Notes under the pieces: model-generated | Databases searched by the model: none | Told to the model about the DNA's origin: nothing | Seen by the model: only the letters and a program-made list of their open reading frames with translations | Position numbers and translations under genes: made by a program | Part shown: positions 1 through 39,128 of the stretch, one piece after another | Numbering within the stretch: position 1 is the stretch's first letter | Layout: every line of letters starts with the position of its first letter | From: Cloacimonetes bacterium UBA5456 | GTDB taxonomy: Bacteria; Cloacimonadota; Cloacimonadia; Cloacimonadales; Cloacimonadaceae | Direction: 5' to 3' | Length of the DNA stretch: 39,128 nucleotides | Assembly: GCA_002427325.1 (NCBI GenBank) | Contig: DIQS01000033.1 | Coordinates: 37,396-76,523 of the forward strand

Positions 1-32
1 ATCATGACCAGAACCCAGTAAGGAAGCTATGG
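1..32 (+). repeat. Copy A of a ~106-nt palindromic intergenic repeat family; only the 3' part is present because the window edge cuts it
   Basis: nt 1-27 (atcatgaccagaacccagtaaggaagc) are identical to 14999-15025. The first 26 nt are also identical to 38493-38518. The copy lies 3' of the minus-strand CDS ending at 136. Confidence 0.8.
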
Positions 33-135
33 AAAATAGGCTGGAATTCGACAAGGGCGGGTGAGCAAATTTGAGAGGAATCTCGTACGATATTAATGAC
101 ACAACTAATCGTCCCATTCTTTGCCTTGGAAATGG

Positions 136-1188
136 TCACTGAGAATAATCACTCTCAAAAAGGTCCGCCACATACCCAAAAAATTCGTCATTTGTGTATT
201 GGTGGCAAAGCCTCAACAGATATATGTGCACGGTGTGGTAATCGGGAAATTTCCGCCGTAGTCGCAGGCAATAAGCACTGACATCAGATGGATTACGATA
301 CTTTAGAACTTGGTCTTTCACGCTGCTGAGTTCCATGCTGAAAAGCCGACGCGCATGTTCGGAATCAAAAACCCACCAATAATCATACAAACCCATGGCG
401 CCGATGATGGAGCCATTGAGCACAAAACGTCGCGGTGCATAAGGATATTCATCCACCCAATAATATGTTCCTTCTCCAAAAAGTTCATCATTATTCGCGA
501 TCATCACAGTGCTCTTAGGACTCGTAAAATCTGTAAAAGTGTAGAAGATGGAATCTGCTGCGGCGGCAAAAAGAGGATTTGAGGTATAGTGATATAATCG
601 GCTATATGCAGAAAGAGCCGTGCCTTGCGCCATGCCGGAATACCAGGGTGCATGATAGGTAAAGCCGGAGCTCGTGAAAGTGAAATCATAGACAAACCAG
701 ATGCCCTCACCTTCTCGGTGGGCACGAAGGCGCAAAGCTTCCATGGTCTTAATGGCGTGATTTAGATAGCGCTCTTCCTTTGTATGACTATAATCCGACA
801 GGGCTTCGAGGGCTTTGTAGCTGAGGTTTACGGGATGATAATAACTTTTGTCTTTCCACATAAAAAGACTTACCCCGTTTGAATCTGCCGGCGTGGCATT
901 GATGGTGTCAAAGATGCGTTCGCGGTTTTTGAAAAGACTGCCGTAATCAACCTTTTGTAGCTGAAACTCATAGTCTATCACCTGATCCAAATATGAAAAA
1001 GATGTGGGTTTGCTGCAAGAAACCAGTAATAGTAACATGATCGGGACCATCATGCAATATCTGATTATATTCACCTTTTTCTTATCTAAGAGGCGTCCAA
1101 ATCTTGAGCTAAACCCAAACAGATTAAAGTCTCTGCCGAAGTTTTTGGAAGAACTGCGTCTTGCGCTAACTACTAAGGTTTTCTTCAT
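136..1188 (-). CDS. Membrane-anchored or lipoprotein-like protein with a D-glucuronyl C5-epimerase C-terminal-like domain
   Basis: 350-aa ORF. The ATG at 1188 is preceded by AGGAGT with a 4-nt spacer. A hydrophobic segment ends in a lipobox-like LLLLVSC. The block PWYSGMAQGTALSAYSRLY ... VDEYPY ... VLNGSIIGAMGLYDYW matches the hallmark pattern of the C5-epimerase C-terminal family (Pfam C5-epim_C), from memory. Confidence 0.75.
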   Translation of the reverse strand: MKKTLVVSARRSSSKNFGRDFNLFGFSSRFGRLLDKKKVNIIRYCMMVPIMLLLLVSCSKPTSFSYLDQVIDYEFQLQKVDYGSLFKNRERIFDTINATPADSNGVSLFMWKDKSYYHPVNLSYKALEALSDYSHTKEERYLNHAIKTMEALRLRAHREGEGIWFVYDFTFTSSGFTYHAPWYSGMAQGTALSAYSRLYHYTSNPLFAAAADSIFYTFTDFTSPKSTVMIANNDELFGEGTYYWVDEYPYAPRRFVLNGSIIGAMGLYDYWWVFDSEHARRLFSMELSSVKDQVLKYRNPSDVSAYCLRLRRKFPDYHTVHIYLLRLCHQYTNDEFFGYVADLFESDYSQ

Positions 1189-1227
1189 CTTGACTCCTGT
1201 TTTATTTGATTATTATCTTTGCAAGCT

Positions 1228-1255
1228 ATGATAAGAAATTGTCATATTTAGTCAA
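1228..1255 (-). promoter_or_regulatory. Candidate sigma70-type promoter for the epimerase-like gene
   Basis: On the minus strand: TTGACT (1255-1250), 16-nt spacer, TATCAT (1233-1228), about 40 nt upstream of the ATG at 1188. Confidence 0.4.
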
Positions 1256-1303
1256 TCTCAATTATTGTGCTTTGCTTTGTCTATTTTGGTTTGTGAACGA
1301 GAT

Positions 1304-1684
1304 TTAGAGAATAGGTAAAAAAGCATCGATAAAGTGTTTTATGTTGTAAGTGTGATCTTTTCTATCGTGTAAGACGATAATCACATCAAATCTCGATTCA
1401 TAGTTGGCGAATTGGTCATTTTGGTTATAATATTCTAACGCTGCAAGCGAAATCCTGCGTTGTTTATGGTAATTCACGCTTTCAGCGGCACTTTCTACGG
1501 AGAAAAAAGAACGAGTTTTTACTTCAACAAATACCAAGTGTTGATCTTTTTCTACAATGATATCGACCTCTCCTTGACGTGTGCGAAAATTGGTGCATAG
1601 CACTGTGTATCCACAAGTTAGGAGATATTCAGCCGCTCTCTTTTCGCCAGCAGAAGCCAATATTTGTTTATTGTTTTTATTCAT
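1304..1684 (-). CDS. yraN: YraN family (UPF0102) endonuclease-like protein
   Basis: 126 aa. GEKRAAEYLLTCGYTVLCTNFRTRQGEVDIIVEKDQHLVFVEVKTRS is the typical YraN/UPF0102 core (E-x-D...E-V-K). Confidence 0.85.
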   Translation of the reverse strand: MNKNNKQILASAGEKRAAEYLLTCGYTVLCTNFRTRQGEVDIIVEKDQHLVFVEVKTRSFFSVESAAESVNYHKQRRISLAALEYYNQNDQFANYESRFDVIIVLHDRKDHTYNIKHFIDAFLPIL

Positions 1685-1771
1685 GACGCAAGAAAAAGCT
1701 TGACGGATAACTTGTCAATGGTATTTGTAGCTCATGATTGTAATCGCATCATAAAACTAATAATTAAACAT

Positions 1772-1787
1772 CACCTCGCATGAGGTG
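1772..1787 (+). promoter_or_regulatory. Hairpin CACCTC-gcat-GAGGTG abutting the SD of the first operon gene
   Basis: Perfect 6-bp stem at 1772-1777/1782-1787. The 3' arm runs into GGAGGG (SD), 4 nt before the ATG at 1797. Confidence 0.3.
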
Positions 1788-1796
1788 GAGGGAAGT

Positions 1797-2834
1797 ATGA
1801 AAAAAGTTATTTTGACACTTATCGTTGTTTCAACGATGTTTGGTCTGTTAAATGCAGCGCCATTTCAGACCCTTGGCATGCTGAGAACGCCAGACGCGTA
1901 TGTTTTGCCACACAAAGCAGCAGAATTTATGGTCGCAGGATACTATCTTGATATTGCCCAACCGCAAGATGCGGCATTTAAGGGCTTTATGCCTTATGCA
2001 ATGGTGGGAGCCGGCATATTAGACCGTTTAGAAATCGGTGCATTTGTCGGAAGCAAGGTCAACGATGAGCCTATGGTTTATTTTCTCAATGCAAAAGTAA
2101 AGATTTTGGAAGAGACAAACACCCTTCCGCAATTTGCACTTGGAATGGACAACATCCTCTCCAGCCAGAAGTATCATAATGGTCTTAACCTAAATCCCGG
2201 CGATGATTTTTATACCCATCCGGATAAGACCGACTATGAAAACTATTCAATCTATGGAGTTGTCTCGAAGCAGGCTTATTTCCTCGGTATGCCTTGGATG
2301 TTGAATGTTGGCATGGGATCAAATCGCTTTGCAGGACAGGTTAAACGCTCTCGTATCCTTCAATCAAGCTTTGTTTCTGCTGAGTTTTCACCCGTCAACA
2401 ATCTCGCTATTCAAGGCGAATTTGACGGTGCAGACTTTAATCTGGGTTTGAGATACAGCTATGATAATTTCTCATTCAAGCTGGGTGCTCAGTCCGTGGA
2501 AGACTTAGCGAAAAACAATGGCTATGAAGACAACCTTCGCGTTGCTTTCGCTGTTTCTTATCTCTTTGACAAGTATGCCGAAGCTCATCGCCGTCCTCAG
2601 CTTAGCAGCCTTAACAAGCCTGGAATGACCGGCGGCACTGTTGACGTTGGTTCCCAAGGTCAGGCCGGTGGGGTCGTTGTACCGCCCACAGGTTCCACGG
2701 GCACCGCACAAAGCATGCTTTCACCTGAAGTAAGAAACTTGTTAGAAGAGCTCAGAATCTTACGTGAAGAACGCAGTAAAGCACAGAAATCTTTGGACGA
2801 CTTACGTCTGCTTATCCAAGAACTGAAACAATAA
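1797..2834 (+). CDS. Putative outer-membrane beta-barrel protein with a Gly/Pro-rich linker and a C-terminal coiled-coil tail
   Basis: The ATG at 1797 is preceded by GGAGGG (the ORF track starts at GTG 1785). Signal peptide MKKVILTLIVVSTMFGLLNA. Alternating hydrophobic beta-strand patterns end in an internal beta-signal-like VAFAVSYLF. About 85 aa follow: GGTVDVGSQGQAGGVVVPPTGSTG, then the heptad-like EVRNLLEELRILREERSKAQKSLDDLRLLIQELKQ. Confidence 0.7.
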   Translation: MKKVILTLIVVSTMFGLLNAAPFQTLGMLRTPDAYVLPHKAAEFMVAGYYLDIAQPQDAAFKGFMPYAMVGAGILDRLEIGAFVGSKVNDEPMVYFLNAKVKILEETNTLPQFALGMDNILSSQKYHNGLNLNPGDDFYTHPDKTDYENYSIYGVVSKQAYFLGMPWMLNVGMGSNRFAGQVKRSRILQSSFVSAEFSPVNNLAIQGEFDGADFNLGLRYSYDNFSFKLGAQSVEDLAKNNGYEDNLRVAFAVSYLFDKYAEAHRRPQLSSLNKPGMTGGTVDVGSQGQAGGVVVPPTGSTGTAQSMLSPEVRNLLEELRILREERSKAQKSLDDLRLLIQELKQ

Positions 2835-2899
2835 CTAACATGTATATTGTGTAGCGTGGTGTGTAGGATTCATGCTTCCTAAACCCTTAATAGAAGTGC

Positions 2900-2926
2900 G
2901 CCAGGATGTTTCACAAGCATCCTGGC
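2900..2926 (+). other. Intercistronic hairpin (9-bp stem, no U-tract) between the barrel gene and the giant gene
   Basis: GCCAGGATG (2900-2908) pairs with CATCCTGGC (2918-2926). It is followed by acgctattgaag, so it is not a canonical intrinsic terminator. Confidence 0.4.
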
Positions 2927-2985
2927 ACGCTATTGAAGACGGCTTTATGCCATTGAACTTCTTGTGAGTAAAAAGTGAGCAGGTT

Positions 2986-5900
2986 ATGAGAAATTTTATA
3001 AAAGTATTCTTGATGATACTCTTGTTGCAGGCTTGTCTGTCTCTTGCCAATGCCTTCATCGAAAACCTTAGTGAAGAAGAGATATTAATCCTTGCCGAAG
3101 AGTTGCAAGAAGAAGACATAGAGATGCTTATGGAATTCATAAGCGAAGAAAAGCAGATGATGAGAGAGCTTTCAAAACAGTTCCTGATCGACGAGCTTCC
3201 CCAACTAATAGCACTTGATCCAGAGCAAGCAGGAATAGCATTGGAGAGCTTTTCCGAATCTTTCAACTATATGAGAGATGAGGAAGTCAGGTATCTTTTG
3301 GGACATCTCTATGCGCGTATAGGCCAGACGGATAGGGCTATTGACACCTTTGCCGCTTTGCTCGAAACAGATTTTGATCTTGATTCACGGAAAATGATGG
3401 GACTCATGTTCCACAGCATCTTGTCTGAACTCATAGAAGCGGGAGAAAATGAACTGTCATTCCGCTATCTGAATACTATCCTCAGCCACGGATTGGTGTC
3501 TGATGAACTCATACTCAGTTATCTCTATCTTTTTTCTGAATTAAATCAGGACAAACAAGATGTGCTCAGCACCATCCAATCCTATATGGAGAACAATGGA
3601 ACCCTGCTTGAAGTGATCCTTCCAGTTAAAAACTCAGTGTTATCCAGATTGGAACAAATTGATTTTGAAACTTTTTATCAGAACCCAAGTGAAAACAACC
3701 TTAAAGCTATTATCCGAGATATAGACCAAATTGAGATAGACCTTGGTGCATTAAATAGCATCGTTCAAGAAATGCCGAACACCTTGTTTAAGCCTCGCTT
3801 GAACAAGCAACATAAATCTGAGGTCAAGAAGCTCCAGGAGCTTAGAGACCATCTTACTGTGTATGCCGGAGTGCCTTTGCTCTCCGAACGGGTTCAAGAC
3901 CAAACTTTGGATATTATCGCACAAATCCGCGTAAGCATACAACAATACTATCGCACTCTTGACATCATTGAAGCCTATTTGAACAAATATTATGCAGACT
4001 ATGAGGCAGGCCTCCTTGTTGAAGATGAAATCTTTATGGGTGACCTCTATCTTGACAGTGCAATCCAGTTGGAGCAGACGGTTAAGATCTATGAAGAAAT
4101 GCTTGAGATCCTCGACGAACTGCTTTTGGAAGATATCGAAGCTGGATACCTCGAAGAACTGAGACAACAGCGTGAAGAGATCGTATCGGAAAAAGCTCGC
4201 ATCGAAGCTGCTCATAGAGAACTGCTCGCAAACGTTGAATTTGAGAGTAGCGAAGATATGATTATCTTTGAAGAGCTGCTTGACGGATATAACGACATTC
4301 AAGAAGAAGCTCGCCTAATGACCTTGATCTGTGACGAGATAGAAGATTTTGTGATGAACGATATGACAGACATCTTGGGCGTTGATCTCAAGCAAGCAAA
4401 GATTGATAGAGTAGATACCGGCATTCAAGAGCTTTTGGCGGATCAAGGTCTTATTGATGAGCTTGGCCAAGCTTATGAACAGTCTGTCACCGAGCTTGAC
4501 TTCATCACTCTCAAGCTAAAATATCGTCGCCAGATCGATGAATATGAAGCTTTTATCGCCACACAAAATGAACTTAGCGATGATGAGCTATTTGAAAACC
4601 AAGCAATACAGCGCGGTAAACTCTCTGCAATAGCTAACGAAATTGAGGCCTTCCGCAGAGAACATCCCAATTATCAGGGGATGATTCAGCCCACCGGGAT
4701 ATATTTTGCACAAGAAGCTGACCTTCATTATATGTTGGGTGAATTAGAGTATTATGCTCATCCCGAAGATATGACGATCGCACAGAATCATTTCCGCAGC
4801 GCTCTTAGATTAGATCCGAAATTCCCCGATAGAGACCTCGCTCTTTATAACCTTGCCTTCATCAGCACTGAACTCATCAGACAAGAAGTGGATAACAACA
4901 AGATTAGCTATCGCATGAATGCAAGAGTCAATGAAGAGCCTCCGGCAAACAGCATCTATTCCGTGGCAAACTTTGCCGAACCTTTTAACGCTCTTACCGA
5001 GATCGTGAATAACTATCCGAATTCAAAAATGCATGAAGATGCAATATATCGTCTCGGTCTTTTGAACTTTAGCTTTGCTCGCGACTCGAAAGACCCCGAG
5101 CAATATGAAGATGCTGCACTTGCCCACTTCAACCAGATCATTGCCAATGAGGATAGTCCTCTTTATTATGAGGCACTTTATCAGCGTGGTTGGGTTCGCA
5201 TGAACAGCTTTGAACACGATGTCTTGCGCCAGGCTATGGACGACTTTGTTTATATCCTCTTGGCCATCGATGCAGGTCACATAGAAGACCCTCAACTCGT
5301 GGCTGACTATCGTCAAGACGCCGTGGATAACATCGCCTACTGTCTCATTGCTTTTGACGGAACAGACTTCTATTCCCAGACCAAGAGTGTGGCTGAAGTT
5401 CAAAGAGTCTTCAATAACTATAGCAATGAAGAGGTGATGGAGCAGATCATTGACGGCGCAATTCGCAACAAGTTAGACCTCAGCGCATCCACGCAGGCTG
5501 TTGACCTGTTGGAACTCAAGCTGAATGCAGTCCCTTATTCCTATTATAATCCCGTCATCCTCGACTCTATCTTGGTTCTCTATCACAATGCCGGACAGGA
5601 ATTGCGCGATGACCAAGACCTTGATGCCATCACTCAGAACATCTATCAGAGAATGATTGATGAATATGGCTATGGTAGTAAATGGTATGACGTTAACAAA
5701 GATAAAGAAATCAGCCGTCAGCTTGACATCATAGAAAATGCTTATTCCCAAAAAGCTATTCGCTTGTTCAACAATTTTGCCAATAACATTGGACATGAGA
5801 CCCTAAACAATTATGACAAGCACATGGCAGTGTTTGAAAAATATGCAGAGCTGCACAATGATGACTATCTTGCCTTCAAGGCAGAACGTGATAGTGTCAT

Positions 5901-8838
5901 GGTGTTTAACTATGCAGTTTTGGCTTCAACAACCGAAGATTCAAAAGACTTTGTCTTGGCAATATCCAAGCTGAACGAATATAACGATAAATATCCCCAC
6001 AACACACGTTTCTTCGAATATGAGCAAATGACACTGGAATATGCCAAGGCTCTCTTCGTCAGAGCTCAAAATAACTTTGCTGACCCAGATTTTGTTCCCG
6101 TCGAAGGTGATTTTACTGACGAAGATGAGGCCTTCACATTCCTGCAAAATAGAACTACTCGATATATGAACGTTATTCGCCAAGAAGAATATTACACTGC
6201 TCAGAGACTCAGAGAAGCAAACGATCTGATTTTGCTCTTGGCAGATACTCAATTCATGCGCGAAAAATTGCCCGAGGCTACTCAGCTCTATTTGCAGGCT
6301 CTTCAAGAAGAAGATATCATGACAAATAGCCAAAAGAGAGAAACCTATCTCAAGCTTGCCGACATGAGTGAGCGTCAAGGTGAATATGCCAAGTCTGAGG
6401 GATGGTTCCGTCAAGCATTGGCATATGCCCAAAACTCTGAAGATGAAGCAAACATCAGACAGGATATCTTAGTTCAGATTCAAAACAGCTTTGAAAAAGC
6501 CAGCGAAAGCGGCGACTTCATCACAGAAGCTAATGAGCGTTTGCGCCTTGCTGCTGAGATGGGAGCCGGACGCGGCATTGAAGTCTTGGGTCAAAAGAAC
6601 GCTGCTGTGGAAGCTTTCACAAAAGCCGGAGCCTATCAACAGGCAATTGATCTCTTGATGGAATTAGCTGAAACTGACGATACTATCGATGCAGTGTATT
6701 ACCGCTATCACCAAGCCATCGAGATTGCAGAAGAAAAGATGCTCGACAAGGAATATGCCCAGGCTCTCGAATCAGAGTTTTTGACAAAGTATCCTGCAAG
6801 CCTCTATGCCTTCCAGTTGCGCTTGGCTTCAGTAAGTCGCAAAGCAGTGGCAGAAGAGCATGTTCAAGCCGCAGAAGGCTTCTTACAGCTCTTTAATGAA
6901 GCCAGAGCAAACACCATCGACTATGGTGACCAAGTGGTCAGCGAATTGCTCATGGACGCTATCCTGATGAACAGCAGAGCAAACCGCATTGAAGAAGAGT
7001 ACCGTTTGTGCCATCAATTCATTGAGCTTTACCCCGAGCTTCCCGAAGCACTGATATATCTTGAACACATGGTTGTGGGACACAGAGACAGAAATGAGAT
7101 GGACGAACATCTTCGTCTTGCCAAAGAACTCATGAAAAAAGATCCCTCGAAAGATGGATATTATAAATATTATGCCAATAGTGAGCTTCACAAGGTCGCT
7201 TTGCGCTTTGACGAAGCCTACATCGAAAAGGATTATACCCAAGCATTTGCTATCCGTGATGAATATCGCACAATGCAACATGGCTTTGAAAATGAGGGGC
7301 TGAGTTTTGATAACCAAGCTGTCTATAATATCTTTGCCCAAGTTCAGGCAGAATATGATGAGCTGCAGCGCAAGCTTGCCTATCTCAAGAGTTTTGACGA
7401 TAAGCTCAGTGCCATTGAGCACGGAGACTTCATGAGTAAGACTCCGAATCAGCACGTGAGAGTAAACAATCTTACGACATGGAATAGAAACTTAGAGAAC
7501 GGCGACCGTCGCATTCCGCTCTTTAACACGGCAACCTCTGCCGAAGTTAAAAAGGTGGAGAAGATTCTCAACGATGGCTTTGCCTCCGGATACTACTTAG
7601 ACAATGACCGCATCACGAGATCCTATAATCTCATGGCTAAAATCCATGAAAAAGCTGTAGATGTGTTGGACACACAAGTAAGAAGCTATTGGGAAATCAC
7701 CGGTGAAGGTCGTGAAAATAGAAATTACTATGGCGAAAACTTCGGGATTCTCGTAGAACAGACTGTCTGGCAACAGATCTTGCCTCATATTCAAGCATCT
7801 CTTGGCTATCACTCTTTTCTACATACAAACTATTATTTAGCGGGTTATGAAAACAGCTTTACGGAAGCTGCAATCACAGCCCTGAACAAATATGAACAGA
7901 TTCCTGAATATCGCACCGTGGACTATGTGCTCGACAACCAGTGGCAGATCACCGGCAATCCTCAGAGTGCAGACACAAACATCACGCAGATCAGGACTCC
8001 AAAGAATGTAGCTTTGGGTAGCATCAACGTTCCTGCCGAGAACACTCTCACCATCTCTCGCAGCCTGCAGTTTGACTTAGAGCCTGACTTTGCTCTACTT
8101 CAGCTCATCTTCCCTCTTGAAATGGATATCTGGGTTAATGGCAGTGCTGTGAGTTCCAGTTGGGTGCCCGTTGATACTTTGGACACAAAGAATGCTGATA
8201 CCACACGTTATAGTTATATGATCGACGGTTCATATTTTGCCCCCGGTGGAAATGAACTGCAGATTGTCTTTAACAATAACGACTCATCAAGTTTGCAGGC
8301 AGCCGCTGCAGTGAAGCTCTTCACCTCACGCGCACGCATCTTGGAGAACATTCCTCCCGTCAGTCAGAGCATTAGCAGCTCGACGAACTGGATTGTTTAC
8401 CACGTCGATGATGAAGGTGAGGAGATCAGACAAAGAGCAAATCTTGCTGAGAATTGGAACATCGAAAACGAAAACCTCTTCGACTGGGAGATCGCAGAAG
8501 CACTGCCGATCTGGATAGTCGAAGATGAAGAAACAACTATAAATAACATCGTATTTGAAACGGAATTCATGATTGACACTCAATTCCTTGAAGGCATGAT
8601 CGACATCATTGCGCCCGAATCTGTCACCGTCTATCTAAATGACGTAGAAATAGGTGGAGCAATGTTTGACTATGATCCCGAGCCTCTCACGGTCTATAAG
8701 AGTCAAATACTAATCGAGCCACATCAGGTGGTGGAAGGACGAAACGTATTGCGTTTTGAAGTGGAAAACTTCAGCGAATACCGTGGAATCATGGCAAACA
8801 TCCATTACCTCGTTGCCGGTAAGGAGGAAATCAGATGA
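2986..8838 (+). CDS. Giant (1950 aa) secreted or lipoprotein-like protein: acidic N-terminal segment, long helical TPR-like region, two C-terminal beta-sandwich (galactose-binding-like) domains
   Basis: Uninterrupted 5853-nt ORF. Signal peptide MRNFIKVFLMILLLQACLSLANA. TPR-like units include LLGHLYARIGQTDRAIDTFAALLE, NHFRSALRLDPKFPDRDLALYNLAF and KLADMSERQGEYAKSEGWFRQALAYA. The C terminus is beta-rich, with DIWVNGSAVSS...GGNELQIVFNN and VTVYLNDVEIGG...EGRNVLRFEVENF. Confidence 0.85.
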   Translation: MRNFIKVFLMILLLQACLSLANAFIENLSEEEILILAEELQEEDIEMLMEFISEEKQMMRELSKQFLIDELPQLIALDPEQAGIALESFSESFNYMRDEEVRYLLGHLYARIGQTDRAIDTFAALLETDFDLDSRKMMGLMFHSILSELIEAGENELSFRYLNTILSHGLVSDELILSYLYLFSELNQDKQDVLSTIQSYMENNGTLLEVILPVKNSVLSRLEQIDFETFYQNPSENNLKAIIRDIDQIEIDLGALNSIVQEMPNTLFKPRLNKQHKSEVKKLQELRDHLTVYAGVPLLSERVQDQTLDIIAQIRVSIQQYYRTLDIIEAYLNKYYADYEAGLLVEDEIFMGDLYLDSAIQLEQTVKIYEEMLEILDELLLEDIEAGYLEELRQQREEIVSEKARIEAAHRELLANVEFESSEDMIIFEELLDGYNDIQEEARLMTLICDEIEDFVMNDMTDILGVDLKQAKIDRVDTGIQELLADQGLIDELGQAYEQSVTELDFITLKLKYRRQIDEYEAFIATQNELSDDELFENQAIQRGKLSAIANEIEAFRREHPNYQGMIQPTGIYFAQEADLHYMLGELEYYAHPEDMTIAQNHFRSALRLDPKFPDRDLALYNLAFISTELIRQEVDNNKISYRMNARVNEEPPANSIYSVANFAEPFNALTEIVNNYPNSKMHEDAIYRLGLLNFSFARDSKDPEQYEDAALAHFNQIIANEDSPLYYEALYQRGWVRMNSFEHDVLRQAMDDFVYILLAIDAGHIEDPQLVADYRQDAVDNIAYCLIAFDGTDFYSQTKSVAEVQRVFNNYSNEEVMEQIIDGAIRNKLDLSASTQAVDLLELKLNAVPYSYYNPVILDSILVLYHNAGQELRDDQDLDAITQNIYQRMIDEYGYGSKWYDVNKDKEISRQLDIIENAYSQKAIRLFNNFANNIGHETLNNYDKHMAVFEKYAELHNDDYLAFKAERDSVMVFNYAVLASTTEDSKDFVLAISKLNEYNDKYPHNTRFFEYEQMTLEYAKALFVRAQNNFADPDFVPVEGDFTDEDEAFTFLQNRTTRYMNVIRQEEYYTAQRLREANDLILLLADTQFMREKLPEATQLYLQALQEEDIMTNSQKRETYLKLADMSERQGEYAKSEGWFRQALAYAQNSEDEANIRQDILVQIQNSFEKASESGDFITEANERLRLAAEMGAGRGIEVLGQKNAAVEAFTKAGAYQQAIDLLMELAETDDTIDAVYYRYHQAIEIAEEKMLDKEYAQALESEFLTKYPASLYAFQLRLASVSRKAVAEEHVQAAEGFLQLFNEARANTIDYGDQVVSELLMDAILMNSRANRIEEEYRLCHQFIELYPELPEALIYLEHMVVGHRDRNEMDEHLRLAKELMKKDPSKDGYYKYYANSELHKVALRFDEAYIEKDYTQAFAIRDEYRTMQHGFENEGLSFDNQAVYNIFAQVQAEYDELQRKLAYLKSFDDKLSAIEHGDFMSKTPNQHVRVNNLTTWNRNLENGDRRIPLFNTATSAEVKKVEKILNDGFASGYYLDNDRITRSYNLMAKIHEKAVDVLDTQVRSYWEITGEGRENRNYYGENFGILVEQTVWQQILPHIQASLGYHSFLHTNYYLAGYENSFTEAAITALNKYEQIPEYRTVDYVLDNQWQITGNPQSADTNITQIRTPKNVALGSINVPAENTLTISRSLQFDLEPDFALLQLIFPLEMDIWVNGSAVSSSWVPVDTLDTKNADTTRYSYMIDGSYFAPGGNELQIVFNNNDSSSLQAAAAVKLFTSRARILENIPPVSQSISSSTNWIVYHVDDEGEEIRQRANLAENWNIENENLFDWEIAEALPIWIVEDEETTINNIVFETEFMIDTQFLEGMIDIIAPESVTVYLNDVEIGGAMFDYDPEPLTVYKSQILIEPHQVVEGRNVLRFEVENFSEYRGIMANIHYLVAGKEEIR

Positions 8839-9113
8839 GGAAATCACTATTAATCCTGCTCTTCGCTTTACTTGGAATCGGCTTCCTTTCCGCCCAATAT
8901 ACAGGAGGCGGCTACATCAATGCTGAGGGAGTCTATGTAGAAGAAGAAGAGTTCGTAATTGAGTTGAGGGACATGGCTCCCGACTCTGGAATCTATAAAA
9001 TCAAATTAGATACCTTTTTCATGAGCTATAAATATAGGATGGAGCTCACGGATGAGTGTGTCGAAGAATACAGTGAAGAATTACTAAATACATGGCTTAA
9101 GGAGTCAAAATGA
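8835..9113 (+). CDS. Small (92 aa) secreted protein of unknown function, translationally coupled on both sides
   Basis: AAGGAGG lies 7 nt upstream of the ATG. ATGA overlaps the giant gene stop at 8835-8838 and the exbB start at 9110-9113. Signal peptide MRKSLLILLFALLGIGFLSAQ. Confidence 0.7.
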   Translation: MRKSLLILLFALLGIGFLSAQYTGGGYINAEGVYVEEEEFVIELRDMAPDSGIYKIKLDTFFMSYKYRMELTDECVEEYSEELLNTWLKESK

Positions 9114-9874
9114 AAAAGAAACTTAACATCCTGATAATGGTATCTCTGCTTTTAAGCATGGGTATGCTGTTTGCACAAGAGACTGAAGCTGCTGCTGCCC
9201 CAGCCCCTACTGGCAGTGTCAACTTTATCGAAATGTACACCACAAGCGGATTTTTCGCTCATCTCATCGCAATTGTCGTGCTAATTGGCTTAGCAATGGC
9301 AGTAGTTCGCTACATGCAGTTGTATGTGCGCGAGAAGATTGATGCTGAAAAGTTTTTCTTAAAGCTTAAAAACTTTATCAAAAACGATCAGATTGACGAA
9401 GCCATTAAGGTTGCCGGTGAATTCCGCGGAACTACAATGGGCTTTATTTTCTGGAGCGGCCTAACTGTTTATAAAGATGTACGCAAATCCGGTAAAACCG
9501 GCGAAGAAGCTCGCATTTCAGTACAAAATGCTTTTGACGAAGCTGTTCTCCAAACAGTTCACAAACTTGACGGCGGCCTTTTCTGGTTTGATACCCTTGC
9601 TCAGATTGCCACCTATCTCGGTCTTCTGGGAACCATTTGGGGCTTGATCGCATCTTTTAGCAGCTTGAGTGGTCTCACCGGTGCTGCTGCAAACGTAGCT
9701 CTTACAAATGGTATTCAAATGGCAATGGGAACGACAGCTCTCGGTTTGTTCGGTGCAATCCCGCTCACGCTTCTCAAAGGCTGGTTCTTCACCCGTGCAT
9801 CCAATATCATTAACAATATTGATGAATACAGCGTTAAACTCGTAAACCACATCAACAACTATATTAAGGGCTAA
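9110..9874 (+). CDS. exbB: MotA/TolQ/ExbB family proton-channel protein with an N-terminal signal peptide
   Basis: 254 aa. SD AAGGAG. Three TM segments follow a cleavable-looking leader (MGMLFAQETEAA). The family hallmark LGLLGTIWGLIASF is followed by the GIQMAMGTTALGLFGAIP helix. Confidence 0.9.
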   Translation: MKKKLNILIMVSLLLSMGMLFAQETEAAAAPAPTGSVNFIEMYTTSGFFAHLIAIVVLIGLAMAVVRYMQLYVREKIDAEKFFLKLKNFIKNDQIDEAIKVAGEFRGTTMGFIFWSGLTVYKDVRKSGKTGEEARISVQNAFDEAVLQTVHKLDGGLFWFDTLAQIATYLGLLGTIWGLIASFSSLSGLTGAAANVALTNGIQMAMGTTALGLFGAIPLTLLKGWFFTRASNIINNIDEYSVKLVNHINNYIKG

Positions 9875-9878
9875 GAGC

Positions 9879-10406
9879 ATGGCAGTATATCGTCCTTCGC
9901 AGGCGAGGCAACAAAAGGGCCAGACAGCACCTCAGGAACCAAATTTGATTCCTATTATGAACCTGTTTCTAACCATCATTCCGTTTTTGCTTTTGATGGT
10001 GACGATCTCACAGGTTGCGCTGGTCGCCCTTAATTTTTCCTCGGATGGAGGCGGAGGTGGAGAAGGTGGCGGAGATGGTGGCGGTGGCGATAAAGCCAAG
10101 CAAATCGAAATTCATCTCATGCTGACGGATAACCAAGCCTTGGGACTTTTCCCCGGCATGGAAGTTCGAGAGCCTGGTACTGACACTGTTAGATTACCTT
10201 GGGTACGCGAGAATATCTATGATTTTGACGGTTTAAATACTCTTCTGAAAGCAATGAAAGAGCGTAATACAAGTACTGAAGAAATCAGCATTGTCGCCCA
10301 CAATGATGTGATCTACGACACTTTGATCCGCACGATCGACCTCTGCAAAGATAATGGCTTTAGTACCGTCCATTACAAAAGCCCAAGAAGTACTTATTAT
10401 TATTAG
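9879..10406 (+). CDS. exbD: ExbD/TolR family protein (paralog 1) with a poly-Gly insert after the TM helix
   Basis: 175 aa. NLIPIMNLFLTIIPFLLLM is the ExbD-type N-terminal TM motif. The C-terminal ISIVAHNDVIYDTLIRTIDLCKDNGFSTVHY is the typical periplasmic domain. The insert is SSDGGGGGEGGGDGGGGDK. Confidence 0.85.
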   Translation: MAVYRPSQARQQKGQTAPQEPNLIPIMNLFLTIIPFLLLMVTISQVALVALNFSSDGGGGGEGGGDGGGGDKAKQIEIHLMLTDNQALGLFPGMEVREPGTDTVRLPWVRENIYDFDGLNTLLKAMKERNTSTEEISIVAHNDVIYDTLIRTIDLCKDNGFSTVHYKSPRSTYYY

Positions 10407-10426
10407 GAAGGGGGAGGATAAATATT

Positions 10427-10960
10427 ATGGCATTAAGAAGTTCCAAGCCCGGAACCAGAGTAGTCAGAAAAAAAGCTGATGATGTTCAAGGTCTTTCCAT
10501 TACATCGCTTTTGGACGTTCTGACGATTATCTTGGTTTTCCTCATCAAAAACGTATCGATGGAAGCCGTGAAGATTTCCGAATTGCCCGATATGATATAT
10601 CCGACTACTATCACCACTGAGAATTTGATGGAAAATGCAGCCGTGACACCTGTTAAGATCTATACAGATCGTGTCCTTTTGGGTAATGATAACCAATTAC
10701 TCGGAAGCCCTGCAGACCTCACCGAAAACCCTCAGGTGCGCTCGGATATGGTAAACTATTTGCGCTATGAATTCAACGTCATCCCAGAAGACAAAAAAGA
10801 TGACGCCTGTTTGATAGTGCAATCGGATTCAAATATCCCTTGCGGATATATCACGGAAATCGTTGGCGCAGCTGTCGGCACCGGTTTTGCGAATATTTAT
10901 TTTGCAACATTAGAAGATGAACAATGGCTACAACACCATGTTTCTTCTACTGGAAAATAA
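10427..10960 (+). CDS. exbD: ExbD/TolR family protein (paralog 2)
   Basis: 177 aa. SD GGGGGAGG. LSITSLLDVLTIILVFLI is the TM motif. CLIVQSDSNIPCGYITEIVGAAVGTGFANIYFAT is the periplasmic domain. Confidence 0.85.
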   Translation: MALRSSKPGTRVVRKKADDVQGLSITSLLDVLTIILVFLIKNVSMEAVKISELPDMIYPTTITTENLMENAAVTPVKIYTDRVLLGNDNQLLGSPADLTENPQVRSDMVNYLRYEFNVIPEDKKDDACLIVQSDSNIPCGYITEIVGAAVGTGFANIYFATLEDEQWLQHHVSSTGK

Positions 10961-10970
10961 CGGAGGTCAG

Positions 10971-12389
10971 ATGGCAAAGATATTAAGTTTAAGACTCAAC
11001 TATAAAGATAAGTTCCTGGATTATGCCAAGGAAGGTAAAGAGATCAAAAAGAGCTTTACCGTTGGATCTAACAAATTCATGCAATGGCAAATCCTTGATC
11101 CCAAGTTCCCGGACAAACACGTCTTAGTCAAAAAGAAAGGCGGGGAATATGTTTTGAACATGCTACCCGGCGCAAAGCTGAGCGTGGAAAAAGGAGGCAA
11201 TTCTGTAGATGCAAATTATCTAAAACAGAACAATTTGCTCTCCATGAACGAGCTTACCCTCAAAGAAGACATGAAGGGAACCCTTTCTCTGGCTCCCGAT
11301 TGGGAAGTGGAGTTTGAATACAGAACCCCTTGGGTTGTCGTGCTTACTCCCGAAGAAAAGGCAATTGTAGCCCAATATGCTCGCAGAGCAAGACCGGATG
11401 CAGTAGCCCGATTTAATCGAACCGTAATTTTACTTGTGTTGGCACTTACGATAGTATTCAGCATTATATTTGAGTTATTCCTCAAACCTGAATATAAAAC
11501 GCAAGCTGACACTATTTCTGAACTGTTACAATCGATGGAACAAAAAGCCCAAAAAGTGGAAGTATCAAAGCTTGATGCACCCACAACCGGTTATGATGTG
11601 CCCCCACCCGTTGAAGAAGTGACGGGAGATGATGCAGCTCCGACCACCGGTGCTGCAAGCTCAGGGGCTGCAAGACCAAGTGGACCCTCAGGTTTGGGGG
11701 CTGCAATGGGAGGATTTGATCCTAATGCAGTTTCTGCTGCTCCCACAATCTCCATCGTCACCGTTGCAACCGGATTCGCCGTAAACCGTCCCGGTGGCGG
11801 AAGACCCGGAAGCGGAAGTGGAACAGGCGGCAGTGGTGCAGGCGGTGGCGCAGGTAGTGCAGGAACCGTCTTTGATCCCACCGCATTGCCGGTCTCCGGT
11901 GATGTTGGAAGCGTGGCAACTCAAGGTCCTCGCACCAGTGGCTCACTTACTCGCCCCGAAGGCGCTGTCGGCACACACGTAACAGGAGACGCAAGTAAAC
12001 TTGCACCCAGCGGAAAAGCTTGGGGAGACATCGTAGCCCAACAAAGGATCGAAGCTGAATACAGGCAAATGGGACTTAGCACCGTTACAGAAGCTTCAAT
12101 CGGAACCTTGGATGAAGCAGGAAAAGCAAAGTATGCCAGTCTCAAAGACCAAGTCGAATCTCGCAAAGGACAGATCGAAACTGTCTATAGAGAGATGCAA
12201 ATCAGACAAAGCGTAAGCTTCACCATCACCATCTTTGTTGGAGCAGACGGCTCCGTTCGCGAATCAAAAGTAGTGCCAAATGGACAATATCCTGAAGCAT
12301 TCGTCGCGAAAGTAAAACAAGTTGTCGATAGCTGGAGATTCAACGTAAGAGAAGCAATGCCATATCAATTCCGCATGCGTGCTGGTTGA
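10971..12389 (+). CDS. TonB_C-type energy transducer-like protein with an ~150-aa FHA-like cytoplasmic N-domain, one TM helix and a long Gly/Pro/Ala/Ser linker
   Basis: I prefer the ATG at 10971: GGAGG lies 4 nt upstream, it sits 10 nt after the exbD stop, and the track start at 10917 would overlap exbD. TM helix VILLVLALTIVFSIIFELFL. The linker is about 180 aa of low complexity. The C terminus SFTITIFVGADGSVRESKVVPNGQYPEAFVAKVKQVVDSWRFN resembles TonB_C. Confidence 0.75.
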   Translation: MAKILSLRLNYKDKFLDYAKEGKEIKKSFTVGSNKFMQWQILDPKFPDKHVLVKKKGGEYVLNMLPGAKLSVEKGGNSVDANYLKQNNLLSMNELTLKEDMKGTLSLAPDWEVEFEYRTPWVVVLTPEEKAIVAQYARRARPDAVARFNRTVILLVLALTIVFSIIFELFLKPEYKTQADTISELLQSMEQKAQKVEVSKLDAPTTGYDVPPPVEEVTGDDAAPTTGAASSGAARPSGPSGLGAAMGGFDPNAVSAAPTISIVTVATGFAVNRPGGGRPGSGSGTGGSGAGGGAGSAGTVFDPTALPVSGDVGSVATQGPRTSGSLTRPEGAVGTHVTGDASKLAPSGKAWGDIVAQQRIEAEYRQMGLSTVTEASIGTLDEAGKAKYASLKDQVESRKGQIETVYREMQIRQSVSFTITIFVGADGSVRESKVVPNGQYPEAFVAKVKQVVDSWRFNVREAMPYQFRMRAG

Positions 12390-12418
12390 TAAGCATTACA
12401 ACCATATATAAACAACAT

Positions 12419-12446
12419 GCCCCGCTATCATGGCGGGGCTTTTTAT
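12419..12446 (+). terminator. Rho-independent terminator closing the envelope operon
   Basis: GCCCCGC (12419-12425), loop tatcatg, GCGGGGC (12433-12439), then TTTTTAT. It begins 30 nt after the stop at 12389. Confidence 0.8.
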
Positions 12447-12536
12447 ATTCCTGCGATTCTTATAACGAAACCAGAGCATCGGTCTTGTTTCCATCTGCAA
12501 TCGCCCAAATAATGAACTATACACTAAGCTTTGCTA

Positions 12537-12565
12537 TTGACAAAAACTCCCGCTCGCGGATATTG
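12537..12565 (+). promoter_or_regulatory. Candidate sigma70-type promoter immediately upstream of priA
   Basis: TTGACA (12537-12542), 17-nt spacer, ATATTG (12560-12565). The priA ATG at 12571 is only 5 nt downstream of the -10 hexamer. Confidence 0.35.
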
Positions 12566-12570
12566 AAGAT

Positions 12571-14910
12571 ATGCATTATTACAAGGTCTATCTCCCTCTT
12601 GGAATCCAAAAAGATTTCAGCTATGCCAGCAAGGACAAGCTCCCTTTTGGCGCGCGCGTCGTCGTCCCCTTGAAAGCCAAGCCCATGATGGGGCTTTGCG
12701 GCGAAGAAGTGCGCTCCGAGGGCTATAAATATCGCGAGATAATCGAGGTGCTTGATGATGAGTCCATCCTTCCGCTGGAACTCTTTGAACTCGCCAAATG
12801 GATGGCAAACTACTATCATCTCAGCATCGGCAGAGTGCTCTTTGCCATGCTCCCCTCCCGTCTGCAGATAGACATCGATGCAAAGATTAGCTGGATCAGC
12901 GAAACAAAACCGCCACACGCCCGATTTGAGCCGTTATATGAGGCGTTAAAAGGCCAAGACGAGCTACGTCTCTCCCAGATCAAAAAACAGCTTAAAAACC
13001 AAGCTATATACGCTCTCTGCGAAGAGGCCTTTGACCTTGAACTCATCAGCTACAAGAGCAAATTACGCCGGCGAGACAAGCCCAAAGTGCGCAATTTTAT
13101 CCGCATTATCCAGCACGATTTTGACGAAGACAAGCTCCCCCTCAGACAACGCGAAGCGTGGGAACTCATCAAAATCGAGAGCGAGCCCTTCCCCATGGCG
13201 GATGTTAGCAACCTCATAAGTTATAGCGCCATCAAAGCTTTGGTGAGCAAAGGCATCATCGAAATCTTCCAGCGCGAACTTCGCGAAGCAGAGCTTTTGC
13301 GAGATACCGGCGCCAAAGCCAAGGACATCGTGCTAAATGACGAACAAAACACCGCCATCGCCGAGATGTCCGAAAACTTTGGCAAATATGGAGTTCACCT
13401 GCTTTATGGCATCACGGGCAGCGGCAAGACCGAAGTCTATATCGAGATGATCCGCAAATATCAGAAAGTAGGCAAATCCGTAATCTTTCTCATCCCGGAA
13501 ATCGCGCTCACCCCTCAAATGTTGGATAGATTTGACAGCAGCTTCGGCGATAGTCTCGCTGTATTGCACAGCCAACTCACAGATGCACAACGCTTTAACC
13601 AATGGCAAAACATCCGCAGCGGAAAATGCAAGCTGATCATCGGAGCACGTAGCGCCATCTTTGCGCCCGCCGTGGATCTCGGACTCATCATCGTGGATGA
13701 AGAACACGAACAGAGCTATAAACAAGACAATAGTCCTCGCTACAACGGCAGGGATATGGCAATCGTGCGCGGCAAATTGCAAGGCGCACAGGTGATTTTA
13801 GGCTCCGCCACGCCCTCCTTGGAAAGCTGGAACAACGCCCTCGAAGGACGCTACACCCTGCACAAGATGATGAATCGCCCGCTGGATTTCTCCTTGCCCG
13901 AAGTGAAAATCATCGACATGCGCGATGCTCACAGCAAAGAGATCATCGGCGAAGAACTCAGCGAAGCCATTGCCGATAGATTAGACAAAAACGAGCAAGT
14001 GATACTCTTTCAAAACAGGCGAGGCTACTCCTCCTTCGTGCAATGCCTAAAGTGCGGTGAACTCGTGAGTTGTCCCAATTGCGAGATCGGCATGCACTAT
14101 CACCGTGATCGCGAAGAAATGCACTGCCACTATTGCGGACACTTCTATCCCAGCCCCAGACGCTGCCCTAAATGCGGCTCTTTTTCCTTTGCCTATGGTT
14201 CGCCGGGAACCCAAAAGGTGGAGCAAACCCTCAAGCTGCTCTTCCCCTCCGCCCGGATTTTGAGGCTGGATAGCGATAGCTCGTCCACCAACCTGAAAAG
14301 CATGTATAAACGGATGAAGAACAGGGATATAGACATTCTCCTCGGCACCCAGATGATCACCAAAGGACTGGACTTTCCACTCGTCACCTTGGTGGGCATA
14401 ATCAACGCCGATATCGCGCTGAATATCCCCGACTTCCGCTCTGCTGAACGTAGTTTTCAGCTCATCACGCAGGTTGCCGGACGCAGCGGACGCGCCGAAC
14501 GAAAGGGCGAAGTCATCATCCAAACCTTTAACCCCGAACACTATGCCATCCGCTATGCCAAAGAGCAAAACTTCTGTGATTTTGCAGAAATTGAGCTGAG
14601 ATACCGCAAAAAACTCTATTATCCGCCATATTATCGCCTTGGGCGCATGCTCTTTCAAAGCACGGATATACAACAACTTAAGGCGGAGATGCTCCTGCTT
14701 TCGGAAACGTTGCCCAAAAGAGACGGAAGCCTCCTTATCCTTGGTCCCGTGCAGGCGCCGATTCCTAAAATCAATATGATGCACCGTTATCACATCATCA
14801 TCAAAGCGCAGTCTCCTGCCATCCTCAAAGACGCCATAAAACACATCGAAAACAACTTCAAAAGCAAGCTAAAACCGCAAATTGACATCGATCCCGCGAT
14901 TCTCATGTAG
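12571..14910 (+). CDS. priA: Primosomal protein N' (replication restart helicase PriA)
   Basis: 779 aa. Walker A GITGSGKTEVY, DEEHE box, Cys-rich zinc region CLKCGELVSCPNCEIGMHYH...HCHYCGH...CPKCGS, and helicase C motifs (QVAGRSGR). Confidence 0.95.
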   Translation: MHYYKVYLPLGIQKDFSYASKDKLPFGARVVVPLKAKPMMGLCGEEVRSEGYKYREIIEVLDDESILPLELFELAKWMANYYHLSIGRVLFAMLPSRLQIDIDAKISWISETKPPHARFEPLYEALKGQDELRLSQIKKQLKNQAIYALCEEAFDLELISYKSKLRRRDKPKVRNFIRIIQHDFDEDKLPLRQREAWELIKIESEPFPMADVSNLISYSAIKALVSKGIIEIFQRELREAELLRDTGAKAKDIVLNDEQNTAIAEMSENFGKYGVHLLYGITGSGKTEVYIEMIRKYQKVGKSVIFLIPEIALTPQMLDRFDSSFGDSLAVLHSQLTDAQRFNQWQNIRSGKCKLIIGARSAIFAPAVDLGLIIVDEEHEQSYKQDNSPRYNGRDMAIVRGKLQGAQVILGSATPSLESWNNALEGRYTLHKMMNRPLDFSLPEVKIIDMRDAHSKEIIGEELSEAIADRLDKNEQVILFQNRRGYSSFVQCLKCGELVSCPNCEIGMHYHRDREEMHCHYCGHFYPSPRRCPKCGSFSFAYGSPGTQKVEQTLKLLFPSARILRLDSDSSSTNLKSMYKRMKNRDIDILLGTQMITKGLDFPLVTLVGIINADIALNIPDFRSAERSFQLITQVAGRSGRAERKGEVIIQTFNPEHYAIRYAKEQNFCDFAEIELRYRKKLYYPPYYRLGRMLFQSTDIQQLKAEMLLLSETLPKRDGSLLILGPVQAPIPKINMMHRYHIIIKAQSPAILKDAIKHIENNFKSKLKPQIDIDPAILM

Positions 14911-14924
14911 CAAACACGGCTAAA

Positions 14925-15030
14925 CCACTGCTTCCCTATTGATTACTGCTTAGCGTGCGCTCATGATATGGTCATGCCCATGACCACATCATGACCATAT
15001 CATGACCAGAACCCAGTAAGGAAGCAGTGG
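14925..15030 (+). repeat. Copy B (complete) of the ~106-nt palindromic intergenic repeat
   Basis: The outer stem is CCACTGCTTCC (14925-14935) with GGAAGCAGTGG (15020-15030). The inner perfect 16-bp stem is TCATGATATGGTCATG (14961-14976) with CATGACCATATCATGA (14990-15005). Three tandem 11-mers follow: CATGACCACAT, CATGACCATAT, CATGACCAGAA (14979-15011). The copy sits between the convergent priA and MBL genes. Confidence 0.85.
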
Positions 15031-15093
15031 GAAAAAGCCAAAACATGCGATATGGAAAGGCAGAAAAATGAGGAGAAAATTGACGAAAAAAAC

Positions 15094-15870
15094 TTAAATA
15101 TCGATGAGCGGAGTGTGAAAATCTTGAGAGGCAACCATCAGTTTTGCATCGCTGCGAATGCTCTCCAAATAGCTTTTCATGGAGCTATATGCCAATTCAG
15201 GAGTGTTATTTTGCTCCGAAAGATGCGCAAGAACCACGTTTTTCAGCCCCTCGTGCATCACTTGCGAGATCAGCCCAATCGCTTCTTCATTGGAAAGATG
15301 CCCGAGATTGCTGCTCACTCTCTGCTTTAATTGCCATTCATAGGGACCATTTATGAGCATCTCGTGATCGTGATTACTCTCCAAAATCAAGGTGCTGGAG
15401 CCCTGAAGTTTTTGCAGGGTGAGGCGATGAGCAAAGCCTAAGTCTATAGCTACTCCCAGCTTACGCTCGTCATATTCAAAACAAAAGTTGTTGCTGTCCG
15501 CCGCATCGTGAGAGGAATAAAAGGGACGAACAAGAATATTGCCAATCATAAAATCTGTGCCGCTCTCAAAATATTGCAGATAGTCGTCCACTTTTCCCAG
15601 CTTGTGGGCAGAATATGAATAGGTGTCCGCCGAGATGAAAAGCGGAATATTGAGCTTGCGGCAAAGGGCGCCGGCACTGCGGGCATGGTCGGTGTGCTCA
15701 TGCGAAACAATCACAGCTTTGATGATGGAATGCGGTTGCCCTAATTCATCTAAAGCATTGAAGATGCGCTTCATACTAACGCCGGCATCGAGGATTATCC
15801 CCGTATCTCGGCTGCGCACGAAGATGCTATTCCCCCTGCTCCCGCTGGCAAGAACGGATGTTTGAAACAT
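15094..15870 (-). CDS. MBL-fold metallo-hydrolase (YycJ/WalJ-like)
   Basis: 258 aa. N terminus VLASGSRGNSIFVRS...GIILDAGVS, the zinc motif SHEHTDH, and downstream D/H residues typical of the beta-lactamase fold. Confidence 0.85.
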   Translation of the reverse strand: MFQTSVLASGSRGNSIFVRSRDTGIILDAGVSMKRIFNALDELGQPHSIIKAVIVSHEHTDHARSAGALCRKLNIPLFISADTYSYSAHKLGKVDDYLQYFESGTDFMIGNILVRPFYSSHDAADSNNFCFEYDERKLGVAIDLGFAHRLTLQKLQGSSTLILESNHDHEMLINGPYEWQLKQRVSSNLGHLSNEEAIGLISQVMHEGLKNVVLAHLSEQNNTPELAYSSMKSYLESIRSDAKLMVASQDFHTPLIDI

Positions 15871-15877
15871 CGCTGGG

Positions 15878-16831
15878 TTAATCTACCTTAACTATTCTGT
15901 AATATCGGTTGTTAAGCCTGTCATATTCGCTCCAAACTGCATCCGGCGGAGTGGATTCGAGAATCTGGGCGACTCCGGTCACTTGCGCATCGAGGTTGTC
16001 GCAATTGTGGAGCAAGACGGCTTCGAGAGTCTGCGGCAGGCGCACCGAGGCTTTTTCATATTCTCCGTGATGAGAAAGGATTAGGTGACGAAGATTGAGG
16101 AGGAGGTCTTCGGGGAACCCGGGAATCTGGGTAGCAGCGGCGACCACCATGTTGTCCGCCAAGCTGAGATGCCCCACCAATCTGCCGATATCGGTGAATT
16201 CGAAAGAGGCTTCACCGGCATATTCCTCAACCTTGCCCATATCGTGGAAGATCGCACCGCAGATCATCAAGTCCAAAGACACGGGGTAAATCGTTGCGCA
16301 ATATTCACATAGCCCTGCAACGGCAATGGTGTGTTCGATGAGTCCGCTGCGATAGTTGTGGTGCCAGCCTTTTGCTGCCGGTGCAAAGAGAAACTTTTGG
16401 AAGAGCTCTTTGTCGTCGAAAATCACATGCAGGAGACGGTTGAGATGAGGATTTTCCACCTTATCGACAAAGTTCCAAAAGCGTTCCGCAAGGAAATCAG
16501 GCTCAAAACGGCTCTTGGCAAGGAAAAAGCTCATGTCATATTCGCTCTTATCCGCAAACCTTAGCCGCGTGACGGAAAGCTGTATTTGTCCTTTAAAATT
16601 AACCACTTGAGCTTGAATCTTAACCACGTCTCCTTGGTTAAAATCATTGGAGACCTTTGCGGCATCGCGCCAAATATTTGCAGTCACATTTCCGCTTCTA
16701 TCCTGCAATTTCATTCTGAGATACTGTCCGCCTTTTCCGTCTCGCAGTTCTTTCTCACTAACGAGGTAAAAGGCTGTAATTTCTTTGTTTTCGTGCTGAT
16801 ATAAGTCACTTACCGGGATGTGTTCATTCAT
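15878..16831 (-). CDS. OB-fold + HD-domain protein, 3'-5' exoribonuclease YhaM family-like
   Basis: 317 aa. The N-terminal OB-like segment is GGQYLRMKLQDRSGNVTANIWRD...VKIQAQVVNFKGQIQL. The HD domain has GLIEHTIAV...FHDMGK...SHHG. Confidence 0.8.
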   Translation of the reverse strand: MNEHIPVSDLYQHENKEITAFYLVSEKELRDGKGGQYLRMKLQDRSGNVTANIWRDAAKVSNDFNQGDVVKIQAQVVNFKGQIQLSVTRLRFADKSEYDMSFFLAKSRFEPDFLAERFWNFVDKVENPHLNRLLHVIFDDKELFQKFLFAPAAKGWHHNYRSGLIEHTIAVAGLCEYCATIYPVSLDLMICGAIFHDMGKVEEYAGEASFEFTDIGRLVGHLSLADNMVVAAATQIPGFPEDLLLNLRHLILSHHGEYEKASVRLPQTLEAVLLHNCDNLDAQVTGVAQILESTPPDAVWSEYDRLNNRYYRIVKVD

Positions 16832-16838
16832 AATATTT

Positions 16839-18704
16839 TCACTTTATAATGCTTAGTTTTTTAATGTCATATCTTCCGCCATCCTCTTCATATCTAATGA
16901 AATAGATGCCCGAGGAAGGGAATATTCTGCTGGATAGTTCCAGCGTGGATGACCTTTGTTTTTCTTCAAATATCTTCTGACCGCGCAGGTTATAGACAGT
17001 CACTCTGCCACCTTCTCCGTTGAGTTTGCAATTGAAATCCTGTTGACCGTAACCCGGATTGGGATAAATCTCAATGGCGACTTGCGGGGTCTCTTCTTCA
17101 TGCTCCGGCCCTTCGGACTCCATGCTAAAGTCTTTATAGCCAACATGATGGATCTTTCCGGTGCCACCTTGTTGCAGCCAATAATAGATGCGATAGTCGG
17201 AGGAATATCCATCATCGAGCCCAACTGTGCTGAAACTATAGCTTTTGCCGGCAGATTGGCCTTTGAGTATCTTGTGATTAATGGTGTCGGCACGGGCTAT
17301 CCATCTGCTAAGGATGTAATAATTTCCATCATCCTCTCTGGATAGATTAAATAATCCCACATGAAGCTTGGAATTGAGGACGGGGTTAGCGGCTTGTGTA
17401 TCAAATAGTTGAGTGTTATCGTTATCAAATCTTATCGTCACTTCTTTGCGTGCCGCGCTTTCCGAATCTACCAGATTGAGGGTGGACCTGCTGATGAAGC
17501 TGCGATATTTCGACAATCCATTTGTGGCATTTTGAAAGTTTTGTGAATATGCCGTATTGAGCCCTGTTATCAGCTTCTCGCCGACAATCATCGTGCGCGG
17601 TAAAGAATTGAATCGATAGTCGTTAAAGCGTTGTTGCGATGGGATATTGCCCGGTTCATCCGTGAGCAGCGGATAATATTCTATGGGATGCATTTTCTCT
17701 GATAAAATAGACTCTTGATAATATCTTATTGTGTTGGCATCCTGGCTGCGAACGAAGTTTTCCACCAAATATATGGGATATTCGTCCTGATAAACATTTA
17801 AATTAACGGTCTTTTTATTGTTTACAAGCAGCGTATCGTTCTCAACAAGAGAAGAGCTAATCTTCGCTTCTATACGAAGTTGAGTGGGTTCGCTCGGCAA
17901 AAGAAATGTTGCACTCGTCAGCTCGATATCGTGTTGGGTCTGTCCGAACAAATTTTGGGGAACGCTGAATTCAAGATTTTCATAACCGGTTTCGCCCGGG
18001 CGGCTGAAAATCAGGTTCAGCTTCGTGTCATAAGCCATCTGTTGGCTATGGTTATATACCTTTAAGACGGGATAAACTGGGTTGCCCGGAAGAATATCAC
18101 CTGCGAAGCTGATCTGCTCCAATTCCAAGCCGTCTTGCGGGAACACATAGTCTCCCAAAAGGCCAAAAAGCAGCTCCGCCGCAAATCCGTTTTGCTCAAA
18201 ATTTGTTAAGGTCTGGATGTCACCATATTCCTGCATGTAATAGCTGTGACTGCCTCCGCCCGCACTTGCAGCAACGAATTTATTGAGGATATTTGTTTGA
18301 TAATCAACGAAGAGCCACGCTGCTTCCGCACTATATTGAGTGTTAAAATGATGGTCGATGATGTGATCGTCAACAGTGATTGTCGCAAACTCTATGAGTG
18401 TGCCGGGCTCGCCGGCATTATCGCTATATAGCTGAATCATAGCATCATTGCCAATGCTCGGGAAATATAATCTTGCGCCGCGAGTGGTGAAATAGACCTC
18501 TGATACGGAGGAATATTTACTGCGAAAATCAAAGCGAACCGCCCAAGTTGAGGGGCCAAAAAAGTTGTAGTCTTCTGTGCCGCTGTGATGACGGAAATGA
18601 TATTCACGTTCGGGCGGAAAGACCTCCTCACCGCTGGAAGGATGATAGCCTATGCCAAATAAAAGGCCAAAAAGGAAGAAGGCTATGGGCAATATGCGCT
18701 TCAT
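16839..18704 (-). CDS. Secreted protein of unknown function with a type-A T9SS C-terminal sorting domain
   Basis: 621 aa. Signal peptide MKRILPIAFFLFGLLFGIG. The last ~80 aa (VAIEIYPNPGYG...VTVYNLRGQKIF...SGIYFIRYEE...KKLSIIK) match the Por/T9SS CTD pattern. The start overlaps the ribF stop by 4 nt. Confidence 0.8.
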   Translation of the reverse strand: MKRILPIAFFLFGLLFGIGYHPSSGEEVFPPEREYHFRHHSGTEDYNFFGPSTWAVRFDFRSKYSSVSEVYFTTRGARLYFPSIGNDAMIQLYSDNAGEPGTLIEFATITVDDHIIDHHFNTQYSAEAAWLFVDYQTNILNKFVAASAGGGSHSYYMQEYGDIQTLTNFEQNGFAAELLFGLLGDYVFPQDGLELEQISFAGDILPGNPVYPVLKVYNHSQQMAYDTKLNLIFSRPGETGYENLEFSVPQNLFGQTQHDIELTSATFLLPSEPTQLRIEAKISSSLVENDTLLVNNKKTVNLNVYQDEYPIYLVENFVRSQDANTIRYYQESILSEKMHPIEYYPLLTDEPGNIPSQQRFNDYRFNSLPRTMIVGEKLITGLNTAYSQNFQNATNGLSKYRSFISRSTLNLVDSESAARKEVTIRFDNDNTQLFDTQAANPVLNSKLHVGLFNLSREDDGNYYILSRWIARADTINHKILKGQSAGKSYSFSTVGLDDGYSSDYRIYYWLQQGGTGKIHHVGYKDFSMESEGPEHEEETPQVAIEIYPNPGYGQQDFNCKLNGEGGRVTVYNLRGQKIFEEKQRSSTLELSSRIFPSSGIYFIRYEEDGGRYDIKKLSIIK

Positions 18705-19594
18705 TGGCTCATCTCCCCAATCAGCTCTCGGGCATGAGCTAAGTCTTTGTTCATTGCACTTATCAGCTCATCTGTGTTGGCAAACATCTTCTCCTCCCGT
18801 AGGTATTTAATGAGTTCAACCTCAATCTCATCGCCGTAGAGATTTCCCTTAAAATCGATAAGGAAGGTTTCAATCTCTACGATTCCATGAGTTTTCACTG
18901 TGGGAGATTTGCCGATATTCGTCAAGCCAAAATATTTTCTGTCGCGAATCTCGCTAATCGTGAGATACAATCCCTCTTTGGGGATGAGCTGATAGGGATT
19001 GTTCAAAGCGATGTTTGCCGTGGGGAATCCGAAGTCCCTGCCCTTGCCGAGGCCTTGCACAACCTTGCCTAAGAGGCGATATCTGCGTCCTAAGAGCTCG
19101 TTTGCATCATCTATGCGCCCATCGGAAAGAGCTTGTCTAATCGTGCTGCTACTGACCGGTTTGCCTTCAAAAAGTAAAGGCGGGATATATTCCACGCGGT
19201 AGCCATATTGTTCGCTTTTGTGTTCCAAAAACTCTCTGTCTCCGCGTCTGCCGGCGCCGAAATGGCTGTCATAACCCACCACGATGACCTTGGGATGCCA
19301 TTTGTTTACAATGCTTTCTAAAAAGCCTTCGGCTGAAGTTGCGGCCAATTCCGGGGTGAACTTCATTAAATCTACTTCATCGATGCCAAGCCGCTCAAGC
19401 TCACGCTTTTTCACCGGTGAAGGACAAAGCAGCGGTGGAGCATTTGGGCTTTTCAAAGTGTAGGTGGGATGGTCATAAAAAGAGATGATAACGCTTTGCA
19501 TATCCAGTTCTTGCGCAATTTCCATCATACGCAAAATCAGGCTGCGGTGACCAAGGTGTATGCCGTCAAATGTGCCGATGCTGATCACGCTCAT
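18701..19594 (-). CDS. ribF: Bifunctional riboflavin kinase / FMN adenylyltransferase
   Basis: 297 aa. IGTFDGIHLGHRSLI is the nucleotidyltransferase motif. The C-terminal riboflavin-kinase block is GRDFGFPTANI...G.Y... Confidence 0.93.
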   Translation of the reverse strand: MSVISIGTFDGIHLGHRSLILRMMEIAQELDMQSVIISFYDHPTYTLKSPNAPPLLCPSPVKKRELERLGIDEVDLMKFTPELAATSAEGFLESIVNKWHPKVIVVGYDSHFGAGRRGDREFLEHKSEQYGYRVEYIPPLLFEGKPVSSSTIRQALSDGRIDDANELLGRRYRLLGKVVQGLGKGRDFGFPTANIALNNPYQLIPKEGLYLTISEIRDRKYFGLTNIGKSPTVKTHGIVEIETFLIDFKGNLYGDEIEVELIKYLREEKMFANTDELISAMNKDLAHARELIGEMSQ

Positions 19595-20481
19595 GCTCTG
19601 TTCTCCCGGTTGAAAACTAATTGGGGATAGATGAGTCCCTCACTGGCTTTTCCTATTGCTATCAGGGCTGAGGCTTCGTCAAAAAGTGCGTATTCTTGCT
19701 CTGGGAGGCCGCCGGAGATGTTTTGAAATTGCTCTTGGAAGCTTATCTTTCTGCCGCAGAATATGTCCTGAACTTGCTCGTCGTCTATCTTTAGAGCGGG
19801 CAAGTGTGAGATTATGCCGGCGGGATCAATGGTCTTTTCTCGCCAGTCTTCGCCTAATTGGTTCATCTTGTGTGCCTCGTTAACGCTGTGTTTGCCGATC
19901 ATCGTCCGCCGGAGGTTCAGCGTGTAGCCATCACAGCCCAAAAGCTCTGCAATGTATTCACTTAGCGAGCGTATATAGGTTCCTTTGGACACTCTTGCGC
20001 AATAGTGTAGGCAATTTTCTTCTTGTTTTAGGATTTCAAAATCGTGGATCTGGCTGAGGCGTGTGGGCATCTCGAGAACACTGCCCTCTCTGGCATATTT
20101 GTAGGCACGCTTGCCGTCAATCTTGATGGCGCTGTGTCTGGGGAGTTTGAGCTCTCTTTCACCTAAAACTCTCATCGGCAGTTCGGCAATGGTTTCTACG
20201 CTTATTTCGCTGAGCTTGCCTTGCTTAATCTCACCTTCAGGGTCTCCGGTATCGCTAAAATAGCCCAGTTTGATGCAAGCTTCGTAGGTCTTATCTTTTG
20301 CTTCGGCATATCTCAAGAGACGCGTGTATTGTCCGCCGGCGCAGATCATTAGCCCCGTTGCAAAAGGATCGAGCGTGCCGCCATGACCTATCTTTTTGAT
20401 CCCTGTGAGTTTTCTTAATTGCCTGATGAGGTTGAAAGACGAAGAGCCCTCATCTTTGTCTATGAGCAAAAAGAAATTCAT
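19591..20481 (-). CDS. truB: tRNA pseudouridine(55) synthase
   Basis: 296 aa. IGHGGTLDPFATGLM contains the catalytic Asp motif. There are 4-nt overlaps with both neighbours. Confidence 0.93.
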   Translation of the reverse strand: MNFFLLIDKDEGSSSFNLIRQLRKLTGIKKIGHGGTLDPFATGLMICAGGQYTRLLRYAEAKDKTYEACIKLGYFSDTGDPEGEIKQGKLSEISVETIAELPMRVLGERELKLPRHSAIKIDGKRAYKYAREGSVLEMPTRLSQIHDFEILKQEENCLHYCARVSKGTYIRSLSEYIAELLGCDGYTLNLRRTMIGKHSVNEAHKMNQLGEDWREKTIDPAGIISHLPALKIDDEQVQDIFCGRKISFQEQFQNISGGLPEQEYALFDEASALIAIGKASEGLIYPQLVFNRENRA

Positions 20482-21464
20482 GCTTCTTCCAGGGCTTTCT
20501 CAAACTCACTAAGAAGAGTTGCTTTGACCGCGTCAAGCTTGCCTTTCATGGTCAATCCCGATGCTTTGCGATGGCCTCCGCCGCCATATTTTGCGGCTAT
20601 CTCTTGAACGTTCAAGATGATGGAGCGCAGTGATACTTTCCAAACATCGGGCTTGATCTCTTGGCAATATATCACGCCGAGAGCCTCGGCTACTCCTTGA
20701 ACTTGGCGCACAACGCTCATCTTGTTTTCGGGGTCATAATCTAGCTCTTGAGCCAAAGCGTAGTCCGAAAAGAGGAAAAGCACGCGTCTATCAAGCTCCA
20801 TCGTGATCGTGGAAAGAGTGCGGCCGTTGTAGAGAATCTCACTGACTGAGCAATTGTGAAAGAACTCACGATTGAGCACATGTGGCTCGATCCCCTCATC
20901 GCAAAGCTTTGCCGCCAATTCAAATACCTCTTTCTTGCTGTTTGCATTCACGAAGTTATTTGTGTCGTTGAGGATGGAGACATAGGTGCAATTTGCCAGG
21001 AAGTTTCGCAAGTCAGGCTCATAGCTCATGATCTCGTTTTCAAAGAGTTGCCAGATCATGGCGCCCACGGAAACTTGCCAATAGTCAATGTGTAAGAGGT
21101 CGCCCTCTATGGGATTGTGTTCCAAAATGTGGTGGTCTATCACGGCGACATTCTCTGCCCTATCCACCAATGCACGGCGTGCGCCCAAGCGGTCATAACT
21201 GTTGCAATCCACGACAATTGTCGCATCAAACTGCATTTCATCTTCAAAGGGCAAAATCTTGGCTTTGTGCATGAGGAAATCATAGCGGGAGAGGTCTTCG
21301 CCATCGCTGATGATGGTGCTATCCAAACCCTTTTGCCAAAGGATTTCTTGCAGGGCAAAAAGGGCAACCATGCCGTCGCCATCGGAATTGACATGGGTAG
21401 TAAGAGCAATGCTCTCTGTCTTGCTGAGCAAGACAAAGAGCAAATTTGAAAAGCTGTTGTTCAT
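20478..21464 (-). CDS. DHH/DHHA1 family phosphoesterase (NrnA-like oligoribonuclease/pAp phosphatase)
   Basis: 328 aa. Motifs HVNSDGDGMVA, VVDCN, VIDHH and the DHHA1 motif GGGGHRKASG. Confidence 0.88.
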   Translation of the reverse strand: MNNSFSNLLFVLLSKTESIALTTHVNSDGDGMVALFALQEILWQKGLDSTIISDGEDLSRYDFLMHKAKILPFEDEMQFDATIVVDCNSYDRLGARRALVDRAENVAVIDHHILEHNPIEGDLLHIDYWQVSVGAMIWQLFENEIMSYEPDLRNFLANCTYVSILNDTNNFVNANSKKEVFELAAKLCDEGIEPHVLNREFFHNCSVSEILYNGRTLSTITMELDRRVLFLFSDYALAQELDYDPENKMSVVRQVQGVAEALGVIYCQEIKPDVWKVSLRSIILNVQEIAAKYGGGGHRKASGLTMKGKLDAVKATLLSEFEKALEEA

Positions 21465-21493
21465 GGTCTGATTGCTAAAAGAGGCTGTCCTGA

Positions 21494-21988
21494 TCAGATG
21501 AGATCAAGCTCGTCCTCGTCTTCATCATCCTCATAATCCTCGTAGTCGTAGTCTTCCTCTTCGTCTTCGAAATCAAAATAATCTTCATCATCTAAGTAAT
21601 CTTCGATATCGATGTCCGGATCATAGCCGTCATCATCATCGTCATAATCACTCTTGATGCGAGCGAGGAGGGCTTCAACCTTTGTTGCACGATCTTCCGT
21701 ATCGTCATAGTGGAAAGACAGTTCCGGGATTGTTCTCATTATCTTTGCTCCTGCAATTTGTTTTTTGAAAAAGCCGGATGACTTGGTCAGATTGTCTCTG
21801 ATCACTTCATGCTTTGCGGGATTGTTGTAGTGTGAAAAATATAGCTTCGCATAGCGTAGATCGCGAGAAAGAACCACTTCCGTGATCTGCACCCATTCAA
21901 GCTTGGGGTCATTCAATCTCTGGTTGAGAGTGATGTTAAAAAGCTTCTTGAGCTCATTCTGTAATCTGGGTATGCGATAGTTTTTCAT
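21494..21988 (-). CDS. rbfA: Ribosome-binding factor A with a ~50-aa poly-acidic C-terminal tail
   Basis: 164 aa. The RbfA core is R..RLQNELKK...ITEVVLSRDLRYAKLYFS. The tail is DYDDDDDGYDPDIDIEDYLDDEDYFDFEDEEEDYDYEDYEDDEDEDELDLI. The ATG shares 1 nt with the infB stop (TAATG). Confidence 0.9.
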   Translation of the reverse strand: MKNYRIPRLQNELKKLFNITLNQRLNDPKLEWVQITEVVLSRDLRYAKLYFSHYNNPAKHEVIRDNLTKSSGFFKKQIAGAKIMRTIPELSFHYDDTEDRATKVEALLARIKSDYDDDDDGYDPDIDIEDYLDDEDYFDFEDEEEDYDYEDYEDDEDEDELDLI

Positions 21989-24606
21989 TATAGTTTTTGG
22001 GCAATCTCGTGCTCAACATAGGCTTCGATCACGTCGCCTTCTTTCACGTCGTTGTAGTTCACAAAGGAAAGGCCGCATTCTGTGCCTGCACGCACTTCCT
22101 TGACGTCGTTTTGATAGTGTTTCAATGAGCTGAGCTTGTCTTCGGCGATGAGCACATCATTTCTATAGATGCGAGCAAGACAGTCGCGCTGAATACTGCC
22201 ACGATCCACATGACAGCCGGCAACCACGCCCACACCTTTGATCTTGAACACTTGTTTCACCGTTGCAGAACCGATGCTCTGCTCTTCGATGATGGGCGCA
22301 AGCATGCCTTCGAGAGCATGTTTAATATCCTCAATTGCATCATAGATAATCTGATAGAGCTTGATCTGAATCCCTTCATCCTCGGCGAGTTTGCGAGCTT
22401 GTTGGCCCGCACGAACGTGGAATCCGATGATGATCGCATCACTGGCGGCTGCCAAGGATACGTCTGTCTCACTGATTCCGCCCACGCCTTTGTGAACGAT
22501 ATTGACCGCTACTTCATCCGTGGATATCTTTTGCAAGCTGTCTGCGAGTGCTTCCGTGCTACCGTCTGTATCGGTTTTGAGGATCACGTTGAGGGTGTTG
22601 ATCTGCTCTTCTTTGATCCTGGCAAAGATGTTTTGCAAGCTCGATTTGTTTTGATATTTCTCGCGTTCATGACGTATCTGCAACCTCTCGGAAGAGATGG
22701 AGCGCGCTGTTCTTTCGCTATCTACTTGGTTCAATACGTCGCCTGCTTTGGGCGTATCGCTGAGACCATAGACTCTTGCCACATCGCTGGGACCAAGCTC
22801 AAGGATCTCCAAGCCGCGCTCGTTTTCCATGCGCCTGATGCGTCCATGAACCGCTCCGCAGACGATGATATCGCCTTTCTTGAGCGTTCCCTGCTGCATA
22901 AGAATCGTAGCCGCAGAGCCCATGCGAGAGTCTTTTTGAGCTTCCACAACGATTGCTTCGGCGGGAACTCGACGCTTTGCTTTAAGATCCATCATTTCGG
23001 CAGTGAGCAAGATCAGCTCTATGAGATTGAGGATTCCTTCGCCGGTGACCGTAGAAGTCTTTGCCCAAGGAATGTCTCCACCCCATTGTTCGAGATATAC
23101 TCCGGCTTCCAAAAGCTCGGCGATAGTCTTGTCTATATTAGTCTCAGGAAGGTCAACCTTGTTGATCGCAACGATCAAGGAAACCCCTGCAGCCTTAGCG
23201 TGGTCAATCGCCTCTTTGGTCTGCTGTTTCACTCCCTCGGTTCCGGCGACAACGATGATTGCGATATCCGTCACGTTTGCTCCGCGAGCTCTCATAGCCG
23301 TGAAAGCTTCGTGCCCGGGGGTATCCAAGAAAGTGATCTTATGTTTATTGATTTCAATCTGATATGCGCCGATATGCTGAGTGATGCCGCCTGATTCGCC
23401 GGCAACAATGTTTTCATTGCGAATATAGTCCAAGATGGAAGTTTTGCCGTGGTCAACGTGCCCCATAATCGTCACAACGGGAGGGCGCGGCTCTTCTTCG
23501 ATGTCGGCATATTGCTCCATTTCATGCTCAATGATGTCTGTGCCATATTCGTCTTCAAAGCGGAATTCAACGCCAAACTCGTCGCAGATCATCTCCAAGG
23601 AATCACGGTCGAGACGCTGGTTCATCGTCACTAATTGTCCCATCATAAAGAACTTCGAGATGATCTCACTGGCGGCAACGTTCATGATCTTGGCAAGCTC
23701 GGAAACGGAGGTAAACTCACGGATGATAATCTCTTGGCTGCGGTCTATAACGGTCTGAGCTTCGCGATGATGGCGTTTGCGTCTGCCCGTTTTCTGCATC
23801 ACTTTTCTAATGCTGCGAGAGATTGCCGCCTCATCAGCTTCGGTGATGTCCACACTTTTGCCTTTAGATTTCTTTTGAGCTACGCCTTTCTTGGGCTTAA
23901 CTTTGTCGCCAAGTTCGTCTGGTCTTTGCTTTACTTTGCCAAACTTCTTGTCAATTTCCGGCTTATCCGGAATTGGCAAAGGTGGAGGAGGAGGCGGTGT
24001 TGTAGGCTGTTCTGCAACCGTCCGAGTTCTGGGTTTACGCGGTTTTTCGGGAGCCTTTGGTTTGGCTTCTTTGGGTTTAATCTCCGGAGTTGCTTGCTGA
24101 TATGGCACCCTGATATCGAGATTTTCACGATGTTTGAGAGCTTCCTCGCGAGCTTTTGCTTCCTGTTCTTCGAGATATGTGGGCAATCCATCGACAGTTT
24201 TCTCTTCCAAAGCGGGCTCTTTTGGCTCAGTTTTGTCAGGCTTTGCTACTTTCTTTGGCTCTGCTTTTTTACTCTCTTTCTTGACTTCTTTCTTGCTCTC
24301 AGCCGCGGCATCCGGCTTGGCTTCTTCTTTCTTCAAAGCAGCCTTGGCCTCTTCCTGTTTTGCGGCAGCTTTGGCTTCATCTTTTTTGGCCTGCTGACGC
24401 ATCTCTAAAAACTTCTTACGATCCCGCTCGGCTCTTATTTCGGCATCAATTTGCTCGTTATATTTCTCGCGGATCTTATCTGCCACATCTGCTTCGATGA
24501 AGCTCATATGACTTTTCACGATAACGCCAAGATCCGTCAAATGCTTTATCAGAGCTTTTGTACTTATCTTGAGTTCCTTGGCTAATTCATGTACTCTTAC
24601 TTGCAA
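21988..24606 (-). CDS. infB: Translation initiation factor IF-2
   Basis: 872 aa with a TTG start. N terminus VRVHELAKELKISTKALIKHL, followed by a K/E/A/P-rich region. The GTPase has GHVDHGKTS, DTPGHEAF and NKVD. Confidence 0.96.
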   Translation of the reverse strand: MQVRVHELAKELKISTKALIKHLTDLGVIVKSHMSFIEADVADKIREKYNEQIDAEIRAERDRKKFLEMRQQAKKDEAKAAAKQEEAKAALKKEEAKPDAAAESKKEVKKESKKAEPKKVAKPDKTEPKEPALEEKTVDGLPTYLEEQEAKAREEALKHRENLDIRVPYQQATPEIKPKEAKPKAPEKPRKPRTRTVAEQPTTPPPPPPLPIPDKPEIDKKFGKVKQRPDELGDKVKPKKGVAQKKSKGKSVDITEADEAAISRSIRKVMQKTGRRKRHHREAQTVIDRSQEIIIREFTSVSELAKIMNVAASEIISKFFMMGQLVTMNQRLDRDSLEMICDEFGVEFRFEDEYGTDIIEHEMEQYADIEEEPRPPVVTIMGHVDHGKTSILDYIRNENIVAGESGGITQHIGAYQIEINKHKITFLDTPGHEAFTAMRARGANVTDIAIIVVAGTEGVKQQTKEAIDHAKAAGVSLIVAINKVDLPETNIDKTIAELLEAGVYLEQWGGDIPWAKTSTVTGEGILNLIELILLTAEMMDLKAKRRVPAEAIVVEAQKDSRMGSAATILMQQGTLKKGDIIVCGAVHGRIRRMENERGLEILELGPSDVARVYGLSDTPKAGDVLNQVDSERTARSISSERLQIRHEREKYQNKSSLQNIFARIKEEQINTLNVILKTDTDGSTEALADSLQKISTDEVAVNIVHKGVGGISETDVSLAAASDAIIIGFHVRAGQQARKLAEDEGIQIKLYQIIYDAIEDIKHALEGMLAPIIEEQSIGSATVKQVFKIKGVGVVAGCHVDRGSIQRDCLARIYRNDVLIAEDKLSSLKHYQNDVKEVRAGTECGLSFVNYNDVKEGDVIEAYVEHEIAQKL

Positions 24607-24944
24607 GGTTCCTCCACATCACCGAAATAGTGCTTGGCTATTCCGGCGGCAAAATTTTTGTCGCAGATACCAAAGATGCCGGTATTTGAAAGTCCTAAGG
24701 CGAGGCTGATCTCTTCCTTGGTGCCGCCATCGATGAAAGCTATGGCTTTGCCGGTCTTTTCAAGCTCGTGCTTGATCCTATCTTTGCTGCGTTGAGCCGC
24801 ATCTGATGCGACAACAATGGTGTGAATGTGTCCACGATGCATAGCCCTGATACAGGCTTCACTTCCTGCTTCGAGCTTTCCTGCCTTCCTGGCAAGCTGC
24901 ATCAAATTCAATATACGGGGATTAAGCGCACATTCTTGTCTCAC
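24597..24944 (-). CDS. ylxQ: L7Ae/L30e-family RNA-binding protein YlxQ-like
   Basis: 115 aa. LMQLARKAGKLEAGSEACIRAMHRGHIHTIVVASDAAQ matches the YlxQ pattern. The position between ylxR and infB is canonical. Confidence 0.85.
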   Translation of the reverse strand: MRQECALNPRILNLMQLARKAGKLEAGSEACIRAMHRGHIHTIVVASDAAQRSKDRIKHELEKTGKAIAFIDGGTKEEISLALGLSNTGIFGICDKNFAAGIAKHYFGDVEEPCK

Positions 24945-25174
24945 TTTTTCCCCCTGAGTTTAAGTCTTCTTTTCTGCCATTTAGAAAGAGCTGAAATGCA
25001 GCTCTCATCGAGGCAAACATAATGCTTTCTACAAGGCAGTATCCTCTTGGGATCAAAGCAGATGCCCCCATCTTGGCTAATGAAGCTCATCAGCCTGTCT
25101 TGAGCCATGCGGCTGCGACACACCACACAGGTGCGAATGGGCGTATGTCCGGCATTACTGCTTTTATTTGGCAT
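24941..25174 (-). CDS. ylxR: YlxR/RnpM family (DUF448) RNA-binding protein
   Basis: I prefer the ATG at 25174 (MPNKSSNAGHTPIRTCVVCRSRM...). The conserved RTCVVCR motif is near the N terminus. The longer track ORF (to 25312) would overlap the nusA 3' end by 137 nt. Confidence 0.8.
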   Translation of the reverse strand: MPNKSSNAGHTPIRTCVVCRSRMAQDRLMSFISQDGGICFDPKRILPCRKHYVCLDESCISALSKWQKRRLKLRGKK

Positions 25175-25175
25175 C

Positions 25176-26420
25176 TTAGAAATACCTCGCTGCCTCTTTG
25201 AGTCTTTCGGCGGTCTTGGGTCCCAAACCGTCCAAACCGGCAATTTCGTCCATGGACGCTTGGAAGATATCCTGAACAGAGGTATATCCTGCAGCGCGCA
25301 AGACTTCCGCAAGCTTAGGCGTCACGCCGTCGAGATCGCTGACGTGGCTGATAGTACGGCGTTCTTTTGCCATCTTCTCTTCATATTCTTCGGCAGTGAA
25401 GATGTCAATTTTGAGCTCAGTTAGCTTTGCTGCAAGCTTCACGTTTTTGCCTTGTTTACCGATGGCAGTAACCTTATCCTGAGCATCCACAATGACGAAT
25501 GCCGCTCTGCCGCGATCGATCACCACGCGGCGGATGGTGTTCACACCCAGAGCGTTAATCACTTTTTGCTGCAAATCTTCGCTATACACCACGAGGTCTA
25601 TCTGTTCGCCGTGCAACTCTCTGCGAATGCTGTCAATACGCGTGCCTTTGGGTCCCACACATTCCGTGATGGGATCAATCCCTTCTTCGAGGGCCTCAAG
25701 CTCAACTTTTGTGCGAATCCCGGGATCGCGAACAATCTTGCGAATCCTGAGTTTATCGGCGAAAATGGCCGGAATCTCTGCCTCAAACAGGCGTTTCACA
25801 AACTCCGGATTGGTGCGCGAGAGAATGACCGTAATGCTCTTTTCTTTGTGCATCTTGCGAACGTTTGTGACATAAGCTTTTATGCTGTCGCCGACGCGAT
25901 AATATTCATCTTCTATCTGTTCGTCCAAGGGAAGGAGGGCGTCGGTGTAGCCGATATCCACTCTATAGCCGCCATTTTGCTCGTCTATAGCCTTGATTCT
26001 GCCGGAAACGATGGTATGTTTCTGCTTATCAAAGTCGTTTTGGATCTTCTCATCTTCCATCTCGCGAATCTTATCCTGAATGATCTTTTGCACAGTCTTA
26101 ACCAGCTTGGGCTCAAACTCTTGCAAGGATAGTTCCTTTTGAATAAAGTCGCCCAACATCGCCTCGGCGTCATAATATCCCTGAGCTTCAGCCAAAGTAA
26201 TCTCACCTATGCCGGTCTCTTGCTCCACAACCCTGCATTTATAGCGAACTTTAATACAGCTATTTTCTTTATCGATAAACACTTCAAGCTCATTTTCCGG
26301 TTCCAGCCTCTTTGACAAAGTGCTGATTATGGATTCAACGATGATCTCTTGAATCCGAGCTCCATCCAATTGCTTGATCGCTGCAAGCTTGATCACTGCG
26401 TCCAAAATATTAGCGTTCAT
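25176..26420 (-). CDS. nusA: Transcription termination/antitermination factor NusA
   Basis: I prefer the ATG at 26420 (MNANILDAVIKLAAIKQLDGARIQEII...), a typical NusA N terminus. S1 and KH regions follow, then a C-terminal helix-hairpin-helix (LDGLGPKTAERL). The track ORF extends to 26540 inside rimP. Confidence 0.93.
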   Translation of the reverse strand: MNANILDAVIKLAAIKQLDGARIQEIIVESIISTLSKRLEPENELEVFIDKENSCIKVRYKCRVVEQETGIGEITLAEAQGYYDAEAMLGDFIQKELSLQEFEPKLVKTVQKIIQDKIREMEDEKIQNDFDKQKHTIVSGRIKAIDEQNGGYRVDIGYTDALLPLDEQIEDEYYRVGDSIKAYVTNVRKMHKEKSITVILSRTNPEFVKRLFEAEIPAIFADKLRIRKIVRDPGIRTKVELEALEEGIDPITECVGPKGTRIDSIRRELHGEQIDLVVYSEDLQQKVINALGVNTIRRVVIDRGRAAFVIVDAQDKVTAIGKQGKNVKLAAKLTELKIDIFTAEEYEEKMAKERRTISHVSDLDGVTPKLAEVLRAAGYTSVQDIFQASMDEIAGLDGLGPKTAERLKEAARYF

Positions 26421-26889
26421 TATCACTTCCCCGGGGTAGTCCCAAATATACTGTTTTTGCGCGGGATATAGCGCGCAGGGGAATCTCAATTCTCTCGCCC
26501 CTGTCATCCAAAACCACCATATCCTGATGTACTTCCACAAGCGTGCCCATCACCGAATGCTTGTTCTCTTCCAGTTGATATTGGACGGCAACCTTCTCTT
26601 GAATGGCGCTCACCCAATGCGTTTTGAGCTTGAGAGGCCGCTCCAATCCAGGAGATGAAACCTCTAAAAAGTAACGATCCGGAATGAGATCAAGGTTGTC
26701 CAAATCAGAACTCAAAGCCCTGCTAAACTTCGCAACTTCATCCAGGGTAACGCCGCCGATCTTCGTAAGATAAACTACGATGATGCGCCCCTTTCCGCTC
26801 ATCTTTTCATCGATGTCGTAAAGTGCCACGTTCATCTCGGAACAGATCCTCTTGGCTATTTCTTCAATCTGAGTTCGGTAATATCGCAC
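26410..26889 (-). CDS. rimP: Ribosome maturation factor RimP
   Basis: 159 aa with a GTG start. YFLEVSSPGLERPLK is the RimP hallmark. It overlaps the nusA start by 11 nt. Confidence 0.9.
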   Translation of the reverse strand: MRYYRTQIEEIAKRICSEMNVALYDIDEKMSGKGRIIVVYLTKIGGVTLDEVAKFSRALSSDLDNLDLIPDRYFLEVSSPGLERPLKLKTHWVSAIQEKVAVQYQLEENKHSVMGTLVEVHQDMVVLDDRGERIEIPLRAISRAKTVYLGLPRGSDNER

Positions 26890-27085
26890 CTTAAATACCT
26901 CTTTATCATGCGGAAAACCGCATTAAATCTTATGTTTCATATTAAATCCGCTTTGCACCGAGAAAAACGGCATACCGGATTTGCTTCAAAAAAAATAGCT
27001 ATACAAAGTAGCTATCTAATTTGCCCGCAATAGCGGGAACCACAACAACTTAAAGCCGATTTTGACGGCTTCTTTCATATAAGAC

Positions 27086-27113
27086 AAAATAAAATGTCGC
27101 TGTATCGTGTCAA
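27086..27113 (-). promoter_or_regulatory. Candidate sigma70-type promoter of the rimP-nusA-infB operon
   Basis: On the minus strand: TTGACA (27113-27108), 16-nt spacer, TATTTT (27091-27086), about 200 nt upstream of the rimP GTG. Confidence 0.3.
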
Positions 27114-27322
27114 GATAAATGTTTTTTTAATTCTATCGCAGGGACGCTTTTCTACTTCGCGGCGTTTGATATTGTTGTTTCTTAGGAGTTTTTGTGCTGA
27201 ATATGACTCAAGTTACACAAAGATGAATCGAGAAATGTTTGGGTATAAATGGGCACATAAGCATTCTCAATAGGGGATATTTGCTCGCACTAACAATCAA
27301 ACTCATGAATAATGACGATAAA

Positions 27323-27428
27323 CCATTGCTTCCTTAGAGGATACAGCTTAGCTTGCGCTTATGATGTGCTCATGCCTATGACCATATCATGACCAGATCA
27401 TGACCAGAAACCTCTAAGGAAGAGGCTG
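27323..27428 (+). repeat. Copy C (complete, most diverged) of the palindromic intergenic repeat
   Basis: It has the same layout as copy B. The outer stem is CTTCCTTAGAGG (27329-27340) with CCTCTAAGGAAG (27411-27422), 12 perfect bp. The 11-mers are TATGACCATAT, CATGACCAGAT, CATGACCAGAA (27377-27409). Confidence 0.85.
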
Positions 27429-27610
27429 TAAGCAGGCAATAATTTGCCGTTTTCAATCTCAGAATTGCGCTGATTTCGAAAAAATTAGCTGTTAATATTT
27501 TAGGTTTTGCAACCGATTTTCTTGCGGCGATAATCTGTTTCTTGGAGCTTTTTGCTGGGCTCGACTGTCGGCTTCAAAGGTCATCGCTGCAATGTATCTT
27601 AAATGGCGGC

Positions 27611-28747
27611 TTATTTTATGATCAAAATATAGAGGTCGTTTACGTTGCAGCCCGTGTATCTACCAGGAATTATGCCGCCGATCTTGTTCAATATCTCAAA
27701 GGAATTAAAGTCTTTTAGAGCAGCTTTTGGATCGCCGATTTCTTGCATTTTTGCCCAGCTAAGATTGTTGACAATTGCACCGCCACTTTCTTTCAGATTG
27801 TCGTTCCCATCGCTGCTGTGCGCACAAAATAATATCTCTTTTTCACCGGATATCCTGCGTGCAAGCGCCAGAGCCAGATGGCTAAGCCTGCCGCCACTAC
27901 CCTTGCCCGTCACCTGCAGAGAGCATTCTCCGCCAAAGAGATAGACCCCTTTCGCCGCGTTTTGAGCAAATTTCCCTAATGCCACCGCAAATTCTTCGCT
28001 ATCTTCCTGAACATATCTCGATGCCAGCCGCACGAAATAGTCCGGAAAGCTCTTGAGCAAGCGCTTTTCAAGTATCTTTTTGAGTGAGAGATTGTTCCCC
28101 ACCAGAAAGTGATTTTTAACCTGTGGAAGGTAGAAAGGCCCGCTACCGATCGTTGCCGGATCGTCGCCCGCAACATCACTGAGCAGAAAGACTTGCGTCT
28201 TTGCAGGAGGGAAAAGCTCTGCCGCTCCACCGCCTTTCACCCGCGAATATTCCCGCCTTTTCTTATTGATCTGTTCTATATCCAAACCACAGCGTAGCAA
28301 GGTCTTATTAAGCGCAACTACCTCATCGAAGCTCACCCCCTCACGCGGATATTCAAAAAGCGAGGAAGTGCCGCCAGAAAGCAGGATAATCAGCTCGTGA
28401 TCATGCGGAATTGAGCTGATCCTATTGATGATTGTGCGGCTATGTTTCTCTGTGTTTTCATCCGGCACGGGATGCCCCGCTTCAAAGATGTGTGAGCGCA
28501 TATCTTGCGGCAAATCATGAGGATAGAAGCCGTGCTTTGTAAGGATATCCAAGCTGAGCACCTGTTTTTGAGGCAAGGTATTCATCGCGGCAATCGCCAT
28601 TTGCGTAGCCGCCTTGCCAACGCTGAGCACATGCAGGGGCGCATCTTTCACATTTCTCTGAATCATCCATCTGAGACGGCGATATTTTGCCATCTGCCTC
28701 AGCGATTTATCCACTGTTTTGAGTAGGGTTTTTTCCAGGTTTTTCAT
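27611..28747 (-). CDS. Glycerate 2-kinase-like protein (DUF4147/MOFRL family)
   Basis: 378 aa. Motifs VLSVGKAATQMA, EAGHPVPDE, LLSGGTSSLF, SRVKGGG, LLSDVAGDDPATIGSGPF, GGECSLQVTGKGSGGRLSHLALALA, SDGNDN and TGCNVNDL. Confidence 0.8.
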   Translation of the reverse strand: MKNLEKTLLKTVDKSLRQMAKYRRLRWMIQRNVKDAPLHVLSVGKAATQMAIAAMNTLPQKQVLSLDILTKHGFYPHDLPQDMRSHIFEAGHPVPDENTEKHSRTIINRISSIPHDHELIILLSGGTSSLFEYPREGVSFDEVVALNKTLLRCGLDIEQINKKRREYSRVKGGGAAELFPPAKTQVFLLSDVAGDDPATIGSGPFYLPQVKNHFLVGNNLSLKKILEKRLLKSFPDYFVRLASRYVQEDSEEFAVALGKFAQNAAKGVYLFGGECSLQVTGKGSGGRLSHLALALARRISGEKEILFCAHSSDGNDNLKESGGAIVNNLSWAKMQEIGDPKAALKDFNSFEILNKIGGIIPGRYTGCNVNDLYILIIK

Positions 28748-28758
28748 GTATATTCTCT

Positions 28759-31206
28759 TTAAAAATGAAATTCAATTCTTTGTATGGTATAGCGATAAAG
28801 CTCCTCGCGTGAAAAGCCTATCAGCGCTTCCAAGACATCATAAAGCGCCGGACTTTGCAGCGACTTCTTGAGCAAAAGTCCCTCGTCGAGCATTTTCCAA
28901 CTGAGCACTATCTCCTTGAGATCATAGCTTTTACTGCGCTTTTCCGTTTCTTTCACGAATACGAGGTTTTCTTTTTGGTCGAACCGCTTCAGTGCCTCAA
29001 TTGCGCGGGATTTTGCCTCCTCTCCCATCTTGATGATCAAGCTTTCATCTTTCGCTTGCTCAGCTTTTTGAGGTAGAAAATCGATCCTAAACACTCTGAA
29101 ACCGGGTATTTGTGTCTGAGCCATCGCACGCTCCATTTCTTCTAAACCATAAGAGCGATAAAAAGAGATGTCGAAGTATTCGCTAACGCTTTCCACTCCA
29201 AGGGGTAAGGGCGGTGAAAGACTGATCTTCGGATGAGGCGAAAAGCCTTTTGTGAAGACAGTTAGTAAGTCCAGCGTGGACACCCGGCGAAATAGCATGC
29301 GCATCCAATCTAAATGGGAAACGAAGCGCAAAAGTCCAGTTTTTTCATAGTGCATCCGATAGCGATATTGCTTGTGCTGGTCGCACTTGAACTCTTCTTT
29401 TGCCCGTTTCGGCGGCTCAATGCTGTGCATTTTTTGCGCATTGCGAGTGAGCACCTCACCCTCGCAAGCCCCGCAAAGTCCGCAAAGCTCACGACAATCC
29501 TCGGTAAGCTCTTCCTTCAAAGATTTCTCATATTCTCTGAGGAGAAACTCTTTCTCCACACGGATGTCGATAAAGTCCCACGGCAGAGGCTCTTGAGGAT
29601 CGCGTGCCCCGCACATATCCTCTACTTTCAGCCCCACAAAGTCGAAAGCTTCTTGCCAAATCGACCAATCCCAATGCTCTTTCCAGCCGTCATATAGCGC
29701 GCCTTTGTCCCATGCACGATGCAACACTTTTGCCATGCTGAGGTCTCCGCGAGCCAGACAGGCATCCAAAACAGAGTTCTCAATCACATGATATTTGATG
29801 CGTATATTACGGTATTTTATGAGATTATGCTTAACTCTCAGAGCGCGTTCCAGCAGGATTTCAGGGCTTTGCATCTTTGTCCATTGAAATGGCGTGAAAG
29901 GCTTTGGCGTAAAAGGAGATAGGGTCACATTTATGCTCATGCGCTTGCCTGCCATTTTGTTGATCTTCTCAATCAACGCCACGATTTGATCGATATCATC
30001 TTCAGTTTCAGTAGGCAAGCCAATCATGAAATAGAGTTTAATCTTTTGCCAGCCAAGCTTTTGAGCAATCGCCACACCCTCCAAGATTTCCTCTTCGCTG
30101 AGGTTCTTATTGATCACGTCCCTCAGCCTCTGACTTCCCGCTTCCGGTGCAATGGTAAGCCCCTCTCGTCCAAGGCTTTGCATCAGACTCACCAAGCTAT
30201 CATCCAAAGAATCCACACGCAAAGAAGGCAGGGAAATATGCGTGCGCTTTGTATCCACTCTCTGCAAAAGCGCCAAAAGAAGCTCGCGAATACAGGAGTA
30301 ATCGCTGCTGGAAAGCGAGACCAAACCCGCTTCATCCCAACCGGAACTCTCCACCTCGCGCAAAAGATCGTCCAAAATCTGGTTCGGATTCCGCTCGCGC
30401 ACCGGTCTATAAAAATAGCCGGCATGACAAAAACGGCAACCTCTTGAACAGCCGCGCATTATCTCAGCCACATAGCGATTATGTGTAGCCAATTGCCAGC
30501 TCAAAAGCTGCGGCTCATGCTTGACCTTTCCCTCATGGAAAGAGGCGAATTTGCGGCTTTTAATCACGCTATCCGGCAAAGCAACGTCCCATTGACCATT
30601 CCCAAAATACTGTGGAACCCAGACCCCTTCAATCCCTTTCAAAGCGTCCAAGCGCTGCGCCCTATCTTTATACTTTCTCAACACTTCGGCAATCTCGACT
30701 ATCCCCTCTTCCGCCTCTCCAAAAAAGAAAGCATCGATAAATGGAGCTAAAGGCAGAGGATTACTGATGCAAGGGCCGCCAGCTAAAACTATCGGATCAG
30801 TGTCTTTACGCTCTCTTAAGAATACCGAAATACCGCTACTATTGATCAGCTCCAAAGCCCCGCTATAGGTGAGCTCGCTCTGGAAAGTGATCCCAAGAAC
30901 ATCAAATTCTGAAGCCGAGCGCCGACTTTCCACCCCATACAAAGGTAGTTTTTCCGCTTTGAGCGCATCGAGAAAGTCCCGCGCAGGCAGGTAAACGCGG
31001 TCAGCCATGGCATAAGGGAGTGCATTTATGACAGAATAGAGTATCTTGAGCCCAAGATGCGAGACGCCGAGCTCATAAATGTCGGGAAATCCAAAGAGTA
31101 TACGTAGTTCCGCCGCCTCAAAATCCTTGTGGCAAGCATTGATTTCATTGTCGATATAGCGCGATGGTTTTTGCACCAAAGGCAGGAGATGTTCAAATTC
31201 TATCAT
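28759..31206 (-). CDS. Radical SAM protein (TIGR03960-like, B12-binding-like N-domain) fused to a DUF2344/TIGR03936-like domain
   Basis: 815 aa. The CSRGCRFCHAGY cluster is the CxxxCxxC motif. The C-terminal third (YEKTGLLRFVSHLDWMRMLFRR...GFSPHPKISLSPPLPLGVESVSEYFDI) matches the DUF2344 pattern. Confidence 0.85.
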   Translation of the reverse strand: MIEFEHLLPLVQKPSRYIDNEINACHKDFEAAELRILFGFPDIYELGVSHLGLKILYSVINALPYAMADRVYLPARDFLDALKAEKLPLYGVESRRSASEFDVLGITFQSELTYSGALELINSSGISVFLRERKDTDPIVLAGGPCISNPLPLAPFIDAFFFGEAEEGIVEIAEVLRKYKDRAQRLDALKGIEGVWVPQYFGNGQWDVALPDSVIKSRKFASFHEGKVKHEPQLLSWQLATHNRYVAEIMRGCSRGCRFCHAGYFYRPVRERNPNQILDDLLREVESSGWDEAGLVSLSSSDYSCIRELLLALLQRVDTKRTHISLPSLRVDSLDDSLVSLMQSLGREGLTIAPEAGSQRLRDVINKNLSEEEILEGVAIAQKLGWQKIKLYFMIGLPTETEDDIDQIVALIEKINKMAGKRMSINVTLSPFTPKPFTPFQWTKMQSPEILLERALRVKHNLIKYRNIRIKYHVIENSVLDACLARGDLSMAKVLHRAWDKGALYDGWKEHWDWSIWQEAFDFVGLKVEDMCGARDPQEPLPWDFIDIRVEKEFLLREYEKSLKEELTEDCRELCGLCGACEGEVLTRNAQKMHSIEPPKRAKEEFKCDQHKQYRYRMHYEKTGLLRFVSHLDWMRMLFRRVSTLDLLTVFTKGFSPHPKISLSPPLPLGVESVSEYFDISFYRSYGLEEMERAMAQTQIPGFRVFRIDFLPQKAEQAKDESLIIKMGEEAKSRAIEALKRFDQKENLVFVKETEKRSKSYDLKEIVLSWKMLDEGLLLKKSLQSPALYDVLEALIGFSREELYRYTIQRIEFHF

Positions 31207-31394
31207 TATAATACACCGTTTTTTCTTTGTTCTTGCAATAAATTGTGAATACCGCTATTTGGTCAAGTAAAAGCTTTTTGATCTTTGTAATTACGTCTGT
31301 GAGAAAGAGATTGGCCGGGAAAGCGCAAAGCCACTCCATCTCTTTTTGCAATATCGACACGGTTTATTTATGCCATCTTCTTGAAACACAAAGT

Positions 31395-31808
31395 TCAGCG
31401 GACAATCAAAACAATGGCAGAGACGAGCACTGCGCCCACGAGATTCGCGATCAGATCAAGCGGATTAAAAGTCCTCCACGGGACTAAAAGTTGCAAAGTT
31501 TCAAGCAGTAGAGCAAATAGGAATGTCAACGCTATCAGCTTCGATTTCTCTCTTGACATAAATATTTGAGTTTTGAGGCACTTAGCCAGCAGATATATTC
31601 CAGAAAATCCCAGCATGATCACGGCATGCACCAGATAGTCGAGCCGAAAGATAATCCTTTCCTTGTTGAGCGTGACATTAGCCTTGCCCAATGGGATGAC
31701 ATTCATCAGCACGAGAAAAAGGGCAAAACCCCAATATAGGCCTTTCACAAAACCTTGGTATTTCACATTTTTGCGCCCTTTTTTACTCTCCATTTTGTCT
31801 TGATTCAT
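31395..31808 (-). CDS. VanZ-like family membrane protein
   Basis: 137 aa with four hydrophobic segments. LLETLQLLVPWRTFNPLDLIANLVGAVL matches the VanZ-like C-terminal motif. Confidence 0.7.
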   Translation of the reverse strand: MNQDKMESKKGRKNVKYQGFVKGLYWGFALFLVLMNVIPLGKANVTLNKERIIFRLDYLVHAVIMLGFSGIYLLAKCLKTQIFMSREKSKLIALTFLFALLLETLQLLVPWRTFNPLDLIANLVGAVLVSAIVLIVR

Positions 31809-31824
31809 AGCCCCAGTATCAGGT

Positions 31825-32529
31825 TCAACCCCTCAGTTCCAATAAAACCCTGTTTTCCTCTGCCCAGCTATGTAAATCCCGATATTTCACGCTGTTTTGC
31901 CAATCCTGAACACCAAAATCAACAGGCTCAATACCATCCAAGGTGGTGGAATATGAACAAGGCTGGAGGTAATATCTATCCCCCGCTTTTAGGAGGATGC
32001 GTATCTCTTCAAGTGCATTTGAGCTAAGGATTTCCGGCATCACCGTGGTGCGGAATTCATACTGCACTCCGGAGAGGCGGATCAGCTCCATGCTACGCAA
32101 GATATCCGAGGGATTAATGTCTGCATTACACATTGTGTGATAGTTATTTAGCGGTGCTTTGATGTCCATGGCAAAATAGTCGATTAGTCCTGCATGAATC
32201 AGCTTTGCCAAGACCTCGGGACGGGAGCCGTTTGTATCCAGCTTGATCTTGAAACCAAGCTCTTTGACTTGTTTGAGAAAATCACAGAGTCCGTCTTGCA
32301 AGGTGGGCTCACCGCCTGTAACAACCACTGCGCTGAGCTTGCCGATCCGGCTTTTCAGGAAGCTAAAAACATCCTTTTCCGAGATCGGCTCAGCATATTT
32401 AGAGGGGAGCACCAGCTCCGGATTGTGACAATATGGACAGCGGAAATTGCAGCCTTGAGTGAAGACAATCGCACTCATCTCCTTGGGATAATCCAAGAGA
32501 GAAAAACGCTGCAATCCGCCAATTATCAT
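31825..32529 (-). CDS. nrdG: Anaerobic ribonucleoside-triphosphate reductase activating protein (radical SAM)
   Basis: 234 aa. FTQGCNFRCPYCHNPEL is the cluster motif and VVVTGGEPTLQ follows. It overlaps the nrdD stop by 4 nt. Confidence 0.92.
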   Translation of the reverse strand: MIIGGLQRFSLLDYPKEMSAIVFTQGCNFRCPYCHNPELVLPSKYAEPISEKDVFSFLKSRIGKLSAVVVTGGEPTLQDGLCDFLKQVKELGFKIKLDTNGSRPEVLAKLIHAGLIDYFAMDIKAPLNNYHTMCNADINPSDILRSMELIRLSGVQYEFRTTVMPEILSSNALEEIRILLKAGDRYYLQPCSYSTTLDGIEPVDFGVQDWQNSVKYRDLHSWAEENRVLLELRG

Positions 32530-34646
32530 GAGATTAGCTCTTCTTCTTTGATTTTGGGAAGGGAGGATTCTTCGGTGACGAAAGTTGTGCGCAGTTCAAA
32601 TTCTGCCTTCTTGCCTTCGTTCCATTGCGAGACCGGACGGAGATAGCCCACGATGCGCGAAAAGACCTCGGTGATCGCACCGCATTTGGGGCAAGAGCTT
32701 TTCTCTCCATCGAGATAGCCGTGCTCCGGACAGATGCTGAACGTGGGCGAAAAAGTGAAGTATGGCAGACGATAGTTATCGCAAACGGTTTTGACCAGCT
32801 TTTTCACGCTCTCACCGTGTTCAAGGCGTTCTCCACCAAAGATATGCAGCACGGTTCCGCCGGTATATTTGCTCTGAAGCTCGTCCTGTTTATCCAAAAC
32901 CTCAAAGACGTCATCGCTATAGTTCACAGGCAGTTGGGTGCTGTTTGTATAGAATGGAGTTTCCTCATTCGGATTAGCGCTGATGATATCGGGATAGTCG
33001 CGCTTGTCGAGAACAGCGAGGCGATAGCTCGTCCCTTCCGCCGGAGTAGCTTCGAGGTTATAGTTATTTGAGGTAAGTTCTTGGAATTCAATGAGTCTCT
33101 CACGCAGATAGTCCATAATTTTGGCGGCAAAAGCCTGCCCCTCATCACTGCCTATTCCCTTGCCAAAGAAGTTGATGCAAGCTTCGTTCATGCCGATGAT
33201 TCCAATGGTGGAAAAGTGGTTTTTCCAATATTGGTCAAAACGTTCTTTGATGCTTTTCAGATAGAAACGAGTATAGGGATAGAGCCCGCTATCGGTATAG
33301 TTTTCCAATATCTTGCGCTTGATCTCTAAAGAGGACATGGCGAGATTGAGAACCTTGAGTAAGCGCTCAAAGAAGTCCTCTTCATCGCTTGCGAGATAGC
33401 CGATCCTGGGCAGATTGAGAGTGACCACGCCAACTGAGCCCGTGAGCGGGTTTGCACCAAAGAGTCCGCCTCCGCGTGCTTCCAGCTTCCTGGTATCCAA
33501 ACGCAGGCGACAACACATGCTACGGGCATCGTTGGGGTCCATATCGCTATTCACAAAGTTCGAGAAATAAGGGATGCCATACTTCGCCGTGGCTTCCCAA
33601 AGATGCTCAATGGCAGGGTTTTCCCAGTCAAAATCCTTGGTGATATTATAGGTCGGGATGGGGAAAGTAAAGACTCTGCCTTTGGCGTCGCCTCCAATCA
33701 TCACTTCCAAAAATGCCTTGTTCAACATATCCATCTCAGGCTGAAAATCACTGTAGCTTAGCTCCTGCGGCTCACCTCCAATAATCACGGGCTGATCTTT
33801 ATACATATCAGGCGGATAGAGGTCTAAAGTGATGTTTGTAAAAGGAGTCTGAAAGCCCACACGGGTGGGAACATTCACGTTGAAAACAAACTCTTGCAGA
33901 GCCTGCTTGACCTCGTCGTAAGAGAGATTATCATAGCGGATAAAAGGAGCAAGCAGGGTGTCAAAACTGGAGAATGCTTGAGCTCCCGCAGCTTCGCCTT
34001 GCAGGGTATAAAAGAAATTTACAATCTGTCCGAGTGCGCTACGAAAATGCCTCGCAGGCGAGCTTTCCACCTTTCCTTCCGCGCCCTTGAAGCCTGTCTG
34101 CAAGAGGTCTATGAGGTCCCAGCCCACGCAATAGACGGAAAGCTGTCCCAAGTCGTGAATGTGCATGGCACCGCTTTGATGAGCCTCACGAATCTCGGGC
34201 GGATAGACCTTATTCAACCAATAAGTTTTGCTCACCTCAGAGGCGATATAGTTGTTCAAACCTTGCAGTGAATATGCCATGTTTGAGTTCTCATTCACTT
34301 GCCAATCAAGCTTTTCGAGATATTGATCAATGAGCTGAACTCCCGCGGCGGAGACCATCTCACGAATCTGGGCATGCTGTTCGCGGTAGATAACATAAGC
34401 TTTTGCAGTCTGTTTATATGGAGAAGCGAGCAGCACCTCTTCAACAACGTCTTGAATCTCTTCAACATGCGGCGTGGTCGAGACAATTGCAGTCTGCATG
34501 AGACTCAATACCCTCAAAGTTAGTTTCTGGGCAATATCCTGCCCAAATTCACCTGTAGCCTCGCCGGCACGGGTTATGGCACGACTGATCTTACTTTGGT
34601 CAAAATCAGCAATTTGTCCGTTTCTTTTGCGGATCTTCGTGAACAT
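32526..34646 (-). CDS. nrdD: Anaerobic ribonucleoside-triphosphate reductase (class III) with an N-terminal ATP-cone
   Basis: 706 aa. The ATP-cone is KIRKRNGQIADFDQSKISRAI. The C-terminal Zn ribbon is CPEHGY...CPKCG. The glycyl-radical motif is SRIVGYLRP. Confidence 0.95.
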   Translation of the reverse strand: MFTKIRKRNGQIADFDQSKISRAITRAGEATGEFGQDIAQKLTLRVLSLMQTAIVSTTPHVEEIQDVVEEVLLASPYKQTAKAYVIYREQHAQIREMVSAAGVQLIDQYLEKLDWQVNENSNMAYSLQGLNNYIASEVSKTYWLNKVYPPEIREAHQSGAMHIHDLGQLSVYCVGWDLIDLLQTGFKGAEGKVESSPARHFRSALGQIVNFFYTLQGEAAGAQAFSSFDTLLAPFIRYDNLSYDEVKQALQEFVFNVNVPTRVGFQTPFTNITLDLYPPDMYKDQPVIIGGEPQELSYSDFQPEMDMLNKAFLEVMIGGDAKGRVFTFPIPTYNITKDFDWENPAIEHLWEATAKYGIPYFSNFVNSDMDPNDARSMCCRLRLDTRKLEARGGGLFGANPLTGSVGVVTLNLPRIGYLASDEEDFFERLLKVLNLAMSSLEIKRKILENYTDSGLYPYTRFYLKSIKERFDQYWKNHFSTIGIIGMNEACINFFGKGIGSDEGQAFAAKIMDYLRERLIEFQELTSNNYNLEATPAEGTSYRLAVLDKRDYPDIISANPNEETPFYTNSTQLPVNYSDDVFEVLDKQDELQSKYTGGTVLHIFGGERLEHGESVKKLVKTVCDNYRLPYFTFSPTFSICPEHGYLDGEKSSCPKCGAITEVFSRIVGYLRPVSQWNEGKKAEFELRTTFVTEESSLPKIKEEELIS

Positions 34647-34745
34647 AATAACTCCAAATATATATCTTTAATATCTTTCTATTCTATAATGACTTAGAGC
34701 CCCAAGGCGTAATATTTCAAAAGAGCCTCAGGCCTACGATTTACA

Positions 34746-34773
34746 CTTATATAAAGAGTTATCAATTTGTCAA
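34746..34773 (-). promoter_or_regulatory. Candidate sigma70-type promoter of nrdDG
   Basis: On the minus strand: TTGACA (34773-34768), 16-nt spacer, TATAAG (34751-34746), about 100 nt upstream of the nrdD ATG. Confidence 0.4.
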
Positions 34774-35047
34774 GCAAGTATTGCTTACCTATTTGAAAGA
34801 GATTTCGAAAGGATCAGCCGTAATGTCGATCCCGAGAGAGTTAGGAGGATTTTGATAGATATCAACATTATGAAAAATAATTTTATGCGCGAAAACGATC
34901 AACAGTCTATAAGCTTGAGGCTCATCGTTTTAGGATTTGATCTTTATTTTCCAAAAAGCACCGTTTAATTTAGTCACAGGTTTAATGTCTTTCTCCACTC
35001 AAAAAGGTACAATATCGCATTTATTTTACTTATTTGCATTGAATATC

Positions 35048-35076
35048 TTGACAAAATTGAGCCATTGTTGGATACT
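35048..35076 (+). promoter_or_regulatory. Candidate sigma70-type promoter of the M20-dapB-dapF operon
   Basis: TTGACA (35048-35053), 17-nt spacer, GATACT (35071-35076). The SD AGAGAGGA is followed by the ATG at 35108. Confidence 0.45.
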
Positions 35077-35107
35077 GTACTCACCATATTAAAGAGAGGA
35101 CCCCGAA

Positions 35108-36226
35108 ATGCAAAACGATGTGGTCAGTTATTTCTTGGAACTGGTTGCAATTGATAGCGAATCCTTGAATGAGCGCGGCATGATCGAGAGACTCAAGAGT
35201 GATCTTGAACAGCTCGGTGCCGAGACATTCGTGGATGACAGCCATCTTAAGACCGGTGGAAACGCCGGAAATCTTTACGGCTTTCTGCCCGGTAATATTG
35301 ATAAAGCCCCGATCTTGCTATGTGCACATGTGGACACCGTGAAACCCGGCAACGGGATCAAACCAATAATCCGCGACGGCGTAATCTATAGCGACGGCAC
35401 AACTATACTCGGCGGAGACGATAAATCAGGCGTGGCTGAAATCATGGTCGCACTAAGACGCCTCAAAGCATCGGGCAAGGATCATGCACCGATAGAAGTT
35501 CTTTTCACAATCAGCGAAGAGATAGGCCTTTTAGGCGCACGAGGCTTTGACAAATCACGCCTTAAATCTTCATTCGGCTATGCTTTTGACACTCATGTGG
35601 TAGGCGAGATCATCATCGGCGCACCTTCTCAAAAATCCTTTAAAATCACCATCAATGGCAAAGAAGCCCATGCCGGAGTAGAGCCTGAGAAGGGGCTTAA
35701 TGCCATACTCATCGCCTCTGAAGCCATTACCCGGATGCCCATGGGACGCATAGACCCTGAAACCACCTGCAATATTGGCATTATCAAGGGCGGAACGGCG
35801 ACAAATATCGTTCCGAACACCGTTTATCTCAAAGGTGAAGCCCGTAGTCACAATCCCGATAAACTACAAAAGCTCTGTGCCGAAATCCGCAAGGCTTTTG
35901 ACGATGCTGTCCAAAAGCACTCTGAAAAAGGCGCAAGCATGGATTTCATCTGCAATCAAGAATATCACAGCTTTTTGATGGATGAAAGCTCCGAGGCAGT
36001 CCAACTGGCAATCAAGGCACTCAAAGATTTGGACATCCCCTACACCACCGGCAGAACTGGCGGCGGCAGCGATGCCAATATCTTCAACGCAGCCGGCTTC
36101 CCCATGATCATCTGCGGCACCGGCATGGACAAAGTTCACACGGTTGACGAGAAGATCGAAATCGCCGAGCTCATCCGCGGAACTGACTTCGTTTCACAGC
36201 TTATCAAACACCACAGCGAGGCATAA
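35108..36226 (+). CDS. M20/M25/M40 family metallopeptidase (peptidase T-like)
   Basis: 372 aa. Metal and catalytic motifs: CAHVDTV, GGDDKSG, SEEIGLLGA and KVHTVDEKIEI. Confidence 0.85.
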   Translation: MQNDVVSYFLELVAIDSESLNERGMIERLKSDLEQLGAETFVDDSHLKTGGNAGNLYGFLPGNIDKAPILLCAHVDTVKPGNGIKPIIRDGVIYSDGTTILGGDDKSGVAEIMVALRRLKASGKDHAPIEVLFTISEEIGLLGARGFDKSRLKSSFGYAFDTHVVGEIIIGAPSQKSFKITINGKEAHAGVEPEKGLNAILIASEAITRMPMGRIDPETTCNIGIIKGGTATNIVPNTVYLKGEARSHNPDKLQKLCAEIRKAFDDAVQKHSEKGASMDFICNQEYHSFLMDESSEAVQLAIKALKDLDIPYTTGRTGGGSDANIFNAAGFPMIICGTGMDKVHTVDEKIEIAELIRGTDFVSQLIKHHSEA

Positions 36227-36229
36227 GTC

Positions 36230-36976
36230 ATGCTAAAACTATCTCTTATCGGCTATGGCAAGATGGGCAAGATGGTAGAAAAGCTCGCCCTTGAGAAAGG
36301 CTTTGAGACCGTCAGCATCATCGACCCAAACGTCACCGGCGCACACAAAGAAATCACAAAAGAGGCTTTGAACGGCGCTGATGTCGCGATCGATTTCAGC
36401 CACCCAAGCGTCATCTTGGCAAATATCGAAAAGCTGATAGAGCTAAAGCAAAGAGCCGTGATCGGCACAACCGGCTGGCACGACAGCCTCGAAGACATCA
36501 TCGCTCGCGCCGAGAAATCAAGCACAGGCCTTGTCTATGGCTCGAACTTTTCCCTTGGCATGAATCTCTTTTTGAAGCTCGCAGAAGAGGCGACCCAGAT
36601 CTTTGATAACTTTGAGGAATACGACCTTTTAGCTTGGGAATTTCATCACAGTCAAAAGGCGGATAGCCCCTCCGGAACAGCGATTGAGCTCGCCAAGAAG
36701 ATATTGGAAAAGAGCAGTCGTAAAACGAAAGTAGCCTGGGACAAACTCGACAGACGCCCTGAAAAAGACGAGCTTCATTTTGCCAGCATCCGCGGTGGAA
36801 AGATTCCCGGAACCCACTGTTTGAGCTTTGACAGCGAAGAAGATAGCATCACCATCACCCATGAAGTTCGCTCTCGCGCCACTTTTGCTCGCGGCGCACT
36901 GATGGCAGCCGATTTTATCCATCAAAAACACGGCGTATTCAGCTTTTCAGAGATAATCGGAGAGCTACTTTGCTGA
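36230..36976 (+). CDS. dapB: 4-hydroxy-tetrahydrodipicolinate reductase
   Basis: 248 aa. The nucleotide-binding motif is IGYGKMGKMV, followed by GTTGW and the hallmark EFHHSQKADSPSGTA. Confidence 0.93.
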   Translation: MLKLSLIGYGKMGKMVEKLALEKGFETVSIIDPNVTGAHKEITKEALNGADVAIDFSHPSVILANIEKLIELKQRAVIGTTGWHDSLEDIIARAEKSSTGLVYGSNFSLGMNLFLKLAEEATQIFDNFEEYDLLAWEFHHSQKADSPSGTAIELAKKILEKSSRKTKVAWDKLDRRPEKDELHFASIRGGKIPGTHCLSFDSEEDSITITHEVRSRATFARGALMAADFIHQKHGVFSFSEIIGELLC

Positions 36977-37737
36977 TTCCTTTCTTCAAGATGCAGGCAC
37001 AAGGGAACGACTTTGTTTTCCTCGAATCCTCATTTGATATAGAGCCTGACATCTTAGCTAAGAAGATATGCGACAGACACTTTGGCATTGGCGCCGACGG
37101 CCTCGTCTATTTAGTTGAATCCGAAGTCGCAGACATGAGAATGATCATCTACAACTCGGATGGAACGCGCGCCATGATGTGCGGAAGTGCCCTGCGCTGT
37201 GCTGCCGCTCATCTTTTTGACAAAACAAATGCTAAACAACTAAGCATCGAGACCGATTCCGGGCTCAAAGAAGTAAGACAGAAAGAAGGCGAAATACATG
37301 TAAACATGGGCAAGCCCCGCCTCATCCAAAGCGGACTCAAGCTCTTGGACTTTGAAGGCGAACTCGTGGACATCGGCAATCTTCACTACATCATCTTTGA
37401 AGATAAGCCCATGACAGACCCGCATTTACAATATGGACACCAGCTTTCCACAAGCAAGCTTTTGCCCGATGAAGCAAACGTCCACTTCGTAAACATACAC
37501 GACCCAAGCTCGATCTCGATGAAGATCTGGGAACGAGGCGCCGGAGCCACTCTTGCTTGTGGCACGGGAGCCGCTTCAACCGTTTTTGCCGGCATCAAGC
37601 TGGGAAAGCTGGGCAACAAGGTGAGAGTTTTCGTCCCCGGCGGCGAGGTCAAAATCTCCCTGCAACCTGACGGCAGCCTCGAACTCATCGGCTCAGTCAC
37701 CAAGGTATTTGAAGGGGTTTATGCATGGACAACTTAG
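36970..37737 (+). CDS. dapF: Diaminopimelate epimerase
   Basis: 255 aa from TTG 36970 (alternative ATG at 36991). FFKMQAQGNDFVFL is the N terminus. The two catalytic Cys motifs are NSDGTRAMMCGSALRC and ERGAGATLACGTGAAS. Confidence 0.92.
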   Translation: MLIPFFKMQAQGNDFVFLESSFDIEPDILAKKICDRHFGIGADGLVYLVESEVADMRMIIYNSDGTRAMMCGSALRCAAAHLFDKTNAKQLSIETDSGLKEVRQKEGEIHVNMGKPRLIQSGLKLLDFEGELVDIGNLHYIIFEDKPMTDPHLQYGHQLSTSKLLPDEANVHFVNIHDPSSISMKIWERGAGATLACGTGAASTVFAGIKLGKLGNKVRVFVPGGEVKISLQPDGSLELIGSVTKVFEGVYAWTT

Positions 37738-38336
37738 GCAAATACCTCAAAGAACTGCGCGAGGACAAGGGTCTGAGCCAAACCGATGTCTTCAATAAAG
37801 CAAGAATCCGAGAAGAAGTCTTAGAGAAGATAGAGCAAAACAAGCTTTCTGACTTAGGCAACTATGGCTTTGTGAAGGCACTTGTCTATAACTACGCCCG
37901 TTTCCTGGACGCTGATCTTGATAAGGTGATGACGGAATTCAACGTCATCATGCCGCCCTCAATCAAGAAGGACTTTAACCCCCGCAGAAACATAACATCA
38001 AACAAAATAATGCTTTCTACAAACTTCTTCTGGAGCTTAGTGATCCTCGTAATCATCTTAGTCTTAGGTTCCATCCTGCTAAATGCCTACCGCAATGGAT
38101 GGCTAAAAAATCCTGAACTCTTCAGCAAAGACAAGCCCGTGAAAGAGAAAGTCGTCAAAGAAAAACCAGAAGAAGAGCCCGAAGAAATAAGACAAAGGAT
38201 GCTGGAACTCACCAAAAAGAAAGCAGATACCGAGCTGGATTCCACAGCGAAAAAGAAGGGAAATGTTGATTCGGATAACGCCGACTATTTAGGCACTATT
38301 TTAGGAGATAGCCCAATCAATATTTCCATCGATTAG
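37725..38336 (+). CDS. RodZ-like protein: XRE-type HTH, single TM helix, K/E-rich C-terminal region
   Basis: 203 aa. LGKYLKELREDKGLSQTDVFNKARIREEVLEKIEQNK...GFVKALVYNYARFLDAD matches the RodZ N-terminal HTH pattern. TM helix FFWSLVILVIILVLGSILL. It overlaps the dapF end by 13 nt. Confidence 0.7.
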   Translation: MDNLGKYLKELREDKGLSQTDVFNKARIREEVLEKIEQNKLSDLGNYGFVKALVYNYARFLDADLDKVMTEFNVIMPPSIKKDFNPRRNITSNKIMLSTNFFWSLVILVIILVLGSILLNAYRNGWLKNPELFSKDKPVKEKVVKEKPEEEPEEIRQRMLELTKKKADTELDSTAKKKGNVDSDNADYLGTILGDSPINISID

Positions 38337-38418
38337 CCCCCATTTTGTTGATTTTCATTCAATTTCCGCGCATATTCATTCCCCAAAAGTCCAGGACCTC
38401 TCATAACTTCCTACCTTG

Positions 38419-38523
38419 CCATCTCTTACCTATAGGGTTCAGCTTATCATTTGCTTATGATATGCTCATGCTCATGACCACATCATGACCATATCATGAC
38501 CAGAACCCAGTAAGGAAGACCTG
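38419..38523 (+). repeat. Copy D (complete) of the palindromic intergenic repeat
   Basis: It is collinear with copies B and C. The 3' half, 38476-38518, is identical to copy B. GGGTTC (38435-38440) pairs with GAACCC (38503-38508). The copy sits between convergent genes. Confidence 0.85.
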
Positions 38524-38602
38524 AAAAAAACATGAAATGCACAAGAGAATTTAGACTTGTAGCAATAAAAATCTAATCAGTTTTATAGAAATTGGGATAG
38601 AA

Positions 38603-38632
38603 GCGGCAAACTCACGCTGCCGCCTTGTTTTA
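38603..38632. terminator. Hairpin terminator between convergent genes; the U-tract is on the plus strand
   Basis: GCGGCA (38603-38608), 9-nt loop, TGCCGC (38618-38623), then CTTGTTTTA. It lies 10-40 nt downstream of the minus-strand stop at 38642. Confidence 0.5.
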
Positions 38633-38641
38633 TATATATTC

Positions 38642-39127
38642 TTAGTCGCTCTTCTTTGTGAACGCCACCATATTAGGATAGACAAAGCGATGGCTTCCGG
38701 CTTTCACGAGGTTTTTCATCTTATCGGCAATGAGCTCAACCTGATCGAGATAGTCGATGGTGTTCAGTCCACCAGCGGGTTCACATTCGCCGTTTTGTAT
38801 CTCGGTAAGGATACGGTTTCTCAGATACTTATATTGCTCGTTGATGCGTCCTTCCATCTCGACGATCTTATAGCTGTAATCCTCTTTAAACTCCTGCAGA
38901 TAGTCTATCCCCAAGTCCATCATAAAGGTGATTTTGGTATGCAGATCGCTGATCATCGCGCAATATTCTTCGGAAAGCGGCTCTTTTTGCACGGAAATCT
39001 GATAATTCAGGATGCGATTGACTTCTTCCATATAGTCGCCGAGCTTTTCAATGTCGTTCACGGTGTGGAGGAGCGCCGGAATCCTGCGCGCTACACTCTC
39101 ATAATTCGTTCTTTCGTTGAGCGCCAC
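38642..39127 (-). CDS. PhoU-domain protein, 3' portion only; likely the C-terminal region of a Na/Pi-cotransporter-family/PhoU-like protein, 5'-truncated by the window edge
   Basis: The ORF runs off the window; the apparent start is only a GTG at the edge. LHTVNDIEKLGDYMEEV and IDYLDQVELIADKMKNL resemble the paired PhoU-repeat LERIGD-type motifs. Confidence 0.6.
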   Translation of the reverse strand: MALNERTNYESVARRIPALLHTVNDIEKLGDYMEEVNRILNYQISVQKEPLSEEYCAMISDLHTKITFMMDLGIDYLQEFKEDYSYKIVEMEGRINEQYKYLRNRILTEIQNGECEPAGGLNTIDYLDQVELIADKMKNLVKAGSHRFVYPNMVAFTKKSD

Positions 39128-39128
39128 G

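Follow-up and report, generated by a model that had tools for sequence, protein, structure and literature searches.

A conserved seven-gene operon of Cloacimonadota that looks like an envelope-spanning machine

If a motor of the Ton/Tol type is encoded without a TonB-dependent receptor, what does it drive? The question is raised by seven genes in a window of 39,128 nucleotides, the whole stretch of DNA that we analysed. An earlier note had described seven same-strand genes with ATGA overlaps, short gaps and a terminator, and every one of these details was confirmed on the sequence.

Gene order and conservation

The unit is made up of the following features.

1797-2834, + strand: outer-membrane protein (the 'barrel'), 345 aa; gene conserved in all loci
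2986-8838, + strand: giant secreted protein, 1950 aa; signal peptide, TPR solenoid, two C-terminal beta-sandwiches
8835-9113, + strand: 92-aa secreted protein (p92), mature ~70 aa; translationally coupled on both sides
9110-9874, + strand: TolQ/ExbB-like proton-channel subunit (exbB), 254 aa, cleavable signal peptide; Pfam MotA_ExbB 6.8e-22
9879-10406, + strand: ExbD/TolR-like subunit 1 (exbD1), 175 aa; Pfam ExbD 37.2 bits
10427-10960, + strand: ExbD/TolR-like subunit 2 (exbD2), 177 aa; Pfam ExbD 27.4 bits
10971-12389, + strand: force-transducer candidate, 472 aa; fold models, family profile, NCBIfam
12419-12446, + strand: intrinsic terminator that closes the unit; GC-rich 9-bp stem (12419-12439), then TTTTTATATT

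ATGA overlaps of 4 nt each join the giant gene to p92 (8835-8838) and p92 to exbB (9110-9113); gaps of 4, 20 and 10 nt then lead in turn to exbD1, exbD2 and the transducer gene. The last codons of p92, AAG GAG TCA AAA TGA (9099-9113), hold both the SD and the start codon of exbB. The ATGs at 1797 (barrel) and 10971 (transducer) are the start codons kept across orthologues. The earlier note was also right that the window lacks a TonB-dependent receptor: no plug or TBDT gene came up on inspection of its ORFs or in Pfam scans of ten ORFs that had no other assignment. Neither the operon nor the window contains a TolB or Pal gene. Two genes upstream of the operon lies a glucuronyl C5-epimerase-like gene.

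Is the cluster a chance neighbourhood? It is not, since every related locus that is long enough, from about 50 Cloacimonadota species, has the same seven genes identically ordered. Synteny was judged on such loci, short contigs revealing only the genes within their reach. Both gene set and order are kept in four deeper lineages, reached only by exhaustive profile search, and the order is intact even where the identity of the giant is down to 17-30%. Spacing is conserved as well: in the 35 distinct species compared, p92 and exbB always overlap by 4 nt, the giant gene and p92 do so in 25, and exbB and exbD1 are always 3-4 nt apart. This conservation of gene arrangement is far beyond chance. The transducer family itself is small: a set of 1.84 billion representative proteins contains only about 90 full-length clusters of it; 8 of the 8 members checked in an assembly index, and all 50 genome loci, have it in this gene context. 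The proposed tie of giant and barrel to the motor was thereby borne out: wherever a locus is long enough, their orthologues stand with exbB-exbD-exbD and the transducer gene, and the gene order does not vary. The operon is single-copy, universal in the phylum and set among housekeeping genes, and the best explanation is that it is a core trait of Cloacimonadota.

The motor and its transducer

The channel protein carries the LGLLGTIWG motif for which it had been called an ExbB; its channel threonines lie within two invariant motifs, LGLLGT(175)IWG and GT(208)T(209)ALG. Sequence comparisons support a closer kinship to TolQ than to ExbB, the NCBIfam scores being 76.7 bits for tolQ versus 50.4 for exbB, and the family profile matching TolQ structures at 4.5e-17 and ExbB at 1.4e-11. 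Both ExbD paralogs exceed the Pfam ExbD cut-off of 25.4 bits, as expected from the earlier description. In ExbD1 the proton-binding Asp is replaced by Asn28 (VPIMNLF), which all 49 sequences and every deeper or sister lineage share, and a Gly-rich insert follows the membrane helix. ExbD2 retains the membrane-helix Asp30 (SLLDVLT), which is likewise invariant. Judged from these sequences, the two are shown to be ancient, non-equivalent paralogs with the proton-binding Asp in the second alone.

How is the transducer built? Residues 1-118 form a cytoplasmic FHA-like beta-sandwich. A membrane helix without His (about 150-172) is followed by a disordered linker of about 160 residues (192-349), rich in Gly, Ala and Pro, by two conserved helices and by an AgmX(GltG)/TonB-type C-terminal domain (415-471). 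AlphaFold2 gave a pLDDT of about 85 in both folded domains. Foldseek matched them to FHA folds (6ccd, probability 0.96) and to TonB/TolA C-terminal domains (9dc4_T, probability 0.97; 2gsk_B; 2x9a_B), with weak E-values of 0.03-0.5. These models agree with the FHA-like/TonB_C transducer of the earlier note. The predicted TonB_C-like C terminus stands at the level of the fold, of sub-threshold NCBIfam matches across the family and of transitive matches to TonB_C proteins; at the level of Pfam it fell, no family matching the C terminus of the window's transducer. For the window proteins, all sequence links to GltG, FHA, TonB_C and YjbH are under curated thresholds.

Might this motor be a housekeeping ExbB-ExbD-TonB energiser for scattered TonB-dependent receptors, with the giant, p92 and the barrel accessory or unrelated? 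Its gene order, exbB-exbD-exbD followed by the transducer gene, is a common one, and it shares Pfam MotA_ExbB and ExbD and a TonB-like C-terminal fold with the systems that serve TonB-dependent transporters. Related Asn/Asp ExbD pairs occur in 22 metagenome loci, in plain ExbB-ExbD-TonB clusters without a giant, and the transducer family profile reaches bona fide TonB_C proteins. However, ATGA coupling binds giant, p92 and exbB across the phylum, tying the motor to three further envelope proteins; the channel is nearer TolQ; and the transducer has an additional cytoplasmic domain but not the His that is conserved in the SHLS motif of TonB and TolA. Its C-terminal domain matches the NCBIfam AgmX/PglI model, sub-threshold, in 28 of 31 family members, versus 4 of 31 for Pfam TonB_C. 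Nor is there a receptor gene in the window or among the precomputed flank Pfam families of 12 loci with called genes. We regard the energiser reading as quite improbable.

Envelope partners and the leader RNA

In agreement with the earlier description of a secreted TPR/beta-sandwich protein, the giant proves to be a secreted TPR solenoid whose C terminus carries sugar-binding-like domains. Its signal peptide has no conserved lipobox Cys. About 1550 residues make up an acidic alpha-helical/TPR solenoid (net charge -181), the best matches of the TPR units being CpoB/YbgF and BamD; length is held at 1922-1997 aa in 39 species. Two galactose-binding-like beta-sandwich domains (about 1665-1780 and 1850-1945) end the chain and resemble BcsB and CBM modules. 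Foldseek placed the model of this region, built from six sequences only with a mean pLDDT of 60, among carbohydrate-binding tandem beta-sandwiches (E down to 2.6e-8). The 92-aa protein matches no family.

The barrel protein has a signal peptide and then a beta-rich domain, some 240 aa long and closing with ...SYLF; a linker rich in Pro and Gly leads on to an amphipathic coiled-coil helix at the C terminus. Pfam YjbH is matched by 28 of 36 orthologues, all sub-threshold (best 9.9e-6). The beta-rich domain looks distantly related to YjbH/GfcD, and the whole like a miniature YjbH-like outer-membrane protein, probably with a barrel topology. The barrel gene is flanked by conserved regulatory-looking elements.

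1700-1727, + strand: promoter-like box; TTGACG (1700-1705), 16 nt, TATTTG (1722-1727)
1772-1801, + strand: 5' UTR hairpin (CACC-loop-GGTG, 1772-1787) and barrel start region
2835-2985, + strand: conserved structured leader with Box 1, hairpin and Box 2
2864-2881, + strand: Box 1, TAGGATTCATGCTTCCTA, complementary to the barrel ribosome-binding site
2900-2926, + strand: covarying 11-bp hairpin, from comparative pairing
~2969-2985, + strand: Box 2, AAAAAGTGAGCAGGTT, immediately 5' of the giant ATG

The 1700-1727 box, conserved in an alignment of about 40 upstream regions, is a putative promoter. It contains a palindrome, TTGAC-N9-GTCAA (1700-1718), which may represent face-to-face -35 boxes that the barrel gene shares with the divergent yraN gene. 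The 5' UTR hairpin adjoins the SD GGAGGG and the start codon of the barrel gene, and this translation initiation region, GGAAGTATGAA (1791-1801), is complementary to Box 1 of the leader. In the leader hairpin 93.6% of cells are paired and 9 of 11 pairs show compensatory changes; none of 500 shuffles was equally good. Each of 36 loci has a single copy of Box 2, which is found nowhere else. The leader has no Rfam match.

Does this spacer mark the barrel gene as a separate transcription unit, upstream by chance of a functional unit of six coupled genes? The barrel-giant gap is wide (72-853 nt, median 145) and has a strong conserved hairpin and conserved boxes of its own. Yet in all lineages the barrel gene is a direct neighbour, and in the deepest ones the gap shrinks to 2-35 nt; the hairpin lacks the U-tract that the operon's real terminator has; and no promoter consensus was seen in the spacer. 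A separate barrel unit is, we judge, rather unlikely.

A proposed machine and the systems closest to it

Which known system does the operon resemble? As in Tol-Pal, the channel is TolQ-like and keeps its pore threonines, and the plug subunits are of the TolR/ExbD type. The transducer is likewise bitopic, its long linker non-helical and its C-terminal fold of the TolA/TonB type; a periplasmic protein is built of CpoB-type TPR units, and the genes are universal, single-copy and in a housekeeping setting. Unlike Tol-Pal, the operon has no TolB or Pal, and it has two non-equivalent TolR-like subunits, one of them lacking the Asp; its transducer bears an FHA-like domain on the cytoplasmic side and is without the SHLS histidine. 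Its TPR protein is 1950 aa long with sugar-binding-like domains, versus about 260 aa for CpoB, and p92 and the YjbH-like protein are additions.

The core complex of the Myxococcus Agl-Glt/Nfs machinery consists of aglRQS and gltD/E/G/C; bacteria that do not glide have it too, in one operon whose function is unknown (Luciano 2011, PMC3169522). Here too one TolQ-like protein goes with two different TolR-like proteins, and the transducer is GltG-like, running from FHA through a membrane helix and some 120-160 aa of disordered linker to a TonB-type C-terminal domain, AgmX/PglI in subtype. Both also have TPR proteins of large size in the periplasm, a small periplasmic protein (GltF in Myxococcus) and beta-barrel partners in the outer membrane. 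In contrast, the giant, p92 and the barrel have no sequence-detectable homology to Glt proteins, there is one FHA-like domain instead of two and one TPR protein instead of three, and GltI/J/K/A/B/H, MglA and AglZ are absent. The phylum is another one, and any relationship very distant.

Could the motor be an Agl-Glt/Nfs-type conveyor that shifts an outer-membrane complex, surface polysaccharide or coat polymer, whether in gliding or in building a capsule or sheath? Transport of a polysaccharide coat is a known activity of Agl-Nfs. The GltG-like layout with its AgmX/PglI matches, the AglRQS-like subunit set, the likeness of the barrel to the exopolysaccharide-associated YjbH family, the BcsB- and CBM-like ends of the giant and the upstream epimerase-like gene all fit. 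Against it, no gliding_Glt model matches the giants, all Myxococcales-specific Glt parts are missing, and among the matches listed in the exhaustive profile search the FHA-TM-TonB_C layout occurs only in this family. Outside the family the search listed short proteins made up of the C-terminal part alone, four TonB-like proteins that lack an FHA domain and one caspase fusion, from mostly unknown taxa. We know of no gliding in the uncultured phylum Cloacimonadota. A single-copy, universal system in a housekeeping setting is more in keeping with a core role in the envelope than with an accessory one, and we hold a surface conveyor to be unlikely.

We think it reasonably likely that the seven genes encode one dedicated PMF-driven, envelope-spanning machine of the Tol-Pal/Agl-Glt kind, whose output we infer to be outer membrane-wall coupling. 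The parallel drawn in the earlier note is upheld by the TolQ-nearer channel, the CpoB/BamD-like TPRs, the GltG-type layout and the AgmX/PglI C terminus. In such a machine the TolQ-like pentamer would enclose an ExbD1(Asn)/ExbD2(Asp) heterodimer, and the resulting stator would have just one proton site. The transducer would sit at the motor rim with its FHA-like domain docked beneath, by analogy with the AglR5QS-GltG model (PMC11761067, which also gives the GltG architecture). Its linker would span the peptidoglycan, and its C-terminal domain could reversibly grip the giant scaffold, the coiled-coil tail of the YjbH-like protein, or both. The beta-sandwiches of the giant may bind glycan, either peptidoglycan or surface polysaccharide, and p92 may be a small adaptor. 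Energised coupling would most likely serve envelope integrity and division, the machine replacing a canonical tolQRAB-pal operon, itself not found for Cloacimonadota.

Is the system undescribed? Only in part: for Ca. Cloacimonas acidaminovorans, the supplement of Williams-Jones et al. 2025 (PMC12204202) already gives 'tolQ-tolR-tolA-agmX' as motor genes. What is called TolA there is the second ExbD, and the giant, p92 and the barrel are left out; the locus is the only Tol candidate that the catalogue offers for Ca. Cloacimonas. An envelope-spanning machine, still mostly undescribed, is what the operon seems to encode, rather than a system for nutrient uptake.

Two further systems combine TPR genes with such motors. 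PVC-group clusters of unknown function (PMC12204202, section 8) have a TPR gene, then a tolQ-like gene, two heterologous tolR-like genes and a non-canonical bitopic transducer; they differ in that this transducer ends in vWA and keeps the SHLS/His motif, and in having no giant, FHA-like domain or YjbH-like protein. A sister system on metagenome contig L062 (Logan SRR19214162) keeps the order TPR proteins, secreted protein (107 aa), ExbB, ExbD(Asn), ExbD(Asp), TonB-like. Its transducer has no FHA-like domain, its giant is split over two genes (a 715-aa TPR protein and a 1799-aa TPR giant with the same C-terminal beta-sandwich), and a barrel gene is not visible because the contig ends. The repeats of the L062 giant are clearly of YbgF/BamD type, above the thresholds of both models, and it also matches a rhamnosidase beta-sandwich region.

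The operon and its conservation

How firmly is the motor tied to its genetic neighbours? Seven same-strand open reading frames, two ATGA overlaps, gaps of 4, 20 and 10 nt and a terminator, all claimed by the earlier note, are seen in the window sequence, and inspection finds a good Shine–Dalgarno (SD) box ahead of every downstream gene. The operon, flanked by a divergent yraN and by priA, comprises:

1797-2834, + strand, barrel gene (345 aa)
2986-8838, + strand, giant gene (1950 aa)
8835-9113, + strand, p92 gene (92 aa)
9110-9874, + strand, exbB (254 aa)
9879-10406, + strand, exbD1 (175 aa)
10427-10960, + strand, exbD2 (177 aa)
10971-12389, + strand, P7 gene, encoding the candidate force transducer (472 aa)
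12419-12446, terminator at the end of the operon, a 9-bp GC-rich hairpin and T-run

The proposed identity of the motor holds, Pfam giving MotA_ExbB at 6.8e-22 and two ExbD proteins above threshold.

Full-length relatives of P7 are confined to Cloacimonadota, at identities down to 33%. A P7-profile scan that took a single genome for each GTDB species found 50 loci, every one of them in a Cloacimonadota assembly, and tblastn with the seven proteins recovered the seven-gene order, with near-identical spacing, in every locus with sufficient upstream DNA. In 35 distinct species the p92–exbB junction is −4 (35/35), the giant–p92 junction −4 (25/35) and the exbB–exbD1 junction 3-4 nt (35/35), with a median barrel–giant spacing of 145 nt. 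The giant is 1922-1997 aa long across 39 species, and its sequence has drifted to 25-30% identity in loci whose ExbB retains about 58%. When 1.84 billion representative proteins were searched exhaustively by HMM, 131 matches came back, about 90 of them full-length P7 family members. The four most divergent members examined are preceded, in an unchanged order, by yraN, a barrel (329-343 aa), a giant (2140-2197 aa), a small protein (74-91 aa), ExbB and two ExbDs. The operon is universal and single-copy in the phylum, beside housekeeping genes, and the co-occurrence of giant and barrel with exbB-exbD-exbD, on which the earlier proposal depended, is fixed in the related loci.

Two giants are interrupted. 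That of locus L059 (L059:1444-7835) is split into 665 and 1457 aa; that of L057 (L057:1231-7675), on a long-read contig that is probably error-prone, lies in four pieces, while its close relative L058 is intact. These splits could be real fissions or assembly errors.

Less probably, the operon could serve a plain TonB role for distant receptors. The absence of a TonB-dependent receptor from the window was confirmed, and none was found among the precomputed Pfam families on the flanks of 12 loci with called genes.

The motor and its candidate transducer

Which of the known motors does this one resemble? At 78 bits against a PF01618 cut-off of 22.9, ExbB belongs to the MotA/TolQ/ExbB family. Its LGLLGTIWG and GTTALG motifs are invariant in the orthologues, as are the pore threonines of TM2 and TM3, T175 and T208/T209 (in 29-48 orthologues), which we take to be equivalent to TolQ T145/T178. 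The NCBIfam tolQ model scores 76.7 bits and exbB 50.4, both far under their equivalog cut-offs; TolQ proper (TIGR02796, cut-off 221) is not reached, yet it remains the best-scoring model. Against the PDB, the family profile finds TolQ structures best (4.5e-17; ExbB 1.4e-11).

ExbD1 and ExbD2 both belong to the ExbD family (PF02472, 37.2 and 27.4 bits against 25.4). An Asp in the membrane helix is essential in ExbD/TolR. At the site of this proton-binding residue ExbD1 carries an invariant Asn, N28 (VPIMNLF), while ExbD2 keeps an invariant Asp, D30 (SLLDVLT). Both residues fall at Pfam profile position 15, provided that the match is gapless from its coordinates. Neither ExbD matches TolR/ExbD structures by sequence, and direct profile–profile alignment of the two ExbD families gave no match; the Asn/Asp equivalence is therefore drawn from the coordinates of the Pfam matches and from the P-x-x-[D/N] spacing that both share. 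Deep lineages show the same split, as do the sister system L062 and another lineage, seen at 22 metagenome loci, most of which fuse the Asn-type ExbD with a second ExbB-like domain. Judged from these sequences, the split is ancient. A natural single-Asp heterodimeric stator, as proposed below, would be useful for testing rotary models of ExbD/TolR.

A widespread cluster on JGI/ENA metagenome contigs (L061, L063-L084) consists of ExbB, an ExbB–ExbD(Asn) fusion of about 435 aa, ExbD(Asp) and a TonB-like protein. Its Asn/Asp pairs argue for a stator class older and broader than the seven-gene operon. The gene after next is SecA (Pfam) in L061; in several other loci that position holds an ORF of about 1035 aa with no annotation.

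What would transmit the force? In an AlphaFold2 model of P7, built on a 31-sequence alignment, residues 1-118 form an all-beta domain and a long helix containing the membrane segment comes next; residues 192-349 are disordered, and the C terminus folds as beta-beta-alpha-beta. In the folded parts pLDDT is about 85. Foldseek relates the model to FHA domains and to TonB/TolA C-terminal domains with high probabilities and weak E-values; for the beta domain, an 11-strand beta-sandwich, the FHA match has a probability of 0.96 and E = 0.09. By sequence there is no Pfam FHA match, and one of the 31 members matches VI_FHA at 0.031.

For the C-terminal domain, the AgmX/PglI model NF033768 is matched by 28/31 members (best E = 1.6e-6; window P7 17.7 bits against a cut-off of 40). 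A Leptospira TonB-like model is matched by 15/31, Pfam TonB_C by 4/31 at E 0.002 or worse, and tonB_Cterm by 2/31; the window P7 itself matches none of PF03544, PF13103 and TIGR01352. The P7 profile extends to proteins that do pass TonB_C (P0177, 29.5 bits), and against PDB sequences it returned linker and coiled-coil noise only. The membrane helix of TonB/TolA carries an SHLS motif with an essential His (PMC12204202); the P7 helix, RFNR...LKPE, contains no His in 31/31 aligned members. Cloacimonadota also have short proteins (about 125-200 aa; P0139-P0170, HMM matches) that are mainly a P7-type C-terminal domain, and in P0168 this domain is fused to a caspase (Peptidase_C14) domain.

The layout of P7 resembles that of Myxococcus GltG, which has an FHA domain, a membrane helix, some 124 residues of disordered linker and, at the C terminus, a TonB-type domain; GltG is modelled as docked on AglR5QS (PMC11761067). 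Outside the P7 family, none of the profile matches is a full-length protein with this domain layout.

We propose that a TolQ-like pentamer would hold a heterodimeric ExbD1/ExbD2 plug, with P7 as a peripheral transducer whose FHA-like domain would lie beneath the motor. Its linker would cross the periplasm, and its C-terminal domain would grip a partner in the manner of TonB/TolA. The candidate partners are the giant, the 92-aa protein and the barrel, all three of them secreted and inherited together with the motor.

The candidate secreted partners and the proposed role of the system

What, then, are these candidate partners? The signal peptide of the giant ends ...A, followed by Q. With no conserved lipobox Cys we reject a lipoprotein, and with no Por_Secre_tail match we reject a cargo of type IX secretion (T9SS). 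The giant has a net charge of −181; helix is favoured up to about residue 1550 and beta structure after it. It falls just under the TPR_7 threshold (25.9 against 27.9) and also under that of ybgF (26.9 against 90.1), while orthologues pass TPR_19 (38.5) and TPR_2 (34.6). The best matches of the family are CpoB (structure, 3e-5) and BamD.

No sequence match was found for the C terminus of the giant. An AlphaFold2 model of the giant's last 600 residues, built from six sequences (mean pLDDT 60, range 50-75), has helical repeats and, after them, two beta-sandwiches. By Foldseek these group, at E down to 2.6e-8 with low TM-scores on a model of such pLDDT, with an RsgI CBM, a rhamnosidase, BcsB, sugar-binding GH35/GH2 modules and a fungal lectin. 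Despite dozens of orthologues, word-indexed searches run with the giant, either as a single sequence or as a 27-sequence profile, recovered just the window protein and one 78% relative, probably because low-complexity acidic words saturated the prefilter.

The sister system (L062:25-11020; Logan SRR19214162) encodes a 715-aa TPR protein, a 1799-aa TPR giant, a 107-aa protein, ExbB, ExbD(Asn), ExbD(Asp) and a TonB-like protein without an FHA domain. Its giant has the same C-terminal beta-sandwich as the window giant. This giant, P0207, scores above threshold for YbgF (136 bits) and BamD (87 bits) and matches the same region of rhamnosidase (model at 3.2e-6), and its C terminus aligns with that of the window giant.

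Elsewhere in the window, 16839-18704 (− strand) encodes a 621-aa protein with a type IX C-terminal sorting domain (Por_Secre_tail, 29.3 bits), and T9SS-type cargo genes also flank the operon in other loci; the giant lacks this tail. Such cargo genes near the operon indicate a T9SS in the organism.

The barrel orthologues match Pfam YjbH (PF06082) in 28/36 cases, all sub-threshold (best 9.9e-6) and covering part of the 658-position model; the window barrel scores 12.8 bits against a gathering score of 24. Beyond a beta-rich part that ends ...SYLF come a Pro/Gly linker and an amphipathic helix, the latter conserved. From sequence we infer a barrel topology; against PDB sequences the barrel profile gave linker and coiled-coil noise only.

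The 92-aa protein is secreted and has no family match in a Pfam scan. Might its invariant C-terminal KESK be a protein motif? We reject this, as the codons are the ribosome-binding site of exbB: AAGGAGTCAAAATGA (window 9099-9113) is the SD and start codon of exbB, and its codons are identical in 41/41 orthologues, as expected of a constraint at the nucleotide level. The Trp before KESK is the sole clear protein-level conservation at this C terminus.

A less probable reading is that the operon handles a polymer in the manner of Agl-Nfs. It would draw on the YjbH-like outer-membrane protein, the lectin-like domains of the giant, the resemblance of the transducer to GltG and a C5-epimerase-like gene close by. 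The last (window 136-1188, − strand), two genes upstream of the operon, encodes a protein anchored in the membrane whose C-terminal domain is of the D-glucuronyl C5-epimerase type (8e-30), and may tie the region to glycan modification.

Three observations point to a core envelope role, by analogy with Tol-Pal. These are the universal, single-copy presence of the operon beside housekeeping genes, its TolQ and CpoB affinities, and the fact that a Tol-Pal catalogue found this locus alone as the Tol candidate of Ca. Cloacimonas. Neither tolB (beta-propeller) nor pal (OmpA-like lipoprotein) is present in the operon or the window; a Pal-TolB-like hybrid is reported from another place in Ca. Cloacimonas (PMC12204202 supplement). 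The main thrust of the earlier note, a motor genetically coupled to these envelope proteins, is supported; the function is what we infer.

Has the system been described before? The catalogue (supplement 1, entry 'Candidatus Cloacimonetes') gives 'tolQ-tolR-tolA-agmX' for Ca. Cloacimonas acidaminovorans, labelling the ExbD2 orthologue WP_015425431.1 a too-short TolA and the P7 orthologue agmX; the giant, the 92-aa protein and the barrel are unmentioned in this entry (PMC12204202). On the evidence here, WP_015425431.1 is a TolR/ExbD paralog and the agmX is the transducer. The same authors describe clusters of TPR, tolQ-like, two heterologous tolR-like and vWA-transducer genes, and stress that further 5:2-motor systems are yet to be found (Williams-Jones 2025, PMC12204202). 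In Fibrobacter and some proteobacteria the Agl-Glt 'core complex' (aglRQS with gltD/E/G/C) is encoded in one operon of unknown function (Luciano 2011, PMC3169522). A full-text literature search pairing Cloacimonadota with TonB, ExbB, outer-membrane and TonB-dependent terms found no description of the seven-gene system.

Cloacimonadota are abundant, uncultured bacteria of anaerobic digesters. To our knowledge, PMF-driven 5:2 motors (Mot, Ton, Tol, Agl, Gld) are the sole known energy route to the bacterial outer membrane, and here a whole phylum retains a fixed version of seven parts, the partners in which find no match among named families. If it substitutes for Tol-Pal, it bears on the evolution of outer-membrane tethering and constriction in FCB lineages.

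The leader RNA and the upstream region

The spacer between barrel and giant holds a leader conserved throughout the phylum:

2835-2985, barrel–giant spacer with Box 1, hairpin and Box 2
2864-2881, Box 1, core TTCATRCTTCC
2900-2926, leader hairpin, 11 bp
about 2969-2985, Box 2, directly 5' of the giant start codon

In the hairpin 93.6% of cells are paired (slid controls, 26-40%), 9/11 pairs show compensatory changes and 0/500 shuffles are as good. We rejected it as a terminator, since it is without a U-tract. Box 2 is present a single time in each of 36 loci and was not seen elsewhere. Scanning the window for Rfam families and tRNAs gave no matches.

What might Box 1 pair with? Its core (2869-2879) is the exact reverse complement of GGAAGTATGAA (1791-1801), some 1.07 kb upstream, which comprises the tail of the barrel SD, the AUG and the next two bases. 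RNAduplex predicts an 11-12 bp duplex between Box 1 and this initiation region in about 30/35 species. The pairing 10-mer is present at both sites in each locus, with only two other matches in about 1.2 Mb. Could the inverted repeat be a site of DNA inversion? We reject this: no inverted arrangement was found in about 50 assemblies, and the natural Box 1 variants are A-to-G changes that keep pairing, as G·U, on the sense RNA only. This retention of G·U pairs suggests that Box 1 pairing could be a long-range translational control of the outer-membrane component, a candidate case that can be tested separately from the motor.

A wider reading, which we offer tentatively and consider somewhat improbable, is that a third, unrecognised Tol-type branch beside Tol-Pal and Agl-Glt replaces Tol-Pal throughout the phylum. 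In it a single-Asp stator, an obligate ExbD(Asn)/ExbD(Asp) heterodimer, would pull a 1950-residue TPR-lectin scaffold of the periplasm tied to a mini-YjbH outer-membrane protein, and long-range RNA pairing between the ribosome-binding site of that protein and a box of the downstream leader would set its synthesis.

Two further conserved elements lie upstream:

1700-1727, promoter-like box between the divergent yraN and barrel genes, TTGACG-N16-TATTTG with the palindrome TTGAC-N9-GTCAA
1772-1787, 5' UTR hairpin, CACC-loop-GGTG, abutting the barrel SD

Follow-up and report, generated by a model that had tools for sequence, protein, structure and literature searches.

A Seven-Gene Operon Encodes a Giant Secreted Protein

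The 39,128-nucleotide stretch of Cloacimonetes bacterium UBA5456 DNA analyzed here (herein referred to as the window) carries a cluster of seven genes in a single operon (1797–12389), which encode, in order, a secreted protein rich in beta structure, a giant protein of 1950 aa, a small secreted protein of 92 aa, one TolQ/ExbB-like and two ExbD-like proteins, and a TonB-like transducer. The operon and its noncoding elements comprise:

1797..2834, + strand: up349, the first gene of the cluster, ~345 aa (ORF listed from GTG 1785; the ATG at 1797 gives MKKVILTL...)
2835..2985, + strand: intergenic leader of the giant gene, containing a short motif that is conserved (GTAGGATTCATRCTTCCTA) and, at 2901–2925, a strong hairpin
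2986..8838, + strand: giant gene, ATG start, 1950 aa
8835..9113, + strand: secreted acidic protein, 92 aa, ending in the near-invariant LLNKWLKESK, at the position of GltF in Glt clusters
9110..9874, + strand: TolQ/ExbB/AglR-like proton-channel subunit, 254 aa (PF01618 at 6.8e-22)
9879..10406, + strand: ExbD/TolR-like subunit 1 (ExbD1), 175 aa (PF02472; ortholog alignment)
10427..10960, + strand: ExbD/TolR-like subunit 2 (ExbD2), 177 aa, membrane Asp retained (SLLDVLTI)
10974..12389, + strand: TonB/GltG-like transducer, 471 aa from ATG 10974 (ORF listed from 10917)
12419..12439, + strand: intrinsic-terminator-like hairpin closing the operon (9-bp stem with seven GC pairs, then TTTTTATATT)

The giant gene is one uninterrupted 5853-nt ORF, as originally predicted from the sequence, and the misassembled fusion against which that prediction had advised checking is ruled out by more than 40 independent MAG contigs that encode a full-length, unsplit version. 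Its predicted coupling to the motor genes is also evident at the level of individual codons, with the giant stop overlapping the start of the 92-aa gene (ATGA at 8835–8838) and the stop of the 92-aa gene overlapping the start of the ExbB-like gene (ATGA at 9110–9113). Upstream of the giant gene, the stem of the 2901–2925 hairpin is maintained despite sequence changes when homologous spacers (from loci L002, L003, L005, L018 and L025) are folded, and an Rfam search of the 2835..2985 leader returned no match. A classical terminator was considered for this hairpin and rejected, as no T-run follows it.

The first protein of the cluster, up349, starts with a signal peptide; its body is rich in beta structure, and a Gly-rich linker leads to a C-terminal coiled coil, a part that matches coiled coils in searches. 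The window copy has no Pfam or NCBIfam match; among its orthologs, 19 of 26 weakly match the outer-membrane barrel family YjbH (PF06082; best E 9.9e-6). In the Cloacimonadota loci, as well as in L052, a divergent locus, its gene lies next to that of the giant, and we regard up349 as a probable outer-membrane partner of the giant.

Downstream, the channel subunit is closer, among solved structures, to TolQ (2.6e-11) than to ExbB (3.4e-8), and it falls under the NCBIfam cut-offs for both tolQ (76.7 bits vs. 221) and exbB (50.4 bits vs. 206). In the ortholog alignment, an invariant Asn (PIMNLF) of ExbD1 takes the place of the usual membrane Asp. In the transducer, a conserved cytoplasmic N-domain of ~150 aa is followed by a single transmembrane helix, then by ~200 aa of Gly/Pro-rich linker and finally by a TonB-C-like domain that weakly matches solved TonB C-terminal domains. 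Most transducer orthologs (19/25) match the AgmX/PglI C-terminal domain (NF033768; best 5.8e-8, under cut-off), TonB_C is weakly matched in only 4 of the 25, and the cytoplasmic domain has no match to Pfam FHA.

Architecture of the Giant Protein

The giant can be divided into five segments, all on the + strand:

2986..3054, + strand: signal peptide, aa 1–23 (sequence; ortholog leaders with FAQ/YAQ-type SPase I sites)
3055..4569, + strand: N-terminal module, aa 24–528, acidic, helical and variable (TPR unit at aa 100–135; family alignment)
4570..7905, + strand: conserved core, aa 529–1640, TPR-type alpha-solenoid and GltD-like module (AF2, Foldseek, hhalign)
7909..8328, + strand: beta-jelly-roll domain 1, aa 1642–1781 (AF2; Foldseek CBM / galactose-binding-like)
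8359..8814, + strand: beta-jelly-roll domain 2, aa 1792–1943 (AF2, Foldseek)

The N-terminus (MRNFIKVFLMILLLQACLSLANA) is a typical signal peptide, in keeping with the original prediction, and orthologs start at the same Met; the giant is thus predicted to be exported by way of this leader. Two modes of cleavage had been proposed, by SPase I or at a lipobox-like LQAC that would make the giant a lipoprotein. LQAC is present in the window copy, but the Cys is not conserved at a fixed position and is absent there in most orthologs, so that lipoprotein status is not supported. Cleavage by SPase I is favored because no Cys is conserved at any fixed position and the ortholog leaders mostly end in ...FAQ or ...YAQ. 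The proposed acidic head likewise did not hold as a separate module: the giant is acidic over its full length (mature pI 4.4), with net charges per 100 aa of -17 at aa 1–100, -18 and -20 within aa 301–500 and -24 at aa 1801–1900. What does set the N-terminal ~530 aa apart is that they are the least conserved stretch of the family alignment and that in some lineages their counterpart is a separate gene of 673–777 aa. Indeed, the long-form profile (aa 94–528) aligns with the 677-aa upstream partner of the split locus L049 (hhalign 96.6%, E 6e-10, 407 columns).

Conserved motifs of the family begin at ~aa 560 and continue downstream. No Pfam TPR model reaches its gathering score in the giant (TPR_7, 25.9 bits with a cut-off of 27.9; TPR_8, 25.6 bits with a cut-off of 25.7), and the sub-threshold TPR matches lie at aa 100–135 and aa 1084–1150. 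An AlphaFold2 (AF2) model of aa 751–1950, built from a 60-sequence alignment (mean pLDDT 88.8), consists entirely of helix-turn-helix from aa 751 to ~aa 1635, with a pLDDT of about 75–95 in the core. Foldseek matched this helical part to long TPR superhelices at E 2e-9 to 1e-5, among them Ctr9, Ski3, IFT-A, the type IX secretion protein SprE and a chain of the Campylobacter jejuni flagellar periplasmic scaffold; the probability was 1.0 for Ctr9, Ski3, OGT-TPR, SprE and others. The model therefore places a TPR-type solenoid at aa 751 to ~1640, consistent with the long TPR-like helical body that had been predicted. For aa 24–750 we infer a helical structure because of the composition of aa 1–750, the TPR match at aa 100–135 and the alignment of the N-terminal module to a split partner that carries TPR.

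The two galactose-binding-like domains expected at the C-terminus are recovered as beta-sandwiches in the AF2 model of aa 1636–1950 (pLDDT 94.5, pTM 0.80), for which the top Foldseek matches are tandem carbohydrate-binding module (CBM) / galactose-binding-like jelly rolls, including the RsgI3 sensor (6qe7, E 1.7e-7), with further matches to rhamnosidases, EngBF, Xyn30D, beta-galactosidases, BcsB and a CBM22 tandem. Fold and tandem layout of aa 1642–1943 resemble those of 6qe7, rhamnosidase and beta-galactosidase accessory domains, CBM22/CBM35 and BcsB (E 1.7e-7 to 1e-4, probability ~1.0); however, sequence identity to these domains is 7–14% and the giant has no attached catalytic module. At the sequence level, a Pfam search of aa 1501–1950 gave no match, no CBM family of Pfam or NCBIfam matched the giant, and a PDB profile search of the C-terminus returned 6qe7 alone (E 0.29); one long-form ortholog marginally matches a glycosylhydrolase-like jelly-roll model (E 0.063). 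The GxNxL/I strand motifs recognized in the original prediction are among the few invariant positions, and domain 2 is missing in some shorter family members (e.g., P0029, in which the match stops at ~aa 1769). We therefore describe these domains as CBM-like by predicted fold and their sugar binding as putative.

The Cluster Is Conserved throughout Cloacimonadota

Cloacimonadota is an uncultured phylum abundant in anaerobic digesters, for which we know of no cultured model organism, and the organism analyzed here is represented by MAGs only. No Pfam or NCBIfam family covers the giant, and its sequence-detectable relatives form 94 clusters (69 at E<=1e-30), every named member of which belongs to Candidatus Cloacimonadota; a single genome scan for relatives of the giant also returned only Cloacimonadota. 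The seven genes travel together throughout the phylum, being present at each of the 47 Cloacimonadota genome loci that reach far enough, and L049–L053 also keep the cluster. In some lineages (split loci L049, L050 and L052), the giant is divided into two genes (~675 aa + ~1300–1430 aa). The conserved locus neighbors dnaE, yraN and priA, and such strict phylum-wide conservation beside these genes suggests a core envelope role over substrate-specific uptake. The family of ~2000-aa proteins labeled "hypothetical" or "tetratricopeptide repeat protein" in public records hereby acquires a name and a context.

The Core of the Giant Is Related to the Large TPR Protein of Glt-Type Clusters

The gliding and sporulation machines of Myxococcus arose from a smaller core complex (Luciano et al. 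2011, PMC3169522), in which large TPR proteins of the periplasm are combined with a TolQR-like motor and a TonB-like arm, and which also occurs in scattered non-gliding bacteria. Its genes are ordered GltC (630–800 aa), GltD (940–1430 aa), (GltE), (GltF, about 80–95 aa), AglR, AglQ, AglS and GltG, including in Fibrobacter succinogenes (PMC3169522, Table S3).

Two uncharacterized proteins, P0097 and P0098, bridge the giant to such clusters. P0097 was retrieved by the giant family profile and aligns with the giant core over 562 columns (hhalign 98.05%, E 1.4e-13; window aa 668–1389), and the stand-alone 1128-aa protein P0098 aligns over its aa 75–493 with window aa 529–1012 (97.5%); a GltE-like TPR protein used as a negative control scored 5.7% against the giant profile. 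The own N-terminus of P0097 matches gliding_GltC (4.7e-7), and in its locus, L054, neighboring proteins match gliding_GltE (2.5e-38) and gliding_GltG (2.3e-38), both under the NCBIfam equivalog cut-offs, and myxo_SS_tail at 62.5 bits, over the cut-off of 40. The channel subunit is 31% identical to its L054 homolog (1.3e-29), and the two ExbD proteins pair in order with those of L054, ExbD1 with the first (1.7e-10; cross-match only 0.27) and ExbD2 with the second (6.6e-11; cross-match only 0.17), with PIMNL and SxxDxxTI motifs common to both pairs. The transducer N-domain aligns with the GltG-like protein of L054 at hhalign E 2e-4 (probability 46%). Other components gave no such link: the N-terminal module has neither collinear similarity to the GltC-like part of P0097 nor an NF033756 match, no homology was detected between the 92-aa protein and the small protein (75 aa) in L054, and none of the gliding_Glt models matched window proteins or long-form orthologs except for the sub-threshold AgmX/PglI tail. 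On these profile comparisons, the core of the giant (~aa 530–1390) and the large TPR protein found in Glt-type clusters are judged to be homologs, with P0097 and P0098 as the bridge. The original prediction recognized no described family, which holds for curated or full-length characterized families, but the core is distantly homologous to the Glt-type large TPR protein and the content and order of the operon are those of the Agl-Glt core complex.

Like GltD (AgmU, MXAN_4870) and GltC of M. xanthus, the giant is a secreted, very large TPR-type helical protein, the link to MXAN_4870 running via P0097/P0098. As in Agl-Glt, its gene directly accompanies those of a TolQ-like channel, of a pair of distinct TolR/ExbD-like proteins and of a TonB-like (GltG) transducer with a cytoplasmic domain. 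The gene order is the same too, with one or more large TPR proteins ahead of the small secreted protein, the motor and then the transducer. In size, the split Cloacimonadota forms (~675 + ~1300–1430 aa) also fit pairs of GltC-like and GltD-like proteins, such as the 746 + 1292 aa of F. succinogenes. The N-terminal module stands where GltC stands in Glt clusters; however, in the window it is fused to the core and lacks detectable GltC similarity, and neither a GltC-like protein nor a companion GltE-like TPR lipoprotein was found in the operon. GltA/B/H/K, CglB, GltI and GltJ are likewise absent from it. Additionally, M. xanthus GltD is described as a periplasmic lipoprotein that lacks beta domains and has a disordered C-terminal end, whereas the giant ends in two jelly rolls and is apparently not a lipoprotein, and the membrane Asp reported to be conserved in both AglQ and AglS is lacking in ExbD1. 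The Cloacimonadota cluster thus represents a recognizable but strongly diverged core complex, found in every sampled lineage of the phylum at a fixed chromosomal position, in which the scaffold proteins are here fused and equipped with domains of sugar-binding type. It extends the range over which this machine family is known and, as a compact seven-gene version, should be useful for structural prediction and reconstitution.

A Proposed Envelope-Spanning Machine

We hypothesize that the giant is a secreted, periplasmic GltD-like scaffold of a PMF-driven, envelope-spanning machine of the Agl-Glt core-complex type, a functional assignment that we consider probable, and its architecture is best read as a variant in which an additional N-terminal module has been fused to the scaffold and the ends are CBM-like. 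Taking the AlphaFold model of the Myxococcus Agl-Glt complex (PMC11761067) as an analogy, we propose that the channel subunit and an ExbD1/ExbD2 heterodimer would form a 5:2-type motor, with the proton-binding Asp contributed by ExbD2 alone. This motor would drive the TonB-like transducer, whose long Gly/Pro linker would span the peptidoglycan and, together with the TonB-C-like domain, dock onto the solenoid. The N-terminal module and the 92-aa protein, with its conserved C-terminal helix, may link the solenoid with up349, the presumed beta protein of the outer membrane, and the two jelly rolls may grip either a partner protein or a glycan, the latter being peptidoglycan or a polysaccharide of the envelope. 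With the proposed motor, transducer, solenoid and outer-membrane links in place, the machine would relay force from the inner to the outer membrane. Its single copy, its universal occurrence in the phylum and its housekeeping neighborhood make a role in envelope maintenance or the movement of surface components more likely than an accessory trait.

To our knowledge, Cloacimonadota are non-motile and gliding has never been reported in this anaerobic phylum of the FCB group, and the cluster suggests a housekeeping envelope role over motility. A broader and more speculative proposal, which we regard as possible but doubtful, is that the operon constitutes a hitherto unrecognized, phylum-wide, probably essential envelope machine of the Cloacimonadota, a deep-branching or anciently transferred form of Agl-Glt/Tol. 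A heterodimeric ExbD pair with a single Asp would move a TonB-like arm along the ~1600-aa scaffold, whose CBM-like feet would hold on to peptidoglycan or a surface glycan, and the machine would act as a stand-in for Tol-Pal or shift surface components in cryptic gliding. If true, this proposal would answer the long-standing question of what the Glt core complex does outside myxobacteria.

Alternative Explanations

The operon has much in common with Tol-Pal (TolQRA, CpoB) and Ton (ExbBD-TonB), including a MotA/TolQ/ExbB-family channel, ExbD/TolR-family partners and a single-pass transducer with an extended linker and a TonB-C-like domain. It nevertheless differs from both in missing all equivalog cut-offs, in its two non-equivalent ExbD paralogs, in lacking TolB, Pal and a TonB-dependent transporter (TBDT), and in a transducer with an extra cytoplasmic domain and a transmembrane helix devoid of His. 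That the operon replaces Tol-Pal, tethering or constricting the outer membrane at division with the giant in CpoB- and TolB-like scaffold roles and the jelly rolls on peptidoglycan, appears unlikely. Such a replacement would accord with TolQ proteins being the best solved relatives of the channel, with a universal, single-locus cluster in a housekeeping neighborhood and with the view that the Agl-Glt machinery is itself Tol-derived. A TPR protein accompanies the operon as CpoB does Tol-Pal, and weak matches to CpoB/YbgF and BamD TPR recur in the giant and its split partners; however, the CpoB matches are to generic TPR and far under their cut-offs, the giant is ~15 times larger than CpoB, and neither a TolB beta-propeller nor a Pal/OmpA-like peptidoglycan-binding lipoprotein was found in the operon with Pfam and NCBIfam. 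We consider it rather unlikely that the operon is a Ton-type uptake accessory, in which the ExbB/ExbD/TonB-like proteins energize TBDTs encoded elsewhere and the giant, as a periplasmic or outer-membrane-associated scaffold, captures imported oligosaccharides through its CBM-like domains. The MotA_ExbB and ExbD matches in Pfam, the TonB-C-like domain and the CBM-like fold agree with this idea, but no TBDT is encoded in the operon or its conserved flanks, the channel is closer to TolQ than to ExbB, the two ExbD paralogs pair with the Glt-type pair, the transmembrane helix of the transducer also lacks an SHLS-type motif, and the strict conservation beside dnaE, yraN and priA is not what substrate uptake would suggest. 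TonB, moreover, has no cytoplasmic domain like that of the transducer.

A precedent for uptake comes from F. succinogenes S85, in which two TPR proteins, FSU_2397/Fisuc_1892 (746 aa) and FSU_2398/Fisuc_1893 (1292 aa), occur with FSU_2400-2403 and have been discussed as cellulose-adhesion and uptake factors. The proteins of this cluster are abundant envelope components with mild up-regulation on cellulose, and TonB-dependent cellodextrin import was suggested by the authors. The two clusters, likened here by order and size rather than by sequence, share the order TPR, TPR, MotA/TolQ/ExbB, ExbD, ExbD, TonB-family; the TPR proteins have signal peptides in both, the sizes resemble those of the split Cloacimonadota forms, and the hosts belong to the same FCB super-group. 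The F. succinogenes cluster differs in an OmpA-family gene upstream and a TonB-family protein of 308 aa, and Fisuc_1892 and Fisuc_1893 are classed as homologs of GltC and GltD (Luciano et al., PMC3169522). A surface adhesin or cellulosome-like, enzyme-organizing scaffold beyond the outer membrane, with the CBM-like domains on external polysaccharide, has been suggested for F. succinogenes TPR proteins in vesicles, but for the giant we judge it very improbable: its gene is tightly coupled in translation to those of an inner-membrane motor and transducer, its core is homologous to a protein that is periplasmic in Myxococcus, it has no lipobox conserved among orthologs, and Pfam revealed neither a T9SS C-terminal sorting domain of the Por_Secre_tail type or a related one nor another known signal for export to the surface. 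In favor of a surface location are the CBM-like C-terminal fold and the finding that cellulases, fibro-slime and OmpA proteins share a vesicle complex with FSU_2397. The organism also has a type IX secretion system, as indicated by a Por_Secre_tail protein encoded in the window.

Operon structure and conservation

The giant secreted protein (1950 aa; hereafter the giant) is encoded by the second of seven genes in an operon closed by a strong terminator-like hairpin:

1797-2834, +, secreted protein, beta-rich, with a coiled coil at its C-terminus (gene 1)
2986-8838, +, giant (gene 2)
8835-9113, +, 92-aa secreted protein (gene 3)
9110-9874, +, TolQ/ExbB-like channel (gene 4)
9879-10406, +, ExbD-like protein 1, ExbD1 (gene 5)
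10427-10960, +, ExbD-like protein 2, ExbD2 (gene 6)
10974-12389, +, TonB-like transducer, 471 aa (gene 7)
12419-12439, +, terminator-like hairpin

The giant is read from an ATG start through 1950 codons in a single frame without interruption (2986..8838, +). An open frame as long as this cannot occur by chance at ~43–45% G+C, and because the full-length protein is conserved in >40 independent assemblies a misassembled fusion is ruled out; the 5853-nt uninterrupted ORF of the original prediction is hence real. Its proposed coupling to the motor genes is likewise borne out by the start/stop codon overlaps (ATGA) that join the 92-aa gene to its neighbors at both ends. The mechanically called ORF of the transducer begins at 10917, within the preceding gene; judging by its orthologs, the real start is the ATG at 10974 (MAKILSL...). 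By tblastn, all Cloacimonadota loci that reach far enough carry the seven genes, placed between yraN and priA, and we regard operon coupling and phylum-wide co-inheritance of the cluster, together with the export signal of the giant, as established. On the longer contigs of three loci (L049–L051), dnaE and two GWxTD-domain genes lie upstream of the cluster and priA downstream, an extended conserved neighborhood that may reflect functional linkage. The leader spacer of the giant (2835-2985) carries a conserved motif, GTAGGATTCATRCTTCCTA, and a strong hairpin (2901-2925) whose stem is kept by different sequences in four other loci (L003, L005, L018, and L025); the hairpin is not followed by a T-run, has no Rfam match, and may be a processing, stabilizing, or attenuating RNA element.

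A family found largely in Cloacimonadota

Exhaustive HMMER searching with aa 751–1950 of the giant recovered 94 clusters (formed at 50% identity), 69 of them with E<=1e-30, in two main length classes of ~1930–2140 and ~1240–1500 aa. This search revealed the family, of which word-index searching found almost no members, whether with the whole giant or with a 46-sequence alignment (although the alignment did pick up P0097 and P0098, the bridging proteins discussed below). All HMMER matches with a source name, the weakest included, belong to Cloacimonadota (such as Ca. Stygibacter australis), and a genome scan with eight family sequences returned 47 loci, the best 78% identical, nearly all from Candidatus Cloacimonadota MAGs (the exceptions being a few labeled "uncultured bacterium" and one Bacteroidales-labeled bin). 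The same holds for ExbD1, for which every organism-named match among the best 120 of 691 in a profile search is from Cloacimonadota. The relatives of the giant are publicly labeled "hypothetical protein" or "tetratricopeptide repeat protein," and neither Pfam nor NCBIfam holds a model for the family.

The giant also varies in its gene structure. It is unsplit in L051 (2139 aa) and is encoded by two adjacent genes in L049 and L050 (673–677 aa plus 1286–1436 aa; L049 7963-14311, L050 7983-13861) and in the divergent lineage L052 (777 aa plus at least 1114 aa; 7022-13345), where the flanking genes differ. Since aa 94–528 of the long-form profile align to the 677-aa split partner (hhalign, 96.6%, E 6e-10), the window giant is a fusion of two modules joined near aa 530; the first is the N-module (aa 24–528), and the core (aa 529–1640) follows the junction. 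This fusion/fission polymorphism, at about window aa 510–530, occurs within Cloacimonadota. A GltC homology of the N-module was rejected as unsupported, no collinear match to the GltC-like region of P0097 being found.

Predicted architecture of the giant

Sequence models say little about the fold: Pfam returns only TPR units below threshold, NCBIfam one weak CpoB/YbgF-type TPR match and one spurious match, and searches of PDB sequences with the whole giant, its C-terminal 450 aa, or a C-terminal profile found nothing significant. An AlphaFold2 model of aa 751–1950, built with 60 family sequences (mean pLDDT 88.8), predicts helix-turn-helix repeats from aa 751 to ~1635, followed by two beta domains (aa 1642–1781 and 1792–1943). 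The helical part matches long TPR superhelices in Foldseek, including those of the bacterial envelope proteins SprE of the T9SS and a Campylobacter flagellar periplasmic scaffold chain. A separate model of aa 1636–1950 (pLDDT 94.5, pTM 0.80) matches tandem CBM/galactose-binding-like jelly rolls (E 1.7e-7 to 1e-4), among them the RsgI3 sensor, accessory domains of rhamnosidase and beta-galactosidase, CBM22, CBM35, and BcsB; the two domains have no mutual similarity detectable by sequence. The original reading of a TPR-like helical body ending in two galactose-binding-like domains was correct, as models and Foldseek matches agree with it, and a solenoid-plus-jelly-roll architecture is thus established at the level of structure prediction for aa 751–1950.

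Other early suggestions held in part. Residues 1–23 form a signal peptide, as proposed, and the accompanying lipobox option is rejected on conservation: ortholog leaders mostly end in FAQ or YAQ and do not conserve the Cys found in "LQAC" of the window protein, which favors SPase I cleavage over a lipoprotein. The "acidic head" is indeed acidic, as is the whole length of the mature protein (pI 4.4), with the most negative stretches at aa 301–500 and 1801–1900.

Relationship to Glt-type core complexes

The cluster FSU_2396-2403 of Fibrobacter succinogenes has a gene order like that of the window operon, and its proteins are abundant in the envelope. Two Fibrobacter proteins, Fisuc_1892 (746 aa, equivalent to FSU_2397) and Fisuc_1893 (1292 aa), have been classed as homologs of GltC and GltD, respectively, and assigned to an Agl-Glt "core complex" with AglR, AglS, and GltG homologs (Luciano et al. 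2011; PMC3169522). The recurrent core-complex order is GltC–GltD–GltE–GltF–AglR–AglQ–AglS–GltG, with GltC of 630–800 aa, GltD of 940–1430 aa, and GltF of ~80–95 aa (PMC3169522).

We drew the link between the giant and these systems through P0097 and P0098 rather than through Fibrobacter or Myxococcus sequences. P0097 (1876 aa), picked up by the giant family profile, is encoded on a 65% G+C contig (L054) with the order 239 aa, P0097, 454 aa, 75 aa, ExbB-like, ExbD, ExbD, 443 aa. The NCBIfam assignments are gliding_GltE for the 454-aa protein (2.5e-38) and gliding_GltG for the 443-aa protein (2.3e-38; its AgmX/PglI tail domain scores 62.5 bits, above the cut-off of 40), with a weak CglF match for the 75-aa protein and a gliding_GltC match in aa 171–298 of P0097 (4.7e-7). 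The giant family profile aligns with P0097 by hhalign at 98.05% probability (E 1.4e-13) over 562 collinear columns (giant aa 668–1389, P0097 aa 958–1555), and the two share nongeneric motifs (LYQRGW/MYQLAW, DAxxNIAY, NPxxxxSI, and SxWYxxN). P0098, a stand-alone protein of 1128 aa, aligns at 97.5%, its residue 75 pairing with giant aa 529, exactly the module boundary; a TPR-rich GltE-like protein, used as a negative control, reaches 5.7%. Independent support comes from one-to-one pairing of the ExbD sequences: the L054 counterparts of ExbD1 and ExbD2 are the first ExbD (1.7e-10) and the second (6.6e-11), respectively, with cross-pairs insignificant. In 19 of 25 orthologs the transducer C-domain matches the AgmX/PglI model, below its cut-off, and it also weakly matches solved TonB C-domains; among solved structures the channel is closer to TolQ than to ExbB. 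These comparisons establish that the core of the giant and its motor paralogs are homologous to a Glt-type cluster, and the original impression that the giant belongs to no described family stands for Pfam and NCBIfam models, with its core a distant homolog of Glt-type proteins.

Membership in the Glt group is nonetheless imperfect. No window protein reaches any Glt equivalog model of NCBIfam, and the operon has no GltE-like gene. P0097 has no counterpart of the two jelly rolls at the end of the giant, and GltD of M. xanthus is described as a lipoprotein with a disordered C-terminus (PMC11761067). The membrane Asp is reported in both AglQ and AglS; in contrast, only ExbD2 of the window pair retains it (SLLDVLTI), ExbD1 having an invariant Asn (PIMNLF) in place of the proton-binding Asp of ExbD/TolR proteins. 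No FHA domain was detected in the cytoplasmic domain of the transducer, which aligns only weakly to the N-domain of the GltG-like protein of L054. Because of these misfits we file the giant among GltD-type scaffolds as a diverged variant and not as an ortholog. The unusual N/D pair itself recurs in L054 (12221-13297; common motifs PIMNL and SxxDxxTI) and implies a heterodimeric plug that has just one protonatable site. A GltF homology of the 92-aa protein was rejected as unsupported, no relation to the 75-aa protein of L054 being detectable. Its C-terminus (LLNKWLKESK) is near-invariant and its body poorly conserved; in the more divergent L049–L051 the ending is ...NK(L/M/I)LY.

Possible role of the cluster

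With the Agl-Glt AlphaFold model of PMC11761067 as a guide, we infer a mechanism in which the channel and an ExbD1/ExbD2 heterodimer would form a 5:2-type motor acting on the TonB-like arm, whose Gly/Pro linker (~200 aa) and C-domain would dock onto the solenoid of the giant. The N-module and the 92-aa protein, through its LLNKWLKESK terminus, may connect to the upstream beta protein (1797-2834), which has weak YjbH-type outer-membrane-barrel similarity as well as its coiled coil, and the jelly rolls might bind glycan or a partner protein.

Competing explanations are that the cluster serves Ton-type uptake, that it replaces Tol-Pal, or that the giant is a surface adhesin. We argue for a role in envelope maintenance or surface transport, since the cluster is universal and occupies a fixed housekeeping location. 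The kind of system is already known; what is new is this form, with its fused scaffold, CBM-like ends, and one-Asp ExbD pair, in a new phylum, and our literature search found no paper connecting Cloacimonadota with Agl/Glt-type systems. With its function here entirely inferred, the cluster bears on the role of the Glt core complex beyond the myxobacteria.

Other genes of the window

Two further genes lie at these positions:

136-1188, -, protein that carries a D-glucuronyl C5-epimerase C-terminal domain (8e-30)
16839-18704, -, 621-aa protein with a C-terminal sorting domain for type IX secretion

The sorting domain of the 621-aa protein shows that the organism has a T9SS, and this protein together with an anaerobic ribonucleotide reductase, also encoded in the window, fits an anaerobic FCB-group organism. 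The epimerase-domain gene is found two genes upstream of the operon, in opposite orientation; such a domain is unusual in bacteria.

What the first reader, a model, noticed from the sequence alone, without database searches (positions are those of the whole stretch)
10971..12389. TonB_C-type transducer with an FHA-like cytoplasmic input domain
Classical TonB has only a few cytoplasmic residues before its TM anchor. Here about 150 aa precede the TM helix (VILLVLALTIVFSIIFELFL). The stretch FTVGSNKFMQWQILDPKFPDKHVLVKKKGGEYVLNMLPGAKLSVEKGG...LTLKEDMKGTLSLAPDWEVEFEY has the layout of an FHA-type beta-sandwich: xxVGxxxxxDIxL, then a His-containing strand, then an 'xYxL' strand, then a closing strand. 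After the TM helix comes a Gly/Pro/Ala/Ser linker of roughly 180 aa (high-GC DNA, 11590-12000) and then a compact TonB_C-like domain. An FHA-like or other phosphothreonine/partner-binding module on the cytoplasmic side would let intracellular signalling or a cytoskeletal partner control an envelope-spanning rod. That arrangement is reminiscent of the TonB-like GltG/GltJ components of the myxobacterial gliding machine, by analogy only.
Basis: partly seen in the sequence, partly recalled or inferred. Interest (0 to 1): 0.62.

Follow-up and report, generated by a model that had tools for sequence, protein, structure and literature searches.

The report
GltG-like motor transducer, pseudo-FHA head
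This gene encodes a membrane protein that probably carries force from a proton-driven inner-membrane motor to the outer envelope; it is a distant Cloacimonadota relative of GltG from the Myxococcus gliding machine, so the build is already known, and its FHA-like head has lost the residues that read phosphothreonine.

Summary
Window 10971-12389 encodes a 472-aa protein with one membrane helix. It has a cytoplasmic 125-aa beta domain, two short helices, the membrane helix (aa 152-172), a Gly/Ala/Thr/Pro/Ser-rich spacer and a TonB/TolA-fold C-domain.

The N-domain model matches FHA/SMAD-fold structures, but only weakly (Foldseek E >= 0.028). Pfam FHA does not hit. The phosphothreonine-binding Arg and Ser positions hold Ser and an almost invariant Pro.

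The GltG resemblance is remote homology, not just analogy. Family profiles match a myxobacterial GltG-position family at both ends (N-domain hhalign 96.7%, E 3e-10; C-domain 84.7%, E 7e-6). That family's N-domain maps onto the domain next to the membrane helix in GltG, which a published model docks on the AglR motor ring.

The gene closes a seven-gene operon conserved across deep Cloacimonadota lineages: barrel-like protein, about 1950-aa TPR giant, 92-aa protein, ExbB/TolQ-like, two ExbD-like, then this gene. The N-domain was found in 149 of 201 sampled genomes of the phylum.

Most likely it is a short-form GltG-type transducer whose pseudo-FHA clamps the motor and does not sense phosphorylation. 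It is a new member of a known kind. This scan has noted the same build about 40 times in other genomes.

The parts
10962..10966 (+). Shine-Dalgarno GGAGG, 4 nt before the start codon
   Evidence: Read directly from the sequence.
10971..12389 (+). Whole gene, 472 aa plus stop: short-form GltG-like transducer (P0001)
   Evidence: Translation. 52 homologues found, the named ones all Cloacimonadota/Cloacimonetes. Full-length alignment.
10971..11345 (+). Cytoplasmic pseudo-FHA beta-sandwich domain (aa 1-125). Signature: L5-x-L-x-L-x-YKGK ... I-G32-S-x-K-x-x-x-W39-Q-I-L-D-x-x-F46-P47-x-K-H50 ... G103
   Evidence: AF2 model pLDDT 82.8, pTM 0.67. Foldseek matches to FHA/SMAD-fold structures, probability up to 0.98 but E >= 0.028. 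Conservation. hhalign to the myxobacterial GltG-position family: 96.7%, E 3.2e-10.
11346..11423 (+). Two conserved helices next to the membrane (aa 126-151, LTPEEKxIVAQYARR...RFNR), basic, on the cytoplasmic side
   Evidence: DSSP on the model gives helices at 127-137 and 144-151. Invariant or near-invariant L125, T126, E128, A134, F148, N149, R150.
11424..11486 (+). Single transmembrane helix (aa 152-172), with no conserved Ser-x3-His motif
   Evidence: Hydropathy and charge counts. Any His occurs in only 5 of 112 family membrane-helix windows.
11487..11582 (+). Periplasmic charged stretch just after the membrane (aa 173-204)
   Evidence: Sequence; conserved LKPE and A193/V196. It was not included in either structure model.
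11583..11990 (+). Low-complexity Gly/Ala/Thr/Pro/Ser spacer (aa 205-340) with conserved short islands (GFDPNA, IVTVxEGF, RPGG, GSVAT-GP, RPEG)
   Evidence: 69% G/P/S/A/T. GC 0.58-0.61. Invariant F249, T264, G275, G324, P329.
11991..12386 (+). Periplasmic C-terminal module (aa 341-472): conserved DASxLAPSG block, helices (aa 354-408) and a TonB_C/TolA-III-like beta-beta-alpha-beta core (aa about 415-472) of the AgmX/PglI type
   Evidence: AF2 pLDDT 94.4. Foldseek top hits are TolA-III and TonB C-terminal domains. NF033768 matches 36 of 39 members, best E 1.6e-6, all below the curated cut-off. hhalign A3 against A6: 84.7%, E 6.7e-6.
12419..12447 (+). Intrinsic terminator that closes the operon
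   Evidence: 9-bp GC-rich stem plus a T run.
9110..9874 (+). ExbB/TolQ-like proton-channel subunit, the presumed docking partner
   Evidence: PF01618 E 6.8e-22. TIGR02796 TolQ E 2.1e-21, a better score than ExbB.
9879..10406 (+). ExbD/TolR-like paralogue 1, with Asn where the transmembrane Asp normally sits
   Evidence: PF02472 E 3.7e-9. PIMNLF motif conserved in 5 deep lineages.
10427..10960 (+). ExbD/TolR-like paralogue 2, which keeps the transmembrane Asp
   Evidence: PF02472 E 3.8e-6. SL(L/I)D(V/I)LTI motif conserved.
2986..8838 (+). 1950-aa secreted TPR giant of the same operon, a likely periplasmic scaffold
   Evidence: TPR families and a weak YbgF/CpoB hit. The gene holds the same position in related loci.
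8835..9113 (+). 92-aa secreted protein, in the position GltF holds relative to the TPR genes
   Evidence: ORF. Same position in related loci. No family hit.
1797..2834 (+). About 345-aa secreted barrel-like protein with a Gly-rich linker and a coiled-coil tail; first gene of the operon
   Evidence: Translation. Same position in related loci. No significant family hit.

Best explanation
P0001 is a short-form member of the GltG (PglI) family. These are TolA/TonB-like periplasm-spanning transducers that serve a TolQ/TolR-type 5:2 proton motor.

Shown here:
- The topology is N-terminus inside, with one membrane helix.
- The cytoplasmic N-domain has an FHA-like fold and lacks the phosphothreonine-binding residues.
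- The C-domain has a TonB/TolA fold.
- Both end domains are remotely homologous to a myxobacterial family that occupies the GltG position in Glt/Nfs-type clusters.
- That family's N-domain maps to the domain next to the membrane helix in GltG.
- The gene is always the last one of a conserved operon that also encodes one ExbB/TolQ-like and two ExbD/TolR-like subunits, a secreted TPR giant, a 92-aa secreted protein and a barrel-like protein.

Inferred:
- The membrane helix sits on the outside of the ExbB pentamer.
- The pseudo-FHA domain and its two basic helices clamp the cytoplasmic face of that pentamer, as AlphaFold modelling proposed for the GltG central FHA on AglR5 (PMC11761067).
- Proton flow through the ExbB5-ExbD/ExbD' motor moves or remodels the transducer.
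- The flexible spacer, with its conserved short motifs, binds the periplasmic TPR giant.
- The C-domain engages an outer-envelope partner by beta-strand addition.

What the whole machine delivers (surface transport, adhesion or gliding, or envelope tethering) is unknown.
For: Architecture and start.

Folds:
- N-domain: pLDDT 82.8, and every Foldseek match of probability 0.6 or more is FHA or SMAD/IRF fold.
- C-domain: pLDDT 94.4, with TolA-III and TonB C-terminal domains on top.

Loss of the phosphothreonine residues.

Sequence links to GltG-type proteins:
- The family profile A4 hits a Haliangium ochraceum 'AgmX/PglI C-terminal domain-containing protein' (P0144, 474 aa, same build) at E 2.6e-5 against 5.8 billion sequences.
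- hhalign of A1 against P0144 aligns the N-domains at 93.7%, E 1.9e-7.
- A1 against the 21-sequence myxobacterial alignment A6 gives 96.7%, E 3.2e-10.
- The C-domains (A3 against A6) give 84.7%, E 6.7e-6.

Identity of the A6 family:
- Its member P0233 sits in the gene order 2x OMP_myx_plus, GltC-like (NF033756, E 2e-22), a 1050-aa YbgF-type TPR protein, GltE-like (NF033758, E 7e-28), a 107-aa protein, then P0233 itself (NF033760 gliding_GltG, E 6e-33).
- Positions 106-324 of the GltG model match the N-part of P0233 (E 1.4e-10).
- A6's N-domain aligns to aa 424-540 of a GltG-like protein that has a canonical N-terminal FHA (P0264), at 99.1%, E 5.6e-19. This is the domain just before the membrane helix.
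- The direct comparison of A2 with P0264 lands in the same place (aa 413-485) but is weak (E 0.0076).

Operon conservation at 18-40% identity.

Phylum survey: 149 of 201 genomes have a match, nearly always one per genome.

This is a third, separate motor system. The genome has two other ExbB-ExbD-TonB-like sets, one of them next to a TonB-dependent receptor.

The operon's ExbB finds as its best match in a Kofleriaceae genome the TolQ-like gene that is followed by two TolR-like genes (33% identity, E 4e-12, against 25% and E 1.4e-11 for a set with one TolR).

Published GltG architecture and the docking model: PMC3169522 and PMC11761067.
Against: - No member of the family hits the curated GltG model NF033760, and the AgmX/PglI-domain hits all lie below the curated cut-off.
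- The link to M. xanthus GltG itself is transitive, through an intermediate family. I could not obtain the M. xanthus sequence.
- Foldseek E-values are weak (0.02-0.3), and hhalign against canonical FHA domains is not significant (E 0.25).
- Docking of the N-domain on ExbB is inferred from a published prediction for another protein, not tested here.
- One distant lineage (P0115) carries the gene away from any motor genes.
- Whether the TPR giant is homologous to GltC/D/E was not tested by me.
Confidence: 0.72

Rival explanations
1. One reading: the N-domain is a working FHA-type phosphopeptide reader. Ser/Thr kinases, or a cytoskeletal partner carrying phosphothreonine, would then switch the envelope-spanning rod on and off.
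For: The fold is FHA-like. The most conserved residues (IGS-x-K...WQILD..FP-x-KH) lie in the segment aligned, though not significantly, to the FHA beta3-beta5 loop region. The genome has 5 Ser/Thr kinase domains and 4 canonical FHA domains, so the signalling system exists. Conserved Lys35 and Lys49 could in principle contact a phosphate.
Against: The Arg position is never Arg, and the Ser position is Pro in 111 of 112 sequences. Pfam FHA does not hit. An exhaustive profile search of 1.8 billion proteins links the N-domain to no canonical FHA protein. There is no kinase or phosphatase in the operon. The myxobacterial homologues carry the same Pro.
Confidence: 0.08
2. A functional substitute for Tol-Pal. 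The protein acts as the TolA of a divergent Tol-like system, and the TPR giant plays a CpoB/YbgF-like role. The machine would tether or constrict the outer membrane, not move cargo or cells. This rival concerns function and is compatible with GltG-family ancestry.
For: The ExbB scores best against TolQ (E 2.1e-21). The giant has a weak YbgF/CpoB hit (E 5.9e-6). The top structural matches of the C-domain are TolA domain III. No TolB N-domain was found in this 90%-complete genome. The gene is nearly always one copy per genome and widespread in the phylum.
Against: There is no TolB or Pal in or near the operon. There are two ExbD paralogues, a barrel-like protein and a 1950-aa giant, none of which is a Tol-Pal feature. 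The gene was not found in about a quarter of the sampled high-quality genomes, including whole families (0 of 8 and 0 of 6), which is odd for a core division function. The genome has another ExbB-ExbD-TonB_C-like set at C32 that could serve as a Tol-like system.
Confidence: 0.15
3. An ordinary TonB that energises TonB-dependent receptors and merely carries an N-terminal extension.
For: The C-domain has the TonB_C fold. The gene lies next to ExbB and ExbD genes. 4 of 39 members give weak Pfam TonB_C hits.
Against: No TonB-dependent receptor lies in the operon. One of the genome's two Plug-domain receptors sits beside another ExbB-ExbD-TonB set at C33, and the other is at C14. There is no Pro-rich EP/KP spacer and no conserved His in the membrane helix. 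The C-domain scores higher against the AgmX/PglI model than against the TonB models.
Confidence: 0.03

Closest known systems
GltG (PglI, MXAN_4867) of the Myxococcus xanthus Agl-Glt gliding / bacterial focal-adhesion machinery, with its paralogues in Nfs-type clusters
   Same: It has one membrane helix with the N-terminus inside. A cytoplasmic FHA-fold domain lies directly before the membrane helix, followed by a long disordered periplasmic spacer and a TonB_C-like AgmX/PglI-type C-domain. It partners a TolQ-like subunit plus two TolR-like subunits and secreted TPR scaffolds (PMC3169522, PMC11761067). Remote homology of both end domains, through the Haliangium/Kofleriaceae family, is shown.
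   Different: It is 472 aa against 640 aa and lacks the extra canonical N-terminal FHA (PF00498) of GltG. It gives no hit to the curated GltG model. The motor genes lie in the same operon, whereas M. xanthus keeps aglRQS at a separate locus. The TPR partner is a single 1950-aa giant. No match to MglB (Robl_LC7) and no small Ras-type GTPase was found in the genome, and GltI, GltJ and AglZ were not searched for. The organism is an uncultured anaerobe with no known motility.
Short GltG-position proteins of Haliangiales/Kofleriaceae ('AgmX/PglI C-terminal domain-containing protein', e.g. Haliangium ochraceum P0144, 474 aa)
   Same: The length and domain order are the same, and neither family gives a Pfam FHA hit. 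A Pro sits at the FHA 'Ser' position and the Gly is invariant. hhalign gives 96.7% for the N-domain and 84.7% for the C-domain.
   Different: About 20% identity. The myxobacterial proteins have a Pro-rich then Gly-rich spacer and Cys residues in the C-domain. They sit after GltC/D/E/F-like genes with no adjacent motor genes.
TolA and TonB (Tol-Pal and Ton systems)
   Same: One membrane helix associated with a 5:2 ExbB/TolQ-ExbD/TolR motor, a periplasm-spanning spacer, and a C-terminal beta-beta-alpha-beta domain.
   Different: TolA and TonB have only a few cytoplasmic residues and a conserved Ser-x3-His motif in the membrane helix. They partner TolB/Pal or TonB-dependent receptors. None of these features is present here.
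Phospho-independent FHA-like domains of envelope machines (the cytoplasmic domain of T3SS YscD/PrgH; the N-terminal FHA domains of T7SS EssC). This comparison is from my own knowledge of the literature and was not tested here.
   Same: A degenerate FHA fold placed next to a membrane helix and used as a scaffold, not as a phosphothreonine reader.
   Different: These belong to unrelated machines, and they did not appear among the top 50 Foldseek matches.

Membership tests
GltG/PglI family (Agl-Glt/Nfs-type transducers) | One membrane helix, N-terminus cytoplasmic, C-terminus periplasmic | tested here: met
   One hydrophobic peak at aa 152-170, with 5 Lys/Arg before it and 1 after it. No N-terminal signal peptide.
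GltG/PglI family (Agl-Glt/Nfs-type transducers) | An FHA-fold domain directly before the membrane helix, homologous to the GltG 'central FHA' (M. xanthus residues 190-329) | tested here: met
   Met through a transitive chain. A1 against A6 N-domains: 96.7%, E 3.2e-10. The A6 member P0233 N-part matches GltG model positions 106-324 at E 1.4e-10. A6 against GltG-like P0264 aa 424-540: 99.1%, E 5.6e-19. The direct comparison of A2 with P0264 finds the same site but only at E 0.0076.
GltG/PglI family (Agl-Glt/Nfs-type transducers) | C-terminal AgmX/PglI-type TonB_C-like domain (NF033768) | tested here: inconclusive
   36 of 39 members hit NF033768 (best E 1.6e-6), but all lie below the 40-bit cut-off, and P0001 itself scores 17.7 bits. 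Homology to the myxobacterial C-domain: 84.7%, E 6.7e-6. The fold is TonB/TolA-like.
GltG/PglI family (Agl-Glt/Nfs-type transducers) | Score over the curated GltG equivalog model NF033760 (650 bits), meaning orthology with M. xanthus GltG | tested here: not met
   No NF033760 hit at E <= 0.1 for P0001 and none among the 25 families listed at E <= 1 for the 39 members. It is therefore a remote family member and not a GltG orthologue.
GltG/PglI family (Agl-Glt/Nfs-type transducers) | An additional canonical N-terminal FHA domain (PF00498), as in M. xanthus GltG | tested here: not met
   No PF00498 hit. The protein starts directly with the pseudo-FHA domain. The short myxobacterial family also lacks it.
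GltG/PglI family (Agl-Glt/Nfs-type transducers) | Genomic association with a TolQ-like plus two TolR-like motor and with secreted TPR scaffold proteins | tested here: met
   The order ExbB, ExbD, ExbD and then this gene holds in all four loci examined. The barrel-like protein, the TPR giant and the small protein precede the motor genes in three of them; the fourth contig is too short to show this. Homology of the giant to GltC/D/E was not tested by me.
FHA domain (Pfam PF00498) | Match to the family HMM | tested here: not met
   No hit for any of 24 N-domains at E <= 1. hhalign against four canonical FHA domains of the same genome: E 0.25. The exhaustive N-domain profile search recovers only this family.
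FHA domain (Pfam PF00498) | FHA/SMAD-type beta-sandwich fold | tested here: inconclusive
   Every Foldseek match of probability 0.6 or more is an FHA or SMAD/IRF-fold structure (3hx1, 6ccd, 5xzv, 4h87, IRF IAD domains, N-MH2), with TM-score up to 0.63 on the target length. However, E >= 0.028, and the model places a helix where FHA strand beta4 lies.
FHA domain (Pfam PF00498) | Phosphothreonine-binding residues: Arg after the conserved Gly, Ser of SxxH, and Asn of the beta6-beta7 loop | tested here: not met
   Arg position: Ser 88, Thr 9, Lys 7, Gln 6, Asn 2, and Arg 0 of 112. Ser position: Pro 111 of 112. Presumed Asn position: Pro, Lys and others. The Gly is kept in 112 of 112 and the His in 81 of 112. 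The register rests on a non-significant alignment plus pattern matching.
TonB (PF03544 / TIGR01352) | TonB_C HMM over the cut-off, a Pro-rich rigid spacer, Ser-x3-His in the membrane helix, and service to TonB-dependent receptors | tested here: not met
   TonB_C gives weak hits in 4 of 39 members and TIGR01352 in 3 of 39. The spacer is Gly/Ala/Thr-rich. Any His occurs in 5 of 112 membrane-helix windows. The receptors lie elsewhere, one beside another TonB set.
TolA (Tol-Pal) | TolA domain III fold together with TolB/Pal partners | tested here: not met
   The fold matches TolA-III, but TolB_N was not found in the genome and no Pal/OmpA-type gene lies in the operon.

The most novel reading that the evidence does not exclude
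The Cloacimonadota operon may be a self-contained, minimal form of the Agl-Glt 'core complex', with the motor, a single short GltG, one fused TPR scaffold, a GltF-position protein and an outer-membrane barrel in one transcription unit. In it, the pseudo-FHA head would be a dedicated clamp or gate on the cytoplasmic face of a heteromeric stator that has one proton-binding ExbD and one Asn-bearing ExbD. If so, it would be the simplest natural system for working out how TolQR-type motors pass force to a GltG-type rod, and what the non-gliding 'core complex' does. It could be this phylum's replacement for Tol-Pal.
Probability: 0.25. Interest if true: 0.6.

Novelty: new member of a known kind. Interest (0 to 1): 0.36.

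Why it matters
The FHA-fold, membrane helix and TonB_C build has been known since GltG/PglI was described in 2011, and a 2025 modelling study proposed that the FHA domain next to the membrane docks on the motor ring. The build is therefore not a new signalling device.

This locus adds three things:
- It extends the family, by sequence-level evidence, to Cloacimonadota, a phylum not among those listed for the 'core complex' in the 2011 survey read here (PMC3169522).
- It shows that the domain next to the membrane is a distinct, conserved pseudo-FHA family. The Pro at the phosphate-binding Ser position is shared with the myxobacterial relatives. This argues for a structural, motor-binding role across the family.
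- It offers a compact seven-gene operon, nearly always present once per genome, in which every presumed partner is encoded together. That makes it convenient for structure prediction and reconstitution.

Tried and rejected
- Pfam, NCBIfam and PDB sequence searches of P0001 and of the N-domain profile gave no usable family for the N-domain. The PDB sequence hits to the spacer (scFv linkers, WAVE1) are low-complexity noise.
- hhalign with -glob against own-genome FHA domains gave a meaningless end-to-end alignment. The local mode was not significant.
- The exhaustive N-domain profile search hit a 3100-aa protein (P0128) in 11 stretches. It is a subtilase with Big_3 Ig repeats, so I rejected the hit as accumulated beta-sandwich noise.
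- The search for related loci with the very diverse alignment A4 failed because no stretch was conserved enough. The narrower A5 showed that even the most distant 'P0120 group' is Cloacimonadota.
- The C-domain profile against PDB sequences gave nothing.
- The look-up of encoding contigs had no record for the Haliangium protein, so I took the context from the Kofleriaceae member P0233 instead.
- Longer members of the myxobacterial family were scanned for a canonical FHA domain and none has one.
- I could not obtain the M. xanthus GltG sequence itself with these tools.
Full report
**What is there**

Window 10971-12389 (+) is a 472-aa ORF (P0001). GGAGG lies at 10962-10966, four bases before the ATG. 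A stem-loop plus T-run terminator follows at 12419-12439. A longer ORF call from 10917 overlaps the upstream gene. All 38 aligned homologues share the MAK/MSK/MGK start, and one has an 11-residue called extension upstream of it, so 10971 is the start.

Hydropathy shows a single membrane helix at aa 152-172. The 15 residues before it hold five Lys/Arg and the 15 after it hold one, so the first 150 residues are cytoplasmic. Residues 205-340 are 69% Gly/Pro/Ser/Ala/Thr. Their DNA reaches 58-61% GC against 35-49% in the rest of the gene. The genome as a whole is 45% GC.

**The two folded ends**

- The N-domain was modelled from a 24-sequence alignment (A2, aa 1-152). The model has mean pLDDT 82.8 and pTM 0.67. 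It shows an all-beta sandwich at aa 4-118, followed by two helices at 127-137 and 144-151 that lead into the membrane.
- Foldseek against the PDB gives no strong match (best E 0.028). Every match with probability of 0.6 or more belongs to the FHA or SMAD/IRF fold: Rad53, Synechocystis Slr1951 (3hx1, TM-score 0.63 on the target length), Rv1747 FHA-1, kanadaptin, the IAD domains of IRF4/5/9 and an N-MH2 domain. The APLF FHA domain also appears, at probability 0.41. The many TEAD and SlyD rows have probability below 0.1.
- The C-terminal 133 residues (A3) fold with pLDDT 94.4. They form three helices and then a beta-beta-alpha-beta core. The top 16 PDB matches are TolA domain III and the C-terminal domains of TonB, HasB and FusB, with E 0.02-0.3 and probability up to 0.92.

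**Is the N-domain an FHA domain?**

By sequence it is not.
- Pfam FHA hits none of the 24 N-domains at E <= 1.
- The N-domain profile finds nothing relevant among PDB sequences.
- hhalign against four canonical FHA domains taken from this same genome is not significant (E 0.25).
- An exhaustive HMMER search of 1.84 billion representative proteins with the N-domain profile returns 81 proteins. Nearly all are 440-530 aa with the match at their N-terminus, which is the same family. No canonical FHA protein appears.

The best local hhalign alignment does put the family signature I-G32-S33 on FHA 'I-G-R' and F46-P47-x-K-H50 on 'S-x-x-H'. In that register, over 112 family sequences:
- The Gly is invariant.
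- The phosphate-binding Arg position is Ser in 88 and never Arg.
- The phosphate-binding Ser position is Pro in 111.
- The structural His is kept in 81.

The domain is best described as a pseudo-FHA. It has an FHA-like sandwich whose most conserved segment aligns to the FHA beta3-beta5 loop region, but with chemistry that cannot bind phosphothreonine in the canonical way. The register is an inference, because it rests on a non-significant alignment.

**Relatives and distribution**

A word-based search found 52 homologues. Every named one is Cloacimonadota or Cloacimonetes. Even the most distant subgroup (18-20% identity) comes from Cloacimonadota MAGs. In a sample of 201 genomes of the phylum, 149 have a match. 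Among high-quality genomes the figure is 115 of 151. The window's own family has it in 84 of 87 genomes. There is nearly always one match per genome. Some families lack it entirely, at 0 of 8 and 0 of 6. The own genome holds one copy.

**Context**

The gene is the last of seven same-strand genes:
- an about 345-aa secreted barrel-like protein with a coiled-coil tail;
- a 1950-aa secreted TPR giant;
- a 92-aa secreted protein;
- an ExbB/TolQ-like subunit (PF01618 E 7e-22; TolQ scores better than ExbB in NCBIfam);
- two ExbD/TolR-like proteins;
- P0001.

The same order recurs at 40% identity (L019), about 18% identity (L020) and in another deep lineage (L030). A short contig (L029) shows ExbB-ExbD-ExbD followed by the gene. 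One distant relative (P0115) stands alone beside a YfbK-like VWA protein.

The own genome (2.02 Mb, 90% complete) has two further, ordinary sets. At C33 a TonB-dependent receptor is followed by ExbB, ExbD and a 210-aa TonB. At C32 there is ExbB, ExbD and a 219-aa TonB_C-like protein. The operon studied here is therefore a third, distinct motor system.

**The link to GltG**

M. xanthus GltG (PglI) was described in 2011 as a protein with one membrane helix, a cytoplasmic FHA domain and a TonB-like C-terminus. It belongs to a 'core complex' (gltC, D, E, G and aglR, Q, S) spread by horizontal transfer into several phyla (PMC3169522). A 2025 modelling paper found a second, 'central' FHA-fold domain (residues 190-329) directly before the membrane helix. 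It predicted that this domain and the helix dock on the AglR pentamer (PMC11761067). I tested whether P0001 is related to GltG or only similar to it.

1. A profile of 18 diverse family members hit a 474-aa Haliangium ochraceum protein (P0144) at E 2.6e-5 against 5.8 billion sequences. NCBI names it 'AgmX/PglI C-terminal domain-containing protein'. It has the same domain order and nearly the same length.
2. hhalign of the Cloacimonadota alignment against P0144 aligns the N-domains (aa 4-126 with 16-137) at 93.7%, E 1.9e-7. Against an alignment of 21 myxobacterial homologues (A6) the result is 96.7%, E 3.2e-10.
3. The C-domains align independently at 84.7%, E 6.7e-6.
4. The A6 member P0233 (Kofleriaceae) sits in a textbook Glt/Nfs-type cluster. 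The order is two OMP_myx_plus barrels, a GltC-like protein (NF033756, E 2e-22), a 1050-aa YbgF-type TPR protein in the GltD position, a GltE-like protein (NF033758, E 7e-28), a 107-aa protein in the GltF position, and P0233 itself (NF033760 gliding_GltG, E 6e-33, below the equivalog cut-off).
5. In that genome, positions 106-324 of the GltG model match the N-terminal part of P0233 (E 1.4e-10).
6. A6 aligns at 99.1%, E 5.6e-19 with an 858-aa GltG-like protein of the same genome that has a canonical N-terminal FHA (P0264). The A6 N-domain lies on P0264 aa 424-540, the domain just before its last membrane helix, which corresponds to GltG model positions from 225 onward.
7. The direct comparison of the Cloacimonadota N-domain profile with P0264 lands on the same segment (aa 413-485) in the same register, but only at E 0.0076.

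The chain is transitive but consistent at every step. The N-domain of P0001 is a homologue of the pseudo-FHA next to the membrane helix in GltG-type proteins, and the C-domain is of the AgmX/PglI type. In line with this, 36 of 39 family members give sub-threshold hits to NF033768, against 4 to Pfam TonB_C.

No family member reaches the GltG equivalog model, and the canonical N-terminal FHA of GltG is absent. This is a remote, short-form member of the family and not an orthologue of GltG.

**How it most likely works**

Shown: the topology, the folds, the loss of phosphothreonine-binding residues, the homology, and the fixed association with one ExbB-like and two ExbD-like genes.

Inferred:
- The membrane helix binds the periphery of the ExbB pentamer.
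- The pseudo-FHA domain and the basic helices (conserved RFNR just before the membrane) clamp its cytoplasmic face, as predicted for GltG on AglR5.
- Motor activity is passed through the flexible spacer. The spacer's invariant islands (F249, T264, G275, G324, P329) look like short binding motifs for the periplasmic TPR giant.
- The C-domain binds an outer-envelope partner by strand addition, as TonB and TolA do.

As weak support for an Agl-type motor, the operon's ExbB finds as its best match in the Kofleriaceae genome the TolQ-like gene that is followed by two TolR-like genes. That match has 33% identity and E 4e-12, against 25% and E 1.4e-11 for a set with one TolR.

No roadblock/MglB match was found. 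The only Ras-family hits lie in open frames of 402-876 aa, too long for a small GTPase. The myxobacterial polarity input is therefore probably absent, and this looks like a 'core' machine only. Its output is unknown. Gliding or adhesion, surface-polymer transport of the Nfs type, and a Tol-like tethering role all remain open. TolB_N was not found in the genome.

**Rivals**

- A working phosphothreonine reader is unlikely (0.08), given the residue data, even though the genome has five Ser/Thr kinases and four canonical FHA domains.
- An ordinary TonB is very unlikely (0.03).
- A Tol-Pal substitute (0.15) is a rival about function only and is compatible with GltG-family ancestry.

**Novelty and score**

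The build is published, and AI notes of this scan report about 40 similar finds in other genomes, including KSB1, Fermentibacterota, Bdellovibrio-like bacteria and myxobacteria. Another follow-up on this window read the giant gene as Glt-like. I treated these notes as leads. The GltG reading here rests.

What is new is modest. The family is extended to Cloacimonadota, and there is evidence that the pseudo-FHA next to the membrane is a conserved family of its own, with a Pro where FHA has the phosphate-binding Ser. The operon is also compact and holds every presumed partner. I class it as a new member of a known kind, with interest 0.36.

**Limits**

- The M. xanthus GltG sequence could not be fetched.
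- Foldseek E-values are weak for both domains.

Noticed in passing
window 9879-10406 and 10427-10960: The two ExbD/TolR-like paralogues differ at the proton-binding site. Paralogue 1 has Asn (PIMNLF) where ExbD/TolR has the essential transmembrane Asp. Paralogue 2 keeps the Asp (SLLDVLTI). The split is conserved in five deep Cloacimonadota lineages, which suggests a heteromeric plug with a single protonatable Asp. Both TolR-like genes of the Kofleriaceae motor examined keep the Asp.
   Followed up: partly
own genome G000:C56:59034-60569 (L003/L014), outside the window: A 512-aa open frame combines a Ser/Thr protein kinase domain (PF00069, E 8e-64), a membrane helix and a C-terminal TonB_C domain. 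That C-domain is nearly identical to the C-domain of the ordinary TonB at C33.
   Followed up: no
own genome G000:C18:5865-6281 (L001), outside the window: A small secreted protein of about 130 aa consists of a signal peptide plus a stand-alone copy of P0001's C-terminal domain (36% identity over 83 aa, BLASTP E 8e-18). It is a possible soluble competitor or partner for the same outer-envelope target.
   Followed up: partly
P0143, a Cloacimonadales genome (contig CAXXJV010000001.1): A 727-aa VWA-domain protein with an N-terminal hydrophobic segment ending in Cys (lipoprotein-like). Its last 96 residues are 50% identical to the C-domain of the distant P0120 group of this family (E 4e-26). The C-domain is therefore a movable module. 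The VWA link recalls the CglB adhesin of the Glt machine and the VWA 'force transducers' of PMC12204202.
   Followed up: partly
L031:10001-13195: In one distant lineage (P0115) the homologue is not next to any ExbB/ExbD genes. It is followed directly by a 612-aa YfbK-like VWA protein.
   Followed up: no
window about 11700-11960 (aa 245-330): The otherwise low-complexity spacer contains short islands that are invariant or nearly so across 39 homologues (GFDPNA, IVTVxEGF, RPGG, GSVAT-GP, RPEG). They look like linear binding motifs inside a disordered linker.
   Followed up: no
own genome G000:C58:132289-140871, outside the window: All four canonical FHA domains of the genome cluster within 7 kb, next to a Ser/Thr kinase. 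They include a double-FHA fused to an ABC transporter and an FHA attached to a membrane-anchored VWA protein.
   Followed up: no
window 16839-18704 (-): A 621-aa protein with a T9SS C-terminal sorting domain (Por_Secre_tail, E 1e-6), so the organism probably has a type IX secretion system.
   Followed up: no

Follow-up and report, generated by a model that had tools for sequence, protein, structure and literature searches.

The palindromic repeat described here is, on balance, probably a lineage-specific, non-autonomous dispersed element of the REPIN/ERIC/MITE-like kind that acts at the DNA level, with a core that is a putative protein platform. A dispersed REP/MITE-like family with heptamers recognized by a protein had already been proposed in a preliminary description of this DNA, and it is the part of that description which is best supported. 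We propose that the unit measures ~180 nt and begins with a short leader on the left, continues with an imperfect palindrome of 106 nt and closes with a polar tail in which degenerate 11-nt 'GnGAAAA' units follow one another. It would have dispersed between genes in the ancestor of a narrow group of Cloacimonadota, and its copies would now be fixed and vertically inherited. The functional heart would be the central ~50 bp, where ATGACCA units, two of them inverted and three direct, recur once per 11-bp helical turn and may offer a sequence-specific DNA-binding protein several sites on one helix face, next to phased A-tract DNA that is predicted to be intrinsically curved. Possible candidates for the bound protein are a host factor and the enzyme by which the element was mobilized.

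Copies in the window and the extent of the family

The window, that is, the whole stretch of DNA that was analyzed, comprises 39,128 nt of contig DIQS01000033.1 from Cloacimonetes bacterium UBA5456 (GCA_002427325.1). It carries four copies of the repeat, all on the plus strand and exactly where they had been reported (1–32, 14925–15030, 27323–27428 and 38419–38523). An nhmmer model run over the whole window returned these four copies and no degenerate ones, and the copy density is about one per 10–12 kb. The copies and the layout of copy B are as follows.

1–32, plus strand: copy A, cut by the window edge; the last ATCATGACC unit and the 3' arm (…AGTAAGGAAGCTATGG), nhmmer model positions 78–112
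14911–15093, plus strand: copy B, whole inserted unit, 183 nt from the PriA stop to the MBL-hydrolase stop (5–6 nt in relatives)
14925–15030, plus strand: copy B, 106-nt imperfect palindrome, the stretch flagged in the preliminary description
14925–14935, plus strand: copy B, 5' outer arm CCACTGCTTCC; family-wide conservation limited to CTTCC
14959–14976, minus strand: copy B, left core, two inverted units; minus-strand reading CATGACC ATAT CATGAGC
14977–14979, no strand: copy B, palindrome center, model columns 56–58; hypervariable among copies and among orthologues
14979–15007, plus strand: copy B, right core, CATGACC three times, direct, at 11-nt spacing
15008–15030, plus strand: copy B, 3' arm AGAACCCAGTAAGGAAGCAGTGG
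15031–15093, plus strand: copy B, tail of degenerate ~11-nt 'GnGAAAA' units (phased A-tracts), probably part of the inserted unit
27323–27428, plus strand: copy C, with rimP (upstream region) on one side and the 3' end of the DUF4147/MOFRL gene on the other; direct units at 27377–27405
38419–38523, plus strand: copy D, between the convergent HTH_25 and Na/Pi-cotransporter-PhoU genes; direct units at 38473–38501

The four CATGACC heptamers reported for copy B are present, three of them direct (starting at 14979, 14990 and 15001) and one inverted (14970–14976). The two stems reported for this copy were also recovered: in the perfect 16-bp inner hairpin, 14961–14976 (TCATGATATGGTCATG) is the exact reverse complement of 14990–15005, and in the 11-bp outer stem, CCACTGCTTCC (14925–14935) pairs perfectly with GGAAGCAGTGG (15020–15030). 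Because the reverse strand of each copy matches the nhmmer model at about half the score, the whole element is an imperfect palindrome of ~106 nt. The two-unit pattern CATGACCANAWCATGACC had 7 matches in the window compared with 0.00 expected in shuffles, and 10 of the 11 occurrences of CATGACC in the window fell inside copies, leaving 1 outside compared with about 4.5 expected.

All four window copies are intergenic, and copies B and D lie between convergent genes (PriA and an MBL hydrolase in the case of B), as had been observed; copy C is flanked by two minus-strand genes. The neighbors are housekeeping genes (PriA, MBL-fold hydrolase, rimP-nusA-infB, DUF4147/MOFRL, dapB, DAP epimerase and Na/Pi-PhoU). 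No integrase or transposase was found among the genes flanking the window copies, and a search for tRNA and tmRNA fragments found none. Tandem integrated elements or att sites were rejected as an explanation, given housekeeping flanks in which integrases are absent. An integron attC or cassette array was likewise rejected, given housekeeping intervals of 11–15 kb, no integrase and mixed orientation elsewhere. The tetranucleotide CATG occurred 164 times in the window compared with 195 ± 12 expected, and avoidance of CATG through restriction or methylation was rejected as an explanation because this under-representation is only mild.

The repeat is not confined to this locus, since matches were found in a Cloacimonadota MAG and in several digester and landfill metagenomes. 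In a scan of one genome per species (185,579 species), the three-unit pattern had 17 exact matches, which were spread over different contigs of a single genome, the Candidatus Cloacimonadota MAG DUNQ01. Among metagenome contigs, the two-unit pattern was found in at least 118 stretches from a handful of digester or landfill samples. From ~1.05 Mb of fetched DNA, nhmmer recovered 134 full-length copies, which correspond to 118 distinct sequences and 107 distinct genomic sites; because most loci were fetched by an exact pattern within the right-hand units, degenerate copies are under-sampled in this set. The window is 99–100% identical to contig Ga0172382_10004024. A sister species, with 81% identity to the window, is represented by DUNQ01 and the 2.27-Mb FZPS01000191.1, which share 98% identity.

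Searches of viral contigs, phage records and plasmids recovered no copy, and a phage, plasmid or viral origin was rejected because these collections held no matches. The element had been taken for a novel one; consistent with this, an Rfam search of the whole window gave no match at gathering thresholds, and a permissive search (E ≤ 10) gave only generic miRNA-hairpin noise. In the literature, we found no paper describing such a repeat and no repeat families described for Cloacimonadota. The repeat family is real and, as far as checked, uncatalogued.

The repeat is also a frequent assembly break point in MAGs, in which contigs or scaffold pieces start or stop inside or beside copies (for example, the fetched loci L028, L035, L046, L049, L066 and L133, and pieces of FZPS01000031.1 and FZPS01000191.1). 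Gene families that recur near copies are T9SS-sorting-domain proteins, ABC ATPases and kinases; the sole recurrent transposase there belongs to the IS3-family IS that has inserted at the elements. Genes with a Por_Secre_tail/FlgD_ig domain (the type IX C-terminal sorting domain) near repeats numbered 52 ORFs in 40 of the first 135 loci, and the window contains a type IX sorting-domain gene at 16839–18704 on the minus strand.

Intergenic placement, which had been noted for the window copies, holds family-wide at 106 of the 107 sites, and the remaining site overlaps an ORF of at least 90 aa. The fixed orientation that had been noted together with it is a property of the four window copies only, as orientation is random over the 107 sites and an opposed pair of copies occurs on one 48-kb contig. 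Given this randomness, chance (1 in 8) is the best explanation for the shared orientation of the copies in the window. In co-directional gaps, 28 copies were antisense and 19 sense (P = 0.24). A bias toward gene 3' ends seemed real among the first 20 copies, in 16 of which a gene 3' end faced the right side; however, it vanished at 107 sites, where the ratio was 53:43 and not significant. A link between orientation and the replication strand through GC skew was also rejected (31 of 72 loci positive).

Among the 87 sites for which both neighbors were called, 18 were convergent, 47 tandem and 22 divergent. These classes are roughly those of any intergenic DNA, so that there is no preference for gene 3' ends; the observation that every copy lies 3' of a gene was correct for the window copies and does not extend to the family. 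The element is dispersed, restricted to intergenic DNA and independent of the direction of transcription.

The inserted unit and its conserved core

For an empty-site comparison, we examined the contigs that encode homologues of the MBL hydrolase. Relatives at 77% and 68% MBL protein identity have their PriA and MBL-hydrolase stop codons 5–6 nt apart, and the C-termini of the two proteins are collinear, with the same end residues in the relatives and the window. The filled site, element included, measures 183 nt in the window and 194 nt in the sister species. The comparison of empty and filled sites indicates that ~180 nt, and not 106 nt, arrived at this site; in the window, the inserted length is composed of 14 nt, the palindrome and a 63-nt tail. 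The ~106 nt first given for the element thus stands as the length of the palindrome, whereas the unit itself is longer, with a phased A-tract tail of ~40–60 nt after the 3' arm. No copy was found in 42 kb sampled from element-free relatives.

We profiled the flanks of 94 sites on the right side and found A peaks at +7 to +10, +17 to +21, +28 to +31 and +40 to +43, with G before each. The peaks represent degenerate 11-nt GnGAAAA units, which remain periodic out to +43, and on the left flank a TAAC(C)C signal of lesser strength lies at –21 and –10. DNA with phased A-tracts is expected to be curved. Because of the length of the empty site, and because the tail continues the 11-nt phase of the core, we take the tail to be part of the mobile unit, with which it probably travels; it may, in part, reflect target preference or later growth instead of element cargo. 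A SINE-like retro-insertion, hinted at by the A-rich tail, was rejected, as there is no flanking duplication and the tail has an 11-nt period and is not poly-A.

In L005, L007, L008, L013, L017, L018 and L024 (DUNQ01/FZPS01), an extra conserved box, …AGGTGATCTACC TGACTAACACACCC with a variable spacer between, starts 45 nt before the CTTCC arm and could mark either a subfamily of greater length or a composite that includes a second repeat. The contig of a relative whose MBL protein is 72% identical breaks off 138 nt past the MBL stop (L139:8341–8478); this stretch contains GnGAAAA-type phased A-tracts and CTTCCCTTAATGACCCCTTAATGAACCCC and may be a diverged cousin of the repeat, and no other occurrence of such a stretch was found in the fetched loci.

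The architecture of the palindrome is rigid, with the same length in 110 of 118 copies and exactly three ATGACC on the right in 112 of 118. Columns 42–55 (the left core, ATGATrTGsTCATG) and 59–65 (the first right unit, ATGACCA), which lay outside the metagenome search pattern, are 96–100% conserved except for columns 47 and 50; right units 2 and 3 are within the search pattern, and the invariance of columns 67–90 is by construction. Arm columns 18–24 and 30–36 mostly show 36–75% consensus, and the arms retain only CTTCC…TA and TA…GGAAG. The phased heptamers are the most conserved part of the element, which would fit the recognition by a sequence-specific protein that had been suggested for them. 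Read from the center outward, the right half contains three good units and the left half CATGAGC, CATAAGC and a degenerate GCTAAGC, an asymmetry common to all copies.

We compared copies within genomes and between species. Paralogues within a genome differ by 11–13% in the core, where differences cluster at five or six positions (47, 50, 56–58 and 66). Among the orthologues, two pairs are the most diverged. Between L016 and L080, with a flank identity of about 79%, the arms changed at 14 of 38 and 9 of 22 positions, and between window copy B and L010, which are syntenic with 81% nucleotide identity, at 9 of 38 and 7 of 22 positions. Core columns outside the search pattern showed 0 and 3 changes in these pairs, all at family-variable sites, and the adjacent spacer was unalignable in both; cross-species orthologous copies are present at several sites. 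Arm divergence is about equal in orthologues (24–41%) and paralogues within a genome (29–33%), which indicates that the burst was about as old as the species split and that the copies are now sedentary.

From the aligned copies, we infer selection on the core. However, the palindrome center (columns 56–58) is hypervariable, with 10 of 15 cells differing. Furthermore, L102 and L074 have identical arms and immediate flanks (0 of 60 arm differences) and five clustered central differences, and almost every combination of the variable sites occurs as a haplotype. The central differences suggest short-patch events at the tip of the palindrome (for instance, repair associated with a cruciform or hairpin, hairpin-tip mutagenesis or ectopic conversion), and short-patch gene conversion could contribute to the uniformity of the core alongside or instead of purifying selection.

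The variable model columns 47, 50, 56–58, 66 and 77 correspond to window positions 14968, 14971, 14977–14979, 14987 and 14998. At the center and in the unit spacers, bases switch between two states much more rapidly than the arms change, and an anti-correlation links columns 66 and 77 (C,T 69; T,C 27; C,C 5).

We computed the folding energy of copy B, which was –50 kcal/mol (z –8) on the plus strand and –55 kcal/mol (z –7) on the minus strand. The arms had been said to diverge and yet to keep pairing; this is true of the four window copies and fails across the family of 107 sites. Complementarity of the arms within a copy was no better than that between copies (z –1.7 to +1.0 for three segments under the wobble rules of either strand), which implies that the arms do not covary. 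In register 1, 79.6% of cells were paired compared with 80.3% in shuffled data, and 499 of 500 shuffles were at least as high (109 gap-free copies); in register 2, which has an alternative center, the fractions were 81.3% and 81.5%. Covariation in the outer arms and the two central registers is therefore absent save in one column pair, 47–77, and column 47 is anti-correlated with pairing to column 66. These two observations are compatible with subfamily structure or conversion.

The core is conserved in sequence without conservation of its pairing. Together with the indifference to transcription, the 7 + 4 = 11-bp unit, the arrangement of two inverted and three direct units and the predicted curved flank, this fits a platform in double-stranded DNA, and the layout suggests that a protein would bind the core. 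Our searches of the loci yielded no binding protein or mobilizing enzyme and no parent IS with matching ends.

The same observations would also be explained if the repeat were a host-domesticated architectural or regulatory site, with about 200 genome-wide platforms for a chromosomal protein and a mobility that is only historical. Such a protein might be nucleoid-associated or of the ParR/omega/PhoB type, which recognizes repeats with a spacing of one helical turn, and might serve nucleoid organization, supercoil management or transcriptional insulation. Orthologues at about 80% identity retain the core next to a decayed spacer, the 11-bp phase runs through core and tail, and placement is indifferent to transcription direction. 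At sites C and D, each inspected in about 20 assemblies, every strain carries the copy, with no empty site and no presence–absence polymorphism. However, no cognate protein was identified, CATGACC is not enriched outside the elements (the 1 occurrence in the window mentioned above), and gene conversion can mimic selection. In addition, relatives with 68–77% protein identity lack the element at PriA/MBL and in the 42 kb sampled, which makes any function dispensable. We regard domestication as the strongest of the alternatives and as unlikely.

Insertions at the repeat and its mode of movement

At five independent sites, an IS3-family IS adjoins the right end of the repeat, and its orientation is the same at each. 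It is ~1.64 kb long and consists of an OrfA (MNSKKPYVRYSEAFKR…), a frameshift at an A-run and an rve OrfB; its left inverted repeat is TGACCCGTCC… / TGACCCGTCCTGAAAATGG. The junction reads GGAAGnnnnGGr/TGACCC and, in L030, AGTAAG/TGACCC (the slash marks the boundary).

IS3-family IS sites: L023 (minus strand, start ~8298 in reverse-complement coordinates), L030:104, L036:6245 (= L131), L085:14400 and L087

These results suggest that the repeat is a preferred target of the IS. Two members of the same family, IS1397 and ISKpn1, insert in palindromic REP/PU units (PMC1525189), and by this analogy the recurrent insertion supports a REP-like status of the repeat.

In L131 (reverse complement), the sequence restarts after the right IS junction (~3343) at AAGGAAGGAGTGGAAAA, which is a second copy of the right end of the repeat; the left junction is of the other type, and L131 may be a recombinant between IS copies in different elements. 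Near the left end of the IS (L023 and L131, IS positions ~27–41), CATTACCACATGAT matches the CATGACCACATCAT unit of the repeat at 12 of 14 positions, for which a rough count gives about 0.04 expected by chance. Because the right end of the IS has no counterpart, this match is probably a coincidence.

A bolder picture would combine ~200 selected nucleoprotein platforms, with five one-face sites and curved A-tracts, an undescribed TSD-less transposition with a polar tail and a clade-specific chromosome-organizing protein that guides the IS3-family element to safe sites; we consider this combination rather improbable.

No target-site duplications, which might have been expected for a MITE-like element, were present at the flanks: there was no excess of matching k-mers at fixed offsets within ±16 nt, nor were longer shared substrings enriched at variable offsets up to +150 nt. 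Among 816 ORFs in about 1 Mb of loci, none was a recurrent transposase with the arms at its borders. A RAYT/TnpA(IS200/IS605)-type partner, envisaged in the preliminary description, was also not found in the 1.24 Mb around the 107 sites. Among the six-frame ORFs of this DNA, neither a motif regex nor phmmer (E ≤ 10) matched a Y1/RAYT-like ORF; the phmmer result is a weak negative, since its IS608 TnpA and E. coli RayT query sequences were approximate, and a single-copy gene may lie elsewhere in the genome.

These searches bear directly on a REPIN-type element, which a single-copy RAYT (Y1/HUH) would have moved by acting on a single-stranded hairpin without target duplication. The repeat resembles REPINs in being a long imperfect hairpin of two inverted halves, extragenic and of high copy number, and also in lacking TSDs, in being sedentary and vertically inherited, and in serving as an IS target. 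However, besides the missing Y1/RAYT-like ORF, its consensus has no GTAG/CGTC-type 5' tetranucleotide, the conserved feet being CTTCC/GGAAG and the best-conserved part the AT-rich center. Conservation thus peaks at the center and not in terminal REP 25-mers, pairing is not maintained, and the polar A-tract tail is unlike REPINs, which together make this origin improbable.

We find a cut-and-paste MITE still harder to defend. Such an element would be an internally deleted DDE IS reduced to two adjoining ends of ~53 bp, each with subterminal repeats for the binding of transposase. Terminal inverted repeats, imperfect and ~25 nt long, are indeed present (CTTCCyTAyTGG… / …CCArTAAGGAAG), each half has multiple subterminal repeats, as do the ends of Mu, Tn7 and IS21, and both the 106-nt size and the insertion relative to an empty site are in keeping with it. 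However, no TSD was found at any offset, the inserted unit is asymmetric with a one-sided tail, and no IS with similar ends occurs in the loci, where the inverted repeats (TGACCCGTCC…) of the sole recurrent IS, of the IS3 family, are unrelated. The element accordingly lacks the features that define a classical MITE (TSD and parent IS) and, so far, those that define a REPIN (RAYT and GTAG tag).

The preliminary description had also allowed for structured RNAs or bidirectional terminators. In the flank profiles, the stem is followed by an A-tract on the plus strand and is without a T-run on the minus strand, so that neither strand has a U-tract after the stem, and a scan for intrinsic terminators at copy B found none. 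Since 22 of the 87 classifiable sites (25%) lie between divergent genes, a terminator or other 3'-end element is not supported, and neither is a structured-RNA family, in which compensatory arm pairing should have exceeded the level of shuffled controls and for which Rfam has no family. Although both strands fold very stably (z –7 to –8), column pair 47–77 covaries and 16 of the first 20 copies had a gene 3' end facing the right side, an orientation bias that was lost at 107 sites (53:43 and, for antisense and sense, 28:19, neither significant), a structured RNA transcribed from the element, be it a small RNA, a 3'-UTR stabilizer or a bidirectional terminator, is the most improbable of the readings considered.

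Significance and relation to known systems

Cloacimonadota are abundant uncultured syntrophs of anaerobic digesters. The repeat accounts for recurrent contig breaks in their assemblies and offers a genus-level marker. It provides a clean case of a dispersed palindrome whose core sequence, unlike its pairing, has been retained through the separation of two species, which points to a DNA–protein interaction and not to RNA structure, and its five phased units are a ready-made probe for a cognate protein. The IS3-family insertions at one junction extend the targeting of REP-like repeats by IS elements to a new phylum. The family is otherwise one more lineage-specific small repeat, in a class that has many precedents.

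Arrays of repeats one helical turn apart are bound by winged-helix or ribbon-helix-helix proteins, as seen for PhoB at pho boxes (7-bp repeat + 4-bp spacer) and ParR at the 11-bp iterons of R1 parC. The present repeat, with a 7-bp unit and a 4-bp AT-rich spacer, shares the 11-bp period with these arrays as a mechanistic analogy only; its layout of three direct and two inverted units and its predicted curved flank belong to the same likeness. However, pho box and parC arrays are confined to one locus or a few, next to their cognate genes, whereas the repeat occupies about 100–200 loci with no linked gene.

With the REP/BIME and REPIN-RAYT systems of Enterobacteria and Pseudomonas, the repeat shares an extragenic location, high copy number, hairpin formation, absence of TSDs, long-lived vertical inheritance and use as an IS target. 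However, REPINs have conserved ends and a variable middle, whereas the 106-nt unit described here has an invariant centre and degenerate arms; no RAYT was found in 1.24 Mb, a GTAG-type tag is absent and pairing is not maintained. The unit also contains an internal array of 7-bp units phased at 11 bp, and its A-tract tail is polar. Bacterial MITEs (Correia/NEMIS, RUP and MITEAba12) are similar in size, terminal inverted repeats, intergenic dispersal and non-autonomy, but TSDs and a parent IS with matching ends were looked for here and not found.

ERIC, the enterobacterial repetitive intergenic consensus, is an imperfect palindrome of 127 bp, and to our knowledge its mover has not been identified. 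Like ERIC/IRU and RU-type elements, the repeat is an imperfect palindrome of ~100–130 bp that is strictly intergenic, occurs in either orientation and is more conserved in sequence than the surrounding intergenic DNA; the likeness proposed is one of kind only, and taxon and motif content differ. These small mobile sequences have been treated as a class (PMC2759123, PMC2229807). The repeat differs from ERIC in belonging to a different phylum and in carrying a phased heptamer array and an A-tract tail, neither of which ERIC has, and ERIC is reported in transcribed regions.
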